Below, in pieces: positions 1-64,000 of a DNA stretch of 64,000 nt (its first letter is position 1; every line of letters begins with the position of its first letter). This stretch comes from an uncultured Actinomycetes bacterium (lineage in GTDB: Bacteria; Actinomycetota; Thermoleophilia; RBG-16-64-13), in NCBI GenBank assembly GCA_963706025.1, contig CAVPLM010000003.1, forward strand, positions 576,001 to 640,000. Reading direction: 5' to 3'. A program made the translations under genes and the position numbers. Under the pieces are notes generated by a model that ran no database searches, was not told the DNA's origin, and saw only the letters and a program-made list of their open reading frames with translations.

Positions 1-7
1 CGGAGAG

Positions 8-1831
8 ATGACTCAGGAGTACATCGATTTCTACGTTGAGCGGGCCAAGAATGGCGTTGGACTGATAGTTGTCGAGAATACCTGCGTCGACTGGCCCGCC
101 GGCAAGGTTGCTAGTAATCCGCTCCGGCTAGACGACGAGAAGTTCATCCAAGGACTCCACGAGCTGGCCGAGGCGGTGCATCCATATGGCGCGAAACTTG
201 CCACCAATCTCCAACACGCCGGACGTCAGTCCAGCCCGATCTATACGGAGGGCCATGAACTGCAATCGGCCTCTTCGGTGCCCTGTGAGTCGACGGGCGG
301 TCACATCCCGCACGCATTGACTTTGCCCGAAGTCGAACAGATAGTCGAGAAGTTCGCTCAGGCTGTTCGGCGCACCGCTGCGGCCGGATTCGATATCGCT
401 CAACTGCACGGGGCGCATGGCTACCTGATAAGTCAATTCCTGTCCCCGTTCACCAATAAGCGCAGCGACAAATACGGCGGAAGCTTTGAGAATCGCCTGC
501 GATTTCCTCGAGAGATAGTTGCACGTGCCCGGGAGCTGGTTGGGAAGGATTTCCCGATAGAGCTTCGATTGAGCGGTGATGAACTGTTGGAGGAGGGCTA
601 CGCCCTCAAGGACGGCGTCAGCATCGCTCGAGCCATGGTGGAGGCTGGTATTACGAGCATAAGCGTATCTGCGGGGATTTACGAACGTCCAACCGCCTGT
701 TTTCCCACGATGTCGATGCCGCGTGCCGTTTGGTCGGAGATCGGCGCGGCATTCAAAGAAGCTTTGGACGTACCGGTCACGCTCGTTGGCAAGCTTGACG
801 ATCCGATTGATGCCGTCAGAGTGCTGGAAGAGGGCAAGGCCGATCTGGTAGCCATCGGACGCCAGCATCTTGCTGATCCCGAATGGGCCAGGAAGGTTGC
901 AGAGGGCCGAGTCGGCGACATACGCCCTTGCATCCACTGCAATGAGGGGTGCGCAGGGAACCTGGGCAAGGACTGGAGGGTAGGCTGCGACGTCAATCCA
1001 GCGGTCGGCCACGAGGTCGCATATGCCATCAAGGAAGCTCCCAAACGCAAGAAGGTTCTCGTGGCCGGCGGGGGGCCGGCTGGTATGGAAGCCGCCAGAA
1101 TGGCGGCCTTGCGCGGGCATCAGGTTATCCTCTTTGAGAAGTCGGACCAACTGGGAGGACTGCTCAACTACGCAGGAGTGCCTGACTTTAAGGACGACAT
1201 ACGCCGGTACAGACGGTATCTGGTTGGTCAGATGAAGGAACTATGGGTGGAAACACGTCTCGGCCAAGAAGTGACTCCTGCACTCGTTCAAGAGCACGAC
1301 CCTGACGTAGTCATAGTGGCGACAGGGGCGCAGCCGAAGGCTAATGCGATTCCTACGGCGTCCGGCGCCAAAGTGCTCCAAGCTATCGAGGTGCTCGGTG
1401 CGCCGATCCCGGAAGGTCGGTCTGCCGTGGTTGTTGGAGGCGGCCGGGTCGGCGTTGAGATTGCTCGGTACCTCGCCGAAAAAGGCAAGAAGGTCATGAT
1501 TGTAGAGATGCTGCCAGATTGGGCCTACGACACGGCGGGAGTCAACAAGGTAGAGATGATTGAGACGCTGGCGGCGCTTGATGTGCCCGTGCTGACGAAC
1601 ACGGCCGCAAAGGCGATTCGAATGGACGGGGTAGAGGTCGTGACGAACGGTGAGGAGCGGCTGCTTGCGGCGGACTTCGTCGTGACAGCTTTGGGCTTCA
1701 ACCCCGACCCGACTTTGGCTCAGGAGTTGGAGGGGATAGTGCCCGAGGTCTACTCCATCGGAGATCTGAATGGTGGAACGCGAATCTGGGGGGCTACTCA
1801 CGATGCATGGAGGGTGGCAAGAGCGATCTAG
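8..1831 (+). CDS. NADH:flavin oxidoreductase, OYE/2,4-dienoyl-CoA reductase/BaiCD-H type (FMN barrel + 4Fe-4S + FAD domain); probably starts upstream of the window
   Basis: LHGAHGYL.SQFLSP.TN.R.D.YGGS.ENR.RF motif; CIHCNEGC..C cluster motif; GGGPAG and GGGRVG Rossmann motifs. Confidence 0.9.
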   Translation: MTQEYIDFYVERAKNGVGLIVVENTCVDWPAGKVASNPLRLDDEKFIQGLHELAEAVHPYGAKLATNLQHAGRQSSPIYTEGHELQSASSVPCESTGGHIPHALTLPEVEQIVEKFAQAVRRTAAAGFDIAQLHGAHGYLISQFLSPFTNKRSDKYGGSFENRLRFPREIVARARELVGKDFPIELRLSGDELLEEGYALKDGVSIARAMVEAGITSISVSAGIYERPTACFPTMSMPRAVWSEIGAAFKEALDVPVTLVGKLDDPIDAVRVLEEGKADLVAIGRQHLADPEWARKVAEGRVGDIRPCIHCNEGCAGNLGKDWRVGCDVNPAVGHEVAYAIKEAPKRKKVLVAGGGPAGMEAARMAALRGHQVILFEKSDQLGGLLNYAGVPDFKDDIRRYRRYLVGQMKELWVETRLGQEVTPALVQEHDPDVVIVATGAQPKANAIPTASGAKVLQAIEVLGAPIPEGRSAVVVGGGRVGVEIARYLAEKGKKVMIVEMLPDWAYDTAGVNKVEMIETLAALDVPVLTNTAAKAIRMDGVEVVTNGEERLLAADFVVTALGFNPDPTLAQELEGIVPEVYSIGDLNGGTRIWGATHDAWRVARAI

Positions 1832-1906
1832 AACTCGGTGGAGCTAGTCGCGGAGACCCCGGTTCGGGCGACGGTTCAGAACTAAACCGTATAGCAAGGA
1901 GCAACA

Positions 1907-2401
1907 ATGAAGGGGCCGACAGTGGCTTTGGGCACGCTGGCTCAGATCGGCGTAGTGGTGAGAGATCTGCAGAAGACTATCGATGAGTACTGGAACATTT
2001 TTGGCATAGGTCCGTGGAGCATTTGGAAATATGATCCCACAGTCGTTGAGGACGTGACCTACCGAGGTGAGCCCCACGAGTTCGCGTGGACGATTGCGCT
2101 GGCCCAGGATGGACCGGTTCAATGGGAAGTTATCGAGCCGCTCTGGGGGGAGAGTATCTACACGGAGTTTCTTCGGGAGCACGGAGAAGGTTTGCACCAC
2201 GTGGCCTACTTGGTGGACGGCGCCTGGAAAATCGTTGAAGACCTCAACCCAGTTGGGGTGACCGCGATTCAGAGCGGCTTCGTCAAAGGGCGTCCGTTCA
2301 TCTACCTCGATACAGAAAAACGGTTGGGGGCGTGCTTTGAGTTGATTGGGACAGGGGGCACACACCTCCCTCCCGACAGGGTTTACCCGAGCGCGGAGTA
2401 A
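1907..2401 (+). CDS. VOC/glyoxalase family protein (methylmalonyl-CoA epimerase-like)
   Basis: QIGVVVRDL, WEVIEP, FLREHGEGLHHVAY and C-terminal FELI motifs; AAGGAG RBS. Confidence 0.85.
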   Translation: MKGPTVALGTLAQIGVVVRDLQKTIDEYWNIFGIGPWSIWKYDPTVVEDVTYRGEPHEFAWTIALAQDGPVQWEVIEPLWGESIYTEFLREHGEGLHHVAYLVDGAWKIVEDLNPVGVTAIQSGFVKGRPFIYLDTEKRLGACFELIGTGGTHLPPDRVYPSAE

Positions 2402-2479
2402 GCTGGAGCAGCAATCCGCCCGGCAGTCGCCGCACGTTTAAGATGGTGAGGATGTTACTGATAAGAAGGAGAGTGGATC

Positions 2480-2863
2480 ATGGGCAGGGAAGAGAACATC
2501 GCCGTAGTCGCGAAGTACACCGAGGCAGTCAACAAGCGTGACGCGGAAGGTTTCCTGTCTGTCTTTGACGCCGATTCCGTGTGGATCGATCCAATGGGTA
2601 CTCCACCGTGCGTTGGCCCGGAGCAGATCCTCCGTGGCATCCAGGGTTTCTGGGACGCCCTTCCCAGCCTTACGCTGACCCCCCTCAGGATCATCGCTGA
2701 TGGAGACATCGTGGTCAGCGAGGTGGCCTGCGACGTTGCCAACGCCGAGGGAAAGACAGCGCACATCGAGGCCGCTGACATATTCGAAATACGAGACGGC
2801 AAGATCAGGAACTGTCACGCCTACTCCGACCCCGCCTGGATTAGCCGCCAACTAGCCGGCTAG
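2480..2863 (+). CDS. NTF2/SnoaL-like protein, ketosteroid isomerase-like
   Basis: 127 aa; Y13, D37-PMG and D100 align by eye with KSI Y14, D38-PVG and D99; RDGKI motif. Confidence 0.8.
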   Translation: MGREENIAVVAKYTEAVNKRDAEGFLSVFDADSVWIDPMGTPPCVGPEQILRGIQGFWDALPSLTLTPLRIIADGDIVVSEVACDVANAEGKTAHIEAADIFEIRDGKIRNCHAYSDPAWISRQLAG

Positions 2864-2960
2864 TGGGTGAAGTCGACTCTTCTGCAGATGTGATTCGCTT
2901 GCTCTGGAGGCAAGCCAGGGCTCGATGGGCTGTGGCCATTAACGAGGAGGTAGACTGATC

Positions 2961-4832
2961 ATGCCTAACGGTTACACCGGCAACATCCTTAGGGTTGACC
3001 TGACGCGTGGGACCTGGGCAACGGAGCACCCCGAGGAGATCTTCTATCGCACGCATCTGGGTGGTAGGGCGTTGGCCGCCTATTACCTGCTGAACGATGT
3101 TCCTGCTTCGGCCGATGCTCTTGGCCCTGCGAACGAGCTCGTTTTCGCTGTGAGCGTGACCACGGGTGCCCCGGTTCCGGGGCTCTCGCGCTACACGGTG
3201 GCGGCGAAGTCCCCTCTGAGTGGTCTGTATGGTGAGGCCGAGGCCAGCGGGTACTTTGGCGCCGAGATGAAGTGGGCTGGATATGATGCGATCATCTTCG
3301 AGGGATGTTCACCCCACCCAGTGTACCTTGCCATCGTCGATGGACAGGTTGAGCTCCGCGACGCTGCCCACCTATGGGGCAAGGACACTGGCGATGTCCA
3401 GGCGGCCATCTGGGAGGAATTGGGTGACAAAAAGGTGCAGGTTGCTCAGATTGGACCCGCAGGTGAGAACCTCGTTCGGTTCGCGTGTGTACTGTCAGGG
3501 CCCGTTTTTAGTCACGTGAACGGACGAGCTGGTATGGGTGCTGTCATGGGCTCGAAGAAGCTGCGCGCGGTGGCAGTCCGTGGTCACCAGAAGAACGCGG
3601 TTAAGGACAGGGAGGCGCTGAAGACGCTGGCCGCGTGGTTTGGACAGACCTGGAAGTCGAACCCTGACGATCTTCTACTACACGAGGTTGGCACCGCCGC
3701 CTACCTTTCGGCACTGGATGCAGCAGGTATCTTGCCTACCCGCAACTTCAGCGAAGGGACTTTCGAAGCTACCGATGCTGTCAGCGCCGAGGCCATGCGC
3801 CAGGAGCTGGTGGTGAGCAGCGAAGGCTGTTACGCCTGTCCTGTGCGGTGCAAGCATCCTGTGGAGTCGGATGGTGTCTACAAGATAGATCCGCTGTACG
3901 GCGGTCCGGAGTACGAGAGTCTGGCAGCTTTCAGTTCATCCCAGGGTGTATCTAACGTGGCCGCGGCAGCCAAGGCGAACGAGCTGTGCAATCGCTGGGG
4001 CTTGGACACGATCGGGGCGGGAGTCACGATTGCCTTTGGGCAGGAGTGCCTCGAAAGGGGCATCCTGAGTGAGGAGGAGGTCGGCGTCGAGTTGCGCTTC
4101 GGCAACGCTGAGGCAATGCTGACGATGCTTGAGCAGATCACTTTCCGAAGAGGTTTCGGCGACATCCTTGCCGAGGGAACGAAGCGCGCGGCCGAGAAGA
4201 TTGGCAAAGGTGCGGAGAAGCTGGCCATGCAGGTCAAGGGACAGGAGTTGCCGCTGCATGACCCGCGAGGCAAGAAAGGCGTGGGACTGGGTTACGCAGT
4301 ATCTCCCACGGGGGCGGACCATCTGCAGATTGAGCACGACGGTGCTTTTGCCGCTCAGGGCCTTTTTCTGGACAAGATCAGGCCGCTGGGGATCAATGAA
4401 CCTGTCGATGCCCTTTCTCTTGGACCCGAGAAGACGCGACTCTTCACCTACTTGCAGATATGGTGGAGTCTGCTAAACAGCCTGGATTGGTGCTACTTCA
4501 CTGTCGCACCCGTCCGTCACTTTGAAGTTGAACATGTGGCGCAGATCGTCGAGGCCTGCACAGGCTGGAACACTAGCACCTGGGAACTCATGAAGGTTGG
4601 AGAGCGCGCTCTGACGGAGTTGCGCCTGTTCAACCTGAAGCACGGCTGGAGCAGGAAGGACGATGCACTGCCTGATCGTCTGTACGAGCCGTTGCCAGGC
4701 GGTCCGATGGAGGGATTCAGGATGGACCGCGGGGAGGTGGAAGCGGCTATCGACGCCTATCACGGCATGATGGGATGGGATGAACGAACCGGTGTACCCA
4801 CAGGGGCGAAGTTGGCGGAGCTGCAACTGTGA
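2961..4832 (+). CDS. aor: tungsten-type aldehyde:ferredoxin oxidoreductase
   Basis: GYTGNILRVDLT, KSPL, GRAGMGAVMGSKKLRA, CYACPVRC, PEYE, CNRWGLDTI, GLGYAVSPTGADH motifs. Confidence 0.93.
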   Translation: MPNGYTGNILRVDLTRGTWATEHPEEIFYRTHLGGRALAAYYLLNDVPASADALGPANELVFAVSVTTGAPVPGLSRYTVAAKSPLSGLYGEAEASGYFGAEMKWAGYDAIIFEGCSPHPVYLAIVDGQVELRDAAHLWGKDTGDVQAAIWEELGDKKVQVAQIGPAGENLVRFACVLSGPVFSHVNGRAGMGAVMGSKKLRAVAVRGHQKNAVKDREALKTLAAWFGQTWKSNPDDLLLHEVGTAAYLSALDAAGILPTRNFSEGTFEATDAVSAEAMRQELVVSSEGCYACPVRCKHPVESDGVYKIDPLYGGPEYESLAAFSSSQGVSNVAAAAKANELCNRWGLDTIGAGVTIAFGQECLERGILSEEEVGVELRFGNAEAMLTMLEQITFRRGFGDILAEGTKRAAEKIGKGAEKLAMQVKGQELPLHDPRGKKGVGLGYAVSPTGADHLQIEHDGAFAAQGLFLDKIRPLGINEPVDALSLGPEKTRLFTYLQIWWSLLNSLDWCYFTVAPVRHFEVEHVAQIVEACTGWNTSTWELMKVGERALTELRLFNLKHGWSRKDDALPDRLYEPLPGGPMEGFRMDRGEVEAAIDAYHGMMGWDERTGVPTGAKLAELQL

Positions 4833-4920
4833 GTCTCTGAACCTTTGGTTGCAGTGTTGACGTGCTCAAGCTGGTGCCCGGGAACCGAGGAAACGGAGCT
4901 CGAAAGAGGAGGGAAGGACC

Positions 4921-5550
4921 ATGGCGACCGATTTGGTCAGCCTCGTATCAGATTTGAAGGAGGAAGAGGCCCTAGAACTGGCTCAAGACAGACTAAACCG
5001 GGGGGATGACCCGCTCGCTATTCTGAACGATGCGAGAAAGGGCTTGGAGATCGTTGGCAAGCGTTTTGAGCAAGGGACGTACTTCATCCCAGACCTGGTC
5101 TACTCGGGCGAGATACTTCAGGGAATCTCAGCCATCGTCAAACCAAGATTGACCGGCGGGGCCGGCGGCGAGAAGATCGGCAAGTTCATTCTGGGAACCG
5201 TTGCCGGCGATATTCACGATATTGGCAAGGATATTGTTAAGTTCATGCTGGATATCAACGGTATTGAGGTCCATGATCTGGGGGTGGACGTCCCCGCCCA
5301 GAGATTCGTGGAAGCAATAAGGGAGACTGAAGCGCCCCTCGTCGGGCTGAGCGGGTTCCTGACCTTAGCCTTCGATTCGATGAGGGAGACGGTAGAAGCC
5401 ATCAGGCTGGCCGGGCTGAGAGACCAGGTGAAGATTCTGATCGGCGGCTTCCCCGTGGACGAGGAGGTCAGGGTCTATACCGGTGCGGACGCTTTTGGGA
5501 AGGACGCCACGCAGGCTGTGTCGCTTGCGAAGGCCTATCTAGCACTCTGA
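4921..5550 (+). CDS. corrinoid (cobalamin-binding) protein of a methyltransferase system
   Basis: N-terminal cap domain; GDIHDIGK (DxHxxG), DLGVDV, GLSG, IGG motifs. Confidence 0.93.
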   Translation: MATDLVSLVSDLKEEEALELAQDRLNRGDDPLAILNDARKGLEIVGKRFEQGTYFIPDLVYSGEILQGISAIVKPRLTGGAGGEKIGKFILGTVAGDIHDIGKDIVKFMLDINGIEVHDLGVDVPAQRFVEAIRETEAPLVGLSGFLTLAFDSMRETVEAIRLAGLRDQVKILIGGFPVDEEVRVYTGADAFGKDATQAVSLAKAYLAL

Positions 5551-5581
5551 AGGTTTGGGAAACCGAATAGGGGGTTCTTAC

Positions 5582-6916
5582 ATGGAGGAGAAGACCAAAG
5601 CCCAGGAGATGTTGGATCTGTGGTGCTCCGCTCCCGGCATCGAATTCGTCGACTCTGAGGCTGAGGAGGCGTATAAGTCCAGGACCCGAAGGATCGCCGA
5701 CGCGATTCAACTCAAGAAACCGGATAGAGTGCCCGTCACTCCCATGTGGGAATACTACTACGGCGTCTACTCGAAGGTCAGCAGTTATGACTGCCTCTAC
5801 AACCCGGATATCGCCAGATGGGCAGTCAAAAAGACAATCACCGAACTGAAACCGGACGCGTTTGAAGCACCATTCAACTTCATGATCGGACCCGTGCTCG
5901 ACGCTCTTGGCGAGAAGGACCTGCTCTGGGCGGGTCATGGGTTAGACTACAACGCTGCGCACCAGTACGTCGAAGGGGAGCATCTCAAGGCAGACGAATA
6001 CGAGGCTCTTATTAACGACCCCAGTGACTGTATGATGAGGGTGGTCCTGCCTCGTGTCTGCGGCAACCTGAAGGGCCTTGAGGTCCTGGCCCCCCTGCGC
6101 AATACCTTTTTCACCTACGCCATGTACGGCCAGTTTGCTGGCCTGGGCACCCCGGAAGGCAAGGAAGCGCTGAGCGCCCTCATGAGGGCTGGAGAGGCTT
6201 CTCGGGCGTATGTGGACTGGGTCGCCGCGACAAGCCAAGAGATGTACTCTCTAGGCTTCCCGTGCTTCATCGGGGGCATCTGTTTTGCGCCCTACGACGC
6301 TGTGGCCGACTCGCTGAGAGGTACTCACGGCGCCATGATGGACATGTACCGTCGGCCAGAGCTATTGAAGGAGGCCTGCGAGAAGTTTCTGTGGGTGAAC
6401 TTCAATCTCGCCATGGCCGCTACAGAAGCGGCGAAGAACCCGATTGCCTTCATCCCACTTCACAAGGGCACGGCCTCCACCCGCGATGGCAAGGGCGGCT
6501 TCATGTCCCTAGGGCAATTCGAGGAGTTCTACTGGTACTACCTGAGAAGACTGATGATGAAGCTCATCGAGAACGGCAGAGTGCCCCATCTGCTCATCGA
6601 GGGTGACTACACGTCCCGGCTGGAGATCATCAAAGACGTGCCTCCGGGCACCTGCATCTACCACTTTGAAGAGGTAGACATCCCGAAAGCCAAGGAAGTG
6701 CTTGGCGACCGAGTCTGCCTGCAGGGCAAAGTCCCGATCCAGCTGATGTGGATGGGTACACCCCAAGACGTCAAGGACTACTGCAAGCATCTGATTGACG
6801 TCTGGGGTGAGGGCGGGGGTTTTATCATGGACATGGTGATGGCCTCGGAGCAGATCAGGCCGGAAAACATGAAAGCCTTAATTGAATTCACGAAGGAATA
6901 CGGCGTGTATCGATGA
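5582..6916 (+). CDS. UroD-family (COG0407-type) corrinoid methyltransferase, MT I-like
   Basis: PDRVP, APYD..D.LRG....MD.YRRP, FIPLHKG, QFEEFYW, AKEVLG..CLQG.VP, GGGFI motifs; lies between corrinoid protein and pterin methyltransferase; ATG 5582 preferred as start. Confidence 0.85.
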   Translation: MEEKTKAQEMLDLWCSAPGIEFVDSEAEEAYKSRTRRIADAIQLKKPDRVPVTPMWEYYYGVYSKVSSYDCLYNPDIARWAVKKTITELKPDAFEAPFNFMIGPVLDALGEKDLLWAGHGLDYNAAHQYVEGEHLKADEYEALINDPSDCMMRVVLPRVCGNLKGLEVLAPLRNTFFTYAMYGQFAGLGTPEGKEALSALMRAGEASRAYVDWVAATSQEMYSLGFPCFIGGICFAPYDAVADSLRGTHGAMMDMYRRPELLKEACEKFLWVNFNLAMAATEAAKNPIAFIPLHKGTASTRDGKGGFMSLGQFEEFYWYYLRRLMMKLIENGRVPHLLIEGDYTSRLEIIKDVPPGTCIYHFEEVDIPKAKEVLGDRVCLQGKVPIQLMWMGTPQDVKDYCKHLIDVWGEGGGFIMDMVMASEQIRPENMKALIEFTKEYGVYR

Positions 6917-6965
6917 TGAGGAAGCCTCGATTGAGTCAAGGCCTGGCGATCCAAGAGGGGTAGGC

Positions 6966-7772
6966 ATGCTTCTCATCGGTGAGAAGATAAATGGCACCCG
7001 CGAAAGCGTAGCTGACGCCATTCGAAGCAGGGAGAAGGGATTCATCGCGGATCTGGCGCTGCGTCAGGTAGAGGCCGGAGCAACGTACCTTGATGTGCAT
7101 GCGGGGACGCGCCCGGAGGATGAGCCGGCAGACATGGTGTGGCTGATCGATGCCATCCAGCGGGTCACCGATGTCACGCTCTGCCTCGACAGCGCAAACC
7201 CCCGTGCCCTGGTTGCCGGCCTAGACGCGGTGAAGAAGAAGCCCATGATCAACTCCCTCAGTGGCGAGAAGAATCGGGTGGAGAATGTCCTCCCCTGGGC
7301 ATGCAAGTACGAGACCGAGCTTGTTGTCCTGGCAATGGATGACCGGGGGATCCCCAAGTCAGTCGATGAGAGACTCTCCATTGTGCGCTCCCTCGTGGAA
7401 CTGACCCGTGATGGGGGGCTGCCGGACGAGAAGCTATACATTGATCCCCTAATCACAGCTGTTGCCACCGACACCGGAAGCGGCATCACAGCGTTTGAGA
7501 CGATGCGGCGAATTAAAGAGGAGTTTCCCGAGGTCCATCTCACAGCCGGACTGAGCAACATCTCCTTTGGCCTCCCGGTCAGGCCGATTGTTAACCAGGC
7601 CTTCGCGGTTCTGGCCATCGAGGCTGGGTTGGACAGCGCGATCCTCGATCCTGAGGATGTTGAGCTGCGAGGCATCATGTACGCCGCCGAACTGGTGCTC
7701 GGCAGGGACAGACGCTGCCAGGGTTATACCAACGCCTATCGCGCCGGGCTCATAGGCAGGCAAAACGGCTAG
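6966..7772 (+). CDS. methyltetrahydrofolate:corrinoid methyltransferase (AcsE/MT II-like, pterin-binding)
   Basis: MLLIGEKING, YLDVHAG, CLDS, MINS, YIDPL, GLSNISFGLP.R, GLDSAILDP motifs. Confidence 0.92.
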   Translation: MLLIGEKINGTRESVADAIRSREKGFIADLALRQVEAGATYLDVHAGTRPEDEPADMVWLIDAIQRVTDVTLCLDSANPRALVAGLDAVKKKPMINSLSGEKNRVENVLPWACKYETELVVLAMDDRGIPKSVDERLSIVRSLVELTRDGGLPDEKLYIDPLITAVATDTGSGITAFETMRRIKEEFPEVHLTAGLSNISFGLPVRPIVNQAFAVLAIEAGLDSAILDPEDVELRGIMYAAELVLGRDRRCQGYTNAYRAGLIGRQNG

Positions 7773-8027
7773 AACCTGGCTCAGTGCCCTTGGATCGGAT
7801 GCGAGATCGAGACCCTCCGACGGCCTTTTGTCGGCCGTAGCCCGGCCGGTTCCCCCAGCGGGCCTTGGCTACCTCGGTCAAGAAGGTAAGGATGAACTCC
7901 TCCTGGTAGTCGTAGAGATCGCAGGGGATAGGCGAGGAAGAGGACGGGTCGTGTGCCAGGCAGTTCGCCCGAATCCATCCGACGACGACTACTGAGTCGA
8001 TGACAATGAAGAAGGACTCAGTCCCGA

Positions 8028-8876
8028 TTGATTAGAGGAACCCCAGACACAGATTGGACGGCGCTCAATCGTCTCGCCTCTCGCCTTCGGGCAGACGTGA
8101 TCGAGATGCTCTATCGCGCTCAGGCTGGCCACCCTGGGGGATCGATGAGTGCGGTAGAGATACTCGTCGCTCTGTATTTCAAGATCCTCCGCGTCGACCC
8201 ACAAAACCCGCGATGGGTCAACCGCGACCGCTTTGTGCTTTCAAAGGGACACGCCTCGGCAATCTACTACGCTGTGTTGGCAGAGCGGGGCTTCTTTCCC
8301 AAGAGCGTGCTGGCTACATACGATGAGCTTGACTCATGTCTGCAGGCTCATCCAGACTTGCAGACGCCGGGAGTCGACGCTCCTTCTGGCTCGCTGGGTC
8401 AGGGGTTGTCGGTGGGGGTAGGAATGGCTCTCGCCGCCCGCCTCGATGCGAAAGACTGCCGTATATACGTGCTCCTGGGAGATGGGGAGTTGGAAGAAGG
8501 GCAAGTCTGGGAGGCAGCGATGGCCGCCTCAAGGTTCAACCTGTGTACTTTGACGGCCATCGTCGACTACAACAAACTCCAGCTCGCGGGGCGCACAAAT
8601 GAAGTGATGGCTATAGAACCGCTCTCCGAGAAGTGGAAAGCCTTCAACTGGCACGTGATCGAGGTGCCGGGTCACGACATTAGGGCAGTCGCGGAGGCAT
8701 GCAGCACCGCGGCGACGATTACGAACCAGCCGACCGTCATAGTCGCCCACACCGTGAAAGGTAAAGGCGTCTCCTTCATGGAAGACGACTATCGGTGGCA
8801 CTCGGCTCCGATCACGGATGAAAACAGGGAGCGGGCGTTGGCAGAGCTAGGCGCAGCCGACGGGGGCGCGAGATGA
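8028..8876 (+). CDS. transketolase-family N-terminal (ThDP-binding) subunit
   Basis: GHPGGSMS, DRFVLSKGH, GSLGQGL, GDGELEEG..WEA, HTVKGKG motifs. Confidence 0.92.
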   Translation: MIRGTPDTDWTALNRLASRLRADVIEMLYRAQAGHPGGSMSAVEILVALYFKILRVDPQNPRWVNRDRFVLSKGHASAIYYAVLAERGFFPKSVLATYDELDSCLQAHPDLQTPGVDAPSGSLGQGLSVGVGMALAARLDAKDCRIYVLLGDGELEEGQVWEAAMAASRFNLCTLTAIVDYNKLQLAGRTNEVMAIEPLSEKWKAFNWHVIEVPGHDIRAVAEACSTAATITNQPTVIVAHTVKGKGVSFMEDDYRWHSAPITDENRERALAELGAADGGAR

Positions 8877-9811
8877 TACCGGGGTCGATTGTCGCTTTGC
8901 GGGATGGCTTTGGACAGGCTCTTGTCGACCTCGGGGCGACCAATCGACGCCTCGTTGTCCTGGACGGCGACGCCGCGCCCTCCACTAAGGCCAGCATGTT
9001 CGCGTCAGCATACCCGGACAGATTCTTTCAATTCGGCATCGCTGAGCAGAACATGATGAGTGCTGCAGCAGGCTTCGCATCCTTTGGCTTTGTGCCGGTC
9101 GTCAGTATCTTTGCCTGCTTCGCAACGAAGAGAGCGCTTGACCAGATCCGTATCTGTATAGCTCAACCTGCTCAGCACGTCGTCATCGCCGCCGGCTTCA
9201 GCGGCCTGCTGGTGGGCAAGAACGGTAAGACTCATCAATCGGTTCAAGACATGTCCATCATGCGCTCGATGCCGGAGATGACGGTCATCGCTCCGGCTGA
9301 TAGTGAGGAGGCGTATTGGGCTGTACTGGCAGCCGTCGAGTGTGACGGCCCGGTATACGTTCGACTGGTACGGGATCCAACGCCGGTCGTCTTCGAAAGC
9401 CGGCGTGACTTTGAGATTGGTCGAGCGATAACCGTCAGGGAGGGCAAGGACATAGCGCTGATTACCACCGGCACGATGCTGCCGCGGGCCATTGAGGCGG
9501 CAGACCTGCTCGAGCGTGAAGGAATACACGCCTACATCCTTCACGTCCCCACTCTCAAGCCGTTGGATGAAGATGCAATCGTTACCGCAGCCAAGGTGAC
9601 CTCGGCTGTAGTCACTTGCGAGGAACACAGCATCATCGGCGGCCTGGGGGGTGCAGTTTCCGAGACGTTGAGCGAACGCTGCCCGACGATAGTTGCGAGA
9701 GTAGGGTTGCGGGATACGTACGGTGCGTCGGGACCGCCTGAAGCTCTCCTCAAGAAGTTCGGGCTTACTGGAGAAGACATTGCAGCAAGCGCCCGGCGTT
9801 TGCTGGGGTGA
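8873..9811 (+). CDS. transketolase-family C-terminal subunit
   Basis: FGIAEQNM, THQS.QD, GPVYVR, EEHSIIGGLG motifs; ATGA overlap with the N-terminal subunit. Confidence 0.92.
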   Translation: MIPGSIVALRDGFGQALVDLGATNRRLVVLDGDAAPSTKASMFASAYPDRFFQFGIAEQNMMSAAAGFASFGFVPVVSIFACFATKRALDQIRICIAQPAQHVVIAAGFSGLLVGKNGKTHQSVQDMSIMRSMPEMTVIAPADSEEAYWAVLAAVECDGPVYVRLVRDPTPVVFESRRDFEIGRAITVREGKDIALITTGTMLPRAIEAADLLEREGIHAYILHVPTLKPLDEDAIVTAAKVTSAVVTCEEHSIIGGLGGAVSETLSERCPTIVARVGLRDTYGASGPPEALLKKFGLTGEDIAASARRLLG

Positions 9812-9881
9812 CGACGAAATTGACCGTGGCATTTGTGCGCAAACAGCCTACTCACCAACCTTCACGGGACCTGGTGCGCCG

Positions 9882-10130
9882 GTGAAGGCCAAGGTACTTG
9901 TGAAGCTGCCAGCGGGGGTAGTCGGACTGGGTCTACCTCTAGAAGTTGAGTGCGAGGGAGAAACAGTCGCTGAGGCTCTGGCTGACTCGATCGCTCACGA
10001 GCCCAAGCTGAAGTCACGGATACTTCGCGACGATGGTCACGTAGTCACGGGTGTGTTCCTCAATGGTCGGAACGTCCGGCAAAGTGGGGGTTCGGAAGCG
10101 TTGGAAGGTGGGGCTTGGCGGTGCTACTAG
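9882..10130 (+). pseudogene. MoaD/ThiS-like ubiquitin-fold sulfur carrier with degenerate C-terminus
   Basis: EVECEGETVAEAL...PKLKSRIL...VFLNGRNVR matches MoaD/SAMP, but the terminal Gly-Gly is missing in this frame. Confidence 0.6.
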
Positions 10131-10227
10131 TAGTGAGCAGCGAGCAGTGAAGCCTGGCCCGTGTGCCGGGGGTTCACAGTCACAAGTCGAGCGCGCCAAC
10201 TGCCTCTTCCGCCACCACTACGATAGG

Positions 10228-11203
10228 GAGTCGAGATGTCAGTCTTTCTTCAGGCGCCTTCTTGGCTTGCTCGCGGCCGTCATCTGTCTCGTCGCCATTG
10301 CGGTATCCGCCTGCGGCGGTGACTCGTCCCCAAGTCAGCGGGGTGATTTCCTCGTCGGATACAGGCTGCACCTCGAAGCTGTTCTTGCAGCCCGCGCCGT
10401 GGTTGTAGCCACTTCCAACCAGAGGCTCGCCGCGTACAACAGCGCTCCCACCAGACCGTTGACTGCTTCTGACCTGGTGGTTGATGAGGTGGATAGTCTT
10501 CTGAACCGGGTCCGCAAGGAGCTTCCCGTCCCTCCCGACGAGCCTCTACGGTCCTCGGATGCCGCCTGGAGGTCTGGGATTGTGCGCTGGTTCCGGGCTG
10601 AGCAAGCTCTCGCCTCCGAAGATTCCCAGAAGAACCGAGATGCGGAGCAACAGGCGATGGACGAGGAGCATGGCGCGGTTCGAGCTCTCACAAAGTACGT
10701 GACAGGGTCTATGACGGCGCCTTCGACTACCACCTCGATCGCGGCCGCACCGACGACCACAAAAACGGACACTTTGAAGGTCGATGAAGCGAAGTTCACC
10801 GCCGTTTGGCGAGCGCTCATGAAGATTGAAGGGGCGACTTCGGTAGGGGTCGTTTACAATGATATGCGCAACTTGGTCCAGGACTTTGCGACGGAGATAT
10901 CCCTTCCTGCCCCAGGACATGAATGATGATGAACGGTTGGTGGCGCTCGGGCTGTTGAGCATAGCGCAGGCGTATAACGACAGCCTTAGTCTCTGGAAGG
11001 CGCAAATTGACTTCGGGAAATCCGACTCCTACAAGGGGGCGGGACTCATACCCTATGCCACAGCCGAGGCGAGCTGGGTATCCAAATACGGTCTTTCGTT
11101 CGTCACTGGGGACAAGACCAAGTTGACTCCCGATAGCATTGAACGGGTCTGGTCCTGGGCTTACGACAAGACGGACGAACTAAGACCGATCTTGGCTCCA
11201 TAG
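10228..11203 (+). CDS. putative lipoprotein, split by a frameshift near 10905 (start approximate)
   Basis: RRLLGLLAAVICLVAIAVSA-C lipobox; Thr-rich linker; ORFs 10051-10926 and 10859-11203 overlap and join at a C run. Confidence 0.55.
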
Positions 11204-11279
11204 TCTGCGCCTCGCTCCAGCCGCCCGTATTCTCGCGCGGCCAATTCTGGCGACGCTTTGGCAACGAACCATGCGTCAG

Positions 11280-11425
11280 CGGAGGAAGAAAGAACTGCCA
11301 CGCGGGGGGCTTCGAGAAGGAGTAGGCGGCGAGCCTGAGAGCTGCTCCGGTAGCAGCAGACGGAGGCCGCGAGGGTCGAGGCCGCGATCGCCGCCAATCT
11401 CAAGGAGTTGGGGTACGGAAAGTGA
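11280..11425 (+). pseudogene. hsdM: 3' remnant of type I restriction-modification methyltransferase (HsdM)
   Basis: Frame reads ELLR*QQTEAARVEAAIAANLKELGYGK*, the typical HsdM C-terminal helix, with an internal stop. Confidence 0.6.
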
Positions 11426-11436
11426 GCTGGCGCTGA

Positions 11437-11490
11437 GTTATTAGCACTTAGCGCGATATGTGATAATAAGCTCCAGCGTTATTAGCGCTT
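11437..11490. promoter_or_regulatory. repeated operator-like boxes upstream of the first Fic gene
   Basis: GTTATTAGCACTT (11437) and GTTATTAGCGCTT (11478), with an imperfect inverted copy GATAATAA between them. Confidence 0.45.
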
Positions 11491-11510
11491 GTGAGAAGAG
11501 GGATGCTCTG

Positions 11511-12671
11511 GTGCAACGGGGGATGGCAGGGCGATTCGAGGTAACCGCGGTCGGCGGCGAACGCGTGCAGGCCTTCGTACCCGCGCCGCTGCCCCCGCAG
11601 CCCGCGGTCGAGATGAGTTCCGAGCGCCAGCGACTGCTGGAGGGTGCCCTGCTTGCGTGCGGCCGGCTCGATGCCGTCACAGCATTGCTGCCCGAGCCCG
11701 ACCTTTTCCTCTACTCCTACGTGCGCCGGGAGGCCGTGCTCTCGAGCCAGATCGAAGGCACGCAGTCGTCGCTATCCGATCTCCTGCTCTTCGAACTCGA
11801 CGAGGCGCCCGGAGTGCCATTCGACGACGTGGTCGAAGTGTCCACCTACGTTGCCGCTCTGGAGCATGGGCTCGCACGTTTGGCGGGCGGGTTTCCGCTC
11901 TCCAACAGGCTCCTGCGCGAGATTCACGGGGTTCTCCTCTCGCGAGGTCGCGGTGCCACCAAGCAGCCTGGCGAGTTCCGCACCAGCCAGAACTGGATCG
12001 GAGGGACCCGCCCGGGCAATGCCCGCTTCGTCCCTCCGCCGCCTCAGGAAGTGGAGCCGTGCATGGCTGCACTCGAACGATTCCTACACGATCCTGCCGC
12101 GCCGGGAGCGCTGGTCAAAGCGGCGCTTGCCCACGTGCAGTTCGAGACCATCCATCCTTTCCTGGACGGCAATGGGCGCGTCGGACGCCTTCTCATCTCC
12201 CTCCTCCTGCACCACGATGGCGTGCTGCGTCAGCCGCTTCTCTATCTGAGCCTCTACTTCAAGCAGCACCGAGCCGAGTACTATCGGCAACTCGACGCCG
12301 TTCGCACCACCGGTGACTGGGAGGCGTGGCTCGAGTTCTTCCTCGAAGGCGTCGCCGAAACCGCCAGCGGCGCTGTAGATACGGCCCATCGGCTGCTCGC
12401 CATGTTCCAGGGCGACGTCGCGCGCATTGAAGGCCTGGGCCGGTTGTCGGGGAATGCCCTGCGGGTGTTCGACGCTCTGCGCCGCCGTCCGGTGGCCGAT
12501 ATCGATCATCTGGCTCGGGAGACCGGCATTGCCTACTCTACCGCTGCGCGGGCAGTGGAGGCTCTCGTCGGGCTGGAGGTGCTCCGTGAGTTGACCGGCA
12601 GGCAGCGCGGGCGGGTGTTCGCCTATAGCCGGTATCTGGAGATCTTGAGCGAGGGGGCGCAGCCGCTGTGA
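11511..12671 (+). CDS. Fic family protein (DUF4172-type N-terminus, C-terminal HTH)
   Basis: EAVLSSQIEG, PGEFRTSQNWIGG, intact HPFLDGNGRVGR motif; start could be GTG 11511 or ATG 11523. Confidence 0.92.
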   Translation: MQRGMAGRFEVTAVGGERVQAFVPAPLPPQPAVEMSSERQRLLEGALLACGRLDAVTALLPEPDLFLYSYVRREAVLSSQIEGTQSSLSDLLLFELDEAPGVPFDDVVEVSTYVAALEHGLARLAGGFPLSNRLLREIHGVLLSRGRGATKQPGEFRTSQNWIGGTRPGNARFVPPPPQEVEPCMAALERFLHDPAAPGALVKAALAHVQFETIHPFLDGNGRVGRLLISLLLHHDGVLRQPLLYLSLYFKQHRAEYYRQLDAVRTTGDWEAWLEFFLEGVAETASGAVDTAHRLLAMFQGDVARIEGLGRLSGNALRVFDALRRRPVADIDHLARETGIAYSTAARAVEALVGLEVLRELTGRQRGRVFAYSRYLEILSEGAQPL

Positions 12672-12689
12672 GCACCGATCGGCGAGGCC

Positions 12690-12917
12690 ACTCCTCTGGA
12701 GGAAGCCCAGGACCTGATGTACGAGGCCTGGAATGCCCAAGGCGCCCGGCGGGCCCAGCTTGCCCGCAAGGCTTTGGAGATCTCGCCCGATTGTGCGGAT
12801 GCCTACGTCCTCCTCGCCGAAGAGAAGGCGCGCACGTTGGGGGAAGCTCGGGACCTCTTCGTGCAAGGCGTCGCCGCCGGAGAGCGTGCCCTGAGCTGGC
12901 TGGCGGGCGCTCAGTGA
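12690..12917 (+). pseudogene. N-terminal fragment of a TPR-repeat protein
   Basis: TPLEEAQDLMYEAW...LARKALEISPDCADAYVLLAEE...GVAAGERAL then a premature stop. Confidence 0.6.
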
Positions 12918-13287
12918 CCCTGTCATGAACGCGCGGAGCTTATGTGGGCCGGTCTCTCGGAGCGCGGAGAGTAACCATATGCCGCGGGCAACTGATCGCT
13001 CGCGAATAATCACGCGTCGCATGGCGACTGGGCACGCATGGGCTTCAGCGATGTGATTGAGCCGAAACGTGGATACGACTTGCCCGCCGGCGAGCGGGTA
13101 GATGGGCCCCACCCCGCGGTCGAACCTGCAGACTCCTGATCAGCCGGGCTCGAAACTCCCGATCTGCCGGGGTCTCGGCCCACCGACCTGGGGGGTCTGT
13201 GAACCGCCCTCGCTTGCGTTCGCAGAATAACCTGCTAATCTACTAGCAGATTGATAGATTAATCGGCGAGCCCAGGACGGAGCAACA

Positions 13288-14469
13288 ATGTACTCTTACC
13301 GCACCACGACCCCTATCGAAGCGAGTCTTGCCCGCCTGACCGAACTGAAGCAGCGGCTCGATTTGCGGGGGCCGCTCCCGCGAATCTGGATTGGCAGGAC
13401 CCGCCGGGAACTCGAAGCCGAGGCGGTCGCCGCTTCCACCTCCATGGAAGGGGTGTCGGTCACCGTGGACGAGGTGCGGCGCATACTCGCCGGTGATCGG
13501 CCTGCTTCTGTCGCGCCCCAAGACGTGGCCTTCGTCGAGGGCTACCGCGATGCGATGAAGTTCGTTCTCAACCGGGCAGACGACTCGGAGTTCGAGTGGC
13601 ACACGGAGTTGATCCTGGGGATCCACTACCGAGTGATGGCAGAAGACCACTCGCTTGGAGCGGGAAGGTTTCGGCAGACACAGAATCGTCTGGTCGACGT
13701 AGCGGGTCGGCGGCAGGTCTTCCTCCCGCCGCCGCCGAGCGAGGTGCCGCGGCTCGTCGCCGAGCTGGCTGCGTGGGCACAGGAGCAGAGGAGTACTCCT
13801 GCCCCACTCGCGGCGGCCATGGTCCACTGCCGGCTCGCCGGGATCCATCCCTTCTCGGATGGGAACGGTCGCACCGCTCGGATACTCGCCTCCCTGGCCA
13901 TGAATCGGGGCGGATACCGGTCTCCGGAGTTCACCAGCCTGGAAGAGTGGTGGGGTGGGCACCTCGCCGACTACTACCGCGCTTTCGAGTGTCTGGGGTT
14001 TGAGTGGACCGACAGGGTGGATGTGACTCCTTTCGTCGAGGCCCATGTCAGGGCCCAGGTGAGCCAGGTGGAGGCGCTCTCGCTGCGGCAGGCGACCGAA
14101 CGGATCCTGTGGCTCGCCCTGGATGACGCCACGAAGGCCGTGGCCGGCGGTGACGGCCGGATGGCGCATGCGCTCTACGACGCCTTCTTCGGGCGAGAGG
14201 TGACGAATCGCTTCTATCGGAGCCTGGCAGACGTGTCGGTGGCGACGGCCGTCAACGATCTGGCCAGACTGGAGAGCAACGGGCTGCTGACTGCGCTGGG
14301 AGCCGGGAGGAGCCGCAGATACATCGCGGGAAGCCGGTTGGCCGGGCAGATAGCCGAGAGTGTGGGCGTCTCTTCTGTTGTTGACGAGCAGGCCCCTCTG
14401 GAGTCGCAGCGCGATGCGATCATCGTGGCGTTGGCCGAGAGGGCGAAGCAAGGTGGGTTGGGCCTATGA
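13288..14469 (+). CDS. Fic family protein with C-terminal wHTH
   Basis: ASTSMEG, HPFSDGNGRTAR motif; VSVATAVNDLARL...GAGRSRRY HTH. Confidence 0.9.
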   Translation: MYSYRTTTPIEASLARLTELKQRLDLRGPLPRIWIGRTRRELEAEAVAASTSMEGVSVTVDEVRRILAGDRPASVAPQDVAFVEGYRDAMKFVLNRADDSEFEWHTELILGIHYRVMAEDHSLGAGRFRQTQNRLVDVAGRRQVFLPPPPSEVPRLVAELAAWAQEQRSTPAPLAAAMVHCRLAGIHPFSDGNGRTARILASLAMNRGGYRSPEFTSLEEWWGGHLADYYRAFECLGFEWTDRVDVTPFVEAHVRAQVSQVEALSLRQATERILWLALDDATKAVAGGDGRMAHALYDAFFGREVTNRFYRSLADVSVATAVNDLARLESNGLLTALGAGRSRRYIAGSRLAGQIAESVGVSSVVDEQAPLESQRDAIIVALAERAKQGGLGL

Positions 14470-14668
14470 CCGCCCCCTTCCGTGGAGCGCGCCGGCCACG
14501 ACCAGGTCGTCCTCCTGGGCGGAGGAACTGCCCTTAGGCCCCACCATTTGTAAGCGTTTTGCGCCCTGAATCATCCGATTTCGGTGGCGATGAAGGGCTG
14601 ACTCCCCCGGGGGCCATAGAGGCCAGACGACAGTACGATGAGAACCTTGGCAATCGGAGCCCCGAGCA

Positions 14669-15838
14669 TCACGCCGCGGGCCCTCCCTGCTGCTGGGCCA
14701 GGCGCGCTATGAGCCCCTCGAGGTCGATTACCCGGCCCTGCTGGGCTCCACCGAGGCCGATCGTGTATTCCCGGCTGAGGCTGGGAACCACCACGACGGC
14801 GGCCGCGGCGGGATACGCGTTTTTGAAGGCACGGAGCCCCCTCAACTCACCAAGCGAGCCCTCCGACCATTTGCACTCCACCGCCAGCAGGCCTCTCTCC
14901 CCCAGATCGAAGACAAAATCCACCTCCTGGCGCTGTTTGGTTCTCCAGTAGTGTGGCCGCGCCCCCGGAACCCGAGCTTGGATCTCATTGAGGACATAGT
15001 GCTCCCAGAAGGCACCGTAGTCCTCGCTACGTGGCTCGGTAAGCCCCCGCGCGTGTCGGACGAAGCCCGTGTCGAACGCGTAGACCTTCGGGGCGCCAAC
15101 TATCTCGGTGGCGCGACGGGTGGAGTAGGGACGAATGATATGAGCCACGCGTGTCTCTTCGAGCACTCCCAGGTAGTTGGATATGGTCGTCCGGCTGACC
15201 TCGCATGGGCCTGCATAGGTGGTTGCTTCGAAAATGCCCCCGCTGTTCACCACGAGCAGTTCGACGAAGCGCATGAACGAGCCGCGCCTTTCCAAACGGA
15301 ACAGCTCCTGTACATCTCGAGCCCAGAATGAATCGAGCCACTCTTCGTATTCCTCGGGCTGCGCCTTCTCTCGCTCCAAGAAGAACGGCGGTATCCCGCC
15401 ATACCAGAGACGGTCGGGCAGGTGTTCGGCCTGGAAGTCGTGGAGATCGTGGGACATGATGGGCGTGAGCCACAGCGAGGTCTTGCGCCCCGTCAAGGTG
15501 TCGGCGAACTTCGCCTTTGCGGCCAGCGTGGACGAACCGGTGGCGATCACGCGGATGTCCGGGAAGTGATCGGCAGCGATCTTGAGCACCTCCGACGGGC
15601 GCTGGAGCCGGTGGATCTCGTCGAGGGCGACCCGCGCTCCGCGAAAATCGCCGAAGAAGCGCTCCGGCGCGTCAAGCTGCCGGCGCACGCTCGGCAACTC
15701 GCAGTCGAAGTAGGCCACCTCGTCCAGGCTCTGGCAGAGAGTCGTCTTCCCGATCCTGCGCACCCCGTGCAACCAGACCACGGACCGGCGCTCCCAGGCC
15801 GTCTCAACTCTCTGGATCCAATGTCTCCGTATTACCAT
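14669..15838 (-). CDS. AAA_14 ATPase with DUF4143 / PD-(D/E)xK-like C-terminus
   Basis: GVRRIGKT Walker A, LDEIH Walker B, TGSS, PKVYAFDTG, YWRT..Q.EVDFV, AVECK motifs. Confidence 0.88.
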   Translation of the reverse strand: MVIRRHWIQRVETAWERRSVVWLHGVRRIGKTTLCQSLDEVAYFDCELPSVRRQLDAPERFFGDFRGARVALDEIHRLQRPSEVLKIAADHFPDIRVIATGSSTLAAKAKFADTLTGRKTSLWLTPIMSHDLHDFQAEHLPDRLWYGGIPPFFLEREKAQPEEYEEWLDSFWARDVQELFRLERRGSFMRFVELLVVNSGGIFEATTYAGPCEVSRTTISNYLGVLEETRVAHIIRPYSTRRATEIVGAPKVYAFDTGFVRHARGLTEPRSEDYGAFWEHYVLNEIQARVPGARPHYWRTKQRQEVDFVFDLGERGLLAVECKWSEGSLGELRGLRAFKNAYPAAAAVVVVPSLSREYTIGLGGAQQGRVIDLEGLIARLAQQQGGPAA

Positions 15839-15887
15839 ACGCGATTAGTCTTGCACATGGTACTACCGAACGCAACTGTGGCGACGC

Positions 15888-16043
15888 TTTCTGGCGCAGT
15901 GTCTCTGGAAGTTGGGGGAGCGGGAGACCGCGATTGAGCACTACAAGGACATGCTGCGCCTGAACCCCAACGATATCCAGGGAATGCGTTACATTCTTCT
16001 TGACTGCCACCCGGCTACGAAAAGCGAGGAGGAGCTCCCATGA
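15888..16043 (+). pseudogene. downstream fragment of the same TPR-protein family as 12690-12917
   Basis: Frame reads FLAQCLWKLGERETAIEHYKDMLRLNPNDIQGMRYILL. Confidence 0.6.
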
Positions 16044-16816
16044 TCCTGGAGGATATCGCCGGCAAACGCGTACTGGTCACGGCGGCGGCGAGCGGCATCG
16101 GGGCGACGATCGCCGCGCGCTTCGCCGAAGCCGGCGCGCGGGTCTACATCTGCGATGTGGACGGCGCGGCCGTCGAGTCCTACCTTGCTGCTCATCCCGG
16201 TATCGGTGGGACCGTGGCCGATGTGGCCGAGCCTACCGACGTCGAGCGCTTCGTGCGCGAGGGGACGAGCTGGGCCGGGGGCCTCGACGTCCTCGTGAGC
16301 AACGCCGGCATCTCCGGCCCGACGGCGGCCGTGGAGGACATGGACATCGAGGGTTGGCGACGCACGCTCGACATCAACCTCACAGGGGCCTTTCTCTGTG
16401 TGCGGGCGGCGGTGCCGCACCTCAAGGCGGCTGGTGGCGGCTCCATCGTCCTGATGTCGTCCAACGCGGGCACCCTGGGGCAGCCCTTCCGGGGTCCGTA
16501 CGTGGCCACCAAATGGGGCCTGATCGGTTTCGCGAAGACCTTGGCCATGGAGCTTGGCCCGTACGGCATCCGTGCGAACGCCATCTGTCCCGGCGACGTG
16601 GACGGTGACCGCATCCGCCGGGTCATCGCCCTCGAGGCTGAGAAGCGCGGAATGACCTATGAGGAGGTGCTGGCCGAACGGGTCCAGTCGGTCTCGTTGG
16701 GCACCTTGATGACCGCGGACGACGTGGCCGCCATGGTCCTTTTCGTCTGTTCCGAGGCCGGCGCCAAGGTCTCAGGCCAGGCGCTGCTCATCGACGGCTA
16801 CGCTGCGCGCGCCTAG
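16040..16816 (+). CDS. short-chain dehydrogenase/reductase
   Basis: TAAASGIG, SNAGI, YVATK (YxxxK), NAICPG motifs. Confidence 0.92.
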   Translation: MILEDIAGKRVLVTAAASGIGATIAARFAEAGARVYICDVDGAAVESYLAAHPGIGGTVADVAEPTDVERFVREGTSWAGGLDVLVSNAGISGPTAAVEDMDIEGWRRTLDINLTGAFLCVRAAVPHLKAAGGGSIVLMSSNAGTLGQPFRGPYVATKWGLIGFAKTLAMELGPYGIRANAICPGDVDGDRIRRVIALEAEKRGMTYEEVLAERVQSVSLGTLMTADDVAAMVLFVCSEAGAKVSGQALLIDGYAARA

Positions 16817-16894
16817 GGGGCGCCGGCCGGCGGCCGGGGCGCCTATCGGGGGCCTCGGTCCGCGCCTGCCGGGTCGCCGGTGTGCCGCTGCTTC

Positions 16895-18064
16895 TCATAG
16901 CCGATCTGCCGGCAGAGCGGATCGGGGTTTCGCATCGGGCGTCGTGATCTCGTCGCGCAGTTGGAGGACCCGGATGAGGAACTCGTCGCGAAGGGCCTCC
17001 CACTCCGCCAAGCTCCGGCCCTCCGCCTGCTCCTTCGTCTGCACGTGGAGGGCGTTTATCAGCTCGTCGGTCAGCTCCGGGTAGTGGATGTGCGCCCAGT
17101 CGTCGACGTGATCGGGGTTGAACTGGCGGATGGCGTGCTCCATGCCGCCGCGTCCGCCTTGAAGCAGGTAGACCATCGCCGGACCGAAGAGCGCCCATCG
17201 TAGTCCCGGCCCGTCGAAGATCGAGGCGTCGAGCTCAGCCGTGGTGGCGATGCCGTCGTTGACCAAGTGGAACGCCTCCCGGTAGAGCGCCTCTTGCAGA
17301 CGGTTGGCGATGAAGCCCGGCGCCTCTACGCGGCAGTGCAGGGGCTTCTTGCCGAGGGACTCGTAGAAGGTCATGGCGCTCTCGATTACCTGCGCCGACG
17401 TCTGCTCGCCGCCGACCACCTCGACAAGCGGCAGGAGGTGCACCGGGTTGAAAGGATGGCCGACAAGCACTCTCTCCGGATGTGCGCAGACCGACTGCAT
17501 TAGCGTGGGCAGGATCCCGGAGGTGCTGGAGGCAATCACCGCCTGGGGAGGGCAGGCGGCGTCGATTCGCCGCAGCACCTCGAGCTTCAGGGCCTCGATG
17601 TCCGGGACGCTCTCCTGGACCCAGTCTGCGTCGGCCACGGCTGTCTCCAGGTCGGGGGTGAAGACCAGCCCCGGAGGTTGGGCCGACTTCGTACGTCCGA
17701 GCCGCTCCAGCGCCGGCCATGCCGCTGCGATGTCCGCCTGCAGGCGCTCTTCAGCCCCTGGAGCGGGGTCGGTGGCGGTCACTTCGAGGCCGGCAGCCAG
17801 GAACTGCGCCGCCCAACGGGCCCCGATGAGACCAGTGCCGACGCAGGCCACCCGCCGCACGCCGGCTACCGGCCGCCCGCCGGCCGTCTGCCGCCCGTCG
17901 GCCACCTGCCGTTCGCCGGCCGCCCGCGATGCGTCGGCCGCCCGCGGTGTGCCGGGTACCTGCCCTACGCCGGCCACCTGCGATGCGTCGGCCGCTCGCG
18001 GTGTGCCGGGTACCTGCCGCACGCCGGCCGTCTGCCCCTCCTCCCGCCGATGTGAAGTACCCAT
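16895..18064 (-). CDS. L-carnitine dehydrogenase-like 3-hydroxyacyl-CoA dehydrogenase family protein with a repetitive N-terminal extension
   Basis: GTGLIGARWAAQFL, QESVP, SSTSG, GHPFNP, GFIANRLQEAL.REA, GPGLRWA motifs typical of CdhA/LcdH; same cluster as a BKACE gene. Confidence 0.82.
   Translation of the reverse strand: MGTSHRREEGQTAGVRQVPGTPRAADASQVAGVGQVPGTPRAADASRAAGERQVADGRQTAGGRPVAGVRRVACVGTGLIGARWAAQFLAAGLEVTATDPAPGAEERLQADIAAAWPALERLGRTKSAQPPGLVFTPDLETAVADADWVQESVPDIEALKLEVLRRIDAACPPQAVIASSTSGILPTLMQSVCAHPERVLVGHPFNPVHLLPLVEVVGGEQTSAQVIESAMTFYESLGKKPLHCRVEAPGFIANRLQEALYREAFHLVNDGIATTAELDASIFDGPGLRWALFGPAMVYLLQGGRGGMEHAIRQFNPDHVDDWAHIHYPELTDELINALHVQTKEQAEGRSLAEWEALRDEFLIRVLQLRDEITTPDAKPRSALPADRL
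17846..18043. repeat. about 11 degenerate 18-bp tandem units, including a near-perfect 54-bp duplication, in the dehydrogenase 5' end
   Basis: Units such as GGCCACCTGCGATGCGTC and GGGTACCTGCCGCACGCC; protein shows QVPGTPRAADAS twice. Confidence 0.8.
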
Positions 18065-18277
18065 CTTATCCCCCCGTCCAACAACTCGTTTCAAAATGAA
18101 GCCGCGGCCGCCTAGTGCACCCTGGACGGCACGACTGTACGTCCTCGGTCGCGCAAATAGCGCTGCTATTCACGCTCCCTGCGTTCTTCTCTCGCGCTCG
18201 CCCAGGGCGTCCCTGACGGCGGAGCTTCATTCTGAAACGAGTTCCAAGGCCCGCTCACGCGCAGCCTTTCCCCCGTC

Positions 18278-20568
18278 TCACCCAAGGATCATCCTGGCAT
18301 CGAGGGCAACAGCCCCCGACGGTGTCACCAGCAAGGGGTTCATCTCCACCTCAGCCACCTCCGGATGAGCTGCGGCGAAGCGCGACAGGGCTGCGGTCGC
18401 CCGCGCCGCAGCCGCCAGATCCATCGGCGGCCGGCCGCGGGCGCCGAGCAGGAGAGGAGCGCCGCGCAGCGCGCGCAGAAGCCTCATCCCTTGCTCCTCA
18501 TCCACCGGCGCCAGGGCTGTGCGGACGTCGGTGAGTAGCTCGGCGTACACACCCCCGATGCCGACCAGCAGGATCGGACCAAAGCGGGTATCGCGTTTGC
18601 AGCCCACTATGAGCTCCACACCCTCGTGCACGGGCGCCATCAGCTCTACGGTGACCGCCGTGACGGCCAGGTGGCCGATCATTCGCGACACCGCCTGAGT
18701 GACCGCGGGTTCGCTTTCCAGGCCGAGAGCGACCCCGCCTTGGTCGGACTTATGGACAAGGCCCATCGCCTTCACGGCGACCGGGAACCCAAGGGCGCGA
18801 GCAGCCTCCGCGGCAGCTGCGGGAAGAGCGTCGGGCTCGGCAGACCGCACAAGCTGCGCGGGCGCGAACTCGATCCCTTCTGCCTCCAGTGCTCCCCGCG
18901 CCGTCCAGTAGTCGAGCGCCTCACCCCGGCCCGACCGCGCATCGGGGGCAGGTGCGACGTCCCGAAGAGCCGTCGCGTCGCCAAGAGCCGTCGCGTCGGG
19001 AAGAGGCGGGGCGTCGCGGAGAGGCGCGGCCCGAGGTGGGATATCCGGCACGCCCCAGGCTTCGTGACCTGCGTGATCGGCCAATCGGGCAAGCACTGTC
19101 GTCGCCGACGCCATCTCCCGGTACACGGGCACACCCTCGGCCAAGAGCGCCTGTGCCGGTGCGGCATCCGGGTAGACCGTGGCGACGAGCAAGGGGATCT
19201 GCGCGTGCCGTGCCGCCTGAGCCATGAGTCGCGCGCTCTCGATCTCGGCCGATACCAGGGCTTCGAACTCGGGGAATCGTGCAGCCCAGTAGCCGAGCTG
19301 GCCGACGGCAAGGACCGCGTCGACCTCACCCGACTCGGCGACCACCGGAACGACACGCGCGTATGCATCCGGATCCGTCGTACCGATGGCGAAATCGATG
19401 GGATTCACGCCCACACTGGCCGGGTGCGCCATGCGCACCCGTTCCCGGGTCGCGGCCGACAAGGGTGGGACCTCAAGACCGGCGGCGCCGGCACAGTCTG
19501 CCGCGCAGGCCCCATGTCCACCGCCCTCGGTCACGATGCCCACCCGCCGGCCCGCCGGCAGCCTGCCGCCGGGCTTCAGTCTCGTGGTGTGAAGGAAACC
19601 CAGTGTCGTCTCGAACAGCTGCGCCGGGTCGTCGACGCGGACCGCCCCGGTGGCTCTGCAGACTGCGTCGAGGACCGCCGAGTCAGGTGCCAAGGAACCG
19701 GTGTGAGAGCGGGCCGCGCGCGCGCTGGCTTCGCTGCGCCCCGGCGCAAGGAGAAGCACCGGCTTGCCGGCGGCGACCACGTCGGCGGCAGCGCGGGCGA
19801 AATCACGACCATCCTTGAGCTCCTCCACATAGACGACCACGACTTTGGTCGGCTCGTGGTCGCGATAGCTCCAAAGGACTTGCGCTATGGTCACGTCCGC
19901 CTGGTTGCCCAAGGTGACGTATCGGGAGAAGCCGATGCCGGCTGCGCGCGCCCGCATGGTGAACTCCTCTCCCATGGCCCCGCTCTGAGAGATGAAGCCG
20001 ACCTGGCCGGCCGGGATGTCGAGGTAGGCTACCCCTTGAAAGGCGACGCTCGTGTCGGCTACCCCCATGCAGTTGGGACCGATCATGAGGGCTCCACGCC
20101 CGTGGATCTGCTTCACCGCCGCAGCTTCGCGCGCCTTGCCCTCCTCGTTCGCCTCGCCCAGGCCTGCGAAGATGGCGACCAGGGCTTTGGCGCCGAGGGC
20201 AAGCGCCTCGTCCAGCGTCGCCTCGAATGCCTTTGCGGGAATGGCGAGCATCACCATCTCAGGCTCTTCCGGCAGCTCGGACAGAGACACGTAGGCGCGA
20301 CGGCCCTGGATCGTGCCGCCTTTAGAGTTCACGAAATAGACCGGCCGCCGTTTCTCGTTACGGACAAGCCGCGCGGCGATGTCACCGCCCCACTTGGAGG
20401 CATCGGCCGACGCACCCACCACGGCCAGAGAGCGAGGGTCGAAGAGCGCGGTCAGGTCCCGCGGGATGAGGCGGGTGTCCCCGGGGGTCGTCCCCGAGGT
20501 GTGTCGGCATGGCCGGCGACCGGCCCCTCGGTCGTCGAGTCATCTCGCTCAGCCCGTTCGGAGATCAC
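18278..20568 (-). CDS. ADP-forming acyl-CoA synthetase (ACD, alpha-beta fusion); frameshift near 20460
   Basis: [28 protein letters not shown] (phospho-His), HKSD, FGP, EMNPL motifs; GTG 20568 overlaps the BKACE stop but is out of frame with the body. Confidence 0.85.
18950..19030. repeat. short 18-bp tandem units in the ACD alpha-beta linker
   Basis: GAGCCGTCGCGTCGCCAA / GAGCCGTCGCGTCGGGAA / GAGGCGGGGCGTCGCGGA; protein [24 protein letters not shown]. Confidence 0.65.
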
Positions 20569-21431
20569 CCCAGCTTCAGCCTTTCGCGAGCCTCGTCCGC
20601 CGAGACCGCACGAGCTCCCAGACTCTCGATGATGCCGACCGCCCGCTCCACCAGCTCCCCATTGCTCGCCGGGACACCCTTTGCCACATAGAGGTTGTCC
20701 TCGAGGCCGACGCGCACGTTGCCCCCGAGCAGGATCGCTTGGGCGACCATCGGCATCTGCATGCGCCCGACACCGAAGCCGGACCACAACGAGCCCCTGG
20801 GGAGCTCGTCGGCAAGGGCTTTCATCGTGCTGGTAGAAGCCGGAGTCGACCAGGGTATGCCCAGACACAGCTGGAACCAGGGCGGATCGTCGATCAGCCC
20901 TTCCACGATGAGCTGCTTCGCGATGGTGAGGCCTCCAAAATCGAAGACCTCGATCTCCGGTTTGACTCCCAGCTCTTGAATGCGTCGCGCCATCTTACGG
21001 ACCATCTCGGTGGTGTAGATCTGAACGAGCTGTTCGGAGAAGGCGACCGCCCCGCAGTCAAGAGAGCATATCTCCGGGCGTAGCTCTTCAACATGGGTTA
21101 TCCGCTCGAGGGCGGGGACGAAGTCGGTCCCGGCGCCGAACCGAGAAAGATCCGCGTCGTCAAAGACGACATCTCCGCCCATGCCGGTCGTGAGGTTGAT
21201 AACCATATCAACGCTACTCGACCGGATGAGTTCGACCGTTTCCCGGTAGTACGCTACTTCGCGCGAGGGTGCTCCGGTGATAGGGTCCCTGACATGGAGA
21301 TGGACGATCGCCGCGCCCGCCTCCGCAGCCTCGATCGCCGCGTCTGCTATCTCTCGGGGCGTCTTCGGTCGATGCAGGGCTGGTTCACCGGCACCCGTTA
21401 CTGCGCAAGAAACGATGACTTCGCGATTCAA
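20565..21431 (-). CDS. beta-keto acid cleavage enzyme (BKACE/Kce, CdhC-like)
   Basis: [43 protein letters not shown] motifs; TTG start after AGGAGG. Confidence 0.9.
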
Positions 21432-21637
21432 TGCGCCGCCTCCTTTCCTCAACGCACCTAGCCGATCCCCGGTGAGCTGAGATTACTACACTCACCCAAG
21501 GCCTGCTCTGGGCCGGGCTCCCTGGCCCACGCTCTCGGGCAGCCCCTCCAGCGTCACCCCCGCATCCGACAGCAGGATGAAGATCACCCCGCAGTCCGCG
21601 TACAGAAAGAGGCGCCGATCATCCGGGTCGACCTCGC

Positions 21638-22045
21638 TCAGGACTTAGCCTTCACCGCCAGAACGGGGCAGTTCGCGTTGAGCAAGATCTCTTGGGCGTT
21701 GCTGCCTACGAGCAGCTTGCCGGTACGCGATCGGCGACGAAGGCCGATCACGATCATGTCCGCCCCTTCCTCGGAAACGACCTGGATGAGATCCTCAGCA
21801 GGAGACAGCCCGCGGATCAAACGGCGGATGACATGGGGAATGCCCGCTTCGGTGAGCCGCTGCTCGATCTTGTCCAGCTCCTTCCGATGAGCCAGTATCT
21901 CTTCTTCCTCGGCCTCCATGCTGCGGCCACCCTTGATCGAGTGGACCACGACTATCTCTGTGTCGTGCCGCTTGGCTTCCTCGACGGCCCACTCCAGCGC
22001 TGCCCTGCCCTCGTCTGTCATGACGTAACCGACTACGATCTTCAT
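21638..22045 (-). CDS. universal stress protein
   Basis: MKIVVG, ADMIVIG.RRRS..GKLLVGS...ILL.A.CPVLAV motifs. Confidence 0.93.
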   Translation of the reverse strand: MKIVVGYVMTDEGRAALEWAVEEAKRHDTEIVVVHSIKGGRSMEAEEEEILAHRKELDKIEQRLTEAGIPHVIRRLIRGLSPAEDLIQVVSEEGADMIVIGLRRRSRTGKLLVGSNAQEILLNANCPVLAVKAKS

Positions 22046-22191
22046 CCCTGCACCTCGCTCGTTGATCGACGGATTCGACGCTAGCATCTCACGATGGGCC
22101 GGGCAATAGGTTCCTTCTCGGCCGATCCCGGCGTCCGCGCATCTCTGCGGGGATCAAAGCTGCGGCTACGATCCCCGACCACGCTTTCTGT

Positions 22192-22218
22192 GTGCACGAA
22201 AACAGTGTACACTTGACA
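22192..22218 (+). promoter_or_regulatory. possible TA promoter/operator
   Basis: GTGCAC and AGTGTACACT palindromes abutting TTGACA upstream of the antitoxin. Confidence 0.4.
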
Positions 22219-22254
22219 GGACCAGGCTTGCGACAGACAGGCAGGTGATCGCCC

Positions 22255-22475
22255 GTGCTGAAGAACATCACCCTGAGCGCCGACGAGCGACTCATCGCCC
22301 TCGCCCGAGAGGAGGCTGAACGGCGCGGCACCACCCTTAACGCTGAGTTTCGCTGTGGTTGGCGGCTTTTGTGGAGCAGGAGCGAGCGGCCTCCGGCTAC
22401 CAGGAACTGATGGCACGTCTGGGATATGCTCGCCCGGGGCGTCGCTTCACTCGGGAGGAACTAAATGAGCGCTAG
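22255..22475 (+). CDS. RHH-type antitoxin (VapB-like), one frameshift near 22352; absent from the ORF track
   Basis: MLKNITLSADERLIALAREEAERRGTTLNAEFR / LWLAAF...RRFTREELNER*, overlapping the PIN gene start. Confidence 0.75.
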
Positions 22476-22899
22476 TGCTGCCAGGTTCTTCCTCGACACC
22501 AACATCTTCGTCTACACGTTCGAGGAGACATCGTCGATCCGGAGGGCGAAAGCCCGCGAATTGGTCGAGATGGCTTTGACTACGGGCCTGGGGGTGGTGA
22601 GCCATCAGGTGGTCCAGGAGTTCCTGAACGTAGCTACAAGCAAGTTCGCCGTGCCTCTGAGCCCCGCCGAGTGTCGCACTTATCTGGAGCAGGTTCTCAC
22701 TCCCTTGTGGCGGGTATGGCCCAACGCGGCCCTCTGTCTTCGCGCGTTGGAGGTACGGGAGCGCTCCGGATACGGTTTCTATGACAGCCTGATCGTAGCT
22801 GCCGCTCTGGCCGCCGGCTGCCGCACCCTCTACACCCAGGATCTGCAGCATGGAAGGCGCTTCGACTCACTGACGGTGGTCGATCCTTTTGCCGGATAG
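22465..22899 (+). CDS. vapC: PIN-domain toxin (VapC)
   Basis: FLDTNIFVY, QVVQEF, FYDSLIVAAA, LYTQDL motifs. Confidence 0.9.
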   Translation: MSASAARFFLDTNIFVYTFEETSSIRRAKARELVEMALTTGLGVVSHQVVQEFLNVATSKFAVPLSPAECRTYLEQVLTPLWRVWPNAALCLRALEVRERSGYGFYDSLIVAAALAAGCRTLYTQDLQHGRRFDSLTVVDPFAG

Positions 22900-23043
22900 G
22901 CTGGGGCGAGCGAATCACGCCCCGGGGCTCTCTGGTGTGAGGCAGCACCCGCCTTGTCTACTCGCATGGCTCGTCACGCCGCGAAATCTCGGCCGGCGTT
23001 CTCGGTATAATGAAGGGTCCGATTAAGAGAACAACTCGCGCAT

Positions 23044-23060
23044 CTTTGCAGCTTTCTTAC
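23044..23060 (+). promoter_or_regulatory. possible KdpE-binding site
   Basis: CTTTGCAGCTTTCTTAC, T-rich and similar to the E. coli KdpE box, upstream of the kdp operon. Confidence 0.4.
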
Positions 23061-23141
23061 TGAGTACGATTCCCTCCCGACGCCTTTTCAACGTCCCTAG
23101 TGCTTACCTAGAGAGTGAAACGAGTTGAGGGGGATGGCCGG

Positions 23142-23222
23142 GTGGATGCCATCGTTATGATCGTCACAGTCACCTTCTTCGCCCTGTCTTGGGGACTTGC
23201 ACTGACCCTTCAGCGCCTGTAG
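23142..23222 (+). CDS. 26-aa hydrophobic peptide upstream of kdpF (KdpZ/KdpG-like)
   Basis: MDAIVMIVTVTFFALSWGLALTLQRL*, a single TM helix, after a GAGGGG RBS. Confidence 0.6.
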   Translation: MDAIVMIVTVTFFALSWGLALTLQRL

Positions 23223-23266
23223 GTGGCCTCCGGCGATCGTCTTGGGAAGAGAGTTCGAGGAATAGC

Positions 23267-23350
23267 ATGCTCATTGTGAGCGCCATCGTGGCAGCGATCT
23301 TGTTTGGATACCTGGTCTATGCCCTGATACGGCCGGAGAAGTTGGGATGA
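23267..23350 (+). CDS. kdpF: K+-ATPase subunit F
   Basis: MLIVSAIVAAILFGYLVYALIRPEKLG*, with YL.YAL.RPE motif; ATGA overlap with kdpA. Confidence 0.88.
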   Translation: MLIVSAIVAAILFGYLVYALIRPEKLG

Positions 23351-25104
23351 GCGGTCAGGGCTGGTTACAGATCGTCCTGTTCCTGGGCGTGGTCCTGCTG
23401 CTGGTACGACCTCTTGGCGCCTACATGGCCAGGGTCTTCGAAGGTAGGTCGATCTTCGGAATGGACCGTGCGCTGCACCCGGTGGAGAAGCTCATCTACA
23501 GGGTCGGCGGCATAGATCCGAAGAGCGAGATGAGCTGGAAGAGATACGCTGCGAGCGTCCTCGTTTTCAGTTTGGTGGGTTTTATCCTCCTCTACCTATT
23601 GCAACGCGTACAAGGGTGGTTACCCGGCGGCCCTGAGGGGCTGGAGAACATCAAGCCGGGCCTGGCCTTCAACACCGCGATCAGCTTCGTCACCAACACC
23701 AACTGGCAGGCCTACGGTGGCGAGACCACCATGAAGTATTTCACCCAGATGGCGGGTCTGACGGTGCAGAACTTCGTTTCCGCGGGCACCGGGATAGCCG
23801 TGGTGATCGCGTTCATCCGCGGCTTTTCTCGCCGCACGACCGACCGGTTGGGAAACTTCTGGGTGGATCTGACCCGAGCCACTCTCTATGTGTTGCTGCC
23901 CCTCTCCTTCGTCCTCGCCATCGTGTTGGTGTCGCAAGGAGTCGTCCAGACGCTCGGCACGTCACAAGAGGTACAACTGGTGCAGCCGTACGTCACCGCG
24001 GACGGTCAGGCGGTCACCTCTCAGACGATCGCGGTCGGTCCTGCGGCCTCGCAGATCGCCATCAAGCAACTGGGAACGAATGGAGGGGGCTTCTTCAACA
24101 CAAACTCGGCGCATCCGTTTGAGAACCCCACGCCGCTCACCAACTTCTTGGAGCTGGTGTCGATAATCCTCATCCCCGCGGCGCTCTGTTATACGTTCGG
24201 ACGCATGGTGGGCAACACCAGACAGGGCTGGGTTGTTTTGGCCGCCATGATGATCATCCTGCTGGGGATGATCAGCGCCGCCTACTACTTCGAGCAACAG
24301 GGCGTGCCCCAGGTGGCGCAGCTGGGAACGGACCTCAATGCCGCCGGCGGAACCACGACCGCTCAGCCTGGAGGCAACATGGAGGGCAAGGAGGTGCGTT
24401 TCGGTATCGCCAACTCGGCGGCTTGGGCCGGCGCGACCACAGGCGCCTCGAACGGGTCGGTAAACAGCATGCACGACTCGTTCACACCCTTGGGAGGGCT
24501 CGTGCCCCTGGTCTTGATCCAGTTGGGTGAGGTGGTGTTTGGTGGGGTAGGCTCCGGGCTGTATGGGATGCTGGTCTTTGCCATCTTGGCGGTCTTCATA
24601 GCCGGTCTCATGGTGGGTCGCACGCCCGAGTACCTGGGCAAGAAGATCGAGACGTACGAGATGAAGATGGCCTCCCTGATCATTCTCATCCCGGTCATCG
24701 CCATCCTGGTGGGCACCATGATCGGCGTGGCGACCGACGCGGGACGATCCAGCATAGCCAACCCCGGCGCTCACGGCCTGAGTGAAGTCCTCTACGCGTT
24801 CACGTCGGCGGTGGGCAACAACGGCAGTGCTTTTGCGGGCCTTTCCGCCAATACCACCTTCTACAACATCGCCCTGGGGATCTGCATGCTGATCGGGCGT
24901 TTCTGGATCCTCATCCCCACTTTGGCCTTGGCCGGATCGCTGGCCAAGAAGAAGCACGTTCCTGCCGGCGCGGGGACACTGCGGACGGACGGCCCCGTGT
25001 TCATCGGCCTCCTCATCGCGGTGGTGGTCGTGGTCGGAGCGCTGAGCTTCCTGCCGGCTCTGGCTCTGGGACCGATCGTGGAACACCTGATCATGGTCCG
25101 TTGA
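23347..25104 (+). CDS. kdpA: K+-ATPase subunit A
   Basis: TNTNWQ.Y, KQLGTNGGGF, SNGSVNSMHD, GRTPEYLGKK, NNGSAFAG motifs. Confidence 0.98.
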   Translation: MSGQGWLQIVLFLGVVLLLVRPLGAYMARVFEGRSIFGMDRALHPVEKLIYRVGGIDPKSEMSWKRYAASVLVFSLVGFILLYLLQRVQGWLPGGPEGLENIKPGLAFNTAISFVTNTNWQAYGGETTMKYFTQMAGLTVQNFVSAGTGIAVVIAFIRGFSRRTTDRLGNFWVDLTRATLYVLLPLSFVLAIVLVSQGVVQTLGTSQEVQLVQPYVTADGQAVTSQTIAVGPAASQIAIKQLGTNGGGFFNTNSAHPFENPTPLTNFLELVSIILIPAALCYTFGRMVGNTRQGWVVLAAMMIILLGMISAAYYFEQQGVPQVAQLGTDLNAAGGTTTAQPGGNMEGKEVRFGIANSAAWAGATTGASNGSVNSMHDSFTPLGGLVPLVLIQLGEVVFGGVGSGLYGMLVFAILAVFIAGLMVGRTPEYLGKKIETYEMKMASLIILIPVIAILVGTMIGVATDAGRSSIANPGAHGLSEVLYAFTSAVGNNGSAFAGLSANTTFYNIALGICMLIGRFWILIPTLALAGSLAKKKHVPAGAGTLRTDGPVFIGLLIAVVVVVGALSFLPALALGPIVEHLIMVR

Positions 25105-25119
25105 GAGAGAGGGCACCTC

Positions 25120-27225
25120 ATGACTGCGAACACCCGCGATCTCCAGCAGACCCCCAGGCTTTCCCAGCCGGAGAAGCACTCGTTCGATTGGCGCCTGACG
25201 GGAGCTGCCACAGTTGACGCGCTTAGGAAGCTCAACCCCCAGATGCAGCTACGTAACCCGGTTATGTTTGTGGTGTGGGTCGGGGCTTTGCTGACTTTCG
25301 TATTGTTCATCGAGGCCGCGGCCGGCTCTGGGGAGGCTTCTCCCGGCTTCATCCTGGTTATCTCCCTGCTCTTGTGGTTCACGGTCATCTTCGCCAACTT
25401 CGCCGAGGCGCTCGCGGAAGGCCGCGGCAAGGCCCAGGCCGACAGTCTGCGAAGGGCGCGCAAGGATGTTGTCGCCACCAGGCTGACAGACGCCCGCCGC
25501 GACGCACGCGGCGAGCCGGTCTCCTCGTCGGTGCTCACGCGGGGGGATCTGGTGCTTGTCCAGGCGGGGGAGTTCATACCGGCCGACGGCGAGGTGGTCG
25601 TGGGCGCGGCATCGGTGGATGAGAGTGCCATCACCGGGGAGAGCGCGCCCGTGATCCGCGAGAGCGGAGGCGACCGCAGTGCCGTCACCGGGGGGACCAG
25701 AGTCCTATCCGACTGGCTGATAGTGCGCGTGACCGCGCAACCGGGAGAGACGTTCCTCGATCGGATGATCGCCATGGTGGAAGGCGCCAAGAGGCAGAAG
25801 ACCCCCAACGAGATCGCTCTCAACATCCTGCTGGCGGCGCTCACCATCATCTTCCTGGTCGTGGTGGTCTCGCTGCAGCCGATGTCCCAGTACAGCGTGG
25901 ACGCTGCGGGAGAGGGAGAAGTGGTGTCGATCACCATCCTTGTGGCTCTGCTGGTGTGCCTGGCCCCCACGACCATTGGAGCTTTGCTGTCCGCGATCGG
26001 TATCGCCGGCATGAACCGGCTGAGCAGGGCGAATGTGGTGGCTATGTCCGGCCGGGCGGTAGAGGCCGCCGGCGACGTAGACGTGTTGCTCCTCGACAAG
26101 ACCGGCACCATCACTCTTGGCAACCGTCAGGCAACGGAGTTCGTGCCGGCGCCTGGAGTCGACATCAGCGAACTCGCGGATGCCGCCCAATTGGCCTCCT
26201 TGGCCGACGAGACACCCGAGGGTCGTAGCATCGTGGTCTTGGCCAAGAGCCAATACGGTCTTCGCGGGCGCGAACTCGGCGGCCTTGGCGCTACGTTTGT
26301 GCCGTTCACGGCCCAGACCCGCATGAGCGGAGTCGATCTGGACGGCCGGCGCATCCGAAAGGGCGCGGCGGACGCCGTGGAAGACTACGTGAGAGGCCAG
26401 GGCGGTTCTATTCCCGGCCCAGTAGTCGACGAGGTGGATGCCATCGCCCGGCAGGGAGGCACCCCGCTCGTGGTGGCCGACGGAGCGCAGATCCTGGGAG
26501 TCATCCAACTCAAGGATATCGTCAAAGGTGGGATCCGTGAGCGTTTTCACGATCTGCGACGCATGGGCATAAAGACGGTCATGATCACCGGCGATAACCC
26601 AGTTACCGCGGCATCGATCGCCGCTGAAGCAGGTGTGGATGACTTCCTGGCCGAGGCGACTCCGGAGGCCAAACTCGCGCTCATCCGGCAGTATCAGGCG
26701 GACGGGCATCTGGTGGCCATGACTGGGGACGGCACCAACGACGCGCCGGCCCTGGCTCAGGCCGACGTCGCCGTGGCCATGAACACCGGTACGCAAGCGG
26801 CCAAAGAAGCCGGCAACATGGTCGACCTGGATTCTAATCCCACGAAGCTGCTCGAGATCGTCCACATCGGCAAGCAGACACTCATGACCAGAGGTTCACT
26901 AACCACCTTCAGCATCGCCAACGACATCGCCAAGTATTTCGCCATAATCCCGGCAGCCTTCGCCGCTACCTATCCCCAACTGAATGCCCTCAACGTGATG
27001 CGACTCACTACTCCCCAGAGCGCGGTGCTCTCGGCGGTTATCTTCAACGCCATCGTCATTGTCTTTCTCATCCCTCTGGCCCTGCGAGGGGTCAAGTACA
27101 CTCCTCGCCCCGCCACCCAGCTGCTACGCAACAACCTGCTCATATACGGGCTGGGCGGACTTGTAGTGCCGTTCGCCGGTATCAAGATCATCGACCTCCT
27201 GCTGCATGCACTCGGCCTCGTGTGA
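25120..27225 (+). CDS. kdpB: K+-ATPase subunit B (P-type ATPase)
   Basis: [25 protein letters not shown] motifs. Confidence 0.98.
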
Positions 27226-27236
27226 GGGGATGTACT

Positions 27237-27815
27237 ATGCTCAAGATGCTCAGACAAAGCGTGGTGGCCCTGGTGGTGTTGGGGGTTATCGTGGGAGTGG
27301 TATATCCACTGGCGGTCACCGGGGTATCGCAGGCGTTCTTCTCCCACAAGGCCGGGGGCAGCATGATCGTCCAGGACGCCAAGATCGTCGGCTCGGAGCT
27401 GATCGGCCAGCCGTTCAGCGACCCCGGGTACTTCTGGTCTCGCCCCTCGGCGACGGCGCCGATCCCCTACAATGCAGCCGCGTCTTCGGGCTCCAACCTG
27501 GGTCCCACCAATCCCGCGCTTCTGAAGGCCGTGGAAGAACGCATCCAGGTTCTCCGCGCCACGGATCCCGGCAGCATCGAGCCGGTGCCGGTCGATCTGA
27601 TCACGTCTTCGGGCAGTGGCCTCGATCCTCACATCAGTCCCGCGGCGACCGAGTATCAGGTGGAGCGCGTGGCCAGGGCGAGAGGGATGACGGCGGAGGC
27701 GGTCCGCGCTCTCGTGGCGGAGCACACGAAAGGCCGGCTATGGGGCGTCTTCGGCGAGCCCCGGGTGAGTGTGTTGGCGCTGAACCTGGCGCTCGACGAA
27801 CTATCAGAGCGGTGA
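27237..27815 (+). CDS. kdpC: K+-ATPase subunit C
   Basis: GSELIGQPF, YFWSRPSA, SGSNLGP, SGSGLDPHIS motifs. Confidence 0.97.
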   Translation: MLKMLRQSVVALVVLGVIVGVVYPLAVTGVSQAFFSHKAGGSMIVQDAKIVGSELIGQPFSDPGYFWSRPSATAPIPYNAAASSGSNLGPTNPALLKAVEERIQVLRATDPGSIEPVPVDLITSSGSGLDPHISPAATEYQVERVARARGMTAEAVRALVAEHTKGRLWGVFGEPRVSVLALNLALDELSER

Positions 27816-27821
27816 GTCGAC

Positions 27822-30536
27822 GTGGAAGATAGCCGGCCCGACCCCGACAAGCTTCTGGAACAACTCCAGGCTGACGAATCCCGGCTCATTCGGGGTAGTC
27901 TCAAGATCTTCTTCGGCTACGTGGCAGGTGTGGGCAAGACCTATGCCATGCTGGACGCCGCCCAGCATCTGGCGGCGGCCGGAGTCGACGTGGTCGCCGG
28001 TTACGTCGAGCCACACGGACGGCCAGAGACGGAGGTGCTCCTCGAGGGACTGGAGGTGCTGCCACCGCTCGCGGTCGAATACCGAGGCCTTACGCTACTC
28101 GAGCTAGATCTCGACGCGGCCCTGGACCGGCATCCCCAGCTGCTTCTTGTGGATGAGCTGGCGCACACCAACGCCCCCGGCCTGAGACACGCCAAGCGGT
28201 GGCAGGACGTGCAGGAGTTGCTGGACGCCGGCATCAGCATATACACGACCCTGAACGTTCAACACCTTGAGAGCCTCAACGACATCATCTCCCAGATAAC
28301 CGGCGTGCAAGTGCGCGAGACGGTCCCTGACGCGATCTTCGATAACGCGGCCTCAGTAGAGGTCGTGGACTTGCCTCCAGGAGAGCTGGTCGAACGACTG
28401 CACCAGGGCAAGGTCTACATTCCGGCTCAGGCCGAGCGCGCTGCGAAGGGTTTCTTCACCCGCCCGAACTTGGGGGCTCTCCGGGAGATCACGCTGAGGC
28501 GCACTGCCGACCGGGTCCACGCCCATTTGGAAACGACCAGACTGGCCTCCGCAGGGCCCCGGCAGACCTGGGCTATCTCCGAGACCCTGCTCGTCTGCGT
28601 GGGTCCCAGCCCCACCTCGGCCAAGGTGATCCGCAGCTCCAAGCGGATGGCGGCTTCGCTCAATGCCCGTTGGATCGCAGTAGGCGTCGAGAGTTCGCGC
28701 ACGAGGGGCCCTGAAGACCCTCGCCAGCATCAGCTCATGAACAATATCCAGTTGGCTGAACGCCTGGGGGCGGAGACGGCGACCATCACCGGCGACGACA
28801 TCGCGGAAGAGATCGTCAGCTATGCCCGCTCTCAGAGCGTCACCAAGATCGTTATCGGCAAAACAGCCGAACCGCGGTGGAAGCGCCTCCTCCGCAGGAG
28901 CATCGTGGACGACCTGCTGAAGAAGAGCGGCGACATGGACATATACGTCGTCACCGGGGGACCGCAGCCGGAACAGATCGCTCCGGCCCGGCTTAGGCGT
29001 GCGGTGGCCTGGCAAGGTTACCTCTGGGCGGTGGTAGGGATCGTCATCGCCTCTTTTGTCGCCTGGGCGTTCCAGGACATCGGACTGGCCGAGGCCAACA
29101 AAGCCATTGTGTTCCTGCTGGCCATCGCTCTTGTCGCTGCCCGCTTCGGCCTGGGCCCGGGCATCATGGCCACAGTGCTGGGAGTGTTGGCGTTTGACTT
29201 CTTCTTCGTCCCCCCATATCTGACCTTCGCGGTGGATGACACGCAGTTTGCGATCACCTTCGCGGTCATGTTGGTGGTCGCGCTCATCATCAGCACGCTG
29301 GCAGCCCGATTGCGGCGGCAAATCCAAACCGCCCGCGCCCGCGAGCGGCGGCTGGAAGCGCTCTACCGCCTGAGCCGCGAATTGTTGGCAGTCTCCGGCA
29401 CCCATCAGCTTGCTGCAACGGCCCAGCGGGAAGTGTCGGGCATATTCGGCACCGAGGCGACGATCTACCTTCCCGATGGCGAGGGCAGACTGGAACCGGT
29501 CGTCTCCACCGCAAGAACTATGGCGGCTGATTCCCGCGAGCAGGCGGTAGCGACGTGGGCATTCGATCATGGCCAGCTGGCCGGCAACGGCACCGACACG
29601 TTGCCCGATGCTGCTGCTCTGCACGTGCCGATGGTCACGCCGAGAGGCACAGCTGGAATCCTGAGTGTCGATCAGCCGGAAGGTGAGCCTCTGCTCTCGC
29701 CGGAAAACCGGCAGCTGCTGGAAACACTTGCCACCCAGATCGGGACCGCGATAGAACGAGACGAACTGGCCGACGAAACACAGAGGGCCATGCTGCAGAT
29801 CGAGAGAGAACGTCTGCGAAGCTCGCTCCTCAGTTCTGTGTCTCACGATCTGCGGACTCCATTGGCGGTGATAGCCGGTGCAAGCAGCGCTCTTCTCGAA
29901 TTGGGCGAGTCGGCGGACTTGACACGGCGGACGGGGCTGCTGGAGGAAGTGGTCGAGGAGTCGAATCGTTTGGCCCGGCTGGTCGACAATCTACTCAGTA
30001 TGACCCGCCTTGATGCCGGGGCGATCGAAGTCGAAAAACAGTGGTTCCCCCTCGAGGATGTCATCGGCTCTGCGCTGGGGCGAATGCGCAAGGAGCTGAC
30101 CGGTCGAGTGGTGAGTAAAGATCTTGCCCCCGATCTGCCCCTCATACCTTTGGACGGCGTGCTCATCGAGCAGGTCCTGGTCAACCTCTTGGAGAACGCT
30201 CTCAAGTACAGCGGCGCCGGTCTACCGCTTCACATCAGCGCTCGGGTGGAGAACGAGGGAGTGGTAGTCCGTGTGAGCGACAAAGGACCCGGCCTGGCTA
30301 AGGGCGAAGAGGAACACGTTTTTGAGAAGCTGTTCCGTGGCTCCGCATCGGCTGCCTCGGGTGAAAGAGGGGCTGGGTTGGGTCTAGCGATAGCCCGGGC
30401 CATTGTCAGTGCTCACGGCGGACGGATCTGGGCAGAGAACCGTCCCGGCGGCGGAGCGTCCTTCGGCTTCCTTCTCCCCCTGGGAGAGTCGCCACCCGAT
30501 CTCAGCGTGATCGAACAGGAGGGAGCGCAGGCGTGA
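27822..30536 (+). CDS. kdpD: sensor histidine kinase KdpD
   Basis: GVGKTYAML, DELAHTN, USP domain, 4 TM helices, GAF, SHDLRTPL, GLGLAI motifs. Confidence 0.97.
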   Translation: MEDSRPDPDKLLEQLQADESRLIRGSLKIFFGYVAGVGKTYAMLDAAQHLAAAGVDVVAGYVEPHGRPETEVLLEGLEVLPPLAVEYRGLTLLELDLDAALDRHPQLLLVDELAHTNAPGLRHAKRWQDVQELLDAGISIYTTLNVQHLESLNDIISQITGVQVRETVPDAIFDNAASVEVVDLPPGELVERLHQGKVYIPAQAERAAKGFFTRPNLGALREITLRRTADRVHAHLETTRLASAGPRQTWAISETLLVCVGPSPTSAKVIRSSKRMAASLNARWIAVGVESSRTRGPEDPRQHQLMNNIQLAERLGAETATITGDDIAEEIVSYARSQSVTKIVIGKTAEPRWKRLLRRSIVDDLLKKSGDMDIYVVTGGPQPEQIAPARLRRAVAWQGYLWAVVGIVIASFVAWAFQDIGLAEANKAIVFLLAIALVAARFGLGPGIMATVLGVLAFDFFFVPPYLTFAVDDTQFAITFAVMLVVALIISTLAARLRRQIQTARARERRLEALYRLSRELLAVSGTHQLAATAQREVSGIFGTEATIYLPDGEGRLEPVVSTARTMAADSREQAVATWAFDHGQLAGNGTDTLPDAAALHVPMVTPRGTAGILSVDQPEGEPLLSPENRQLLETLATQIGTAIERDELADETQRAMLQIERERLRSSLLSSVSHDLRTPLAVIAGASSALLELGESADLTRRTGLLEEVVEESNRLARLVDNLLSMTRLDAGAIEVEKQWFPLEDVIGSALGRMRKELTGRVVSKDLAPDLPLIPLDGVLIEQVLVNLLENALKYSGAGLPLHISARVENEGVVVRVSDKGPGLAKGEEEHVFEKLFRGSASAASGERGAGLGLAIARAIVSAHGGRIWAENRPGGGASFGFLLPLGESPPDLSVIEQEGAQA

Positions 30537-31249
30537 GCGGCGAGGAGTACGCAACGGCAACGCGCATCCTGGTCATCGAGGACGACAGTCCCATCCGGCG
30601 GTTCCTGGAAGCCGCCCTGACCAATGCCGGGTACGAAGTGGTTGAAGCCGAGACGGGGCGAATGGGACTGACCCACGTGCTCGCCCGTGTACCCGATCTC
30701 ATCGTCCTCGATCTCGGACTTCCCGATATGGATGGCATGGAGATCATCGCTCGGGTGCGCGAATGGTCGCAGGTCCCGATCATCATACTTTCGGCCCGAG
30801 GTCGCGAAGACGATAAGGTGGAGGCTCTCAATGCCGGGGCCGACGACTACCTGACCAAACCGTTCGGCGTGCCCGAGCTGCTGGCGCGCATCCGGGTCGC
30901 GCTGCGCCACGCTGCCCTCCTTGGGGCAGGCGGGCCGGGGACGCCGTCACGCTTTCAGGTGGGAGACCTCGTGGTCGACCTGGCCAGCCGGCGCGTATTC
31001 GTGAGAGAGGTCGAGGTCCACCTCACGCGACTCGAATACCGATTGCTCACCACCCTCGTCAAGAACGCAGGGAAGGTCCTCACCCACCGGTTTCTTCTCC
31101 AGGAGGTCTGGGGCCCGGGCTACATGGAGCAGACCCACTACCCCCGCATGTTCATCGCCAGCCTCAGGCGGAAGATCGAGGATGATCCGGCCGAGCCGCG
31201 CTACATTTTTACCGAACAGGGTGTGGGATATCGCCTGGTCGAAGACTGA
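30533..31249 (+). CDS. kdpE: response regulator KdpE
   Basis: REC domain (LDLGLPDMDG) + OmpR wHTH, directly after kdpD. Confidence 0.95.
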   Translation: MSGEEYATATRILVIEDDSPIRRFLEAALTNAGYEVVEAETGRMGLTHVLARVPDLIVLDLGLPDMDGMEIIARVREWSQVPIIILSARGREDDKVEALNAGADDYLTKPFGVPELLARIRVALRHAALLGAGGPGTPSRFQVGDLVVDLASRRVFVREVEVHLTRLEYRLLTTLVKNAGKVLTHRFLLQEVWGPGYMEQTHYPRMFIASLRRKIEDDPAEPRYIFTEQGVGYRLVED

Positions 31250-31338
31250 CGAACCCTGGGGCCTGCCGCCGGCCTCGCCTGTTTCCCTCGCGACCCGGAA
31301 GCTCCGCGGCGCTACTCCTCTCCGAGGCCGGCCCTCTC

Positions 31339-32211
31339 TCAGTCGTTCGCCAGCAGGTGCATCAGGGAAGAGGTATCCCAGCGCCCGCCGCCCCGCGCCT
31401 GCACCTGGGCGTAGAACTGGTCGATGAGGGCCGTGGCCGGCAGGCGGGCGCCGTTCTGGTTCGCCTCCTCGAGGATCATAAGGAGATCCTTGCGCATCCA
31501 GTCGACCGCGAAGCCGAAGCCGTCGAACTTCACCTCGTCCATCGCCTTCCAGCGGTTCTCCATCTGCCAGGATTGGGCCGCGCCCTTGGAAAGAACGCCG
31601 ATCACCTTCTCCATGTCCAGCCCCGCTCGCCTGCCGAAGTTGATCGCCTCCGCCAGTCCCTGCACCAGGCCGGCGATCGCGATCTGGTTGACCATCTTGG
31701 TGAGCTGCCCACTGCCCGCCGGGCCGATCAGCGTACACGCCTTGGCGTATAAGTCGAGCACCACCTTGGCCCTGGCGAAGGTCCCTTCGTCGCCGCCACA
31801 CATGATCCCGAGCCGGCCGTCGATCGCGCCGATCTGGCCGCCCGAGACCGGCGCGTCGATGAAGCCCATGCCCTTCTCCTTGCACGCCGCGTCGAGCTCC
31901 CGCGCGATGGTCGCCGAGGCCGTGGTGTGATCGACAAGGATGGCGCCCTCTTTCATGTCGGCCAGGGCGCCGTCGGCTCCGTATACCACCGAGCGGATGT
32001 CGTCGTCGTTACCTACGCACATCAGCACTAGGTCGCAATCCCCGGCCGCCTCGCGGGGGGTGGGGGCGGTCTTGCCGTCGTACTCCTTGGCCCACTGCGC
32101 GGACCTGGCGGCGGTGCGGTTGTAGACCGTCACGTCGTGGCCCCCCTTCAACAGGTGGCCTGCCATCGGGTAGCCCATCACACCCAAACCAAGAAATGCG
32201 AGTCTCGTCAT
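31339..32211 (-). CDS. beta-hydroxyacid dehydrogenase (3-hydroxyisobutyrate/tartronate semialdehyde reductase family)
   Basis: FLGLGVMG.PMA, DAPVSGG, GSGQLTKMVNQ, MRKDL motifs. Confidence 0.93.
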   Translation of the reverse strand: MTRLAFLGLGVMGYPMAGHLLKGGHDVTVYNRTAARSAQWAKEYDGKTAPTPREAAGDCDLVLMCVGNDDDIRSVVYGADGALADMKEGAILVDHTTASATIARELDAACKEKGMGFIDAPVSGGQIGAIDGRLGIMCGGDEGTFARAKVVLDLYAKACTLIGPAGSGQLTKMVNQIAIAGLVQGLAEAINFGRRAGLDMEKVIGVLSKGAAQSWQMENRWKAMDEVKFDGFGFAVDWMRKDLLMILEEANQNGARLPATALIDQFYAQVQARGGGRWDTSSLMHLLAND

Positions 32212-32617
32212 CGTCTATCTCCCAACCTATTCTGTTGGAGTGGGGAAAGATCAATATTACAGCGCCGCCGTCGATACGCCCGCGTCAACTCGCGAAGCCG
32301 GCGATCACCACCAACGAGGGAAGGACCGCAAGCAAGACGGTCGCGACGGCTGTTTGACGGGCCAACCGGCCCACTTCGCGTCGACGATCGGGAAGCGCAC
32401 CGAAACTGTGCGCTCGACACTCGGAAAACAGGCAAAAAGGGAAGAATCCGGCCGCGCGTGATAAAGTGACTGCTTTAGAAGGCATGTCATCCGTGCTTTC
32501 GCGAGCCAGCCGTCTTCTGCCACTTTCCATCGCGGGTCGATACGAACCCGGAAGAATCACATCACTCCTAGGGTGGGATGTCCCACCTACTCGAACGAAA
32601 GAAGAGGGAGACCGCCA

Positions 32618-32890
32618 GTGAGGAGCAAGAAGGAGGTGCGCTATGTCGTCTCCCGTCTCAAGGACCCCGACGATCTGGAAGGCGAGCGCGAGGCGATCGG
32701 CTGCCACCCCTACCTAGATCTTGCCAAGAAACACGCCGACCGTCTCGGTCCCGGCACCTGTGTCGATGCGGAAGGGGGCACCTACTACTTCGATGGCCCC
32801 TATAGGCGGCGCGAGCAATGGCAAGTGGAGTGGACCAACCGCAACCTCTATCAGGGTAGGAAGGCGAGAAGCCCAGCACCTGAGGTCTAG
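32618..32890 (+). CDS. small hypothetical protein
   Basis: GTG after GAGGGAG; high-GC3 coding-like frame; no family recognised. Confidence 0.45.
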   Translation: MRSKKEVRYVVSRLKDPDDLEGEREAIGCHPYLDLAKKHADRLGPGTCVDAEGGTYYFDGPYRRREQWQVEWTNRNLYQGRKARSPAPEV

Positions 32891-34383
32891 GATTGACGGA
32901 AGAACCAGGTCGCCGGCAATTTGACAGCCGCGACCAGCTGCCGCAGCCGCTGCGCGGCGGCCTCCCACATTTCGACTAGGGTTGCGTGAGACCCGATCAA
33001 AGGTTCGACCTCGTCCGTGCGCGCCCCTGCCTGCCACAACGCCTCGTAAACCCTCACATGCAGCCTCGAGTTCCTGCGGGAGGTGAGGTTGCTGGCCAGG
33101 CCTAATAGGGGATTGCGCCCGGCCAGCACGTTGCGGCTCAGCCGAGCGAGGATATTCGGGACGGAGTAGAAGGTGCTGTTGCACTCGCTCATCTCCCGGA
33201 TGATCCGGTCCACGCTCAGGTGTTTGTATCGAGCGACCGGGTAGTTGAGCGTGTAGTACTTCCAGTCCTCGGGGAAGGCGTCCAGGGCGATCCTTCCCTC
33301 CGCCTCCAGCTGCCTCCAAAGGCGGGTCCCGGGTAGCGGGGTAAGGAACAGCACGTTTATGTTGTCCACCCCGTACCGGCCGGCCGCCTCGGCGATCAAC
33401 TTACCTACTCCGGGGCGATCGGAGTCCAATCCCATGATGAACGAGCCGACCACCAGAATGTTGTGGCGATGGATACGTTCTACCGAGGCGGGGATATTGC
33501 GCCCCGACAGCATGGCCGATTTCCTGCCCAACTCGGGAAGGCCCTCGGGTGTCACGGATTCGAATCCTATGAACAGGCCCGCGCAGCCGGCTTTCTCGGC
33601 CAAATGCAGTAGCTCTTCGTCATCGGCGATGTTGACGGTGGTCTGGCCGACCCAGCGCTTGCCGGTATCGGCCTCGGCCAGGGCCCGGAAGAGCTCTTTC
33701 GCGCGCTCGATATGCTGCGGCTTACGACCGATGAGGTTGTCGTCGACGATGAGCACCCGAGCCTCGGGGATAGACTTGAACTCCTCAACGACCTCGGCGA
33801 CCGGCCGTTGGCGATAGCGGGCCCCGTTGAACTCCGTGACGCTGCAGAAGGTGCAATTGAGCGAGCAGCCCCGGGTAGTCTGGATGGAGCCGAACGCGTA
33901 TCCATCGGGGAGGAGGTCGTGGCGGGCGGGGACGATCTGGTCCATGGCCGCCCGGCCGCCGTCATAGCGGGCTTTCAGACTGCCGGTCCGCACGTCTTCG
34001 AGCACATCCGCCCATACCGGTTCCGCCTCTCCCGTCACCAATGAGTCCACGTACCGACTCGCTTCCGCCCGGCACATCGTCGCGTGGATGCCGCCCATGA
34101 CCGTGGGAACGCCCCGGGCTCGAAACCATCCGGCTACTTCATAGGCCCTGGGCGCCTGAGAGGTGAAGGCGGTGATACCGACAACATCCGGCAGCGGCAG
34201 GGCGTCGTAATCGACCGGAGCGAGGTTCTCGTCGAGGATGGAGATCTCCCAATCGGTCGGGGTCAGACCGGCGAGCACCAGAAGGCCGAGCGGCTTCCAA
34301 AGCCTGAAGCGGTTCCAGTAGCTGCCTCGGTTGAAGGACATGCTGACGAGCGGGTTCGACGGGTTGATCAGGTACAGAAGCAT
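32887..34383 (-). CDS. cobalamin-binding radical SAM protein
   Basis: PLGL..LA, GG.HAT, GEAE B12-binding domain; TRGCSLNCTFC (CxxxCxxC); DDN, IGFES, TPLPGT motifs. Confidence 0.92.
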   Translation of the reverse strand: MLLYLINPSNPLVSMSFNRGSYWNRFRLWKPLGLLVLAGLTPTDWEISILDENLAPVDYDALPLPDVVGITAFTSQAPRAYEVAGWFRARGVPTVMGGIHATMCRAEASRYVDSLVTGEAEPVWADVLEDVRTGSLKARYDGGRAAMDQIVPARHDLLPDGYAFGSIQTTRGCSLNCTFCSVTEFNGARYRQRPVAEVVEEFKSIPEARVLIVDDNLIGRKPQHIERAKELFRALAEADTGKRWVGQTTVNIADDEELLHLAEKAGCAGLFIGFESVTPEGLPELGRKSAMLSGRNIPASVERIHRHNILVVGSFIMGLDSDRPGVGKLIAEAAGRYGVDNINVLFLTPLPGTRLWRQLEAEGRIALDAFPEDWKYYTLNYPVARYKHLSVDRIIREMSECNSTFYSVPNILARLSRNVLAGRNPLLGLASNLTSRRNSRLHVRVYEALWQAGARTDEVEPLIGSHATLVEMWEAAAQRLRQLVAAVKLPATWFFRQS

Positions 34384-34541
34384 AGCGGCTCCAGGACGAA
34401 GATGACGGGCCGGCATCAACTTAGCGGCTCGTTTGCCTTGCGGCAATCGGCCGGTCGCGGATGATGGTCAAGTGGGGCCTGAGAACTTGAATCCCCGAGT
34501 GCGCCCAGTCCTAAACCGACGTGGACCGACGTGGGGATACA

Positions 34542-34569
34542 GAAACGCCGGCCCGAAGGCCGGCGTTTC
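34542..34569 (-). terminator. intrinsic terminator after the RRM gene
   Basis: 12-bp stem GAAACGCCGGCC with a UUCG loop on the minus strand. Confidence 0.75.
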
Positions 34570-34593
34570 CTCAGTGCGCGTGTGAGGCGACTC

Positions 34594-34920
34594 TTACCAG
34601 CGGTTGCCGCTGTTGTAGCCGCTGCTGCCGCCGCCGTAGCCACCGCCGGAACGAGGGGCACGGGGCACCTGTTCTTTGGCCACATCGACCTTGAGGGCGC
34701 GACCGTCGAGCTGGGTGCCGTCCAGGGCGCCCTTGGCCTTCTGGGCTTCATCGGCCGAGCCCATCTCCACAAAACCGAAGCCCTTGGGGCGTCCGGAATC
34801 GCGATCGGTGATGAGATTGACCGAGGTCACCTCGCCGTGAGCTTCGAAAGCCGTCCTGATGCTGGCTTCGGAGGTCTCATAACTGAGATTGCCCACGTAC
34901 AGTTTTGCTGAATTTACCAC
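34594..34920 (-). CDS. RRM RNA-binding protein with Gly-rich tail
   Basis: KLYVGNL (RNP2), KGFGFVEM (RNP1), GGGYGGG tail; GTG start after GGAGG. Confidence 0.92.
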   Translation of the reverse strand: MVNSAKLYVGNLSYETSEASIRTAFEAHGEVTSVNLITDRDSGRPKGFGFVEMGSADEAQKAKGALDGTQLDGRALKVDVAKEQVPRAPRSGGGYGGGSSGYNSGNRW

Positions 34921-35096
34921 TACAGCCTCCATGAACGGAGTTACATTGCGACAAACGAGAGGGAAAGACTGGAGACTGGGCGAGGAGGTTCTGAAGCTCG
35001 GCGCTGCGCCTGGAGAAGATTCCTGTCGAATGCTTGCGTGAAGAGTAACACAACAACCCGTGGATGAAAAGGGCGCCGCACGACGGGCAGCCGCGG

Positions 35097-35837
35097 TCAG
35101 CTCGGGTGATCCTCGCCCGCCCGGGCTCCCCAGGTAGTCGTTGCGGACGTCTTGGGACACAAGCCCGTCCGTGACCTCGATGATGCGATCCGTCTGCTGG
35201 GCGATCGCCCGATCGTGAGTGACGATCACGAAGGTCGTGCCCATGTCGTTGTGTATCCGGCGGAACAGGTCGTAGACCATCGCTGAGTTCTTGGTGTCGA
35301 GGTTGCCGGTCGGCTCGTCGGCCAGCAGGATGTCGGGGGAGTTCATCAGCGCCCGTCCCGATGGCCACCCGCTGCTTCTGCCCTCCCGAGAGCTGTTCGG
35401 CGCTCTTGTCGGCGAGACCATCCAGTCCCAGGAAGGAGAGGATCTCGTCTGCTCGTTTGCGGGCGTTGCCCGCGCCCTTGATCGTCGCTTGCCGGCGCCC
35501 CGATCCAGGTGGGGAGGAGGAGGTTCTCCCTTACCGAGAACTCGGGCAGCAGATGGTGGAACTGAAAGACGAAGCCCAGATGCTCGTTCCGGAACGCGGC
35601 TCGCTCCTTCTTCCCCAACTTACCGACATCGGTTCCGAGCAGGTTCACAGTCCCCTCGGTGGGCCGGTCGAGCAGGCCGAGCAGGTTGAGCAGGGTCGAC
35701 TTCCCGCTGCCGGACTGCCCGATGATGGAGAGGAACTCCTTCTCCGCCACCCTGAAGGAGACCCCCCGCAGCGCCTGCGTCTTGACCGCGGTGCCGTATT
35801 CCTTGGTCACCTGGTCGATGCTGATGGTGTCAGGCAC
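35097..35837 (-). CDS. LolD/MacB-type ABC ATP-binding protein, frameshifted (3' end approximate)
   Basis: GQSGSGKST and GFVFQFHHLLPEF in one frame; LLADEPTGNLD and VTHD in another. Confidence 0.82.
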
Positions 35838-36981
35838 TCTGGATCACCTCAATCGGGTCGAGGCGCGCGGTCTTGCGGTACGGGATGATGGCCGAGATAA
35901 GGGCGATGGCTATCCCGATGGCTGCGGAGAAAAGGATGAAGCTCAGTTGAGGCTCGATGGGGAAGAGCCCCGTGTCTCCGCTACTGGCTATCAAACTGAA
36001 GGCTCCGATCAACCCCAGGCTGATCCCGATGCCGAGCGCCGTCCCGATCACTCCGAGGATGCCCGCCTGCCAGAGGAAGACCAGGCCGGTACGTCCATCG
36101 GCCATGCCCAGAGCCTTGAGGATGCCGATCTGCCGGGTCTTCTGGACCGCGGAGATGGCCAGAGTGGAGGCTATCCCCAACATGACGGCGATGATCACGA
36201 AGACCTGGATCATGTACGACGATGTGCTCTGGCTCTGCAGAGCGGTGAGCAGCTCGCTGTTCTTGGCCTGCCATTCGGTCACCTGGAGCTGCGGATACTT
36301 CGCCGCTACGTCGGCCGCCACCTCGGGAGACGTGAAAACATCGTCGATCTGCGTCTCCACGGCACCCACCTCGTCGGTCGAACGGCCGAGCAGCCTGAGC
36401 TGGCGGCCTCCAGCCCCGCGAACACCGATTGCTGGTTGGCGGCCTGCGACCCCAGGTCGAAAACGCCTTCCAATCGCGCGTCGACGGTCGACCCATCGGC
36501 CAGCACCAACTTGACCGTGTCGCCCGGCGCGAGGGCGTACTGCTCGGCGAACTCCTTGCCTACCAGTATGCGGTCGCCGTCGAGGGTGACCTCTCCCGCG
36601 ACGATCTTCTCGGAGAGCTTGTAGATGGAGTCGATGTCTTCGTAAGTCCCGCCCTTGACCACGACCGGTGCGCTCGAACTCGCCCACGGGGACGAGGGCG
36701 GAGAGTATCTGTACCGGGGCGACGGCTGTGATCCGGGGGTCCGACTGTAGGTTCGCCCTGTCCTCGGCGGTGAACGTGAAGGCCGCTTCTCCGGCCGCCG
36801 GCTCCAGGGTGACGTGGGAACCCGACCCCACCGTGCTGTCCAGCAGGGAATCCTGGAGGCTGGTGATCAACGACCCCACGAAGATCTGGACCGCTATCCC
36901 CACCGCGATGCCGAAGATGATGAGGATCGATTGTGCCTTGCTGCGCCCCAAGAACCGCCAGGCGATCTTCAGCTCAAGCAT
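35830..36981 (-). CDS. FtsX/LolE-type ABC permease, frameshifted
   Basis: IAWRFL...GIAVG N-terminal TM; periplasmic domain spread over frames; KTRQIGILKALG and ARLDPIEVI motifs. Confidence 0.82.
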   Translation of the reverse strand: MLELKIAWRFLGRSKAQSILIIFGIAVGIAVQIFVGSLITSLQDSLLDSTVGSGSHVTLEPAAGEAAFTFTAEDRANLQSDPRITAVAPVQILSALVPVGEFERTGRGQGRDLRRHRLHLQALREDRRGRGHPRRRPHTGRQGVRRAVRPRAGRHGQVGAGRWVDRRRAIGRRFRPGVAGRQPAIGVRGAGGRQLRLLGRSTDEVGAVETQIDDVFTSPEVAADVAAKYPQLQVTEWQAKNSELLTALQSQSTSSYMIQVFVIIAVMLGIASTLAISAVQKTRQIGILKALGMADGRTGLVFLWQAGILGVIGTALGIGISLGLIGAFSLIASSGDTGLFPIEPQLSFILFSAAIGIAIALISAIIPYRKTARLDPIEVIQSA

Positions 36982-37702
36982 CGCCCGGCCCCTCCTCGCC
37001 ATTCGCGGCCGAACCATCGCCGGGCCGGGTGTGGGCGGGTCCCGTCCAGGCCGCCCGAGCCTGCGCGGCCAGTTCGTCCAGCAGCCCATCGACCGAATCG
37101 ACCGTGAACTCTTCCAAACCGGCGTCGGAATGAGCGAAGGCCGGCCCCCCGGCCACGATCCTTACTTCGGGCAGCAGCTCGCGCAACCTTCCGATGACCT
37201 CACGAAGGGCCGTCCTCTGGAAGTGGGTGGAGGCAGAGAGGCAGACCACGCTCGCGCTCTCGGAGCGGACACATCTCACCATCTCGTCAACGGGGGTCGC
37301 GGCGCCCACGTAGACAGTCCGGAAACCCCGCAGGTCGAAACGGTCGACCAGCATGCGTAGGCCCACGTCGTGCGTCTCCTCCGGCGGGCAGAAGAAGGCG
37401 ACCGTGACCGGGACGGCCTCGATCTGGGCCTTGCGTTCGAGGACCTTCGGGTAGAGGGCCTCGATGGCGGTGCGCACCGCGCCTACGATGAGGTGCTCCT
37501 CCCAGACTGCGGTCCGGCCTTCCTGCCAGCCCCGCCCGACCGACTCCAGGAAGGGCTCGAGCACGTGGGTGTAGAGATCCTCGATGGCCAGGCCGTCTTC
37601 GACGGCCCCCAGCACGACGCTCGCCGCACACTCCCGATCGTGGACCCGCAGGCACCTCTCCAGGCTTTCTTTGGTTTCGATCACCCTTTGTCGATCGGTC
37701 AC
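36974..37702 (-). CDS. stand-alone cobalamin-binding domain protein, CarH/AerR-like, no DNA-binding domain
   Basis: VGRGWQEGRTAVWEEH (W-x-EH four-helix bundle), ETHDVG (ExHxxG), LSAS, AGG motifs; AGGAGG RBS. Confidence 0.82.
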   Translation of the reverse strand: MTDRQRVIETKESLERCLRVHDRECAASVVLGAVEDGLAIEDLYTHVLEPFLESVGRGWQEGRTAVWEEHLIVGAVRTAIEALYPKVLERKAQIEAVPVTVAFFCPPEETHDVGLRMLVDRFDLRGFRTVYVGAATPVDEMVRCVRSESASVVCLSASTHFQRTALREVIGRLRELLPEVRIVAGGPAFAHSDAGLEEFTVDSVDGLLDELAAQARAAWTGPAHTRPGDGSAANGEEGPGDA

Positions 37703-37770
37703 GAGCCGGCTACCTCCTCGGGACATTACGCAGCTTGTCCGGCCAGGGAGAACCCCTGAGCCCCCGTCAG

Positions 37771-37797
37771 ATACCCGAGTTGTGGGATGATGCAAAC
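37771..37797 (-). promoter_or_regulatory. SigB/SigF-type stress promoter
   Basis: Minus strand reads GTTT-N17-GGGTAT about 70 bp upstream of the B12-domain gene. Confidence 0.5.
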
Positions 37798-37831
37798 ACG
37801 ATGGACCGGAATCTGTGGTCAGGGGGTAGAG

Positions 37832-38353
37832 ATGGCGCAAGAGACCGTGGCCAAGGAGATCCTGGTCAACGACAAGATGCAGGAGGGCTACCGCTACCTG
37901 CTGACCGCGCCTGAGGGCCGCGACTTCGCCGATGACTTCAAGCCCGAACTGACCCCCGAGGAGATGCTCGAGTTGGGCGTGTTCGGCGGCAAGTACATGA
38001 CCGATTGCCGGGACGAGTTCCCCGCCTCGTGGTATGCCAACGCCAGGCTCTCGCCTGAGCGGAACGATCCCTCCCTCAACTTCTTCGGAGTGAACGCCTC
38101 GCTGCCCCTAGCCGAGTGGCGGCGGCGGGGCTGGATCTATGAGGAAGACCCGCGGGGGTGGTTCCAGTGGTACTGCCGCTACTACCTGGGCCGGAGGATC
38201 CCCGACGAAGACGCGCGGCAGATCGGGCGCTGGAAGGCGATGAAGAGACACGTGGCTCAGGTCAGAAAGAACTGCTTCGCCGGCGATCTGCACTGCCGCC
38301 AGCGACAACGCCAGGCCCTCCTGCATTGGGCCTACGACTCCCGAAAGATCTAG
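37832..38353 (+). CDS. conserved hypothetical protein (DPRGWFQWY family)
   Basis: PELTP.EML.LGVFGG.Y, DPRGWFQWYCRYY.GRR, RQALLHWAYD; a recognisable conserved family of unknown function. Confidence 0.75.
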   Translation: MAQETVAKEILVNDKMQEGYRYLLTAPEGRDFADDFKPELTPEEMLELGVFGGKYMTDCRDEFPASWYANARLSPERNDPSLNFFGVNASLPLAEWRRRGWIYEEDPRGWFQWYCRYYLGRRIPDEDARQIGRWKAMKRHVAQVRKNCFAGDLHCRQRQRQALLHWAYDSRKI

Positions 38354-38356
38354 TCT

Positions 38357-38563
38357 TCATGCGTCCTCTCGGCGAGCACCGTCGACGGACCGGTGGGGGA
38401 GGCCCTGGAAGGGCTCCCTTCCCCGGTGGGGGTCCTCTGGTCGAAGAGCGCGTCGTTCCACGCTTGACAGCTTCGCAGCCGGCCCGACCGTGGTGTAGAA
38501 ATAGACAGTGCTCCGAGTCACCCCGGTAGCCCGCTCTACCTCACAGATGGTCAATGGTCGCAT
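38357..38563 (-). pseudogene. MerR-type HTH remnant
   Basis: LTICEVERATGVTRSTVYFY resembles LTISALERETGVSRSTIHFY of 46346-47290, then degenerates. Confidence 0.55.
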
Positions 38564-38599
38564 GCGTTCGGCCTACTGCTAGTCAACAGTCTCGCCACT

Positions 38600-39517
38600 C
38601 TACCTTCTCGGCGCCTTCTCCGGCGCGATCACCTTCCCGTAAGCGTTGTACGCCTCGATTCTCTCCTGTACTTCCGGCAGAGCGATCTGCGCCGGCTCTT
38701 CCTGGTGCTCGTGCCGCATTATCCACTCCAGATGGTGCATCTCCTTGGGTGTGGAGAAACGCGGTTCGCGCACGTCGTCGGGGTTCCAGGCTACTAAGAA
38801 CTTCCCGCCGCTGAACGCTACCGTGCCGTGTACCTCGCAGGTGGGGCACATGATCTCGGGTAAGTCCTTCTCGATGTAGATCACGTTGCAGTGACATACC
38901 GGACAGGAGACGCCGGCTTCCTCGCCCATGTATTCCCACTCGTCGAAGGGAAGGTCGAGGGCTCTGGCGACATTCTTGCCCAACGTGCGCGAGCGCTCGA
39001 CGGCCCCCGCGTTGTCCGGAGTGAGAGCCGCCCCCAGCGCTGCGCAGTGGTCGATCTGCACCTGGTCCACCAGAGTGGTGAAATGCTGAAGGAACAGATT
39101 GATCGATAGGAGCCCGAGGCTGGTCCAGCCGTCGTAGCCGGACCCTCCCACCGAGATGGCCGCCCCTATCCGCCGCCGCTCGAAGATGTCCGGCTTGCGC
39201 GAGAAGAGGTGGTTCGTCTTCTCGGCGATGATCATGAGGTTACTGCTGGACCGCAGGTGATAGACGGGGGCCGAGACGATGACGGCCGTGTCGCCCAACA
39301 GCGTCTGCTCGAGGATCCAGTCGACGTCGTCCTTGGCGCAGCGGCCCGTCTTCAGGCAGGCCCAGCAGGAGTTGCAGGGCAGCAACTTGAGATCGTGCGC
39401 CCTGATGATCTCCGACTCCACGCCTTCCTCCTCAGCCGCCATGAGGGCCGCCTTGAGGAAGTGCTCGCTGTTGCCGTTCTTCCTGCCGCACGAGAGGCCG
39501 ATGATCTTCTTGGCCAT
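38600..39517 (-). CDS. flavodoxin-fold iron-sulfur flavoprotein / FMN reductase with C-terminal Cys ribbon
   Basis: GRKNGNSE, PCNSCWAC....C, APVY motifs; CPVC...CPTC. Confidence 0.85.
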   Translation of the reverse strand: MAKKIIGLSCGRKNGNSEHFLKAALMAAEEEGVESEIIRAHDLKLLPCNSCWACLKTGRCAKDDVDWILEQTLLGDTAVIVSAPVYHLRSSSNLMIIAEKTNHLFSRKPDIFERRRIGAAISVGGSGYDGWTSLGLLSINLFLQHFTTLVDQVQIDHCAALGAALTPDNAGAVERSRTLGKNVARALDLPFDEWEYMGEEAGVSCPVCHCNVIYIEKDLPEIMCPTCEVHGTVAFSGGKFLVAWNPDDVREPRFSTPKEMHHLEWIMRHEHQEEPAQIALPEVQERIEAYNAYGKVIAPEKAPRR

Positions 39518-39535
39518 GTTCTGCCTTCCGTAGCT

Positions 39536-40884
39536 CTAGTAGGTTCCGTACTGTTTCGCAGCCTGGATCATGGCCGCGAAATTCTCTTCCTTGGCGGTGT
39601 CGGCCCCGGCTCCGACGTCGAGGATGAAGCCGCCCTTGCCCTTCACCTCGTCGACAAGCGTGCGGCAGTATGCCGTCACTTCGCCGGCAGTCCCCAATTG
39701 CAGCAGCGACAGCGGCACGTTCCCCGCGATGCAGGCCACGCCGTCGAGGGCTTCCTTGGCCTTGCGCATGTCGGTCTGGTCGAAGTGCCACACGGTGCGG
39801 CCGGGCGGCAGGTCGCGGATGATCTCCAGCCGGGAGTTGTAGGCGCCCTCGGCGAAGAGGTAGGGTACCAGGCCCTCCTCGATGAGGCCTTGGCACATCT
39901 TGCGCAAGGTGGGCCAATAGAAGGTGCGGAACTGCTCGTCGTTCATGAAGCCGTCCGCGCCCTTGTGCAGGGGGATGAACACGGTCGGCGGCAGGAAGGG
40001 CGCAGCCTTACGAGTGACGTACTTGAGCAGCACAGGCAGCAGGCGTTCGCAGGCAGCCAGCACCTTCTCCGGATACCGGTAGAGATCGGTCACGATGCCC
40101 CGGGTACCGCGCAGGGTGTCGCCTAGGAAGTCGAAGGGTGCCCAGGTGACAAGGCCGAGATGCGCCGGGAAGCCCTCAGCCGCCAGGCGCATTTCCAAGC
40201 CGATGCTGAACTGTGCCCAAACGGCGGCCTGTTTGCCCGCCTCCATCAGCTTGGAGAACGCCTCCTGAAGCCGGGATCCCCCCAGCTTGCTGCCCAGTAG
40301 TCCGCTCCGCAGAGCTGGACCATGCCGAAAGGAGCGTCGAGTTTGGCCATACCGGCCAGGGCACCGTTGGTTCTGGGTATGTAGGTGCGCAGCATGTACC
40401 CGGTGGGGTCGTCTATGAGATCGTCGTACTCCTCGGGGAGCATCCACTCCCGCTCGACGTACTGGAAGCTGGCTTCCTTGGGCACGCCGTGGCCAGGCCA
40501 GCTGAAGAGCTTGTAGTCGAAAGCGTCGAAGATAGGCCCGGCACCCGCGGCGGCGATGGCGGACCCGACCACGGCATCAGGCTGGAGGCTGCGCGCATAG
40601 CTCACCCACGCTTCGCTCGCTTTCTCGGGGTCGTACATGACATCGTAAGGGGTGAACCCGGCTCGATCGGCCGGATAGAACTGGTTGAGGGTCGTGACCG
40701 GGACGCGGTCGGGCGCTTTCTGGAGAAGGATGGCGTCTCGCAGCCGGGCCGCCCTGGCCTTGTAGTCGATCTCAGCCTCGGGACTGACGAACGGCAGACG
40801 AGGGCTGGTGTAGAACTGGAAGCGCTGCTCCAGTTTCTCGTCGGCGGTCAGATCGGCCCACGAACGCTCGGCGTCCATACTCAT
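39536..40884 (-). CDS. UroD-family corrinoid methyltransferase, frameshift near 40280
   Basis: PDRVP and FQYVE in ORF 40246-40947; APFDFLGDTLRG, PLHKGADGFM, GNVP, GFIL in ORF 39536-40447; paralog of 5582-6916. Confidence 0.82.
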
Positions 40885-41021
40885 CTCCTGGTCGGTCTTG
40901 CTGAATGTTTGGCGAACAGGTCGATCACTGCTTCTCGCGCTCCGCACCGGGTCTTCTCTATCTCGGCCAGGAAACAGGCCAGCGCTTTCCCGCCGACGCC
41001 GATCTTGATGTTGGCGGGGGG

Positions 41022-41054
41022 GCCGGGGCCGGCGGCGAAGCCGCCGGCCCCGGC
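41022..41054. terminator. strong stem-loop downstream of the substrate-binding protein gene
   Basis: Perfect 15-bp inverted repeat GCCGGGGCCGGCGGC-GAA-GCCGCCGGCCCCGGC, no clear U tract. Confidence 0.55.
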
Positions 41055-41108
41055 AACACCCCGTCGGGATCGACCCTAGGGGGTCAGAGACGATCCCAGG
41101 GGATCAGC

Positions 41109-42440
41109 CTAGTTGACGGTGTTCACCAGGACGAACTGGGCGCCCTTCACCTGCAACTCCACCATCTGCCCGGTCACGCCCTGAGAGGTCGCCTCAGGAG
41201 TGAAGTTGACGATGCCCTGCAGGGCGACGAAGTCCTTGAGGTTGATGAGGGCCTGGGCCACCTGCGGCTTTGTCGTCGGGGTCACCAGCCTGCTTCATGG
41301 CCTCAGCCAGGACAGCGACCAGGTCGGCGCCGGCAGCCGCGAAGAAGTCCGGCGCCTGGCCGTACTTGGCCTGATATGCCTCGTAGAAGGCCATCTGCGC
41401 GTCCTTCAGCGGCCAGTCATCGGGCAGGCCGGCCGGGTTGACCAGACCACCGGAGTCGAGCGACCAGGAAGCCCTTCGACCGCATCCGGACCCATGGCGA
41501 AGATGGCCGGGTGGGCGGCGGCGGGGCTGCCCTGGATCGGCACGTCCACGCCCAGGGACCGCAGGCCCTTGTAGAGCGGGGGCAGCGCGATCGGGTTGAC
41601 GATAGAGGAGCGACGGCATCCGGCTTCTGGGCGTTGTACGCTTCCATGATCTTGTTGAGGATCGGCTGGAAGTCGGTCTGGTCGAAGCCGAAGGTGTCGG
41701 GCAGCTTGGTGAAGGTGAAGCCCTCGGCCGGGCCGCTCTTCACGAGCAGGTCGAGCGTCTCCTGATGGATGGCGAGCACGTCGGCGATACCGAGGATGTT
41801 CTTCCAGCCGTTGGCCTTGATGACCTTGGTCGAGAGCGTCGGCCTGGGTCGGGGGAGCCGCCGAGAGCATGACGCTCATCTGATACTGCGTGCGTGGCAG
41901 CAAGCTGCTCGAGGGTGGCCGGGCCCATGCCCACCATGGGGGTGCCGGTCTGCTCGGCGATGCCGCGGGCCGGCTCCTGCATGAACTGGGCGAACGGCCC
42001 GACTGTCGCAGCGACCTTGTCTTCCTGGATCAGCTTGTTGATGTTGGCGATGCGCAGTGCGGGACGTCCGACTTGTCGTCGAGCGTGATGATCTCGAGCG
42101 GACGGCCGTTGATGCCGCCGTTGGCATTGACGTATCTCGACCATGAGGCCACGCCGTTGCCGGTCGAGTCAGCCGGGGCCGCGCTGAAACCCGGTGATGC
42201 TGTTGGAGAACCCGACCTTGATAGGTGCGCCGGTGGCCGGGCCGGCCGTCGTGGTGTCGGTGCTCGGGGCCGCCGTGGTCGGTGGTCGGGGCCGCCGTAG
42301 TTCGGTGCTCGGCGCCGCCGTGGTCGGTGGTCGGGGCCGCCGTGGTGGTGGTTTCCTCGTCGCCGCCGCAGGCGACCGCCGTCATGGCGACCACCAGCAC
42401 GAGCACGAGAAGACCCGACGATCAGGTACCGCTTCTTCAT
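41109..42440 (-). CDS. LivK-type ABC substrate-binding lipoprotein, multiple frameshifts
   Basis: MKKRYL...AVACGGDEETTTTAAP; VNANGGINGRPLEIITLDDKSD; KLIQEDKV..VGP fragments across frames. Confidence 0.78.
42256..42352. repeat. about 21-bp tandem repeats encoding a TTAAP(T/S)T linker
   Basis: Recurring GTCGGTG(G/C)TCGGGGCCGCCGT. Confidence 0.7.
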
Positions 42441-42500
42441 CTGTTCCTCCCTTGTGAACTTTCGCGTCCTACCTGCCCTGTATCGCTGAAAGCGTGCGTT

Positions 42501-45209
42501 CTAGTGCCGAGCCGTGCCCAGATAGCTCGCCTGCACGCGATCATCCGATTTCAGTGCGTCCGCCAGACCGGACACGACCACCTGTCCGGTCTGGAGGACG
42601 ATGCCCCGATGGGCCAGCGAGAGCGCCATCTCCGCGCTCTGCTCCACCATCAGCATGGTGAGACCCTCCTTGTTGAGCCTGGCCAGCGCCTCGAAGATGC
42701 GCTCCACCACGAGCGGGGCGAGACCCATGGAGGGCTCGTCGAGGAGCAGCAGCTGGGGCCGGCCGATGAGGGCCCGGCCGATGGCAAGCATCTGCTGCTC
42801 GCCGCCGGAGAGGGTCCCGGCCGGCTGCTTGCGCCGCTCCCCCAGGATGGGGAAGAGCTCGTAGACGTAGGCGATGTCGTCTGCAAGCGTCCCCCGCCAG
42901 TCTTTGCGGCCGGAACTGCCCACCACCAGGTTGTCCTGCACGGAGAGCTCCCGGAACAGCCGGCGCCCTTCGGGCACCTGGCACATGCCCCGGGCGGCGA
43001 TCTTGTCCGGGGCCAGGTGGGTGATGTCGAGCGCCCTGATAGCTGACGGAGCCGGCCTTGGGCCGCAGTAGGCCGGAGATGGTGTGGAGCAGCGTGCTCT
43101 TGCCCGCCCCGTTGGCCCCCAGAATCGCCACCACCTCGCCCTTGGGCACGGCGAAGGAGACGCCGCGCAGAGCCTCGATCGAGCCGTAGGAGGTGGTGAG
43201 GTCCTCGACCACCAGCAGGTCTTCGGGCTCGGGGCAACTGCCGTCGGCAAGCTCCCGGGTCTGGCAGAGGTCCGTGCGGTCGCTCCAGCTTGACCCCCAG
43301 ATAGGCCTCGATCACGGCCGGGTCCTTCTGCACCACCTCCGGCCGGCCCTGGGCGATCAGTCGCCCGTAGTCGAGGACGTAGACGTGCTCGGAGATGCCC
43401 ATGACCAGCTCGATGTCGTGCTCGACCAGGAGGACGGTGATGCCGGAGGCGCGGATGTTGCGGATCTGCTCGACCAGATAGGCGCGCTCGGAGGCGTTCA
43501 TGCCGGCCGCCGGCTCGTCGAGAAGCAGTAGGCGGGGCTCAGAGGCGAGCGCCCGGGCGATCTCCACCAGGCGCTGCGACCCATAGGGCAGGCTGGCGGC
43601 CGGCAGGTAGGCCTTGTCCTCGAGCCCCACCGCGGCCAGGGCCCGCATGGCCCGCTCCCGGGAAGCCTTCTCTTCGCGGCGCTGGTGAGGAAGCCCCAGC
43701 CCGCCGGCCCACAGCCCCGAGCGCTCGTGCCGGTGGCAGCCCACCAGCACGTTCTCGAGCACGGTCATGTTCACGTAGATGCGCAGGTTCTGGAAGGTTC
43801 GGGCCATGCCCAGGCGAGCGGTGTTGGCCGTCGACATCTTGGTGACGTCCTGTGCCCGCGAATTCGACGGAACCCCCCGTGAGCTTCTGCAGGCGGCTGA
43901 CGGCGTTGAAGAGCGTGGTCTTGCCGGCTCCGTTAGGGCCGATGAGGGCCACGATCTCACCTTCGTGGACCTCGAGCGAGACCTCATCGACCGCCTTCAG
44001 ACCGCCGAAGTGGACGGAAAGGTCCTCGACCGAGAAGCAGGGGCGACCGCTGGCGTCCGGCTGGCGCGATGCCGCGGCGGGTAGCCGGCCGCCGGTGCCG
44101 TCGTGGCGATCGCCGCTTCCCAGGCACGATGCGACCTCCGGCGAGACGGCCAGAGGCATGCCCACGGAGGTGGTGCACTGGCCCGGCTGGATCGTCCTCT
44201 TCGGCCGCCACCAGGCACTGGGCCGGCTCCTGCGAGCTTCTCCCGCCTGAGCAGGGCCTTGAGACGGGCCCGCTGGTCGGGCCGCAGGGCCAGCCCGGCA
44301 GGCAGGAAGATGAGGAGCAGGATCATGATGACCGAGTAGATGACCCCGCTGTACTGCTGGACGCTGCGAGAACCCGTTGATGACCCAGGTCATGAGGATG
44401 GCGCCGATCACCGAGCCCCAGACCGTCCCCCCGCCCAGGAGCATCATGACGATGGGCAGGATGGCGGCGGTGAAGGTGAAGGAGCTGGGGGTGACGGCCA
44501 TGGTGACGAAGGCATAGAGGCCGCCGGCCAGGCCGCAGATGACGGCGCTGGCCACGAAGGCCAGGAGCTTCCAGTTGGGCGTACGCACTCCCAGGCTCTG
44601 AGAGGCGATCTCGCTGGTGGCGATGGCCCGCAGCGCCCGGCCCGCCCGATACTTGAGGGCCCGGTCGACGAACAGGATGATGACGGCGGCCACCACCCAC
44701 ACCAAGTAGTACTGGCGGAGGTTGGTGTTGAAGTCGAATCCGAGGATGTTGAGCGTACGGGACGGGGGCCAAGCCCGTCGGTCGACCCGGTGACGCTGCG
44801 CAGTTGCTGCACCAGCACCAGGAAGATCTGACCCAGGCCGATGGTGGCAAGAGCCAGGTAGAAGTAGCGGAGCTTGAGCACCGGCCGCCCCACGATGAGG
44901 GCGATCATCCCGGCCACCAGGGCCCCGATGACGAGCGCCGCCAGGGTGGGGAACTCGGCCTTCATGGTGAGGATCGCGGCGGTGTAGGCGCCGATGCCGT
45001 AGAAGGCCGAGTGGCCGAAGGAGAGCTGGCCGGCCTGGCCCAGGATGATGACCACAGCGATGGTGAGGATGGTGAACAGACCGCCGGTGGTCATGATGCG
45101 CATGGCATATCCGCTCTGGTAGAGAAGCGGCCAGACCAGGAGGATGACCAGCAGCAGGGTCCTTGAAGAGGAAGCTGCGGCCCGCTCATGACAGCGCAGA
45201 GCGTTCCAT
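42501..45209 (-). CDS. LivM permease + LivG + LivF ATPase domains, apparently one fused gene, multiple frameshifts
   Basis: GQLSFGH..FYGIGAY; GPNGAGKTT...LLLDEPAAG; GANGAGKST...LSGGEQQML; no clear stop/RBS/start between the domains. Confidence 0.72.
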
Positions 45210-46090
45210 CAGGCCTCACCCTCGCCCGAAGGCTGGCCGAGGATCCCGCTCGGGCGGAAGTAGAGGATGAGGATGAGGACGACGTAGGCGACGGCGTCCT
45301 GATAGCCCGCGGGCAGGAAACCGGTGGCCAGCGACTGGATGATCCCCAGAGCGAGGCCGCCCACCACCGCCCCGCTGCTCGAGCCCCAGCCCCCCAGGAT
45401 GGCGGCCACGAAGCCCTGAGAGCGCGTAGATGCCCCCGGAGAGGTATGAGGTCGAGTTGATGGGGGTGACGGCGATGCCCCCCAGGGCCCCGATGGCCGC
45501 CGAGATGGCAAAGGCGAGAAGGATCATGCGCCCCGTGTTGACCCCGGAGAGGCTGGCCGCACCCGGATCGTTAGAGGTGGCGGTCATCTGCTTGCCCATC
45601 CGGGTGCGGTTGGTCAGGAGGTACAGGCCGACGAGCACCAGGATCATGAGTCCGATCACCCACAGGCTCTGCGGGAAGACGGCCACCTTGCCGATGAAGA
45701 GGGCCTGGTCGCCGGTGAAGGCGGGCACGCTCTTGCCGTAGCCTCCCCACCTGAGCAGGGCCACGTTCTCGAAGAGGATGCTGAGAGCCATGGTGGCCAG
45801 GATGATCGACACCAGGGAGATCTTGATGAGAGGCCTGCAGCACCAGCAGGTACATGACGATGCGACCAAGACCGCCACGCGACGATGGCCAGCATCGCGG
45901 AGAGCCAATAGGGAAGCCCTATCTCGCTGAGGAACGAGTAGGTGAAGAAGGCCCCGAACATCACGAAGGCGCCCTGCGCCATGTTCACGATGCGCGACGT
46001 GCGGTAGATGGTCACGTATCCAAGAGCGATCAGAGAGTAAATACTCCCTACCGTGACCCCAGTCACCAATAACTGGATCCACTTGACCAC
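45209..46090 (-). CDS. livH: LivH-type ABC permease, frameshifted
   Basis: GSIYSLIALG...NMAQG; TRMGK.M.A; FVAAILGG.G; RPSGILG motifs. Confidence 0.8.
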
Positions 46091-46345
46091 ACAAACCCCC
46101 TAGCGACCTCAAAAGAGCCGCGCTCTAACCACCCCAACCGTGAGCGTCATGCTAGGGCACGAGGTCTTCTTTGTCAATGATATTTAATGCTATGTGCAGT
46201 CGTTAACTCTTTACTGGATAGGTCAGTTAGTCTACTATGGTCTGGCCAACCGATGGACCACGGATGCGCGCCGGTCGATCGTCTGAGTCCTTGACCACGA
46301 TCGGTAAGTCAGACGAGGCACGGAGTCGACGTTTGTCAGGAGGGA

Positions 46346-47290
46346 TTGAGCATAGCTGAGGCTCTGACCATATCTGCTCTTGAGCGCGAGACGGGAGTCT
46401 CCCGAAGCACCATCCACTTCTACGTACGGGAAGGACTTCTGCCGGAACCCCAGAAGACGGCGACAAGCCGAGCCCTCTACGGCACGGACCACGTCGCGCT
46501 GCTTCGCAAGATAGGAGAACTCAAGAGCGCAGGCCGCTCGCTCGCCGAGATCAAGATCGAACTGGACGAAGACCTGGCCCAAGCGCGGGAGAACAGCGTC
46601 GATCTGGCAGGGCAGGAAAGTGAGCGGGTCCGTCGCGCCATCCTCCGCGTCGCCACCGAGGAGTTCGCCACCAAAGGATATGAGCGGACTCATGTCGACG
46701 CCATCATCCGGAAACTGGGGATCACTCCCCAGATCTTCTACAGCCACTTCCCCAGCAAGCTCCAGCTGCTGGTAGAGTCCTTCCAAACCTTCCTGAGCTG
46801 GAACCTTGACTTCGTCGAGCCCAGACTGATGGAGTCGACCGACCAGGGCGAGCGGCTCCTGGGGCGCCTGGTAGCAGACCATCGAGCGACTGAGTTCGGT
46901 TCAGACGTGTTTGCCCAAATCCGCATGGAGGGAGGTCGCGAGAAGGGCGACAGACTTAGGCTGGCCGAGCAGGCCTGGGCAGGCGTGGTCGGCTGGATCA
47001 TAAGGGACTTCGAGAGCGCCCGGGCGCTTGATTCTCCCCCACCACCGATACCTCTCGAGTTGCTCGCCTACAGTATGCTCGGCGCCCACCACAACGCGAG
47101 CGCCAGAGCTTCATGGGACGAACAGTACAGTCGCGCGGACCTCCTAAGGACCCATCTATGGCTCTGGCTGGCGGTCGTCGCAGCACTGAGCGGAGAGGTC
47201 GACATCGATTCGCGTATCGCCCGCTACGAAGATCTCATCAAGGAGACGGCCGTCCGTCGTCCCGAGACCCCGCCCGCGATCGAAGACTGA
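46346..47290 (+). CDS. transcriptional regulator, MerR-HTH fused to TetR
   Basis: ISALERETGVSRSTIHFYVREGLL (MerR) followed by ILRVATEEFATKGYERT....LGI....FYSHFPSK (TetR). Confidence 0.85.
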   Translation: MSIAEALTISALERETGVSRSTIHFYVREGLLPEPQKTATSRALYGTDHVALLRKIGELKSAGRSLAEIKIELDEDLAQARENSVDLAGQESERVRRAILRVATEEFATKGYERTHVDAIIRKLGITPQIFYSHFPSKLQLLVESFQTFLSWNLDFVEPRLMESTDQGERLLGRLVADHRATEFGSDVFAQIRMEGGREKGDRLRLAEQAWAGVVGWIIRDFESARALDSPPPPIPLELLAYSMLGAHHNASARASWDEQYSRADLLRTHLWLWLAVVAALSGEVDIDSRIARYEDLIKETAVRRPETPPAIED

Positions 47291-47392
47291 CCTCGGCGCT
47301 TCTAGAAGAACACCCGGCACTCCATCCCCAGAGCCGCGGTGGCTCGGGCCATCACCCGATCGGCTGTGGCAAGGCCGCGTCCGCCGCGTCGG

Positions 47393-48517
47393 TCAGCCTT
47401 GCACGGAATCCACCATGGCTTTGACATTCTCGAACTTCGCGTCGGGTGGAATAGCGCAGCCTTGGGCGATGATGAACCCATCGGGGCCGACTTCCGTAAG
47501 CAGGCGGTCGCAGTAGGCACGGACCTCGTCGCTGGTCCCCAGGGTCAGAAGGGCCGGAGGCACGTCGCCCAGGAGGCACATGTGTCCGCCCAAGATCTTC
47601 TTGGCCCGGAAGATGTCGGTCTTCCCGTCGAGGGCCAGAACGCACTTGGCCCTGGGCAGGTCTTTGAGGCGCTCGATCTCCCGGTCCCAGTTGGCATCGA
47701 AGTGAAGGACGGGGGTGCCGCCCTCCTCGGCCACGATATCTACCAGTTCCTTGAGGTAGGGCCATACGAAACGGTCCCACAGCCGAGGGGAGAGGAATTC
47801 AGGTGCCGTTCTCCAGCCGCCCACCCAATAGCCGATGGGGCCCACGGCCCGGACCACGTGTCTGGTCTGCTCCCGTTTGTCGGCCATCATCACGTCCATG
47901 ACCGCCTGCACCTTGTCCGGTATGTGATAGAGGTCGAGCATGAACTCCTTGACCGAACGCCCGCCGCACAGGTGCTCGAAGGGGTGGTCGACGGTCATGG
48001 GGGAGAACACCGCATACCCCCGCTTCATGTACTCGCCCGCCCAGCGGGGACCGGCCTCTTGCAGGGTCTGCCCGGCGGCTGCCGCCTCGCCGAGGTGCCT
48101 GCCGATGTACTGCCCGAACCAAGGGCGCCAGCCTTCGCTCAGGATACGGTCGTAGTCCTCGGGGACGATGCGTACCTGCTCGTCGAGCTGCCACAGGCTG
48201 TCTTCCGGTAGGTCCCGGCCGGGGAGCTTGACCGGGGCCAGCCACAACATGCCGAGTACCTGTGGCATGTACGCTGCGAACTGGATGGAGTCCACGTCCC
48301 CCAGGAGTTCCATGGTGGAGAGCATCGCCTGCCCGGCCACATCGATGTCTCTTACGAAGTCGGAGAGCTTGACTCCCATGGTCCTGGCGGCGAAGGCGTC
48401 CATGACCAGAGAGAGGGGCACCCGATCCGGGGTGCCCAGAGCGACGGCTGTGTGCAGGCGGCCCATCCGTTCGCCCAGCAGTTGCTCGGGCGTCTTGCCA
48501 GTCATGCTATCTCCCAT
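47393..48517 (-). CDS. UroD-family corrinoid methyltransferase
   Basis: PDRVP, D.Y..P, FLSP..WDRFVWP, LHFD, TDIFRAK..LG, GDVP, GFI...GC.IP motifs. Confidence 0.87.
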   Translation of the reverse strand: MGDSMTGKTPEQLLGERMGRLHTAVALGTPDRVPLSLVMDAFAARTMGVKLSDFVRDIDVAGQAMLSTMELLGDVDSIQFAAYMPQVLGMLWLAPVKLPGRDLPEDSLWQLDEQVRIVPEDYDRILSEGWRPWFGQYIGRHLGEAAAAGQTLQEAGPRWAGEYMKRGYAVFSPMTVDHPFEHLCGGRSVKEFMLDLYHIPDKVQAVMDVMMADKREQTRHVVRAVGPIGYWVGGWRTAPEFLSPRLWDRFVWPYLKELVDIVAEEGGTPVLHFDANWDREIERLKDLPRAKCVLALDGKTDIFRAKKILGGHMCLLGDVPPALLTLGTSDEVRAYCDRLLTEVGPDGFIIAQGCAIPPDAKFENVKAMVDSVQG

Positions 48518-49151
48518 CTAGCTCACCCCCAGCACTTTCCTGGCGGCCGACCACCCCGTCTTGGGCGGTCCGGCAGTAGACGTCGGCGCCCACGTAGTCG
48601 CAGGTGGCCTGATCCACCGGTCCGCCGCCAATCAAGATGGTGACCTGGTCTCTAAGGCCGGCGGCTTTGATGGCCCCGATGGTCTCTTTCATGTCGTCAA
48701 AGACGGTGGTCAGAAGACAGCTCAGGCCCACCAGCTCCGGACGGTGTTCTCGTATGGCCTGGACGAAGGCCTGGTGCTCCACGCTCACCCCCAGGTCGAT
48801 AACCTGGATGCCGTTAGAGGTCATGACCGTTCCCACGATGTCTTTGCCGAAGTCGTGGATGTCGTTCTTGACCGTACCTAAGACCAGGGTGCCCACCGTG
48901 CTCTGGGCGGCGCTCTTTAAGCCCTCTTGCAAGGGAGCTCCGGCTTTCTTAAAGATGTCGGCCGCGTAGATGAGCTCGGAGAGGAAGTACTCTTCGCCTT
49001 CGAACCTCTCCCCTACGATGTTCATACCGGCCTGGAGCTCTTCTAAGATGGAAAGGGCCTCTTCCCCGGAAGAGAGCTTCTCCTCGACCAGACTGATGGC
49101 GGTAGCTTCATCAAGATCGCCCAGGGCTTGGGCGAGGGGTGAGGTGGACAT
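48507..49151 (-). CDS. corrinoid protein; true end probably 48518 (3' frameshift)
   Basis: NDIHDFGK, DLGV, GLSCLL, IGGG motifs; shifted frame gives AARKVLGVS* abutting the next ATG. Confidence 0.9.
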   Translation of the reverse strand: MSTSPLAQALGDLDEATAISLVEEKLSSGEEALSILEELQAGMNIVGERFEGEEYFLSELIYAADIFKKAGAPLQEGLKSAAQSTVGTLVLGTVKNDIHDFGKDIVGTVMTSNGIQVIDLGVSVEHQAFVQAIREHRPELVGLSCLLTTVFDDMKETIGAIKAAGLRDQVTILIGGGPVDQATCDYVGADVYCRTAQDGVVGRQESAGGELDGR

Positions 49152-49243
49152 GGGGCGGCTCCTTTCCTATGGCGCAGTCAACATATGGAGATGATGGCGA
49201 TGATACACACACCGGCCGACTCGGGCTCCCGGCCGCCCCTAAA

Positions 49244-49263
49244 TGATACAATATATAGACCAA
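49244..49263 (+). promoter_or_regulatory. extended -10 and operator half-site upstream of the EthD gene
   Basis: TGATACAAT followed by ATATAGACCAA, shared with 51080-51116. Confidence 0.55.
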
Positions 49264-49324
49264 TATGTTTCCGGCGTAAGTGGGGCACGTCTTGCTCCGA
49301 TCGGCACCCGAGAAAGGAGACGCC

Positions 49325-50182
49325 ATGCTCAAATTCATGCTCGCCGCCAGGCGTAAGCGGGAAGACACGCAGCAGCGCTACTTCTTCGAATGGGGCATCA
49401 TCCACGTGTCGCTGATGCTCCAGACTCCCTCGGTGATGGACAGCTTCCGCCGCTACGTGCAGCACTACTCCATCAGCGGGATCGACAACGACATGCTCAT
49501 CTACCCGTTGTCGCCGATGGAATGGGACAACATGGCCGACCACGTGGTGGACGACTACGAGGCCATCGGCATCCCCTTCAAGGACCAGGACTATCCGAAC
49601 CGCATGCAGCCGCACAAGTTCGGCGGCGACGAATTCGCCGTCGAGCTCCTCGACTGGGAGACCCTCTACGAGGAAGAAGGCTTCTACGCCGGCGGGGTCA
49701 AGCTGATCCACTGGCTGCGTAAGCGGCCGGAACTGTCATACGAGGAGTTCAACGCCAGGTGGCGCGAGCACGGCCGGAAGATGGTCGGGATCGTCCCGGA
49801 AGGGCTCATCCGCAAACTGGTGATCGACAAGCACGTGCCGATGGACCCTGCCGTATTCAAGGGCACGCTCTTCGAGTTCGGCAACGTGGGGCACTACGCC
49901 GGGGTCGAGGAGATCTGGTTCCGAAGCGTGGAGGACGTGGCCAAGTTGCGCCGCGATCCTGCCCTCTACACGGCACTCCGGGCAAGCTACGAGACCTTCG
50001 TCGATGCCGAAGACACCTTCTCGATGGTCACCACCGAGCGGGTCATCTACGACTTCATAACTCCCGGTCACATCTCGCCCAAGGCGTCCGTTCTGATCCC
50101 GGGAACCCTGGAACACGCCGTCGACAAGCAGGGCTACTCTGGATGGAACGTCCCGGGATGGGACAAGGACCTGTACGGCTAG
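49325..50182 (+). CDS. tandem EthD-domain (dimeric alpha+beta barrel) protein
   Basis: K......RK.......F..W...H pattern twice, RYVQ, GVEEIWF motifs; AAGGAG RBS. Confidence 0.75.
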   Translation: MLKFMLAARRKREDTQQRYFFEWGIIHVSLMLQTPSVMDSFRRYVQHYSISGIDNDMLIYPLSPMEWDNMADHVVDDYEAIGIPFKDQDYPNRMQPHKFGGDEFAVELLDWETLYEEEGFYAGGVKLIHWLRKRPELSYEEFNARWREHGRKMVGIVPEGLIRKLVIDKHVPMDPAVFKGTLFEFGNVGHYAGVEEIWFRSVEDVAKLRRDPALYTALRASYETFVDAEDTFSMVTTERVIYDFITPGHISPKASVLIPGTLEHAVDKQGYSGWNVPGWDKDLYG

Positions 50183-50277
50183 GCCCTGGACAATGCGACC
50201 GACCGGCCCGGATCGACGAAGAACCTAGAACCGCCGCGCGGGCGCGCCGCCCGGCGCCCGCGCCTCGCCGCCTGCGA

Positions 50278-51024
50278 TCAAGGGCCGGAAGGGCTGATCC
50301 CTGCGGCGTCAAGTGCCTTGACGATCAGCTTCCTCACGAGCTCGATGTGTCGCCGCATCTCTTCGGCCGCTCGCTCGCGGTCTCGGGCGCGGATGGCCTC
50401 CAAGATGGCGTTATGGCTGTCGTGGACCTGCTGGGGCCGGTCCTCAAGACGGGCCAGATCGACCGGGATGAACAACTCGCCCCGGGCGTCCATCATGGCT
50501 TGTTCCAATCGGGGACTGCGCGCCGCCCGAGCTATGCTCCTATGCACGTCCATGTCGGCACGGTAGAGCGACGACCAATCCTTGGGGCCCAACTCCCCGG
50601 CGACGGCGTTCCCTATCATCTCCAGGTCGTCGTCCGTGCGTCTCTCGGCAGCCAGGAAGGCCAATCTGGTCTCGACGGTCATCCGGAACTCGAAGATATC
50701 CCCCAGTTCCCCGGAGTGGTGCCGCATCCACTGGCTCCAACACTCGAGCAGGGAGGCGGCGTCGGTGACCCGCGAACCGCCGCGTGAACCCCTTGTGGTG
50801 ACTATGTATCCGGTGCTTTCCAGGGCTTTGAGGGCGAGTCGCAGGGTCATGCGGGAGATGCCCAGGCGGGCTCCCAGGTCTCTCTCTGGAGGGAGTCTAT
50901 CGCCGGGGCCCAACTCGCCCGAGAAGATCATCGCCCGGAGGAAGTGGACCGCGCTATCGCTGGCAGTCTCGGGGGTGAGCGACACCGTGTTGCCCATCTT
51001 GGCGTTCGGAAGGTCTGCGTACAT
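50278..51024 (-). CDS. GntR/FadR family regulator
   Basis: GELGPGDRLPPERDL...LGISR..LR.AL..LE..G; FCD domain. Confidence 0.92.
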   Translation of the reverse strand: MYADLPNAKMGNTVSLTPETASDSAVHFLRAMIFSGELGPGDRLPPERDLGARLGISRMTLRLALKALESTGYIVTTRGSRGGSRVTDAASLLECWSQWMRHHSGELGDIFEFRMTVETRLAFLAAERRTDDDLEMIGNAVAGELGPKDWSSLYRADMDVHRSIARAARSPRLEQAMMDARGELFIPVDLARLEDRPQQVHDSHNAILEAIRARDRERAAEEMRRHIELVRKLIVKALDAAGISPSGP

Positions 51025-51079
51025 CGCGACTCCGTGTCCTGAAACCCCGGTGCGGCCCACTGTGCTGAAGCTCGCGACC

Positions 51080-51116
51080 TTGACAACAAGGTATAAACAC
51101 CTACTATATAGACCAA
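51080..51116 (+). promoter_or_regulatory. promoter/operator upstream of the LVIVD gene
   Basis: TTGACA-N16-TACTAT overlapping GGTATAAACACCTACTATATAGACC. Confidence 0.7.
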
Positions 51117-51167
51117 ATTTGGGCAAGATTCAAGCCCAGCTCCCAACATCACAAAGGTAAGGTAGCC

Positions 51168-52478
51168 ATGGCCGGCAAGCAGGCATTTGCCAAGAACATC
51201 GACGTTCTCGCGTACCACGACATCGACGGCAAACCGTGGTTCCAGATGGCCATGCAGGAGGTCGACGGGCGATACTACCTGTACGCCTCCCATTTCAAGG
51301 CTTCGGGCTGGGCCATCGTCGAGGTCACCGATCCGACGAAGCCCGAGTATCTGAAGTTCATCCCCGGCCCTGATCTCGAGGGCCAGACCACGCCCAAGCT
51401 CCAGGTGGCCGAGGGCATCATGGTCACCGCTCTGGGCGGGTCGCTGCCCATGTTGCACGGCACCAAGATGGACGACCCCTACGAGGAAGGCGTCTACATC
51501 TGGGACGTCAAGGACCCGGTCAATCCCAAGCGTCTGTCCTACTGGCCTACGGGTGGTCCCCTCGGTGTTCACCGCTTCTTCTACGACGGAGGTCGTTACG
51601 TCCACCTATCCGCCTCGTGCAAGGGATTCGCCGGATTCATCTATCGGATCCTCGACATCGTCGATCCCAAGAACCCCGTGGAGGTGGGTCGTTGGTGGGC
51701 GCCCGAGCAGTGGGCGGCGGGCTACATCGAGGACAAGGCCGCGAACATCGAGGCCCTGCTCGACGGCCCCATGATGCACGGCCCGGCATATCCCAAGGGC
51801 GATCTGGCCTACGTGAGCTGGGGCGGCGCCGGCATGATGATCCTCGACATCTCCGACATCACCCTTCCCAAGCTGGTCGGGCAGTTGCGGCATCATCCGC
51901 CCTTCGCCGGCAAGCTCTCCGGGGCCCGCTGCCACACCGTCGTGCCGCTCTCGGAAAGGCCCTACGCGGTCATGACCAGCGAGGGTGAGCGCTACACGGT
52001 CTATAGCGAGAAGATCGTGAACGGCGTGGCTCAGCCCCTCAACTTCATCGGCATGGTGGATATCTCAAACCCGGCCGACCCCACCCTGATCTCCACCTTC
52101 CCCTATCCGGAGATCCCGGAGGGATTCCCGTACAGGAACTTCAACGAGATCCCTGGAGTGGGCGCCGGGCCGTTCGGGCCCCACAACCTGCACGAGCCTC
52201 ACTACCACCCGGCTCTGGAAGACCGCAACGACCGCATCTACTGCGCCTATTTCCACGCGGGTCTGCGGGTCTACGACATCAGCGATCCCTTCGTGCCCCG
52301 GGAGATCGCCTACTTCATCCCGCCCGATCCGGACAAGTGGGCCTTCAACAACGAAACCGGGGATCTCTTCCCGGGTCCGAACATCGCCACCACCGAGGAC
52401 GTGATCGTGGACAATCGAGGCAACATCTTCATGGATACCTCGCATCAAGGCTTGTACGTGATGCGCTGCACCGTGTGA
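51168..52478 (+). CDS. LVIVD-repeat beta-propeller protein, no signal peptide
   Basis: Repeats IVEVTDPTKP, IWDVKDPVNP, ILDIVDPKNP, ILDISD, MVDISNP, GLRVYDISDP. Confidence 0.85.
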   Translation: MAGKQAFAKNIDVLAYHDIDGKPWFQMAMQEVDGRYYLYASHFKASGWAIVEVTDPTKPEYLKFIPGPDLEGQTTPKLQVAEGIMVTALGGSLPMLHGTKMDDPYEEGVYIWDVKDPVNPKRLSYWPTGGPLGVHRFFYDGGRYVHLSASCKGFAGFIYRILDIVDPKNPVEVGRWWAPEQWAAGYIEDKAANIEALLDGPMMHGPAYPKGDLAYVSWGGAGMMILDISDITLPKLVGQLRHHPPFAGKLSGARCHTVVPLSERPYAVMTSEGERYTVYSEKIVNGVAQPLNFIGMVDISNPADPTLISTFPYPEIPEGFPYRNFNEIPGVGAGPFGPHNLHEPHYHPALEDRNDRIYCAYFHAGLRVYDISDPFVPREIAYFIPPDPDKWAFNNETGDLFPGPNIATTEDVIVDNRGNIFMDTSHQGLYVMRCTV

Positions 52479-52544
52479 GACGCCTCGTCGGAGGACGAAC
52501 GGGGGGCCGGTCAGCCGCCCGGACCGGTCACCGACCGGCGCCCG

Positions 52545-53280
52545 TCACGACCCTTTGGGCGACCCGTTCAGGTTGAGACCGAGTTCCTCCACGCGATGCA
52601 AGAACAGCTTCTCCGTGAATTCGAGGTGGAACTGCATCGCTTCGGCGGCGCGGGACGGGTCTCGCTCCACCACGGCCGAGAGGATGTCCTCGTGCAGGCT
52701 TCGGAGTGTGGGCACGCTGAGGTCGTCGAGGCCGGTCTGCACCGGTGCGAACAACTCGGCCTGTATCGCGTTCGTGGCCCGCTCGAAGTATTCGTTGTGC
52801 GCTGCTCTGCACAGGGCGCGGTGGAATTGGGTATGCCACAAGTTCATCCACGTGGGACTGTGTTCCATCGAGTCGGTCAGCGTCCGGAGCTCGCGAAGGT
52901 CGTCGTCGGTGCGCCGTTCGGCCGCGAGCGAGGCGATCTGCATATCGATCGTCCTGCGGAATTCCAGGAGGCTTTCGAGCTTATGCACGTTGAGACGGAG
53001 CCAATCGTGCCAGCATCGGGCGAGTATGGGAGCGTTGCTGACCCGGGAACCGCCCTTGGCTCCCACCGTGGTCCGGATGAAGCCGGTGCTCTCCAGTGAC
53101 TTGAGCGCCTCCCTCAAGGGGGACCCGCGACACACCAAGCTGTTGGGACAGGATGCGCTCGGGTGGGAGCTTTTCCCCCGGACCCAGCTCTCCGGAGAAG
53201 ATCATGGACTTGATCGATAGCTCGGCGCAGTCGCGGGCCGTGCTGGGTCCCAGATCCAACCAGTAGTAGTACGTGCGCAC
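52545..53280 (-). CDS. GntR/FadR family regulator, paralog of 50278-51024, frameshift near 53120
   Basis: MIFSGELGPGEKLPPER in one frame; LREALKSLESTG...LAAERRTDDDL in the next. Confidence 0.85.
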
Positions 53281-53380
53281 TTGGGCCTCCCGCTTTGCGC
53301 CTGCAGGACCCCAGCAGACGCCCATCGGAGCGGAAACAGGGGTCGGGTGGAGTGTAGCACGGAGCTCTGGGGCGAACGAC

Positions 53381-53416
53381 TTGCCAAAAAAGGTATAAAC
53401 ACCTATCATATAGACC
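53381..53416 (+). promoter_or_regulatory. promoter/operator upstream of ACD-iorAB
   Basis: TTGCCA-N17-TATCAT overlapping GGTATAAACACCTATCATATAGACC. Confidence 0.7.
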
Positions 53417-53498
53417 GCTGGCAGGTGACGGGGGTGAATCTCGTGCCGGACGGCCTCAGGCGGTAGCTCCTTAGCCTCAAAGGGGGACTGACAAAACG

Positions 53499-55685
53499 AT
53501 GTACGGAACACCATACGCCCTCGACCTGGAAGGCGCGGCGAGACTCATCGAAGATGCTCTGGCGGCCGGCAGGTCGGCTCTCGATGAATACGAATCCAAA
53601 GTGTTGTTCTCGGCTTACGGCATCCCCGTCCCGGAGGGGGCTTTGGTGAATAGCGAGGCCGAGGCGGCCGAGACCGCCGCCCGCCTCGAGGGCAAGATGG
53701 TCATGAAGGCGGTGGGCGGCGAGATCCATCACAAGACCGAGCTCGGTCTGGTGCTGTTGGGCATCGAAGGTCCGGAAGCCGCCGCCGAGAGCTATCGGCT
53801 GCTCGAAGAGCGGGCCGGCGTCGCCCTCGAGGGCGTGTTGATAGAGCGGATGGTATCCAGCAACCGCGAGCTCATGGTGGGCATGAAGCGTGATCCCCTG
53901 TTCGGCCCGGTGGTGGCCTTCGGTCTGGGCGGGGTGCTTACGGAGGCCCTGGGTGACGTGGTTCTGGCGGTGGCGCCGGTGGACGACGGAGACGCGGCTG
54001 AACTGCCCGGCTTGATCCGGGCCAAGAGGTTGTTGGGTGCCTTCCGGGGCTACCCGCCGGTGGATCAAGCGGCTCTGACGAAGATCATCCAGGCGATGGG
54101 ACAGATGGCGCTCGACCATCCCCGCATCTCCGAGATAGACGTGAACCCGTTGTTGATCGAGGGCGACCGGCCGGTGGCGGCGGACGCCCTGATCATCCTG
54201 TCGGCGCAGGAGTCGCCCGAACAGAGGCGGGGAAGCGGCGCGTTCGTTCCCAACTTGCGGGCTTTGCTGGCTCCCCGGTCGATGGCGTTGGTGGGCGCGT
54301 CGGGCGATGTAACCAAGTGGGGTGGATCCGCGCTTCGCACCATCCTTGACGGCGGCTACACGGGTAAGGTCTATCCGGTCAATCCCAAAGGCGGGACGTT
54401 CTTCGGTCTACAGGCCTACACGAGCCTGGAGGAGTTGCCTGAAGCCCCCGACCTTGCCCTACTGGCCGTGGGTGGCCATCAACTGGCGGCCATGTTGGAG
54501 CAATGCGGCCGCAAGGGTATTCCGGCGGCGATCGCGATCGCCGCCGGCTTCTCCGAGACCGGGGCCCAAGGCGCTGAAGCCGAACGAGAGATCGCCCGGG
54601 TGGCCACCGAAGGCGGGGTCACCCTCATGGGGCCGAACTGCTTGGGGATGGTCTCCAACGAGGTGCAGCTGCATGCTGTCGGGTTCGTCGTCCTGCACCC
54701 GACCAGGGGCACCCTGAGTTTCGTCTCCCAGTCCGGGAATATCGGTACTCAGATAGTAGACGGATGCGGGCGTCGCGGCATCGGCATCGACAAGTTCGCG
54801 AGCGTGGGGAACGAGGCCCAGATCGGTGCCGTGGAGGTCCTCGATTACCTCCGTGACGACCCGAACACCACGAGCATCATGATGTACATCGAGGGCATCG
54901 ACGATGGACGGCGCTTCCTGGAGGTAGCCCGGCGCACCGCGGCGGTGAAACCGGTGGTGGTTTTGCGAGCCGGGCTGACCGAGTACGGCGTCAGGGCGGC
55001 CGCATCTCACACCGGCGCCATGGCCGGGTCGGCAGCCGTATGGGAGGCGGCCGCGCGGCAGGCTGGGGTCGTCACCTGCACCACCACGCAGGAGGTCGTC
55101 GATCTTGGAGCCTGTCTTGCCTACCTTCCGCTCCCCAAGGGCCGGCGCATCGCGGTCGTGACCAATGGAGGCGGAGCCGGCGTCATGACCGCGGACGAGG
55201 TAGCCCGTCACGGCTTGACTCTGGCCGAACTGCCGCCCGAGCTGTACGCCGCGCTCGACGAGATCCTCCCCCCCTTCTGGAGCAAGCAGAATCCCCTGGA
55301 TATGGTGGCCTCGGCCGGTGGGGACGTGGGCCCGCGGGTACTCAGGCTGGTAGCCGAGTGCGACGCGGTGGATGCCATCATCATGCTCTCCGTGTTGGGA
55401 GTGCCCAACAGCGGCGACGAGGTTCGGGCCACCTACGACGATGGAGAGTATGCAGGGCTCAGTCCCTGGGAGGCTGCCTTCCTGGACCTGGTCGCGGAAC
55501 TCATTGAGTCGACCGGCAAGCCCATCATCAATGTGCCCGATACGCCGATCCGTGGATCGCTGTTCGATCGCGGGAAACACTACAGCCCGATAGTCCTTTC
55601 ATCGCCCGAGGCGGCGGCCCGCGTTCTGGACAGGATGGAATGGTATGGTGCCTTTCGGCGTAGAACCAGAGACGCAACCCAGTGA
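53499..55685 (+). CDS. ADP-forming acyl-CoA synthetase with beta(ATP-grasp)-alpha domain order
   Basis: LDEYESK, HKTE, FGP, DVNPL first; then VGAS, GPNCLG, SQSG, SHTG, TNGGG, NPLD. Confidence 0.9.
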   Translation: MYGTPYALDLEGAARLIEDALAAGRSALDEYESKVLFSAYGIPVPEGALVNSEAEAAETAARLEGKMVMKAVGGEIHHKTELGLVLLGIEGPEAAAESYRLLEERAGVALEGVLIERMVSSNRELMVGMKRDPLFGPVVAFGLGGVLTEALGDVVLAVAPVDDGDAAELPGLIRAKRLLGAFRGYPPVDQAALTKIIQAMGQMALDHPRISEIDVNPLLIEGDRPVAADALIILSAQESPEQRRGSGAFVPNLRALLAPRSMALVGASGDVTKWGGSALRTILDGGYTGKVYPVNPKGGTFFGLQAYTSLEELPEAPDLALLAVGGHQLAAMLEQCGRKGIPAAIAIAAGFSETGAQGAEAEREIARVATEGGVTLMGPNCLGMVSNEVQLHAVGFVVLHPTRGTLSFVSQSGNIGTQIVDGCGRRGIGIDKFASVGNEAQIGAVEVLDYLRDDPNTTSIMMYIEGIDDGRRFLEVARRTAAVKPVVVLRAGLTEYGVRAAASHTGAMAGSAAVWEAAARQAGVVTCTTTQEVVDLGACLAYLPLPKGRRIAVVTNGGGAGVMTADEVARHGLTLAELPPELYAALDEILPPFWSKQNPLDMVASAGGDVGPRVLRLVAECDAVDAIIMLSVLGVPNSGDEVRATYDDGEYAGLSPWEAAFLDLVAELIESTGKPIINVPDTPIRGSLFDRGKHYSPIVLSSPEAAARVLDRMEWYGAFRRRTRDATQ

Positions 55686-55700
55686 CCGGGTGGAGGAGAT

Positions 55701-57593
55701 ATGACACCTGTGGTTGAGACGGCGGAAGCAGTAGAGGTGGAAAAGGCGGAGCTACTCTCGGGGAACGAGGCCATCGCTCGTGGGGCCTGGGAAGCCGGGG
55801 TCAAGCTGGCTTCTGCCTATCCGGGTACGCCGAGCACCGAGATCCTAGAAGAGCTCGCCAAGTACGACGACGTCTACTGCGAGTGGTCACCCAACGAGAA
55901 GGTGGCCATGGAGGTGGGCATAGGCGCGTCGATGGCCGGCGCCCGGGCCTTGGTCTGCATGAAGCACGTAGGCCTGAACGTGGCTGCCGACCCGTTCTTC
56001 TCCGCCGCCTACGTCGGAGTCGAAGGCGGCCTGGTGGTGGTCTCGGCGGACGACCCCGGCATGCACAGCTCCCAAGACGAGCAGGACAACCGGAACTTCG
56101 CCAAGTTCACCCGCACCCCGCTGCTCGAGCCCTCCGACAGCTCTGAGGCAAGGGAGTTCCTTATCGCCGCGTTCGAACTCTCCGAGCGTTTCGACACCCC
56201 GGTCCTGTTCCGCACCACCACGCGCACTTCCCACTCCAAGAGCATCGTCACCTTGGCGGAGCGGGCGGCGCCAGAGCCTATCGTCAAGCTGAACCGCAAC
56301 TACCACAAGTACACCATGATGCCGGCCAACGCGACCGCGCGGCACCCGATCATCGAGCAGAGGGTGCGCGACCTGGCCGAATACGCCGAGACCTGTCCGT
56401 TCAACCGTATCGAGATGGGCGATCCGCGCGTCGGCATCATCACCTCGGGCTCCGCCTACGGATACTCCCGCGAGGCTTTCCCGCAGGCCAGCTATCTCAA
56501 GCTCGGTCTGACGTACCCGCTCCCGGCCAAGCTCATCGCCGAGTTCCGGGCGAAGGTCGAGGAGCTTTACGTGGTGGAAGAGCTGGACCCCTTCCTCGAA
56601 GAGAACATCAGGCTCATGGGCATCCAGATCGACGGAGGCAAGGAGCTGAACACGCTCCTCGGTGAGATCGAACCCGGCATTATCGCCCGCAACCTGGCTG
56701 CGGCCGGGGTACCCGGGGTCAACCCGGACCTGCTGGCCGCTCCCCGACCGGGGGTCGATGGTCTGCCCGGGCGTCCGCCCACGCTCTGCCCCGGCTGCTC
56801 TCATCGCGGCATATTCGTGGTGCTGAAGAAGCTGCGGGTCTTCGTGAGCGGCGACATCGGCTGTTACACGCTGGGCGCTCTCGAGCCGTTCAACTCGGTG
56901 CACTGCAGCACCTGCATGGGCGCCAGCATCAGCATGGCCCACGGCATGAGCAAGGTGATGGATCCCCCGGCGGAGGGGGTCGCGCCCGATCTGCGCAACA
57001 AGCCTGTCGGCATCATCGGCGACAGCACGTTCTTCCACTCCGGGGTCACTTCTCTCATGGACGTGGCCTACAACGGGGGCAAGACCCTCAACATAATCGT
57101 GGACAACAGCACCACGGCCATGACCGGCGGTCAGGAGAACCCGGGGACCGGCAAGACCCTCCTGGGCGAGCCCTCGGCCACTGTGGACATCCCCGCCCTG
57201 TGCAAAGCCCTCGGCATCAAGCGGGTGACCACCGTCGACCCCTACGACCTGGCCGAGGTCGAGCGGGTGCTGCGGGAGGAACTGGCGGCGGACGAGGCCT
57301 CGGTGGTCATCGCCAGGGCGCCGTGTATCCTCGAGTACAAGATCCGCCGCCCCATCTACCAGGTGGACGCCGAGCTCTGCATCGGCTGCAAGCGCTGCCT
57401 GCAGGCCGGCTGCATGGCCCTCAACCTGCTGGTCGACGCCGAAGACGAGCGCAAGGTGGAGATCAATCCCGACCAATGCAACGGGTGCGGGGTCTGCTCC
57501 CAACTGTGCAAGGAGGACGCCATCGTCCGGCCGGGGCCCGCTTCGAGCGGCGCCGCCGGACCGGATGCGTCGCCCAAAGGGAAGGGGGCCTGA
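55701..57593 (+). CDS. iorA: indolepyruvate:ferredoxin oxidoreductase alpha
   Basis: GNEAIARG, YPGTPSTE, KHVGLNVAAD, RPPTLCPGC, GDIGCY, GDSTFFHSG, C-terminal 4Fe-4S motifs. Confidence 0.95.
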   Translation: MTPVVETAEAVEVEKAELLSGNEAIARGAWEAGVKLASAYPGTPSTEILEELAKYDDVYCEWSPNEKVAMEVGIGASMAGARALVCMKHVGLNVAADPFFSAAYVGVEGGLVVVSADDPGMHSSQDEQDNRNFAKFTRTPLLEPSDSSEAREFLIAAFELSERFDTPVLFRTTTRTSHSKSIVTLAERAAPEPIVKLNRNYHKYTMMPANATARHPIIEQRVRDLAEYAETCPFNRIEMGDPRVGIITSGSAYGYSREAFPQASYLKLGLTYPLPAKLIAEFRAKVEELYVVEELDPFLEENIRLMGIQIDGGKELNTLLGEIEPGIIARNLAAAGVPGVNPDLLAAPRPGVDGLPGRPPTLCPGCSHRGIFVVLKKLRVFVSGDIGCYTLGALEPFNSVHCSTCMGASISMAHGMSKVMDPPAEGVAPDLRNKPVGIIGDSTFFHSGVTSLMDVAYNGGKTLNIIVDNSTTAMTGGQENPGTGKTLLGEPSATVDIPALCKALGIKRVTTVDPYDLAEVERVLREELAADEASVVIARAPCILEYKIRRPIYQVDAELCIGCKRCLQAGCMALNLLVDAEDERKVEINPDQCNGCGVCSQLCKEDAIVRPGPASSGAAGPDASPKGKGA

Positions 57594-58393
57594 TGGCCGC
57601 CCGTCCGACCGTGAACCTGCTCCTCTCCGGCGTGGGTGGCCAGGGCGTGGTTCTGGCCAGCTACGTCCTCAGCCAGGTGGCTCTCGCCGAGGGCTACGAC
57701 GTGAAGCAGAGCGAAGTCCACGGCATGAGCCAGCGGGGTGGCAGCGTCACTAGCCACTTCCGGTTCGGCGACAAGGTGTGGGAGCCCCTGGTGATCCAGG
57801 GCGTCGCCGATATCCTGCTGGCCTTCGAAGCTCTGGAGGCTCTGCGCTACGTCAACTGGCTCAAACCCCAGGGCCTGCTCATCTACAACAGCCTGCGCAT
57901 CAACCCCAGCCCGGTTGCGGCCGGTCTGACCACCTATCCCGAGGATATCGACGCCCGCATCGCGGAAGCCCATCCGAACGTACGGCGCGTCAACGCGAAT
58001 GATCTGGCCCAGGAAGCCGGGACGGTCAAGGCGGCCAACGTGGTCATGCTGGGAGCGGTATCGCCCGCCCTTCCTTTCGCCTCGGATACCTGGGAAGCGG
58101 TCATCCGCAGGGTGGTGCCCCCCAAGACCGTAGACGTGAACCTCGAAGCTTTCCGGCTCGGGATGGGTGCCGGAGCCGCCCAGCATCCAGTGTCTCTGCC
58201 CGCGCATCTGAACAGCGCCCGGCAGGCTGAGCAAGCGGGCGCATGCTGCCCGGAATCGAGGTCAGGGAGGTGGTGTTTCGGCCCGAGGCATTCATCCCGA
58301 GTTGAGCTCTTCTGTATCCGGGCGGCACTGCGACTCGGTACCCTGGAGCGCATACGCGCGGTCATAGCCTACGCCGTCCCCGGGTGGCCTTGA
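57593..58393 (+). CDS. iorB: indolepyruvate:ferredoxin oxidoreductase beta; C-terminal ~70 aa probably spurious read-through
   Basis: GVGGQG, SEVHGMSQRGGSV, NVVMLG, N.EAF..G motifs; TGATG coupling to iorA. Confidence 0.88.
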   Translation: MAARPTVNLLLSGVGGQGVVLASYVLSQVALAEGYDVKQSEVHGMSQRGGSVTSHFRFGDKVWEPLVIQGVADILLAFEALEALRYVNWLKPQGLLIYNSLRINPSPVAAGLTTYPEDIDARIAEAHPNVRRVNANDLAQEAGTVKAANVVMLGAVSPALPFASDTWEAVIRRVVPPKTVDVNLEAFRLGMGAGAAQHPVSLPAHLNSARQAEQAGACCPESRSGRWCFGPRHSSRVELFCIRAALRLGTLERIRAVIAYAVPGWP

Positions 58394-58526
58394 TGGACGA
58401 GGGGTCGACGTGGTATGGGACACGCGGGTGCACGATGGCGTCGTCTGCGCTTTCGTCCGGGACAACTCAGGCAATCTGGTGGAGTTCGTGGAACGGGAGT
58501 TGCCACATACTGCAGGGGTTCCGTAG
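58260..58526 (+). pseudogene. degenerate VOC/glyoxalase gene
   Basis: RVELF...IAYAV, then shifted frame RGVDVV...CAFVRDNSGNLVEFVE*. Confidence 0.55.
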
Positions 58527-58927
58527 GGCAGTGACGAGAACCGGCAGAAATGGGTGACCGTGAAGGCCTTCGGCCAATGATGGCGTGAACCGGGACTACT
58601 TCCCCTTACAACAATATCTGATTCGTACTAGAACGACGCCCATATGCGAAATCTTGTATTCATCAAATGATATGGTAGTATCGTCAATGGCAATCTACTC
58701 CTGGGGCCGGAGGAGTGGCATGGCGGTTGCGAGGGGCGGCGCGGCTTGCTTGGCCTGTTCGCCGATCTCTGATCGACTGTTGCCGACTTTGGTCCCCGGA
58801 GAAGTGCCCGTGTCCGCCCGCTGGCGACTAGCGTCTCGGCCATGATAGTGTAAGGACCGCGTGAGCCGAGTCCCGCGGGGCGGCGGCCACGTCGACGAGG
58901 ATCCGCGGGACATCGCGAGGGGGATGC

Positions 58928-59788
58928 ATGAGCCAAGCGTTGGTCACAGGACTGAACGGACTCTCTTACGCGTTCATCCTGTTCCTGTTGGCGGCCGGCT
59001 TCTCCCTCACCTTCGGCGTCATGGGTGTCCTCAACCTTGCCCACGGCGCCTTATACATGTTCGGTGCCTACGTGGGGCTTCAAGTCATCGCCGTGGTGGA
59101 TGCGTTCTGGCTGGCCGCAATCATCGCCGCCCTGTGTCTGGCCGTCATAGGTTTGGGCCTCTACTTCTTCTTCCTCAGGCATCTCTACAACAAGATACCC
59201 GAGCAGGCGGTGCTGACCATCGGCATCAGCTACATGGTGGCGAACGTCGTCCTATGGATCTGGGGCCCCAGGGCGCAGATCGGGATGACTCCGGAGTGGC
59301 TGCAGGGAACGATCTCGATCGGCGAATTGAGCTTCCCCATCTACCGCCTCTTCATCATGGGAGTCGGCCTCGTGATCCTGGGCCTTCTCTGGTGGATGCA
59401 GGACAAGACCCGCGCGGGAGCCATCATCCGAGCAGGCATGGATAACAAGGAGATGACGGTCAGCCTCGGCATCAACTACGGCCTGGTCAGTACTCTGGTG
59501 TTCTTGCTCGGGATGGCGCTGGCCGGACTGGCCGGTGTCATCGGCACGCCGGTCATAGGCGCGTACCCCTCGATGGGCGACAACCTGCTGCTCTTGACGC
59601 TCATCGTTGTCGTGGTCGGCGGCACCGGATACATCCAGGGCACCATGCTGGGGGCGCTTGTCATCGGTCTCGTGGATACGTTCGGCAAAGCGTACATCCC
59701 CGAGGCGGCCCTGTTCTTCTCCTACATCATCTTCTTGGCCGTTCTGCTGGTGAGGCCCAGCGGACTCATGGGTCGGAAGGTGTTCTGA
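58928..59788 (+). CDS. livH: Liv-type ABC permease
   Basis: GVLNLAHG, TRAG.IIRA, VVVVGG.G, RPSGLMG motifs. Confidence 0.92.
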   Translation: MSQALVTGLNGLSYAFILFLLAAGFSLTFGVMGVLNLAHGALYMFGAYVGLQVIAVVDAFWLAAIIAALCLAVIGLGLYFFFLRHLYNKIPEQAVLTIGISYMVANVVLWIWGPRAQIGMTPEWLQGTISIGELSFPIYRLFIMGVGLVILGLLWWMQDKTRAGAIIRAGMDNKEMTVSLGINYGLVSTLVFLLGMALAGLAGVIGTPVIGAYPSMGDNLLLLTLIVVVVGGTGYIQGTMLGALVIGLVDTFGKAYIPEAALFFSYIIFLAVLLVRPSGLMGRKVF

Positions 59789-60849
59789 TGGCCGAGCCGG
59801 CGGGAGGGCCTCCTCAGGGCGAAGATCGGAGTGTCAAGGGCGCGGGGTCTGCCGCTGCTCGCCGGACTCCACGTCCGTTCATCGCGGTCACCCTGCCGAT
59901 CCTCGTGATCGGTGTCATCGTCCTGGTGCTGCCGCTATTCATTCCCACGTTCGTGTCCAGCCTGGTCACGAAGATGATGATCTACGCCCTCTTCGGGTTG
60001 TCCCTGAACATAATCTGGGGCTATGCCGGTATCCCCAGCTTCGGCCACGCGGCCTTTTTCGGGGTGGGGGGCTACGCGACCGGGATCCTTATCCTGAAGG
60101 CCGGCATCGAGAGCTTCTGGCTCAACCTGCTGCTGGCCATCATCGCGACGGCGGTCATCGCCGCCATCCTCGGCGTTCCCGCGTTCCGGGTGTTCGGGGT
60201 GGGGGCAGGCGCCTCCAACCCGATCTACTTCCTGCTCGCCACGATCGCGTTCGGAGAGCTCCTGTCCAGGGGGGCCATCGCGCTGCGCCCGATCACCGGG
60301 GGATCCACCGGCTTGGCCGGGATCCCCGAACCCAACCTCGGCTTCGGCATCCAGATCGACTCCGGCAACTACTACTACATGGTGTTCGTCTTCTTGATCA
60401 TCTGTGCCTACATCATGTATCGGATAGTGAACTCCCACTACGGCTATGCTCTCCGAGGCATACACGACAACGAGCGACGCATGCAGGCCCTGGGCTACAA
60501 CACCTGGCTCTACAAGTACACGTCGTGGATCATCGCCGCCGTGTTCGGCGGTGTGGCCGGTGTCCTGTTCGCCTATTTCGGCTCCACTATGGTTCCGAAC
60601 AGCCTGGCCATGATCACCAGCGACATCGCCTTCCTGCTCGTCATAATGGGGAGCACGACCGTCTTCTTCGGCCCGATCGTCGCGAGCGTCGTCTACGTGG
60701 GGATCGAGTACATCGCCAGCCTCTACCTGCCCGCACGTTGGCCTCTCATCTTCGGGGCCATGTTCGTGGTGACCATCATGGTCATCCCGGAAGGGCTGGG
60801 AGTCTGGATACTCAAGGGTTGGAGGAGGCTCATCCGTGGCACTTCTTGA
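59788..60849 (+). CDS. livM: Liv-type ABC permease
   Basis: GYAG.PSFGHAAFFG, ITGGSTG, GIHDNE.R...LG, PEGL motifs. Confidence 0.92.
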   Translation: MAEPAGGPPQGEDRSVKGAGSAAARRTPRPFIAVTLPILVIGVIVLVLPLFIPTFVSSLVTKMMIYALFGLSLNIIWGYAGIPSFGHAAFFGVGGYATGILILKAGIESFWLNLLLAIIATAVIAAILGVPAFRVFGVGAGASNPIYFLLATIAFGELLSRGAIALRPITGGSTGLAGIPEPNLGFGIQIDSGNYYYMVFVFLIICAYIMYRIVNSHYGYALRGIHDNERRMQALGYNTWLYKYTSWIIAAVFGGVAGVLFAYFGSTMVPNSLAMITSDIAFLLVIMGSTTVFFGPIVASVVYVGIEYIASLYLPARWPLIFGAMFVVTIMVIPEGLGVWILKGWRRLIRGTS

Positions 60850-61597
60850 GACCCAAGGGCTTTCGGTGTATTTCGGCGGGTTGGCCGCGGTCAAGGACGT
60901 GACCTTCGGCATCGAACCGGGCGAAAGGTTGGCGCTTATCGGTCCAAATGGGGCCGGCAAGACGACGCTGTTCAACCTTCTCACCGGCCAATTGAAACCC
61001 TCGGCAGGCAAGGTGTATTTCAAGGGGCAGGACATCACCAATGCCTCGGTATTCTCCCGCACGCACATGGGCATGGCCCGCTCGTTCCAGATCACCAGCC
61101 TCTTCCCCTACCAGACGGTCGAGGTCAACGCTCTGATCGGACTCCAGGGAGTCGAGAAGAGCAGGTACGGCGTCTTTCGGCATTTCTTGAAGGACAAGGC
61201 ACTGCGGACCGCGGCTCAGGGGCTGCTCGAGTCCGTAGAGCTGTGGGATCTGAGAGACGAGACAGTCAGCTCGCTCGCTTACGGTCAGCAACGGAAGCTG
61301 GAGATGGCACTCAGCCTGGCCAGCGATCCGGAGCTGCTGATGCTGGACGAGCCAAGCTGCGGACTCACCACCACCGAAAGCGCGGACATCACCTCGCGCA
61401 TACGCGATCTAGGCTCCAAGATCACCGTCCTCATGATCGCTCACGACATGGATCTCGTCTTCGGCGTGGCCGAGCGGGTGATGCTCCTGCACTACGGAGA
61501 GATCGCCTGCGAGGGTACCTGCGAGGAGATCCGCTCCAACCAGATGGTGAGAGACATCTACATGGGCTCCCGCAAATCCCTGACCCATAGCGAGTGA
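60836..61597 (+). CDS. livG: Liv-type ABC ATPase
   Basis: FGGL.AV, GPNGAGKTT, LAYGQQR, LDEP, HDM motifs. Confidence 0.93.
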   Translation: MALLETQGLSVYFGGLAAVKDVTFGIEPGERLALIGPNGAGKTTLFNLLTGQLKPSAGKVYFKGQDITNASVFSRTHMGMARSFQITSLFPYQTVEVNALIGLQGVEKSRYGVFRHFLKDKALRTAAQGLLESVELWDLRDETVSSLAYGQQRKLEMALSLASDPELLMLDEPSCGLTTTESADITSRIRDLGSKITVLMIAHDMDLVFGVAERVMLLHYGEIACEGTCEEIRSNQMVRDIYMGSRKSLTHSE

Positions 61598-61604
61598 GCG
61601 ATCG

Positions 61605-62309
61605 ATGCTCGAGCTTCATGACATCCACACCTGGTATGGCGATAGCTACATACTCCAGGGTGTGACGCTGGAGGTGAAGGACGCGACCATCGTCGCCCTT
61701 CTCGGCAGGAACGGGATGGGTAAGACCACGACCATCCGCTCGATCATGGGGCTCACGCCGCCACGCATGGGAAGGATCGTGTTCAACGGCCAGGAGACCG
61801 TCGGGCTCAGTCCGCACAAGATCGCTCGGCTAGGCATCGGACTGGTTCCCCAGGGCAGGCTGATCTTCTCCTCACTCTCGGTGACCGAGAACCTGAAGAT
61901 GGCGGCGCGGGTAGGTGACAAGAAGGATCCCTGGACTCTCGAGAAGGTCTTCTCCGTATTCCCCAAGCTGGAGGAAAGGCGCAAGAACAAGGGCAATCTC
62001 CTGAGCGGCGGCGAGCAGCAGATGCTCACGATCGCCCGAGCGCTCATGACCAATCCCGATCTCGTCCTGTTCGACGAGCCTTCCGAGGGCCTTGCCCCCG
62101 TGGTGGTCGAAGAGGTGTTCAGGGTCATCGAGAACCTCAAGGCGTCCGGGCAGTCCATCCTCTTGGTGGAGCAGGACTTCGGTATGGCCATGAGCGTAGC
62201 CGACTATGCCTATATAATGAGCAAAGGCACTATCGTCTACGAATCCACGCCGGACGAACTGATCAACAACGAGAGCGTCAAGAGCGCATATCTGGGCGTG
62301 GGCGAGTGA
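61605..62309 (+). CDS. livF: Liv-type ABC ATPase
   Basis: GRNGMGKTT, LSGGEQQML, DEPSEGLAP, AYLG motifs. Confidence 0.93.
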   Translation: MLELHDIHTWYGDSYILQGVTLEVKDATIVALLGRNGMGKTTTIRSIMGLTPPRMGRIVFNGQETVGLSPHKIARLGIGLVPQGRLIFSSLSVTENLKMAARVGDKKDPWTLEKVFSVFPKLEERRKNKGNLLSGGEQQMLTIARALMTNPDLVLFDEPSEGLAPVVVEEVFRVIENLKASGQSILLVEQDFGMAMSVADYAYIMSKGTIVYESTPDELINNESVKSAYLGVGE

Positions 62310-62380
62310 GGTGCGGATGGAGTAGATGTCAGGACGATGGGGCGATGAGGGAAGATCCACGAAGAAGGAGGGGTGAAAGG

Positions 62381-63670
62381 ATGAACAAGAGACTTCTGAT
62401 CCTACTATTGGTAGCGGTCCTCGCGGTCAGTGTGTTCGCCGTCGCCTGCGGCGAAGAAGAGGAGACCACCACTACGGCGCCGCCCAGCAGCGAGACCACG
62501 GCACCACCGAGCAGCGAGACTACGGCGCCGCCCAGCAGCGACACTACTGTGGCGCCGAGCGGAGAACCGGTCAAGATCGGGTTCAACGAAGGCTTCACCG
62601 GCTTCATGGCCTACGACTGCGAGCTGGCCGAGAGGGGCATCAAGACCGCCTTCGCCATGCTCGACAACCAGATCCTGGGCCGGCCGATCGAGTACTTCCC
62701 CGAAGACAACGGTTCCGACCCCGTTGTGGCGGTCGACAAGGCCCGCAAACAGGTGGAGAGCGACGGGATCAACGTCATGATCGGCCCGATCTTCTCGCCT
62801 TCCGCCAAGGCGGTGGCCGACTTCCTGGGCAAGTCTACCGGCATACCGCAGATGTCCATCGTGGGGCAGCCCACGGAGAACCTGGAAACGGCCAATGGGC
62901 TGGCTTTCATTCACACCGGCTTCTTCGACTCCCATGGCTACTACTTCGGCAAGTTCCTGGCGGAGAAGGGCTACAAGACGGCCAACGTCATCAACTACGA
63001 TGACACTCCCGCTTACGCACTGACGGCCGGCCTTAAGAAGGCATTCGTCGACGAAGGTGGCGGAGAGGTGCTCAGCGAGAACTACGTGCCCCTGGACACG
63101 GTCGATTTCAGCGCCTATCTGTCGGCGATGAAGCCGGCCGACGTCACTGTTGTCTGGATCTTTGGCAACGGGGCCGTCCCCTTCGTGAAGCAGTACAACG
63201 ACTACGGCCTGACCGCACCGCTGGCCCACACGATGTCCAACAACTTCAGCGACGCCCAGTTGGCGGATTTGGGCGATCTCTCGTTGGGCATGCTGGCCTG
63301 CGACTACTACGCCTATGCGGTGGACAACCCCCTGAACGCGGAGTTCGTCGCGGCGCACCGGGAACTCTACAACGGTGAGCCGCCCACCCCGCAGGGCTAC
63401 GGGGCCTGGCAGGGCGTGATGATGTATGCCGAAGCCTTGAAGCTGACCAACGGCGACACCACTCCGGCGAAAGTGATCGAAGCCATGTCCGCCATGACCC
63501 TGGACACGCCCACCGGTAAGCTGGCGATGGTCCCCTACGAGGGGGCGTTCATCGGCACTCGCGACTTCTACATGCTAGAAGTGCAGAAGTTGGGCGATGT
63601 CTGGACCTGGGTGCCGGTCAAGACCTTCGAGAACGTCCTTCTGGGCACGCTCGACCAAGTAGTGAAATAG
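62381..63670 (+). CDS. LivK-type substrate-binding lipoprotein
   Basis: MNKR...AVA-C lipobox; VKIG, GRPIE...ED, IGP motifs. Confidence 0.9.
   Translation: MNKRLLILLLVAVLAVSVFAVACGEEEETTTTAPPSSETTAPPSSETTAPPSSDTTVAPSGEPVKIGFNEGFTGFMAYDCELAERGIKTAFAMLDNQILGRPIEYFPEDNGSDPVVAVDKARKQVESDGINVMIGPIFSPSAKAVADFLGKSTGIPQMSIVGQPTENLETANGLAFIHTGFFDSHGYYFGKFLAEKGYKTANVINYDDTPAYALTAGLKKAFVDEGGGEVLSENYVPLDTVDFSAYLSAMKPADVTVVWIFGNGAVPFVKQYNDYGLTAPLAHTMSNNFSDAQLADLGDLSLGMLACDYYAYAVDNPLNAEFVAAHRELYNGEPPTPQGYGAWQGVMMYAEALKLTNGDTTPAKVIEAMSAMTLDTPTGKLAMVPYEGAFIGTRDFYMLEVQKLGDVWTWVPVKTFENVLLGTLDQVVK
62462..62560. repeat. 24-bp tandem repeats encoding an ETTAPPSS linker
   Basis: TTAPPSS repeated three times plus a degenerate fourth copy. 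Confidence 0.8.
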
Positions 63671-63710
63671 TGTTCGTGCCGTCCTAGAGCGATCAGGACG
63701 CGAGATTTCC

Positions 63711-63752
63711 GCGGGGGGCTTCACGCTCGGCGTGAAGCCCCCCGCTTCTCTT
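63711..63752 (+). terminator. intrinsic terminator
   Basis: 16-bp stem GCGGGGGGCTTCACGC / GCGTGAAGCCCCCCGC followed by TTCTCTT. Confidence 0.8.
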
Positions 63753-63851
63753 GAACCGGCTTTTCCTGGGGCGGCCGCCTCCATCCCGCCGATCGGCGCC
63801 CGCTGAGCGGCGCCGCGCTCAAGCCACACGCGAAATCACGCGTATATAGCG

Positions 63852-63867
63852 TGGTATAGTTATACCA
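63852..63867. promoter_or_regulatory. palindromic operator
   Basis: TGGTATA-GT-TATACCA upstream of the next gene. Confidence 0.55.
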
Positions 63868-63917
63868 ACGTGACCGCACGTATCCCGCGCTGGAACGAAC
63901 GACACAAGGGGCATCTC

Positions 63918-64000
63918 GTGAAGATCGACGACGTCAAGAAGGTGGCGATTTTTGGGGCCGGCACGATGGGACCCGGCTTGGCGCAGGTGTTCGCTACCGC
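63918..64000 (+). CDS. 3-hydroxyacyl-CoA dehydrogenase family, partial (runs off the window)
   Basis: MKIDDVKKVAIFGAGTMGPGLAQVFA. Confidence 0.75.
   Translation, partial: MKIDDVKKVAIFGAGTMGPGLAQVFAT

Follow-up and report, generated by a model that had tools for sequence, protein, structure and literature searches.

A cassette of genes in an uncultured actinomycete, comprising in order a divergent IclR regulator, a PotABCD-like importer, an ene-reductase, a VOC protein, an NTF2-fold protein, a tungsten aldehyde:ferredoxin oxidoreductase (AOR), a corrinoid protein and two methyltransferases (MT I and MT II), lies across the start of the window, i.e. the whole stretch of 64,000 nucleotides analysed here. 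In the reading preferred here, which is held with moderate confidence, these genes would serve to import a methylated compound, to move its methyl group to folate, and to reduce and oxidise the remainder.

Extent and conservation of the gene block

Gene identities across the run were based on Pfam and NCBIfam profile searches (Table 1). Nine of the ten gene calls of the first-pass annotation hold at their coordinates, the tenth ('MoaD') being weak, and the single co-directional run that it described, from the ene-reductase (OYE) through VOC, NTF2, AOR, corrinoid protein, MT I and MT II to a split transketolase (TK), is real. The window begins inside the OYE gene, whose Oxidored_FMN match starts at model position 37; the full gene encodes 661 aa, and its first position, G000:C3:575846, lies 154 nt before that of the window. 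The cluster extends further upstream with an ABC ATPase, a binding protein, two permeases and the divergent IclR gene, after which nine co-directional genes follow one another with gaps of 4-146 nt (ORF coordinates). The run is not an assembly join, as its junctions are bridged by sediment metagenome contigs: MT II-TK-N by X2 record 11 (7038-8176) and X5 record 30 (7595-9385), and TK-C to the next ORF by X2 record 14 and X3 record 24. Metagenome runs from sediment and freshwater sediment, belonging to two studies, hold 0.23-0.40 of the sampled words; one of these studies may be the source sample.

Table 1. Features of the gene run and its downstream tail, in window positions
Feature	Position	Strand	Evidence
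FadH/OYE-type Fe-S flavoenzyme (ene-reductase), 3' 610 codons of 661 aa	1..1831	+	Oxidored_FMN 6.5e-61, Pyr_redox_2 1.9e-28
VOC (glyoxalase-fold) protein, 164 aa	1907..2401	+	Glyoxalase_4 4.3e-18
SnoaL_2/NTF2-fold protein, 127 aa	2480..2863	+	SnoaL_2 3.5e-22
Tungsten-type aldehyde:ferredoxin oxidoreductase, 623 aa	2961..4832	+	AFOR_N 2.8e-71, AFOR_C 1.4e-121
Corrinoid protein, 209 aa	4921..5550	+	B12-binding + B12-binding_2; TIGR02370 2.7e-43
UroD-superfamily methyltransferase I (putative substrate:corrinoid), 444 aa	5582..6916	+	URO-D 4.3e-18; ATG start checked
Methyltransferase II (methylcorrinoid:tetrahydrofolate), 268 aa	6966..7772	+	Pterin_bind 4.6e-24; ATG start checked
Spacer MT II/TK-N	7773..8027	.	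G605-shared block ends near 7856 (tblastx, C3:583856)
Split transketolase N-terminal (ThDP-binding) subunit	8028..8876	+	Transketolase_N 1.3e-55; C. hydrogenoformans 6yak 1.9e-90
Split transketolase C-terminal (Pyr + C) subunit	8873..9811	+	Transket_pyr 1.3e-36, Transketolase_C 2.6e-32; 6yaj 2.1e-90
MoaD/ThiS-like remnant without C-terminal Gly-Gly	9882..10130	+	SAMP1 E 1e-5
ORF with signal-peptide/lipobox-like stretch	10051..10926	+	no Pfam or NCBIfam match

By tblastx, G000:C3:570676-583856 is colinear with G605:C9:14143-27579 in a genome of another genus of the same family, while the flanks of the two genomes are unrelated. This 13.4-kb block spans part of IclR to MT II, and its GC content (58.3% and 59.0%) contrasts with that of the flanks (64.3-65.2%). 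The encoded proteins are 86-93% identical between both genomes, except for VOC, the least conserved at 73%, as compared with 88.6% for RpoB, which reaches 94.1-95.7% within the genus. The block was found in none of the three same-genus genomes. The SnoaL gene, likewise not found in these three, turned up in a single genome, G605, out of 400 others in the class; all absence statements made here are limited by MAG completeness (92% for G000, 86% for G605). A discrete low-GC block with unrelated flanks, found in none of these three genomes, looks like a transferred cassette, and horizontal acquisition is suggested by these sequence comparisons. In G605 the IclR gene is partial (residues 2-117 only), and the ATPase, binding-protein, permease-1 and MT II genes are split over several frames, which may reflect decay or long-read sequencing error.

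The conserved synteny proposed as a check in the first-pass annotation thus stands in part. Only one other genus keeps the order from IclR to MT II; the case for a unitary cassette rests on this single genome of the same family, and the same-genus genome G570 carries the methyltransferase module alone. There, corrinoid protein, MT I and MT II, at 81-83% identity, lie beside unrelated genes, and the region upstream of them differs. The search of G570 gave no SnoaL match and an OYE match of 40% at best, so that the module can stand alone. It could be argued from this that the locus is a mosaic island, in which the substrate of the methyltransferase module differs from that of the OYE-VOC-SnoaL-AOR genes, the two groups became neighbours only through a pile-up of accessory DNA, and the importer may serve just one of them. 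The many stand-alone copies of AOR, OYE and MT I/corrinoid protein genes in the genome agree with such a history, and the adjoining TK shows that unrelated low-GC genes gather here. The stretch from importer to MT II has nevertheless moved, or been kept, as a whole, being colinear and sharply bounded in both genera; its spacing is tight, with one divergent regulator, and its terminator-like sites (eight, of which the three on the + strand are all inside MT I) do not exceed the 9.3 expected from shuffled sequences. A mosaic origin is considered unlikely.

Methyl transfer and import

The corrinoid protein carries the DxHxxG motif (DIHDIG) at residue 97, and MT II scores 325.6 bits against NF005719, above the cut-off of 259. 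Corrinoid protein, UroD-type MT I and methyl-THF MT II had been described as a three-component demethylase layout, and the profile matches bear this out (PMC13222342). The same parts, a UroD-superfamily MT I, a small B12-binding DxHxxG corrinoid protein and a pterin-binding MT II yielding methyl-THF, recur in the corrinoid-dependent O-demethylase and methyltransferase systems of anaerobes (MtvABC, OdmABC, VdmB, the archaeal MtoABCD and CdmBCA for chloromethane) and, as in the three-component O-demethylase systems, a RACo-type activator is present, here encoded elsewhere in the genome (C5:1036543). The sole solved relatives of MT I are one UroD and CdmB (9rui), an enzyme placed next to the O-demethylases (PMC13222342); since CdmB is matched over the C-terminal half only (E 5.5e-23), no substrate can be transferred from it. 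The MT I homologs, of 444-445 aa, are all either without name or labelled 'uroporphyrinogen decarboxylase family'; other lineages hold them at 55-66% identity, and an ortholog exists in one of the three same-genus genomes. Unlike in known demethylases, the module forms one block with importer, ene-reductase, VOC, NTF2 and AOR genes. As noted in the first-pass annotation, it lies close to, and in one direction with, an ene-reductase (of FadH type), an NTF2 protein (with KSI-like catalytic positions) and an AOR; this set is retained as a block in the second genome. A full-text literature search for the whole combination, importer included, gave a single paper with only single mentions of the terms.

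The importer is PotABCD-like, with a TAT/lipoprotein-type binding protein. This raises the alternative that the substrate is amine-bearing or cationic, such as an N- or S-methyl 'onium' compound, a methylated polyamine or a methoxylated hydroxycinnamoyl-polyamine, its class being reported by the PotD/PotF-like protein. The predicted structure of the latter (pLDDT 89) most resembles those of the polyamine receptors PotF, PotD, SpuD and SpuE (TM 0.80-0.86, normalised to target; 17-21% identity), ahead of iron, sugar-phosphate and opine binders, and thereby hints at a substrate of this kind. The permeases and ATPase likewise score best against the PotB, PotC and PotA models, but all far below the family cut-offs, and the binding protein matches no Pfam SBP family. 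With the ligand residues that we take to be those of PotD, Asp168, Trp229, Trp255 and Tyr293 are kept (D263, W336, W361 and Y399 in the HMMER alignment), whereas four of the eight alignable positions are changed (Ser83->Ala, Tyr85->Cys, Glu171->Trp and Asp257->His), including both acidic anchors for distal amines. Among 1.84 billion representatives, 23 belong to this SBP family at E<=1e-30, and the specificity of so rare a family is not readable from PotD. The MT I enzymes described to date for quaternary amines are members of the MttB superfamily and not of UroD. An amine-bearing substrate appears improbable on balance, a little more so than the mosaic island.

Redox genes, split transketolase and low-GC tail

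The best solved relatives of the OYE protein are 2-naphthoyl-CoA reductase (6qkg, 7.7e-100), FadH (1ps9, 1.3e-89) and histamine dehydrogenase (4.9e-52). It shares with the FadH/2-enoate reductase/2-naphthoyl-CoA reductase/BaiCD group the N-terminal FMN TIM barrel, the CxxCxxxCx11C motif (residue 362) and the C-terminal FAD/NAD(P) domain, but reaches only about half the cut-off of the BaiCD (430 bits, cut-off 825), mycofactocin OYE_2 (442) and bilirubin reductase (418) equivalog models, and no CoA-activating gene is nearby. The VOC protein matches PDB 3gm5 (2e-21), and methylmalonyl-CoA epimerase at only 3e-3. The AOR matches P. furiosus AOR (sensu stricto; 1aor, 8.9e-117) over its full length and contains the two AFOR domains as well as the Cys motif for the cluster (CxxCxxxC at residue 290). 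The genome has about 17 loci of the AOR family, and this one lacks companion genes for Fe-S or FAD subunits. Below its nearest database relatives, at 91% and 77%, identity levels off at 51-58% in both bacteria and archaea, which marks it as an AOR of generic type that the cassette has recruited.

The first-pass annotation had considered it possible that a steroid is transformed here by a BaiCD/BaiH-like ene-reductase, a ketosteroid isomerase (KSI), a DesAB-like side-chain-cleaving TK and a cobalamin methyltransferase. Delta5-to-Delta4 ketosteroid reduction does follow this logic, with an isomerase acting before an ene-reductase, and the OYE protein has the BaiCD domain layout. The NTF2 protein shares the KSI fold, and its Tyr13 and Asp37 (...WIDPMGTPP...) fall, by alignment offsets, on the catalytic Tyr16/Asp40 of P. 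putida and Tyr14/Asp38 of C. testosteroni; for the third catalytic Asp, on the other hand, the alignment is ambiguous between Ala99 and Asp100. Matches to KSI chains are limited to E 1e-4 to 1e-2, with MonB, TerC and limonene epoxide hydrolase equal or better, and the KSI-related model TIGR02096 gives 35.4 bits for a cut-off of 97.1. The OYE protein, scoring alike on three models and nearest, among solved structures, to 2-naphthoyl-CoA reductase, is no closer to BaiCD in particular; hydroxysteroid dehydrogenase, CoA ligase and CoA transferase genes are absent from the cassette, and sediment metagenomes are where the DNA was found. The steroid/DesAB reading thus finds no specific support and is held to be very improbable.

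The TK also departs from this scheme. Both subunits share the layout of the C. hydrogenoformans split TK (6yaj/6yak; E about 2e-90), with its ThDP motif and most active-site positions, and Arg10, Ser37 and Arg167 align with Arg318, Ser345 and Arg474 of human TK, the roles of the aligned residues being presumed from the TK literature. However, TK-C has Phe109 at the position of the substrate-phosphate His found in both human TK and the solved split TK, and Lys116-Asn117 in place of the GEDG motif's Glu-Asp. The best 120 TK-C homologs all share this deviation, with Tyr/Phe and Lys/Phe-Thr/Ser/Asn at those positions, and TK-C is assigned to a separate, large and widespread non-canonical split-TK subfamily. 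None of 20 TK flanks in other genomes (18 of its own type) contains a corrinoid protein, MT I, MT II, AOR, OYE, VOC or SnoaL gene; the subfamily adjoins instead creatininase-family, xylose-isomerase-like TIM-barrel and Zn-ADH genes. No TK ortholog was found in G605, G570, G421 or G600, the best TK-C match being at 39-40%. Lying outside the conserved block, the split TK loses the place in the pathway that it had been given, and is predicted to be an adjacent accessory gene. In the window and its near-identical metagenome relatives it directly follows MT II, and may be co-transcribed with the cassette in this organism; in metagenome contig L030, about 225 nt (roughly 7776-8000) are missing, which leaves an MT II-TK gap of about 33 nt.

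The 'MoaD' call is better described as a truncated remnant. Its sole match is SAMP1 (25.9 bits, cut-off 60), no Pfam family is matched, and the ORF ends ...GGSEALEGGAWRCY, whereas an intact paralog with Gly-Gly adjoins another AOR at C3 about 47.1-47.3 kb. The low-GC tail of the island (C3:585811-587400) has a GC content of 59.7%. The cassette is flanked on this side by additional low-GC DNA, made up of the split TK, this remnant and the next ORF, none of which is conserved as part of it.

Proposed pathway and host context

On the preferred reading, the methylated compound would first be imported. MT I would then load the methyl group onto the corrinoid protein, in its Co(I) state, and MT II would hand it on to tetrahydrofolate, while the RACo-type activator would preserve the activity of the corrinoid. 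No match to CdhC/ACS was found in the host genome; the host, unlike those of acetogen demethylases, is for this reason not regarded as an acetogen, and methyl-THF would be oxidised via the MTHFR encoded at C5:1127459, beside a second methyltransferase cluster. The NTF2 protein, the VOC protein or both may shift a double bond or stereocentre into place, after which the ene-reductase would saturate the C=C adjoining a carbonyl and the AOR would turn an aldehyde into an acid, with ferredoxin as carrier.

No cassette member reaches the cut-off of any substrate-specific NCBIfam model. As the cassette lacks genes for a CoA ligase or transferase, CoA esters are less likely substrates than free acids or aldehydes, and the substrate is best read as a methylated compound that bears an aldehyde or an enone/enal group. 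One guess, which is chemically coherent, is a methoxylated phenylpropanoid, as the aldehyde or the enoate. The binding protein, with its likeness to polyamine receptors, speaks for a compound that is amine-bearing or cationic. The genome holds about 17 AOR, about 10 OYE/FadH, eight corrinoid-protein and six MT I loci, but only two MT II loci, a profile in keeping with the lifestyle that the proposed cassette would imply.

Extent, authenticity and distribution of the cassette

The co-directional gene run at the left end of the window is real, and all of its members are confirmed by Pfam and NCBIfam with the exception of a small gene called MoaD in the first-pass annotation. The run is covered by metagenome contigs of four sediment or freshwater-sediment runs (two studies, one of which may be the source sample). 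These contigs bridge the junction between MT II and TK-N, as well as the junction between TK-C and the next ORF, and the gene order is therefore no assembly artefact; stretches devoid of contig cover in single runs were left out of the interpretation. The listed holders of this stretch include no RNA dataset that would support co-transcription.

Genes of the co-directional run (coordinates in the window)
Feature	Position	Length	Basis
OYE/FadH-type Fe-S flavoenzyme	1-1831		Pfam + NCBIfam
VOC protein	1907-2401		Pfam + NCBIfam
SnoaL_2/NTF2 protein	2480-2863		Pfam + NCBIfam
AOR	2961-4832		Pfam + NCBIfam
Corrinoid protein	4921-5550		Pfam + NCBIfam
UroD-type methyltransferase (MT I)	5582-6916 (ATG)	444 aa	Start codon checked
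Pterin-binding methyl-THF methyltransferase (MT II)	6966-7772 (ATG)	268 aa	Start codon checked
Split transketolase halves TK-N, TK-C	8028-8876 and 8873-9811		Pfam + NCBIfam

In the source genome (G000), the window occupies C3:576001-640000, and the OYE gene begins 154 nt to the left of it. Further upstream are the genes of two permeases, a 459-aa binding protein, a PotA-like ATPase and, in divergent orientation, an IclR regulator. Between the IclR gene and about position 11,400 of the window, GC amounts to 58-60%, in a genome of 64% GC. At the ends of this island, no tRNA gene was found as an integration mark and no long direct repeats were detected. A Fic/DOC-family gene lies directly outside (window 11460-12671); it has an 80% identical paralog on contig C5 of the same genome (about 604.9-606.1 kb) and a 63% identical relative close to a TK-a-like gene in the genome G573. 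At the other end, the IclR gene is flanked by a 65-nt inverted repeat, 75% complementary (positions 1076-1140 and 2080-2144 of locus L118, G000:C3:570076-571144), and is surrounded by three copies of the motif TTGACAAAACC, which may be an operator.

Orthologs of MT I were found in two deposited genomes, the Actinomycetota MAG G605 (88% identical), which belongs to another genus of the same family, and the same-genus genome G570 (83%). In G605, a colinear block (G000:C3:570676-583856 versus G605:C9:14143-27579) extends from inside the IclR gene to 84 nt beyond the MT II stop codon. Neither flank of this block is related between the two genomes, and the GC content is low in each copy. The proteins encoded by the block are 86-93% identical, apart from the VOC protein at 73%, while RpoB is 88.6% identical to that of G605 and 94.1-95.7% identical within the genus. 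Among 400 further genomes of the class, G605 alone has the SnoaL gene, which is missing from all three same-genus genomes; two of these (G421 and G600) also lack the MT I ortholog, with best matches of 37-38%. This distribution fits a recently transferred cassette.

The conservation of synteny, taken in the first reading as a check of the cluster, holds for the block running from IclR to MT II in G605, and is restricted in G570 to the corrinoid protein, MT I and MT II, with a best OYE match of at most 40% and no SnoaL match. The evidence for a functional unity of the cassette is thin, because the block is found in one other genome only and because G570 contains the methyltransferase module by itself. 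Three metagenome contigs (L029-L031), 84-97% identical at the protein level and, for L030, close at the DNA level, were counted as the same population and not as independent support. L030 lacks about 225 nt of the spacer that separates the MT II stop codon from TK-N (window 7776-8000); this contig looks like a deletion variant, since the first 84 nt of the missing stretch are common to G605. In the G605 copy, the IclR match is limited to the first 117 residues and the ATPase, binding-protein, permease-1 and MT II genes are spread over several frames, which may be due to a decay of the cassette or to long-read sequencing errors.

Beyond these genomes, MT I matches at E<=1e-30 were obtained in 13 of 401 genomes of the same phylum, the source genome included, and are of paralog level only, as the best one outside the source genome is 42% identical. 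No match at E<=1e-110 was obtained among 401 genomes of the phylum of a Dehalococcoidales MAG contig (L004), a set devoid of a positive control genome. On this contig, an alpha/beta hydrolase gene and a NAD-dependent epimerase-family gene adjoin a tandem array of three MT I paralogs, which have 34-39% identity with the MT I of the cassette. In the part of the literature covered by a full-text search, the terms describing the gene combination are met as single mentions only.

A neighboring split transketolase of an unnamed subfamily

The split transketolase located 3' of MT II (TK-a) had been proposed as a member of the cluster, a proposal that the comparative data do not support. TK-a lies outside the shared block and has no ortholog in G605, G570, G421 or G600. 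The best transketolase match in these four genomes, 39-40% identical, corresponds instead to the paralog TK-c, which is likely to be the transketolase of the lineage because it is common to all four relatives checked. In the class, 29 of the 400 genomes compared with the source genome contain a member of the TK-a subfamily, with 52-64% identity, and the flanks of 20 of these 29 were examined, nine being shortened by contig ends. Two of the 20 loci are of the type of a second paralog, TK-b (with BKACE, SDR, DhaK and DhaL), and 18 are of the TK-a type, with, at a distance of a few kb, a Zn-ADH-like gene in 17 and an IclR-like gene in 11 of the 18; genes of the creatininase family and of a xylose-isomerase-like TIM barrel are found in between in the one locus scanned with Pfam. 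The corrinoid protein, MT I, MT II, AOR, OYE, VOC and SnoaL genes were found in none of the 20 flanks. From the limits of the block, the relatives and these flanks, the transketolase is therefore a neighbor and not a conserved member of the cassette. It could still be co-transcribed with the cassette in this particular organism, across a gap of 255 nt here and of about 33 nt in L030.

TK-a matches the solved split transketolase of C. hydrogenoformans at about 2e-90 per subunit. With this protein and human transketolase as references, Phe109 is found at the position of the His that presumably binds the substrate phosphate, and Lys116-Asn117 at the Glu-Asp of the GEDG motif, the roles of these residues being assumed from the transketolase literature. 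TK-a departs from a canonical (pentose-phosphate) transketolase at both sites. All of the 120 best database homologs have Tyr/Phe and Lys/Phe-Thr/Ser/Asn at these two positions, which places TK-a in a large unnamed subfamily of split transketolases. A candidate reading of TK-a as a dihydroxyacetone-synthase-like enzyme is suggested by TK-b, since this paralog adjoins DhaK and DhaL. TK-b (48%/54% identical to TK-a; G000:C3:846001-864000, locus L045) is preceded by a Liv-type ABC system, a BKACE enzyme, an SDR and DhaK/DhaL, and the same set is found in another genome, G446 (locus L113). TK-c, the third split transketolase of the genome (G000:C14:88001-104000, locus L006), is accompanied by a Zn-ADH, a cyclase and a VOC protein 31% identical to that of the cassette.

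The MoaD assignment had to be abandoned as well. Its sole match is a sub-threshold SAMP1 hit (E 1e-5), and the ORF ends in ...EGGAWRCY and not in Gly-Gly, a tail that is restored in no other frame. An intact MoaD paralog, beside another AOR gene, ends in ...PPIAGG. The cluster is consequently shorter on its right end than initially described, without transketolase and MoaD, and longer on its left end, where importer and regulator are added.

Methyltransferase module, redox enzymes and importer

The three-component layout of corrinoid protein, MT II and a MT I of the UroD superfamily, recognized from the first reading, is confirmed for each part. The corrinoid protein matches B12-binding (3.4e-21) and B12-binding_2 (1.3e-12), and contains the DxHxxG motif as DIHDIG at residue 97. 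MT II reaches 325.6 bits on NF005719, over a cut-off of 259, and matches Pterin_bind at 4.6e-24, while MT I matches URO-D at 4.3e-18 and the chloromethane enzyme CdmB (9rui) at 5.5e-23. CdmB is the sole informative solved relative of MT I, and aligns with its C-terminal half only. The paper describing it (PMC13222342) places CdmB in the company of O-demethylases and of numerous clades without a known substrate; the kinship of MT I to MtvB, OdmB, VdmB and MtoB is drawn solely from this source. In the Protein Atlas, MT I and the SnoaL protein fall into generic URO-D and NTF2 clusters only.

The source genome encodes a reductive activator outside the cassette (RACo_C_ter match of 4.8e-87 at G000:C5:1036543) and MTHFR. 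It differs from acetogen-type O-demethylation feeding the Wood-Ljungdahl pathway in the acetyl-CoA synthase/CODH, for which no PF03598 (CdhC) match was obtained in this 92% complete genome. With about 17 AOR, about 10 OYE/FadH, 8 corrinoid-protein, 6 MT I and 2 MT II loci, the gene content describes an anaerobe that gathers methyl groups onto THF and probably oxidises them. A second pair of a corrinoid protein (214 aa) and a UroD-type MT I (374 aa) is located on the minus strand of the window (47393-49151) and adjoins Liv-type ABC transporter genes (42650-46112). Another MT I paralog on the same strand (39536-40947), with 40-41% identity, is distributed over two frames, which points either to a frameshift or to a pseudogene.

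The OYE combines in one chain an FMN barrel, a 4Fe-4S Cys motif (CxxCxxxCx11C) and an FAD/NAD(P) domain, which is the FadH architecture, and among solved proteins it is closest to 2-naphthoyl-CoA reductase (NCR) and FadH. The likeness to the bile-acid enzymes BaiCD/BaiH, on which a steroid substrate had been suggested, did not hold: the protein scores 430.5 bits on NF041087 against a cut-off of 825, and two unrelated equivalog models (mycofactocin, bilirubin reductase) score in the same way, with cut-offs missed by about half. An amine dehydrogenase of the TMADH/histamine dehydrogenase type was also considered and rejected (4.9e-52 and 9.2e-48, versus about 1e-100 for NCR and 1e-90 for FadH). 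The NTF2 protein resembles ketosteroid isomerase (KSI) at the level of the fold only (TIGR02096, 35.4 bits versus a cut-off of 97.1). From alignment offsets, its Tyr13 and Asp37 coincide with the catalytic Tyr/Asp of the two classical KSIs, and the third Asp is ambiguous between Ala99 and Asp100. No HSDH gene, a neighbor that would be expected of a steroid-17,20-desmolase (DesAB), was found in the cluster. The steroid reading as a whole has no specific support, and its transketolase part is contradicted by the comparative data. The AOR belongs to the tungsten/molybdopterin AOR family by AFOR_N, AFOR_C and the cluster Cys motif, and matches the P. furiosus AOR over its full length.

The binding protein of the importer has a TAT signal and a lipobox; its family is a rare one, and counts 23 representatives at E<=1e-30 among 1.84 billion. 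The predicted structure of the protein, a confident model with a pLDDT of 89, most resembles the polyamine receptors PotF, PotD, SpuD and SpuE. Its score on the NCBIfam PotD model is 48 bits versus a cut-off of 582. At the positions which we take to be the ligand residues of PotD, four of the eight that can be aligned with HMMER are kept (Asp168, Trp229, Trp255 and Tyr293), and Trp and His take the place of the acidic anchors Glu171 and Asp257. This hints that the substrate bears an amine or is cationic, or in any case that the protein is something other than a plain aromatic-acid binder.

A possible route and its significance

The accessory cassette is real, and combines genes in a new way, with a methyltransferase system of a known kind at its center. 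In the route that can be drawn from its enzymes, in which the order of steps given here is tentative, the substrate would be taken up through the ABC system, and its methyl group would pass to Co(I) and then to THF. The NTF2 and/or VOC proteins would isomerise or epimerise the compound, a C=C bond conjugated to a carbonyl would undergo ene-reduction, and an aldehyde would be oxidised by AOR. Free acids or aldehydes are favored as substrates, since the cassette contains no CoA-activating gene. Three of the modules would act in direct succession on a methoxylated phenylpropanoid aldehyde or enoate, and an amine-bearing variant of it would also account for the binding protein. It is conceivable, if rather unlikely, that a single imported compound is demethylated by the UroD-type corrinoid system and also processed by isomerase, ene-reductase and tungsten-type AOR, in an undescribed anaerobic route mobile between sediment Actinomycetota, with an amine-bearing methylated substrate hinted at by the binding protein. 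A methoxylated hydroxycinnamoyl-polyamine or an onium compound would be examples of such hinted substrates; to our knowledge, none of the UroD-type MT I enzymes described so far acts on this amine-bearing/onium class.

Corrinoid-dependent demethylation is a main route by which anaerobes obtain methyl groups from plant- and algae-derived compounds, and we know of no substrate for most MT I families. The present cassette ties a MT I to its own importer, its own regulator and three redox or isomerase enzymes in a portable unit, and offers as a result unusually many handles on the MT I substrate: the ligands of the binding protein, the IclR effector and the activities of the enzymes. A large unnamed subfamily of split transketolases, lacking two canonical substrate-binding residues, is a separate yield of this analysis. 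Uncultured sediment Actinomycetota probably exchange such units, and the genomes concerned are endowed as well with about 17 AOR-family loci and with several sets of methyltransferases.
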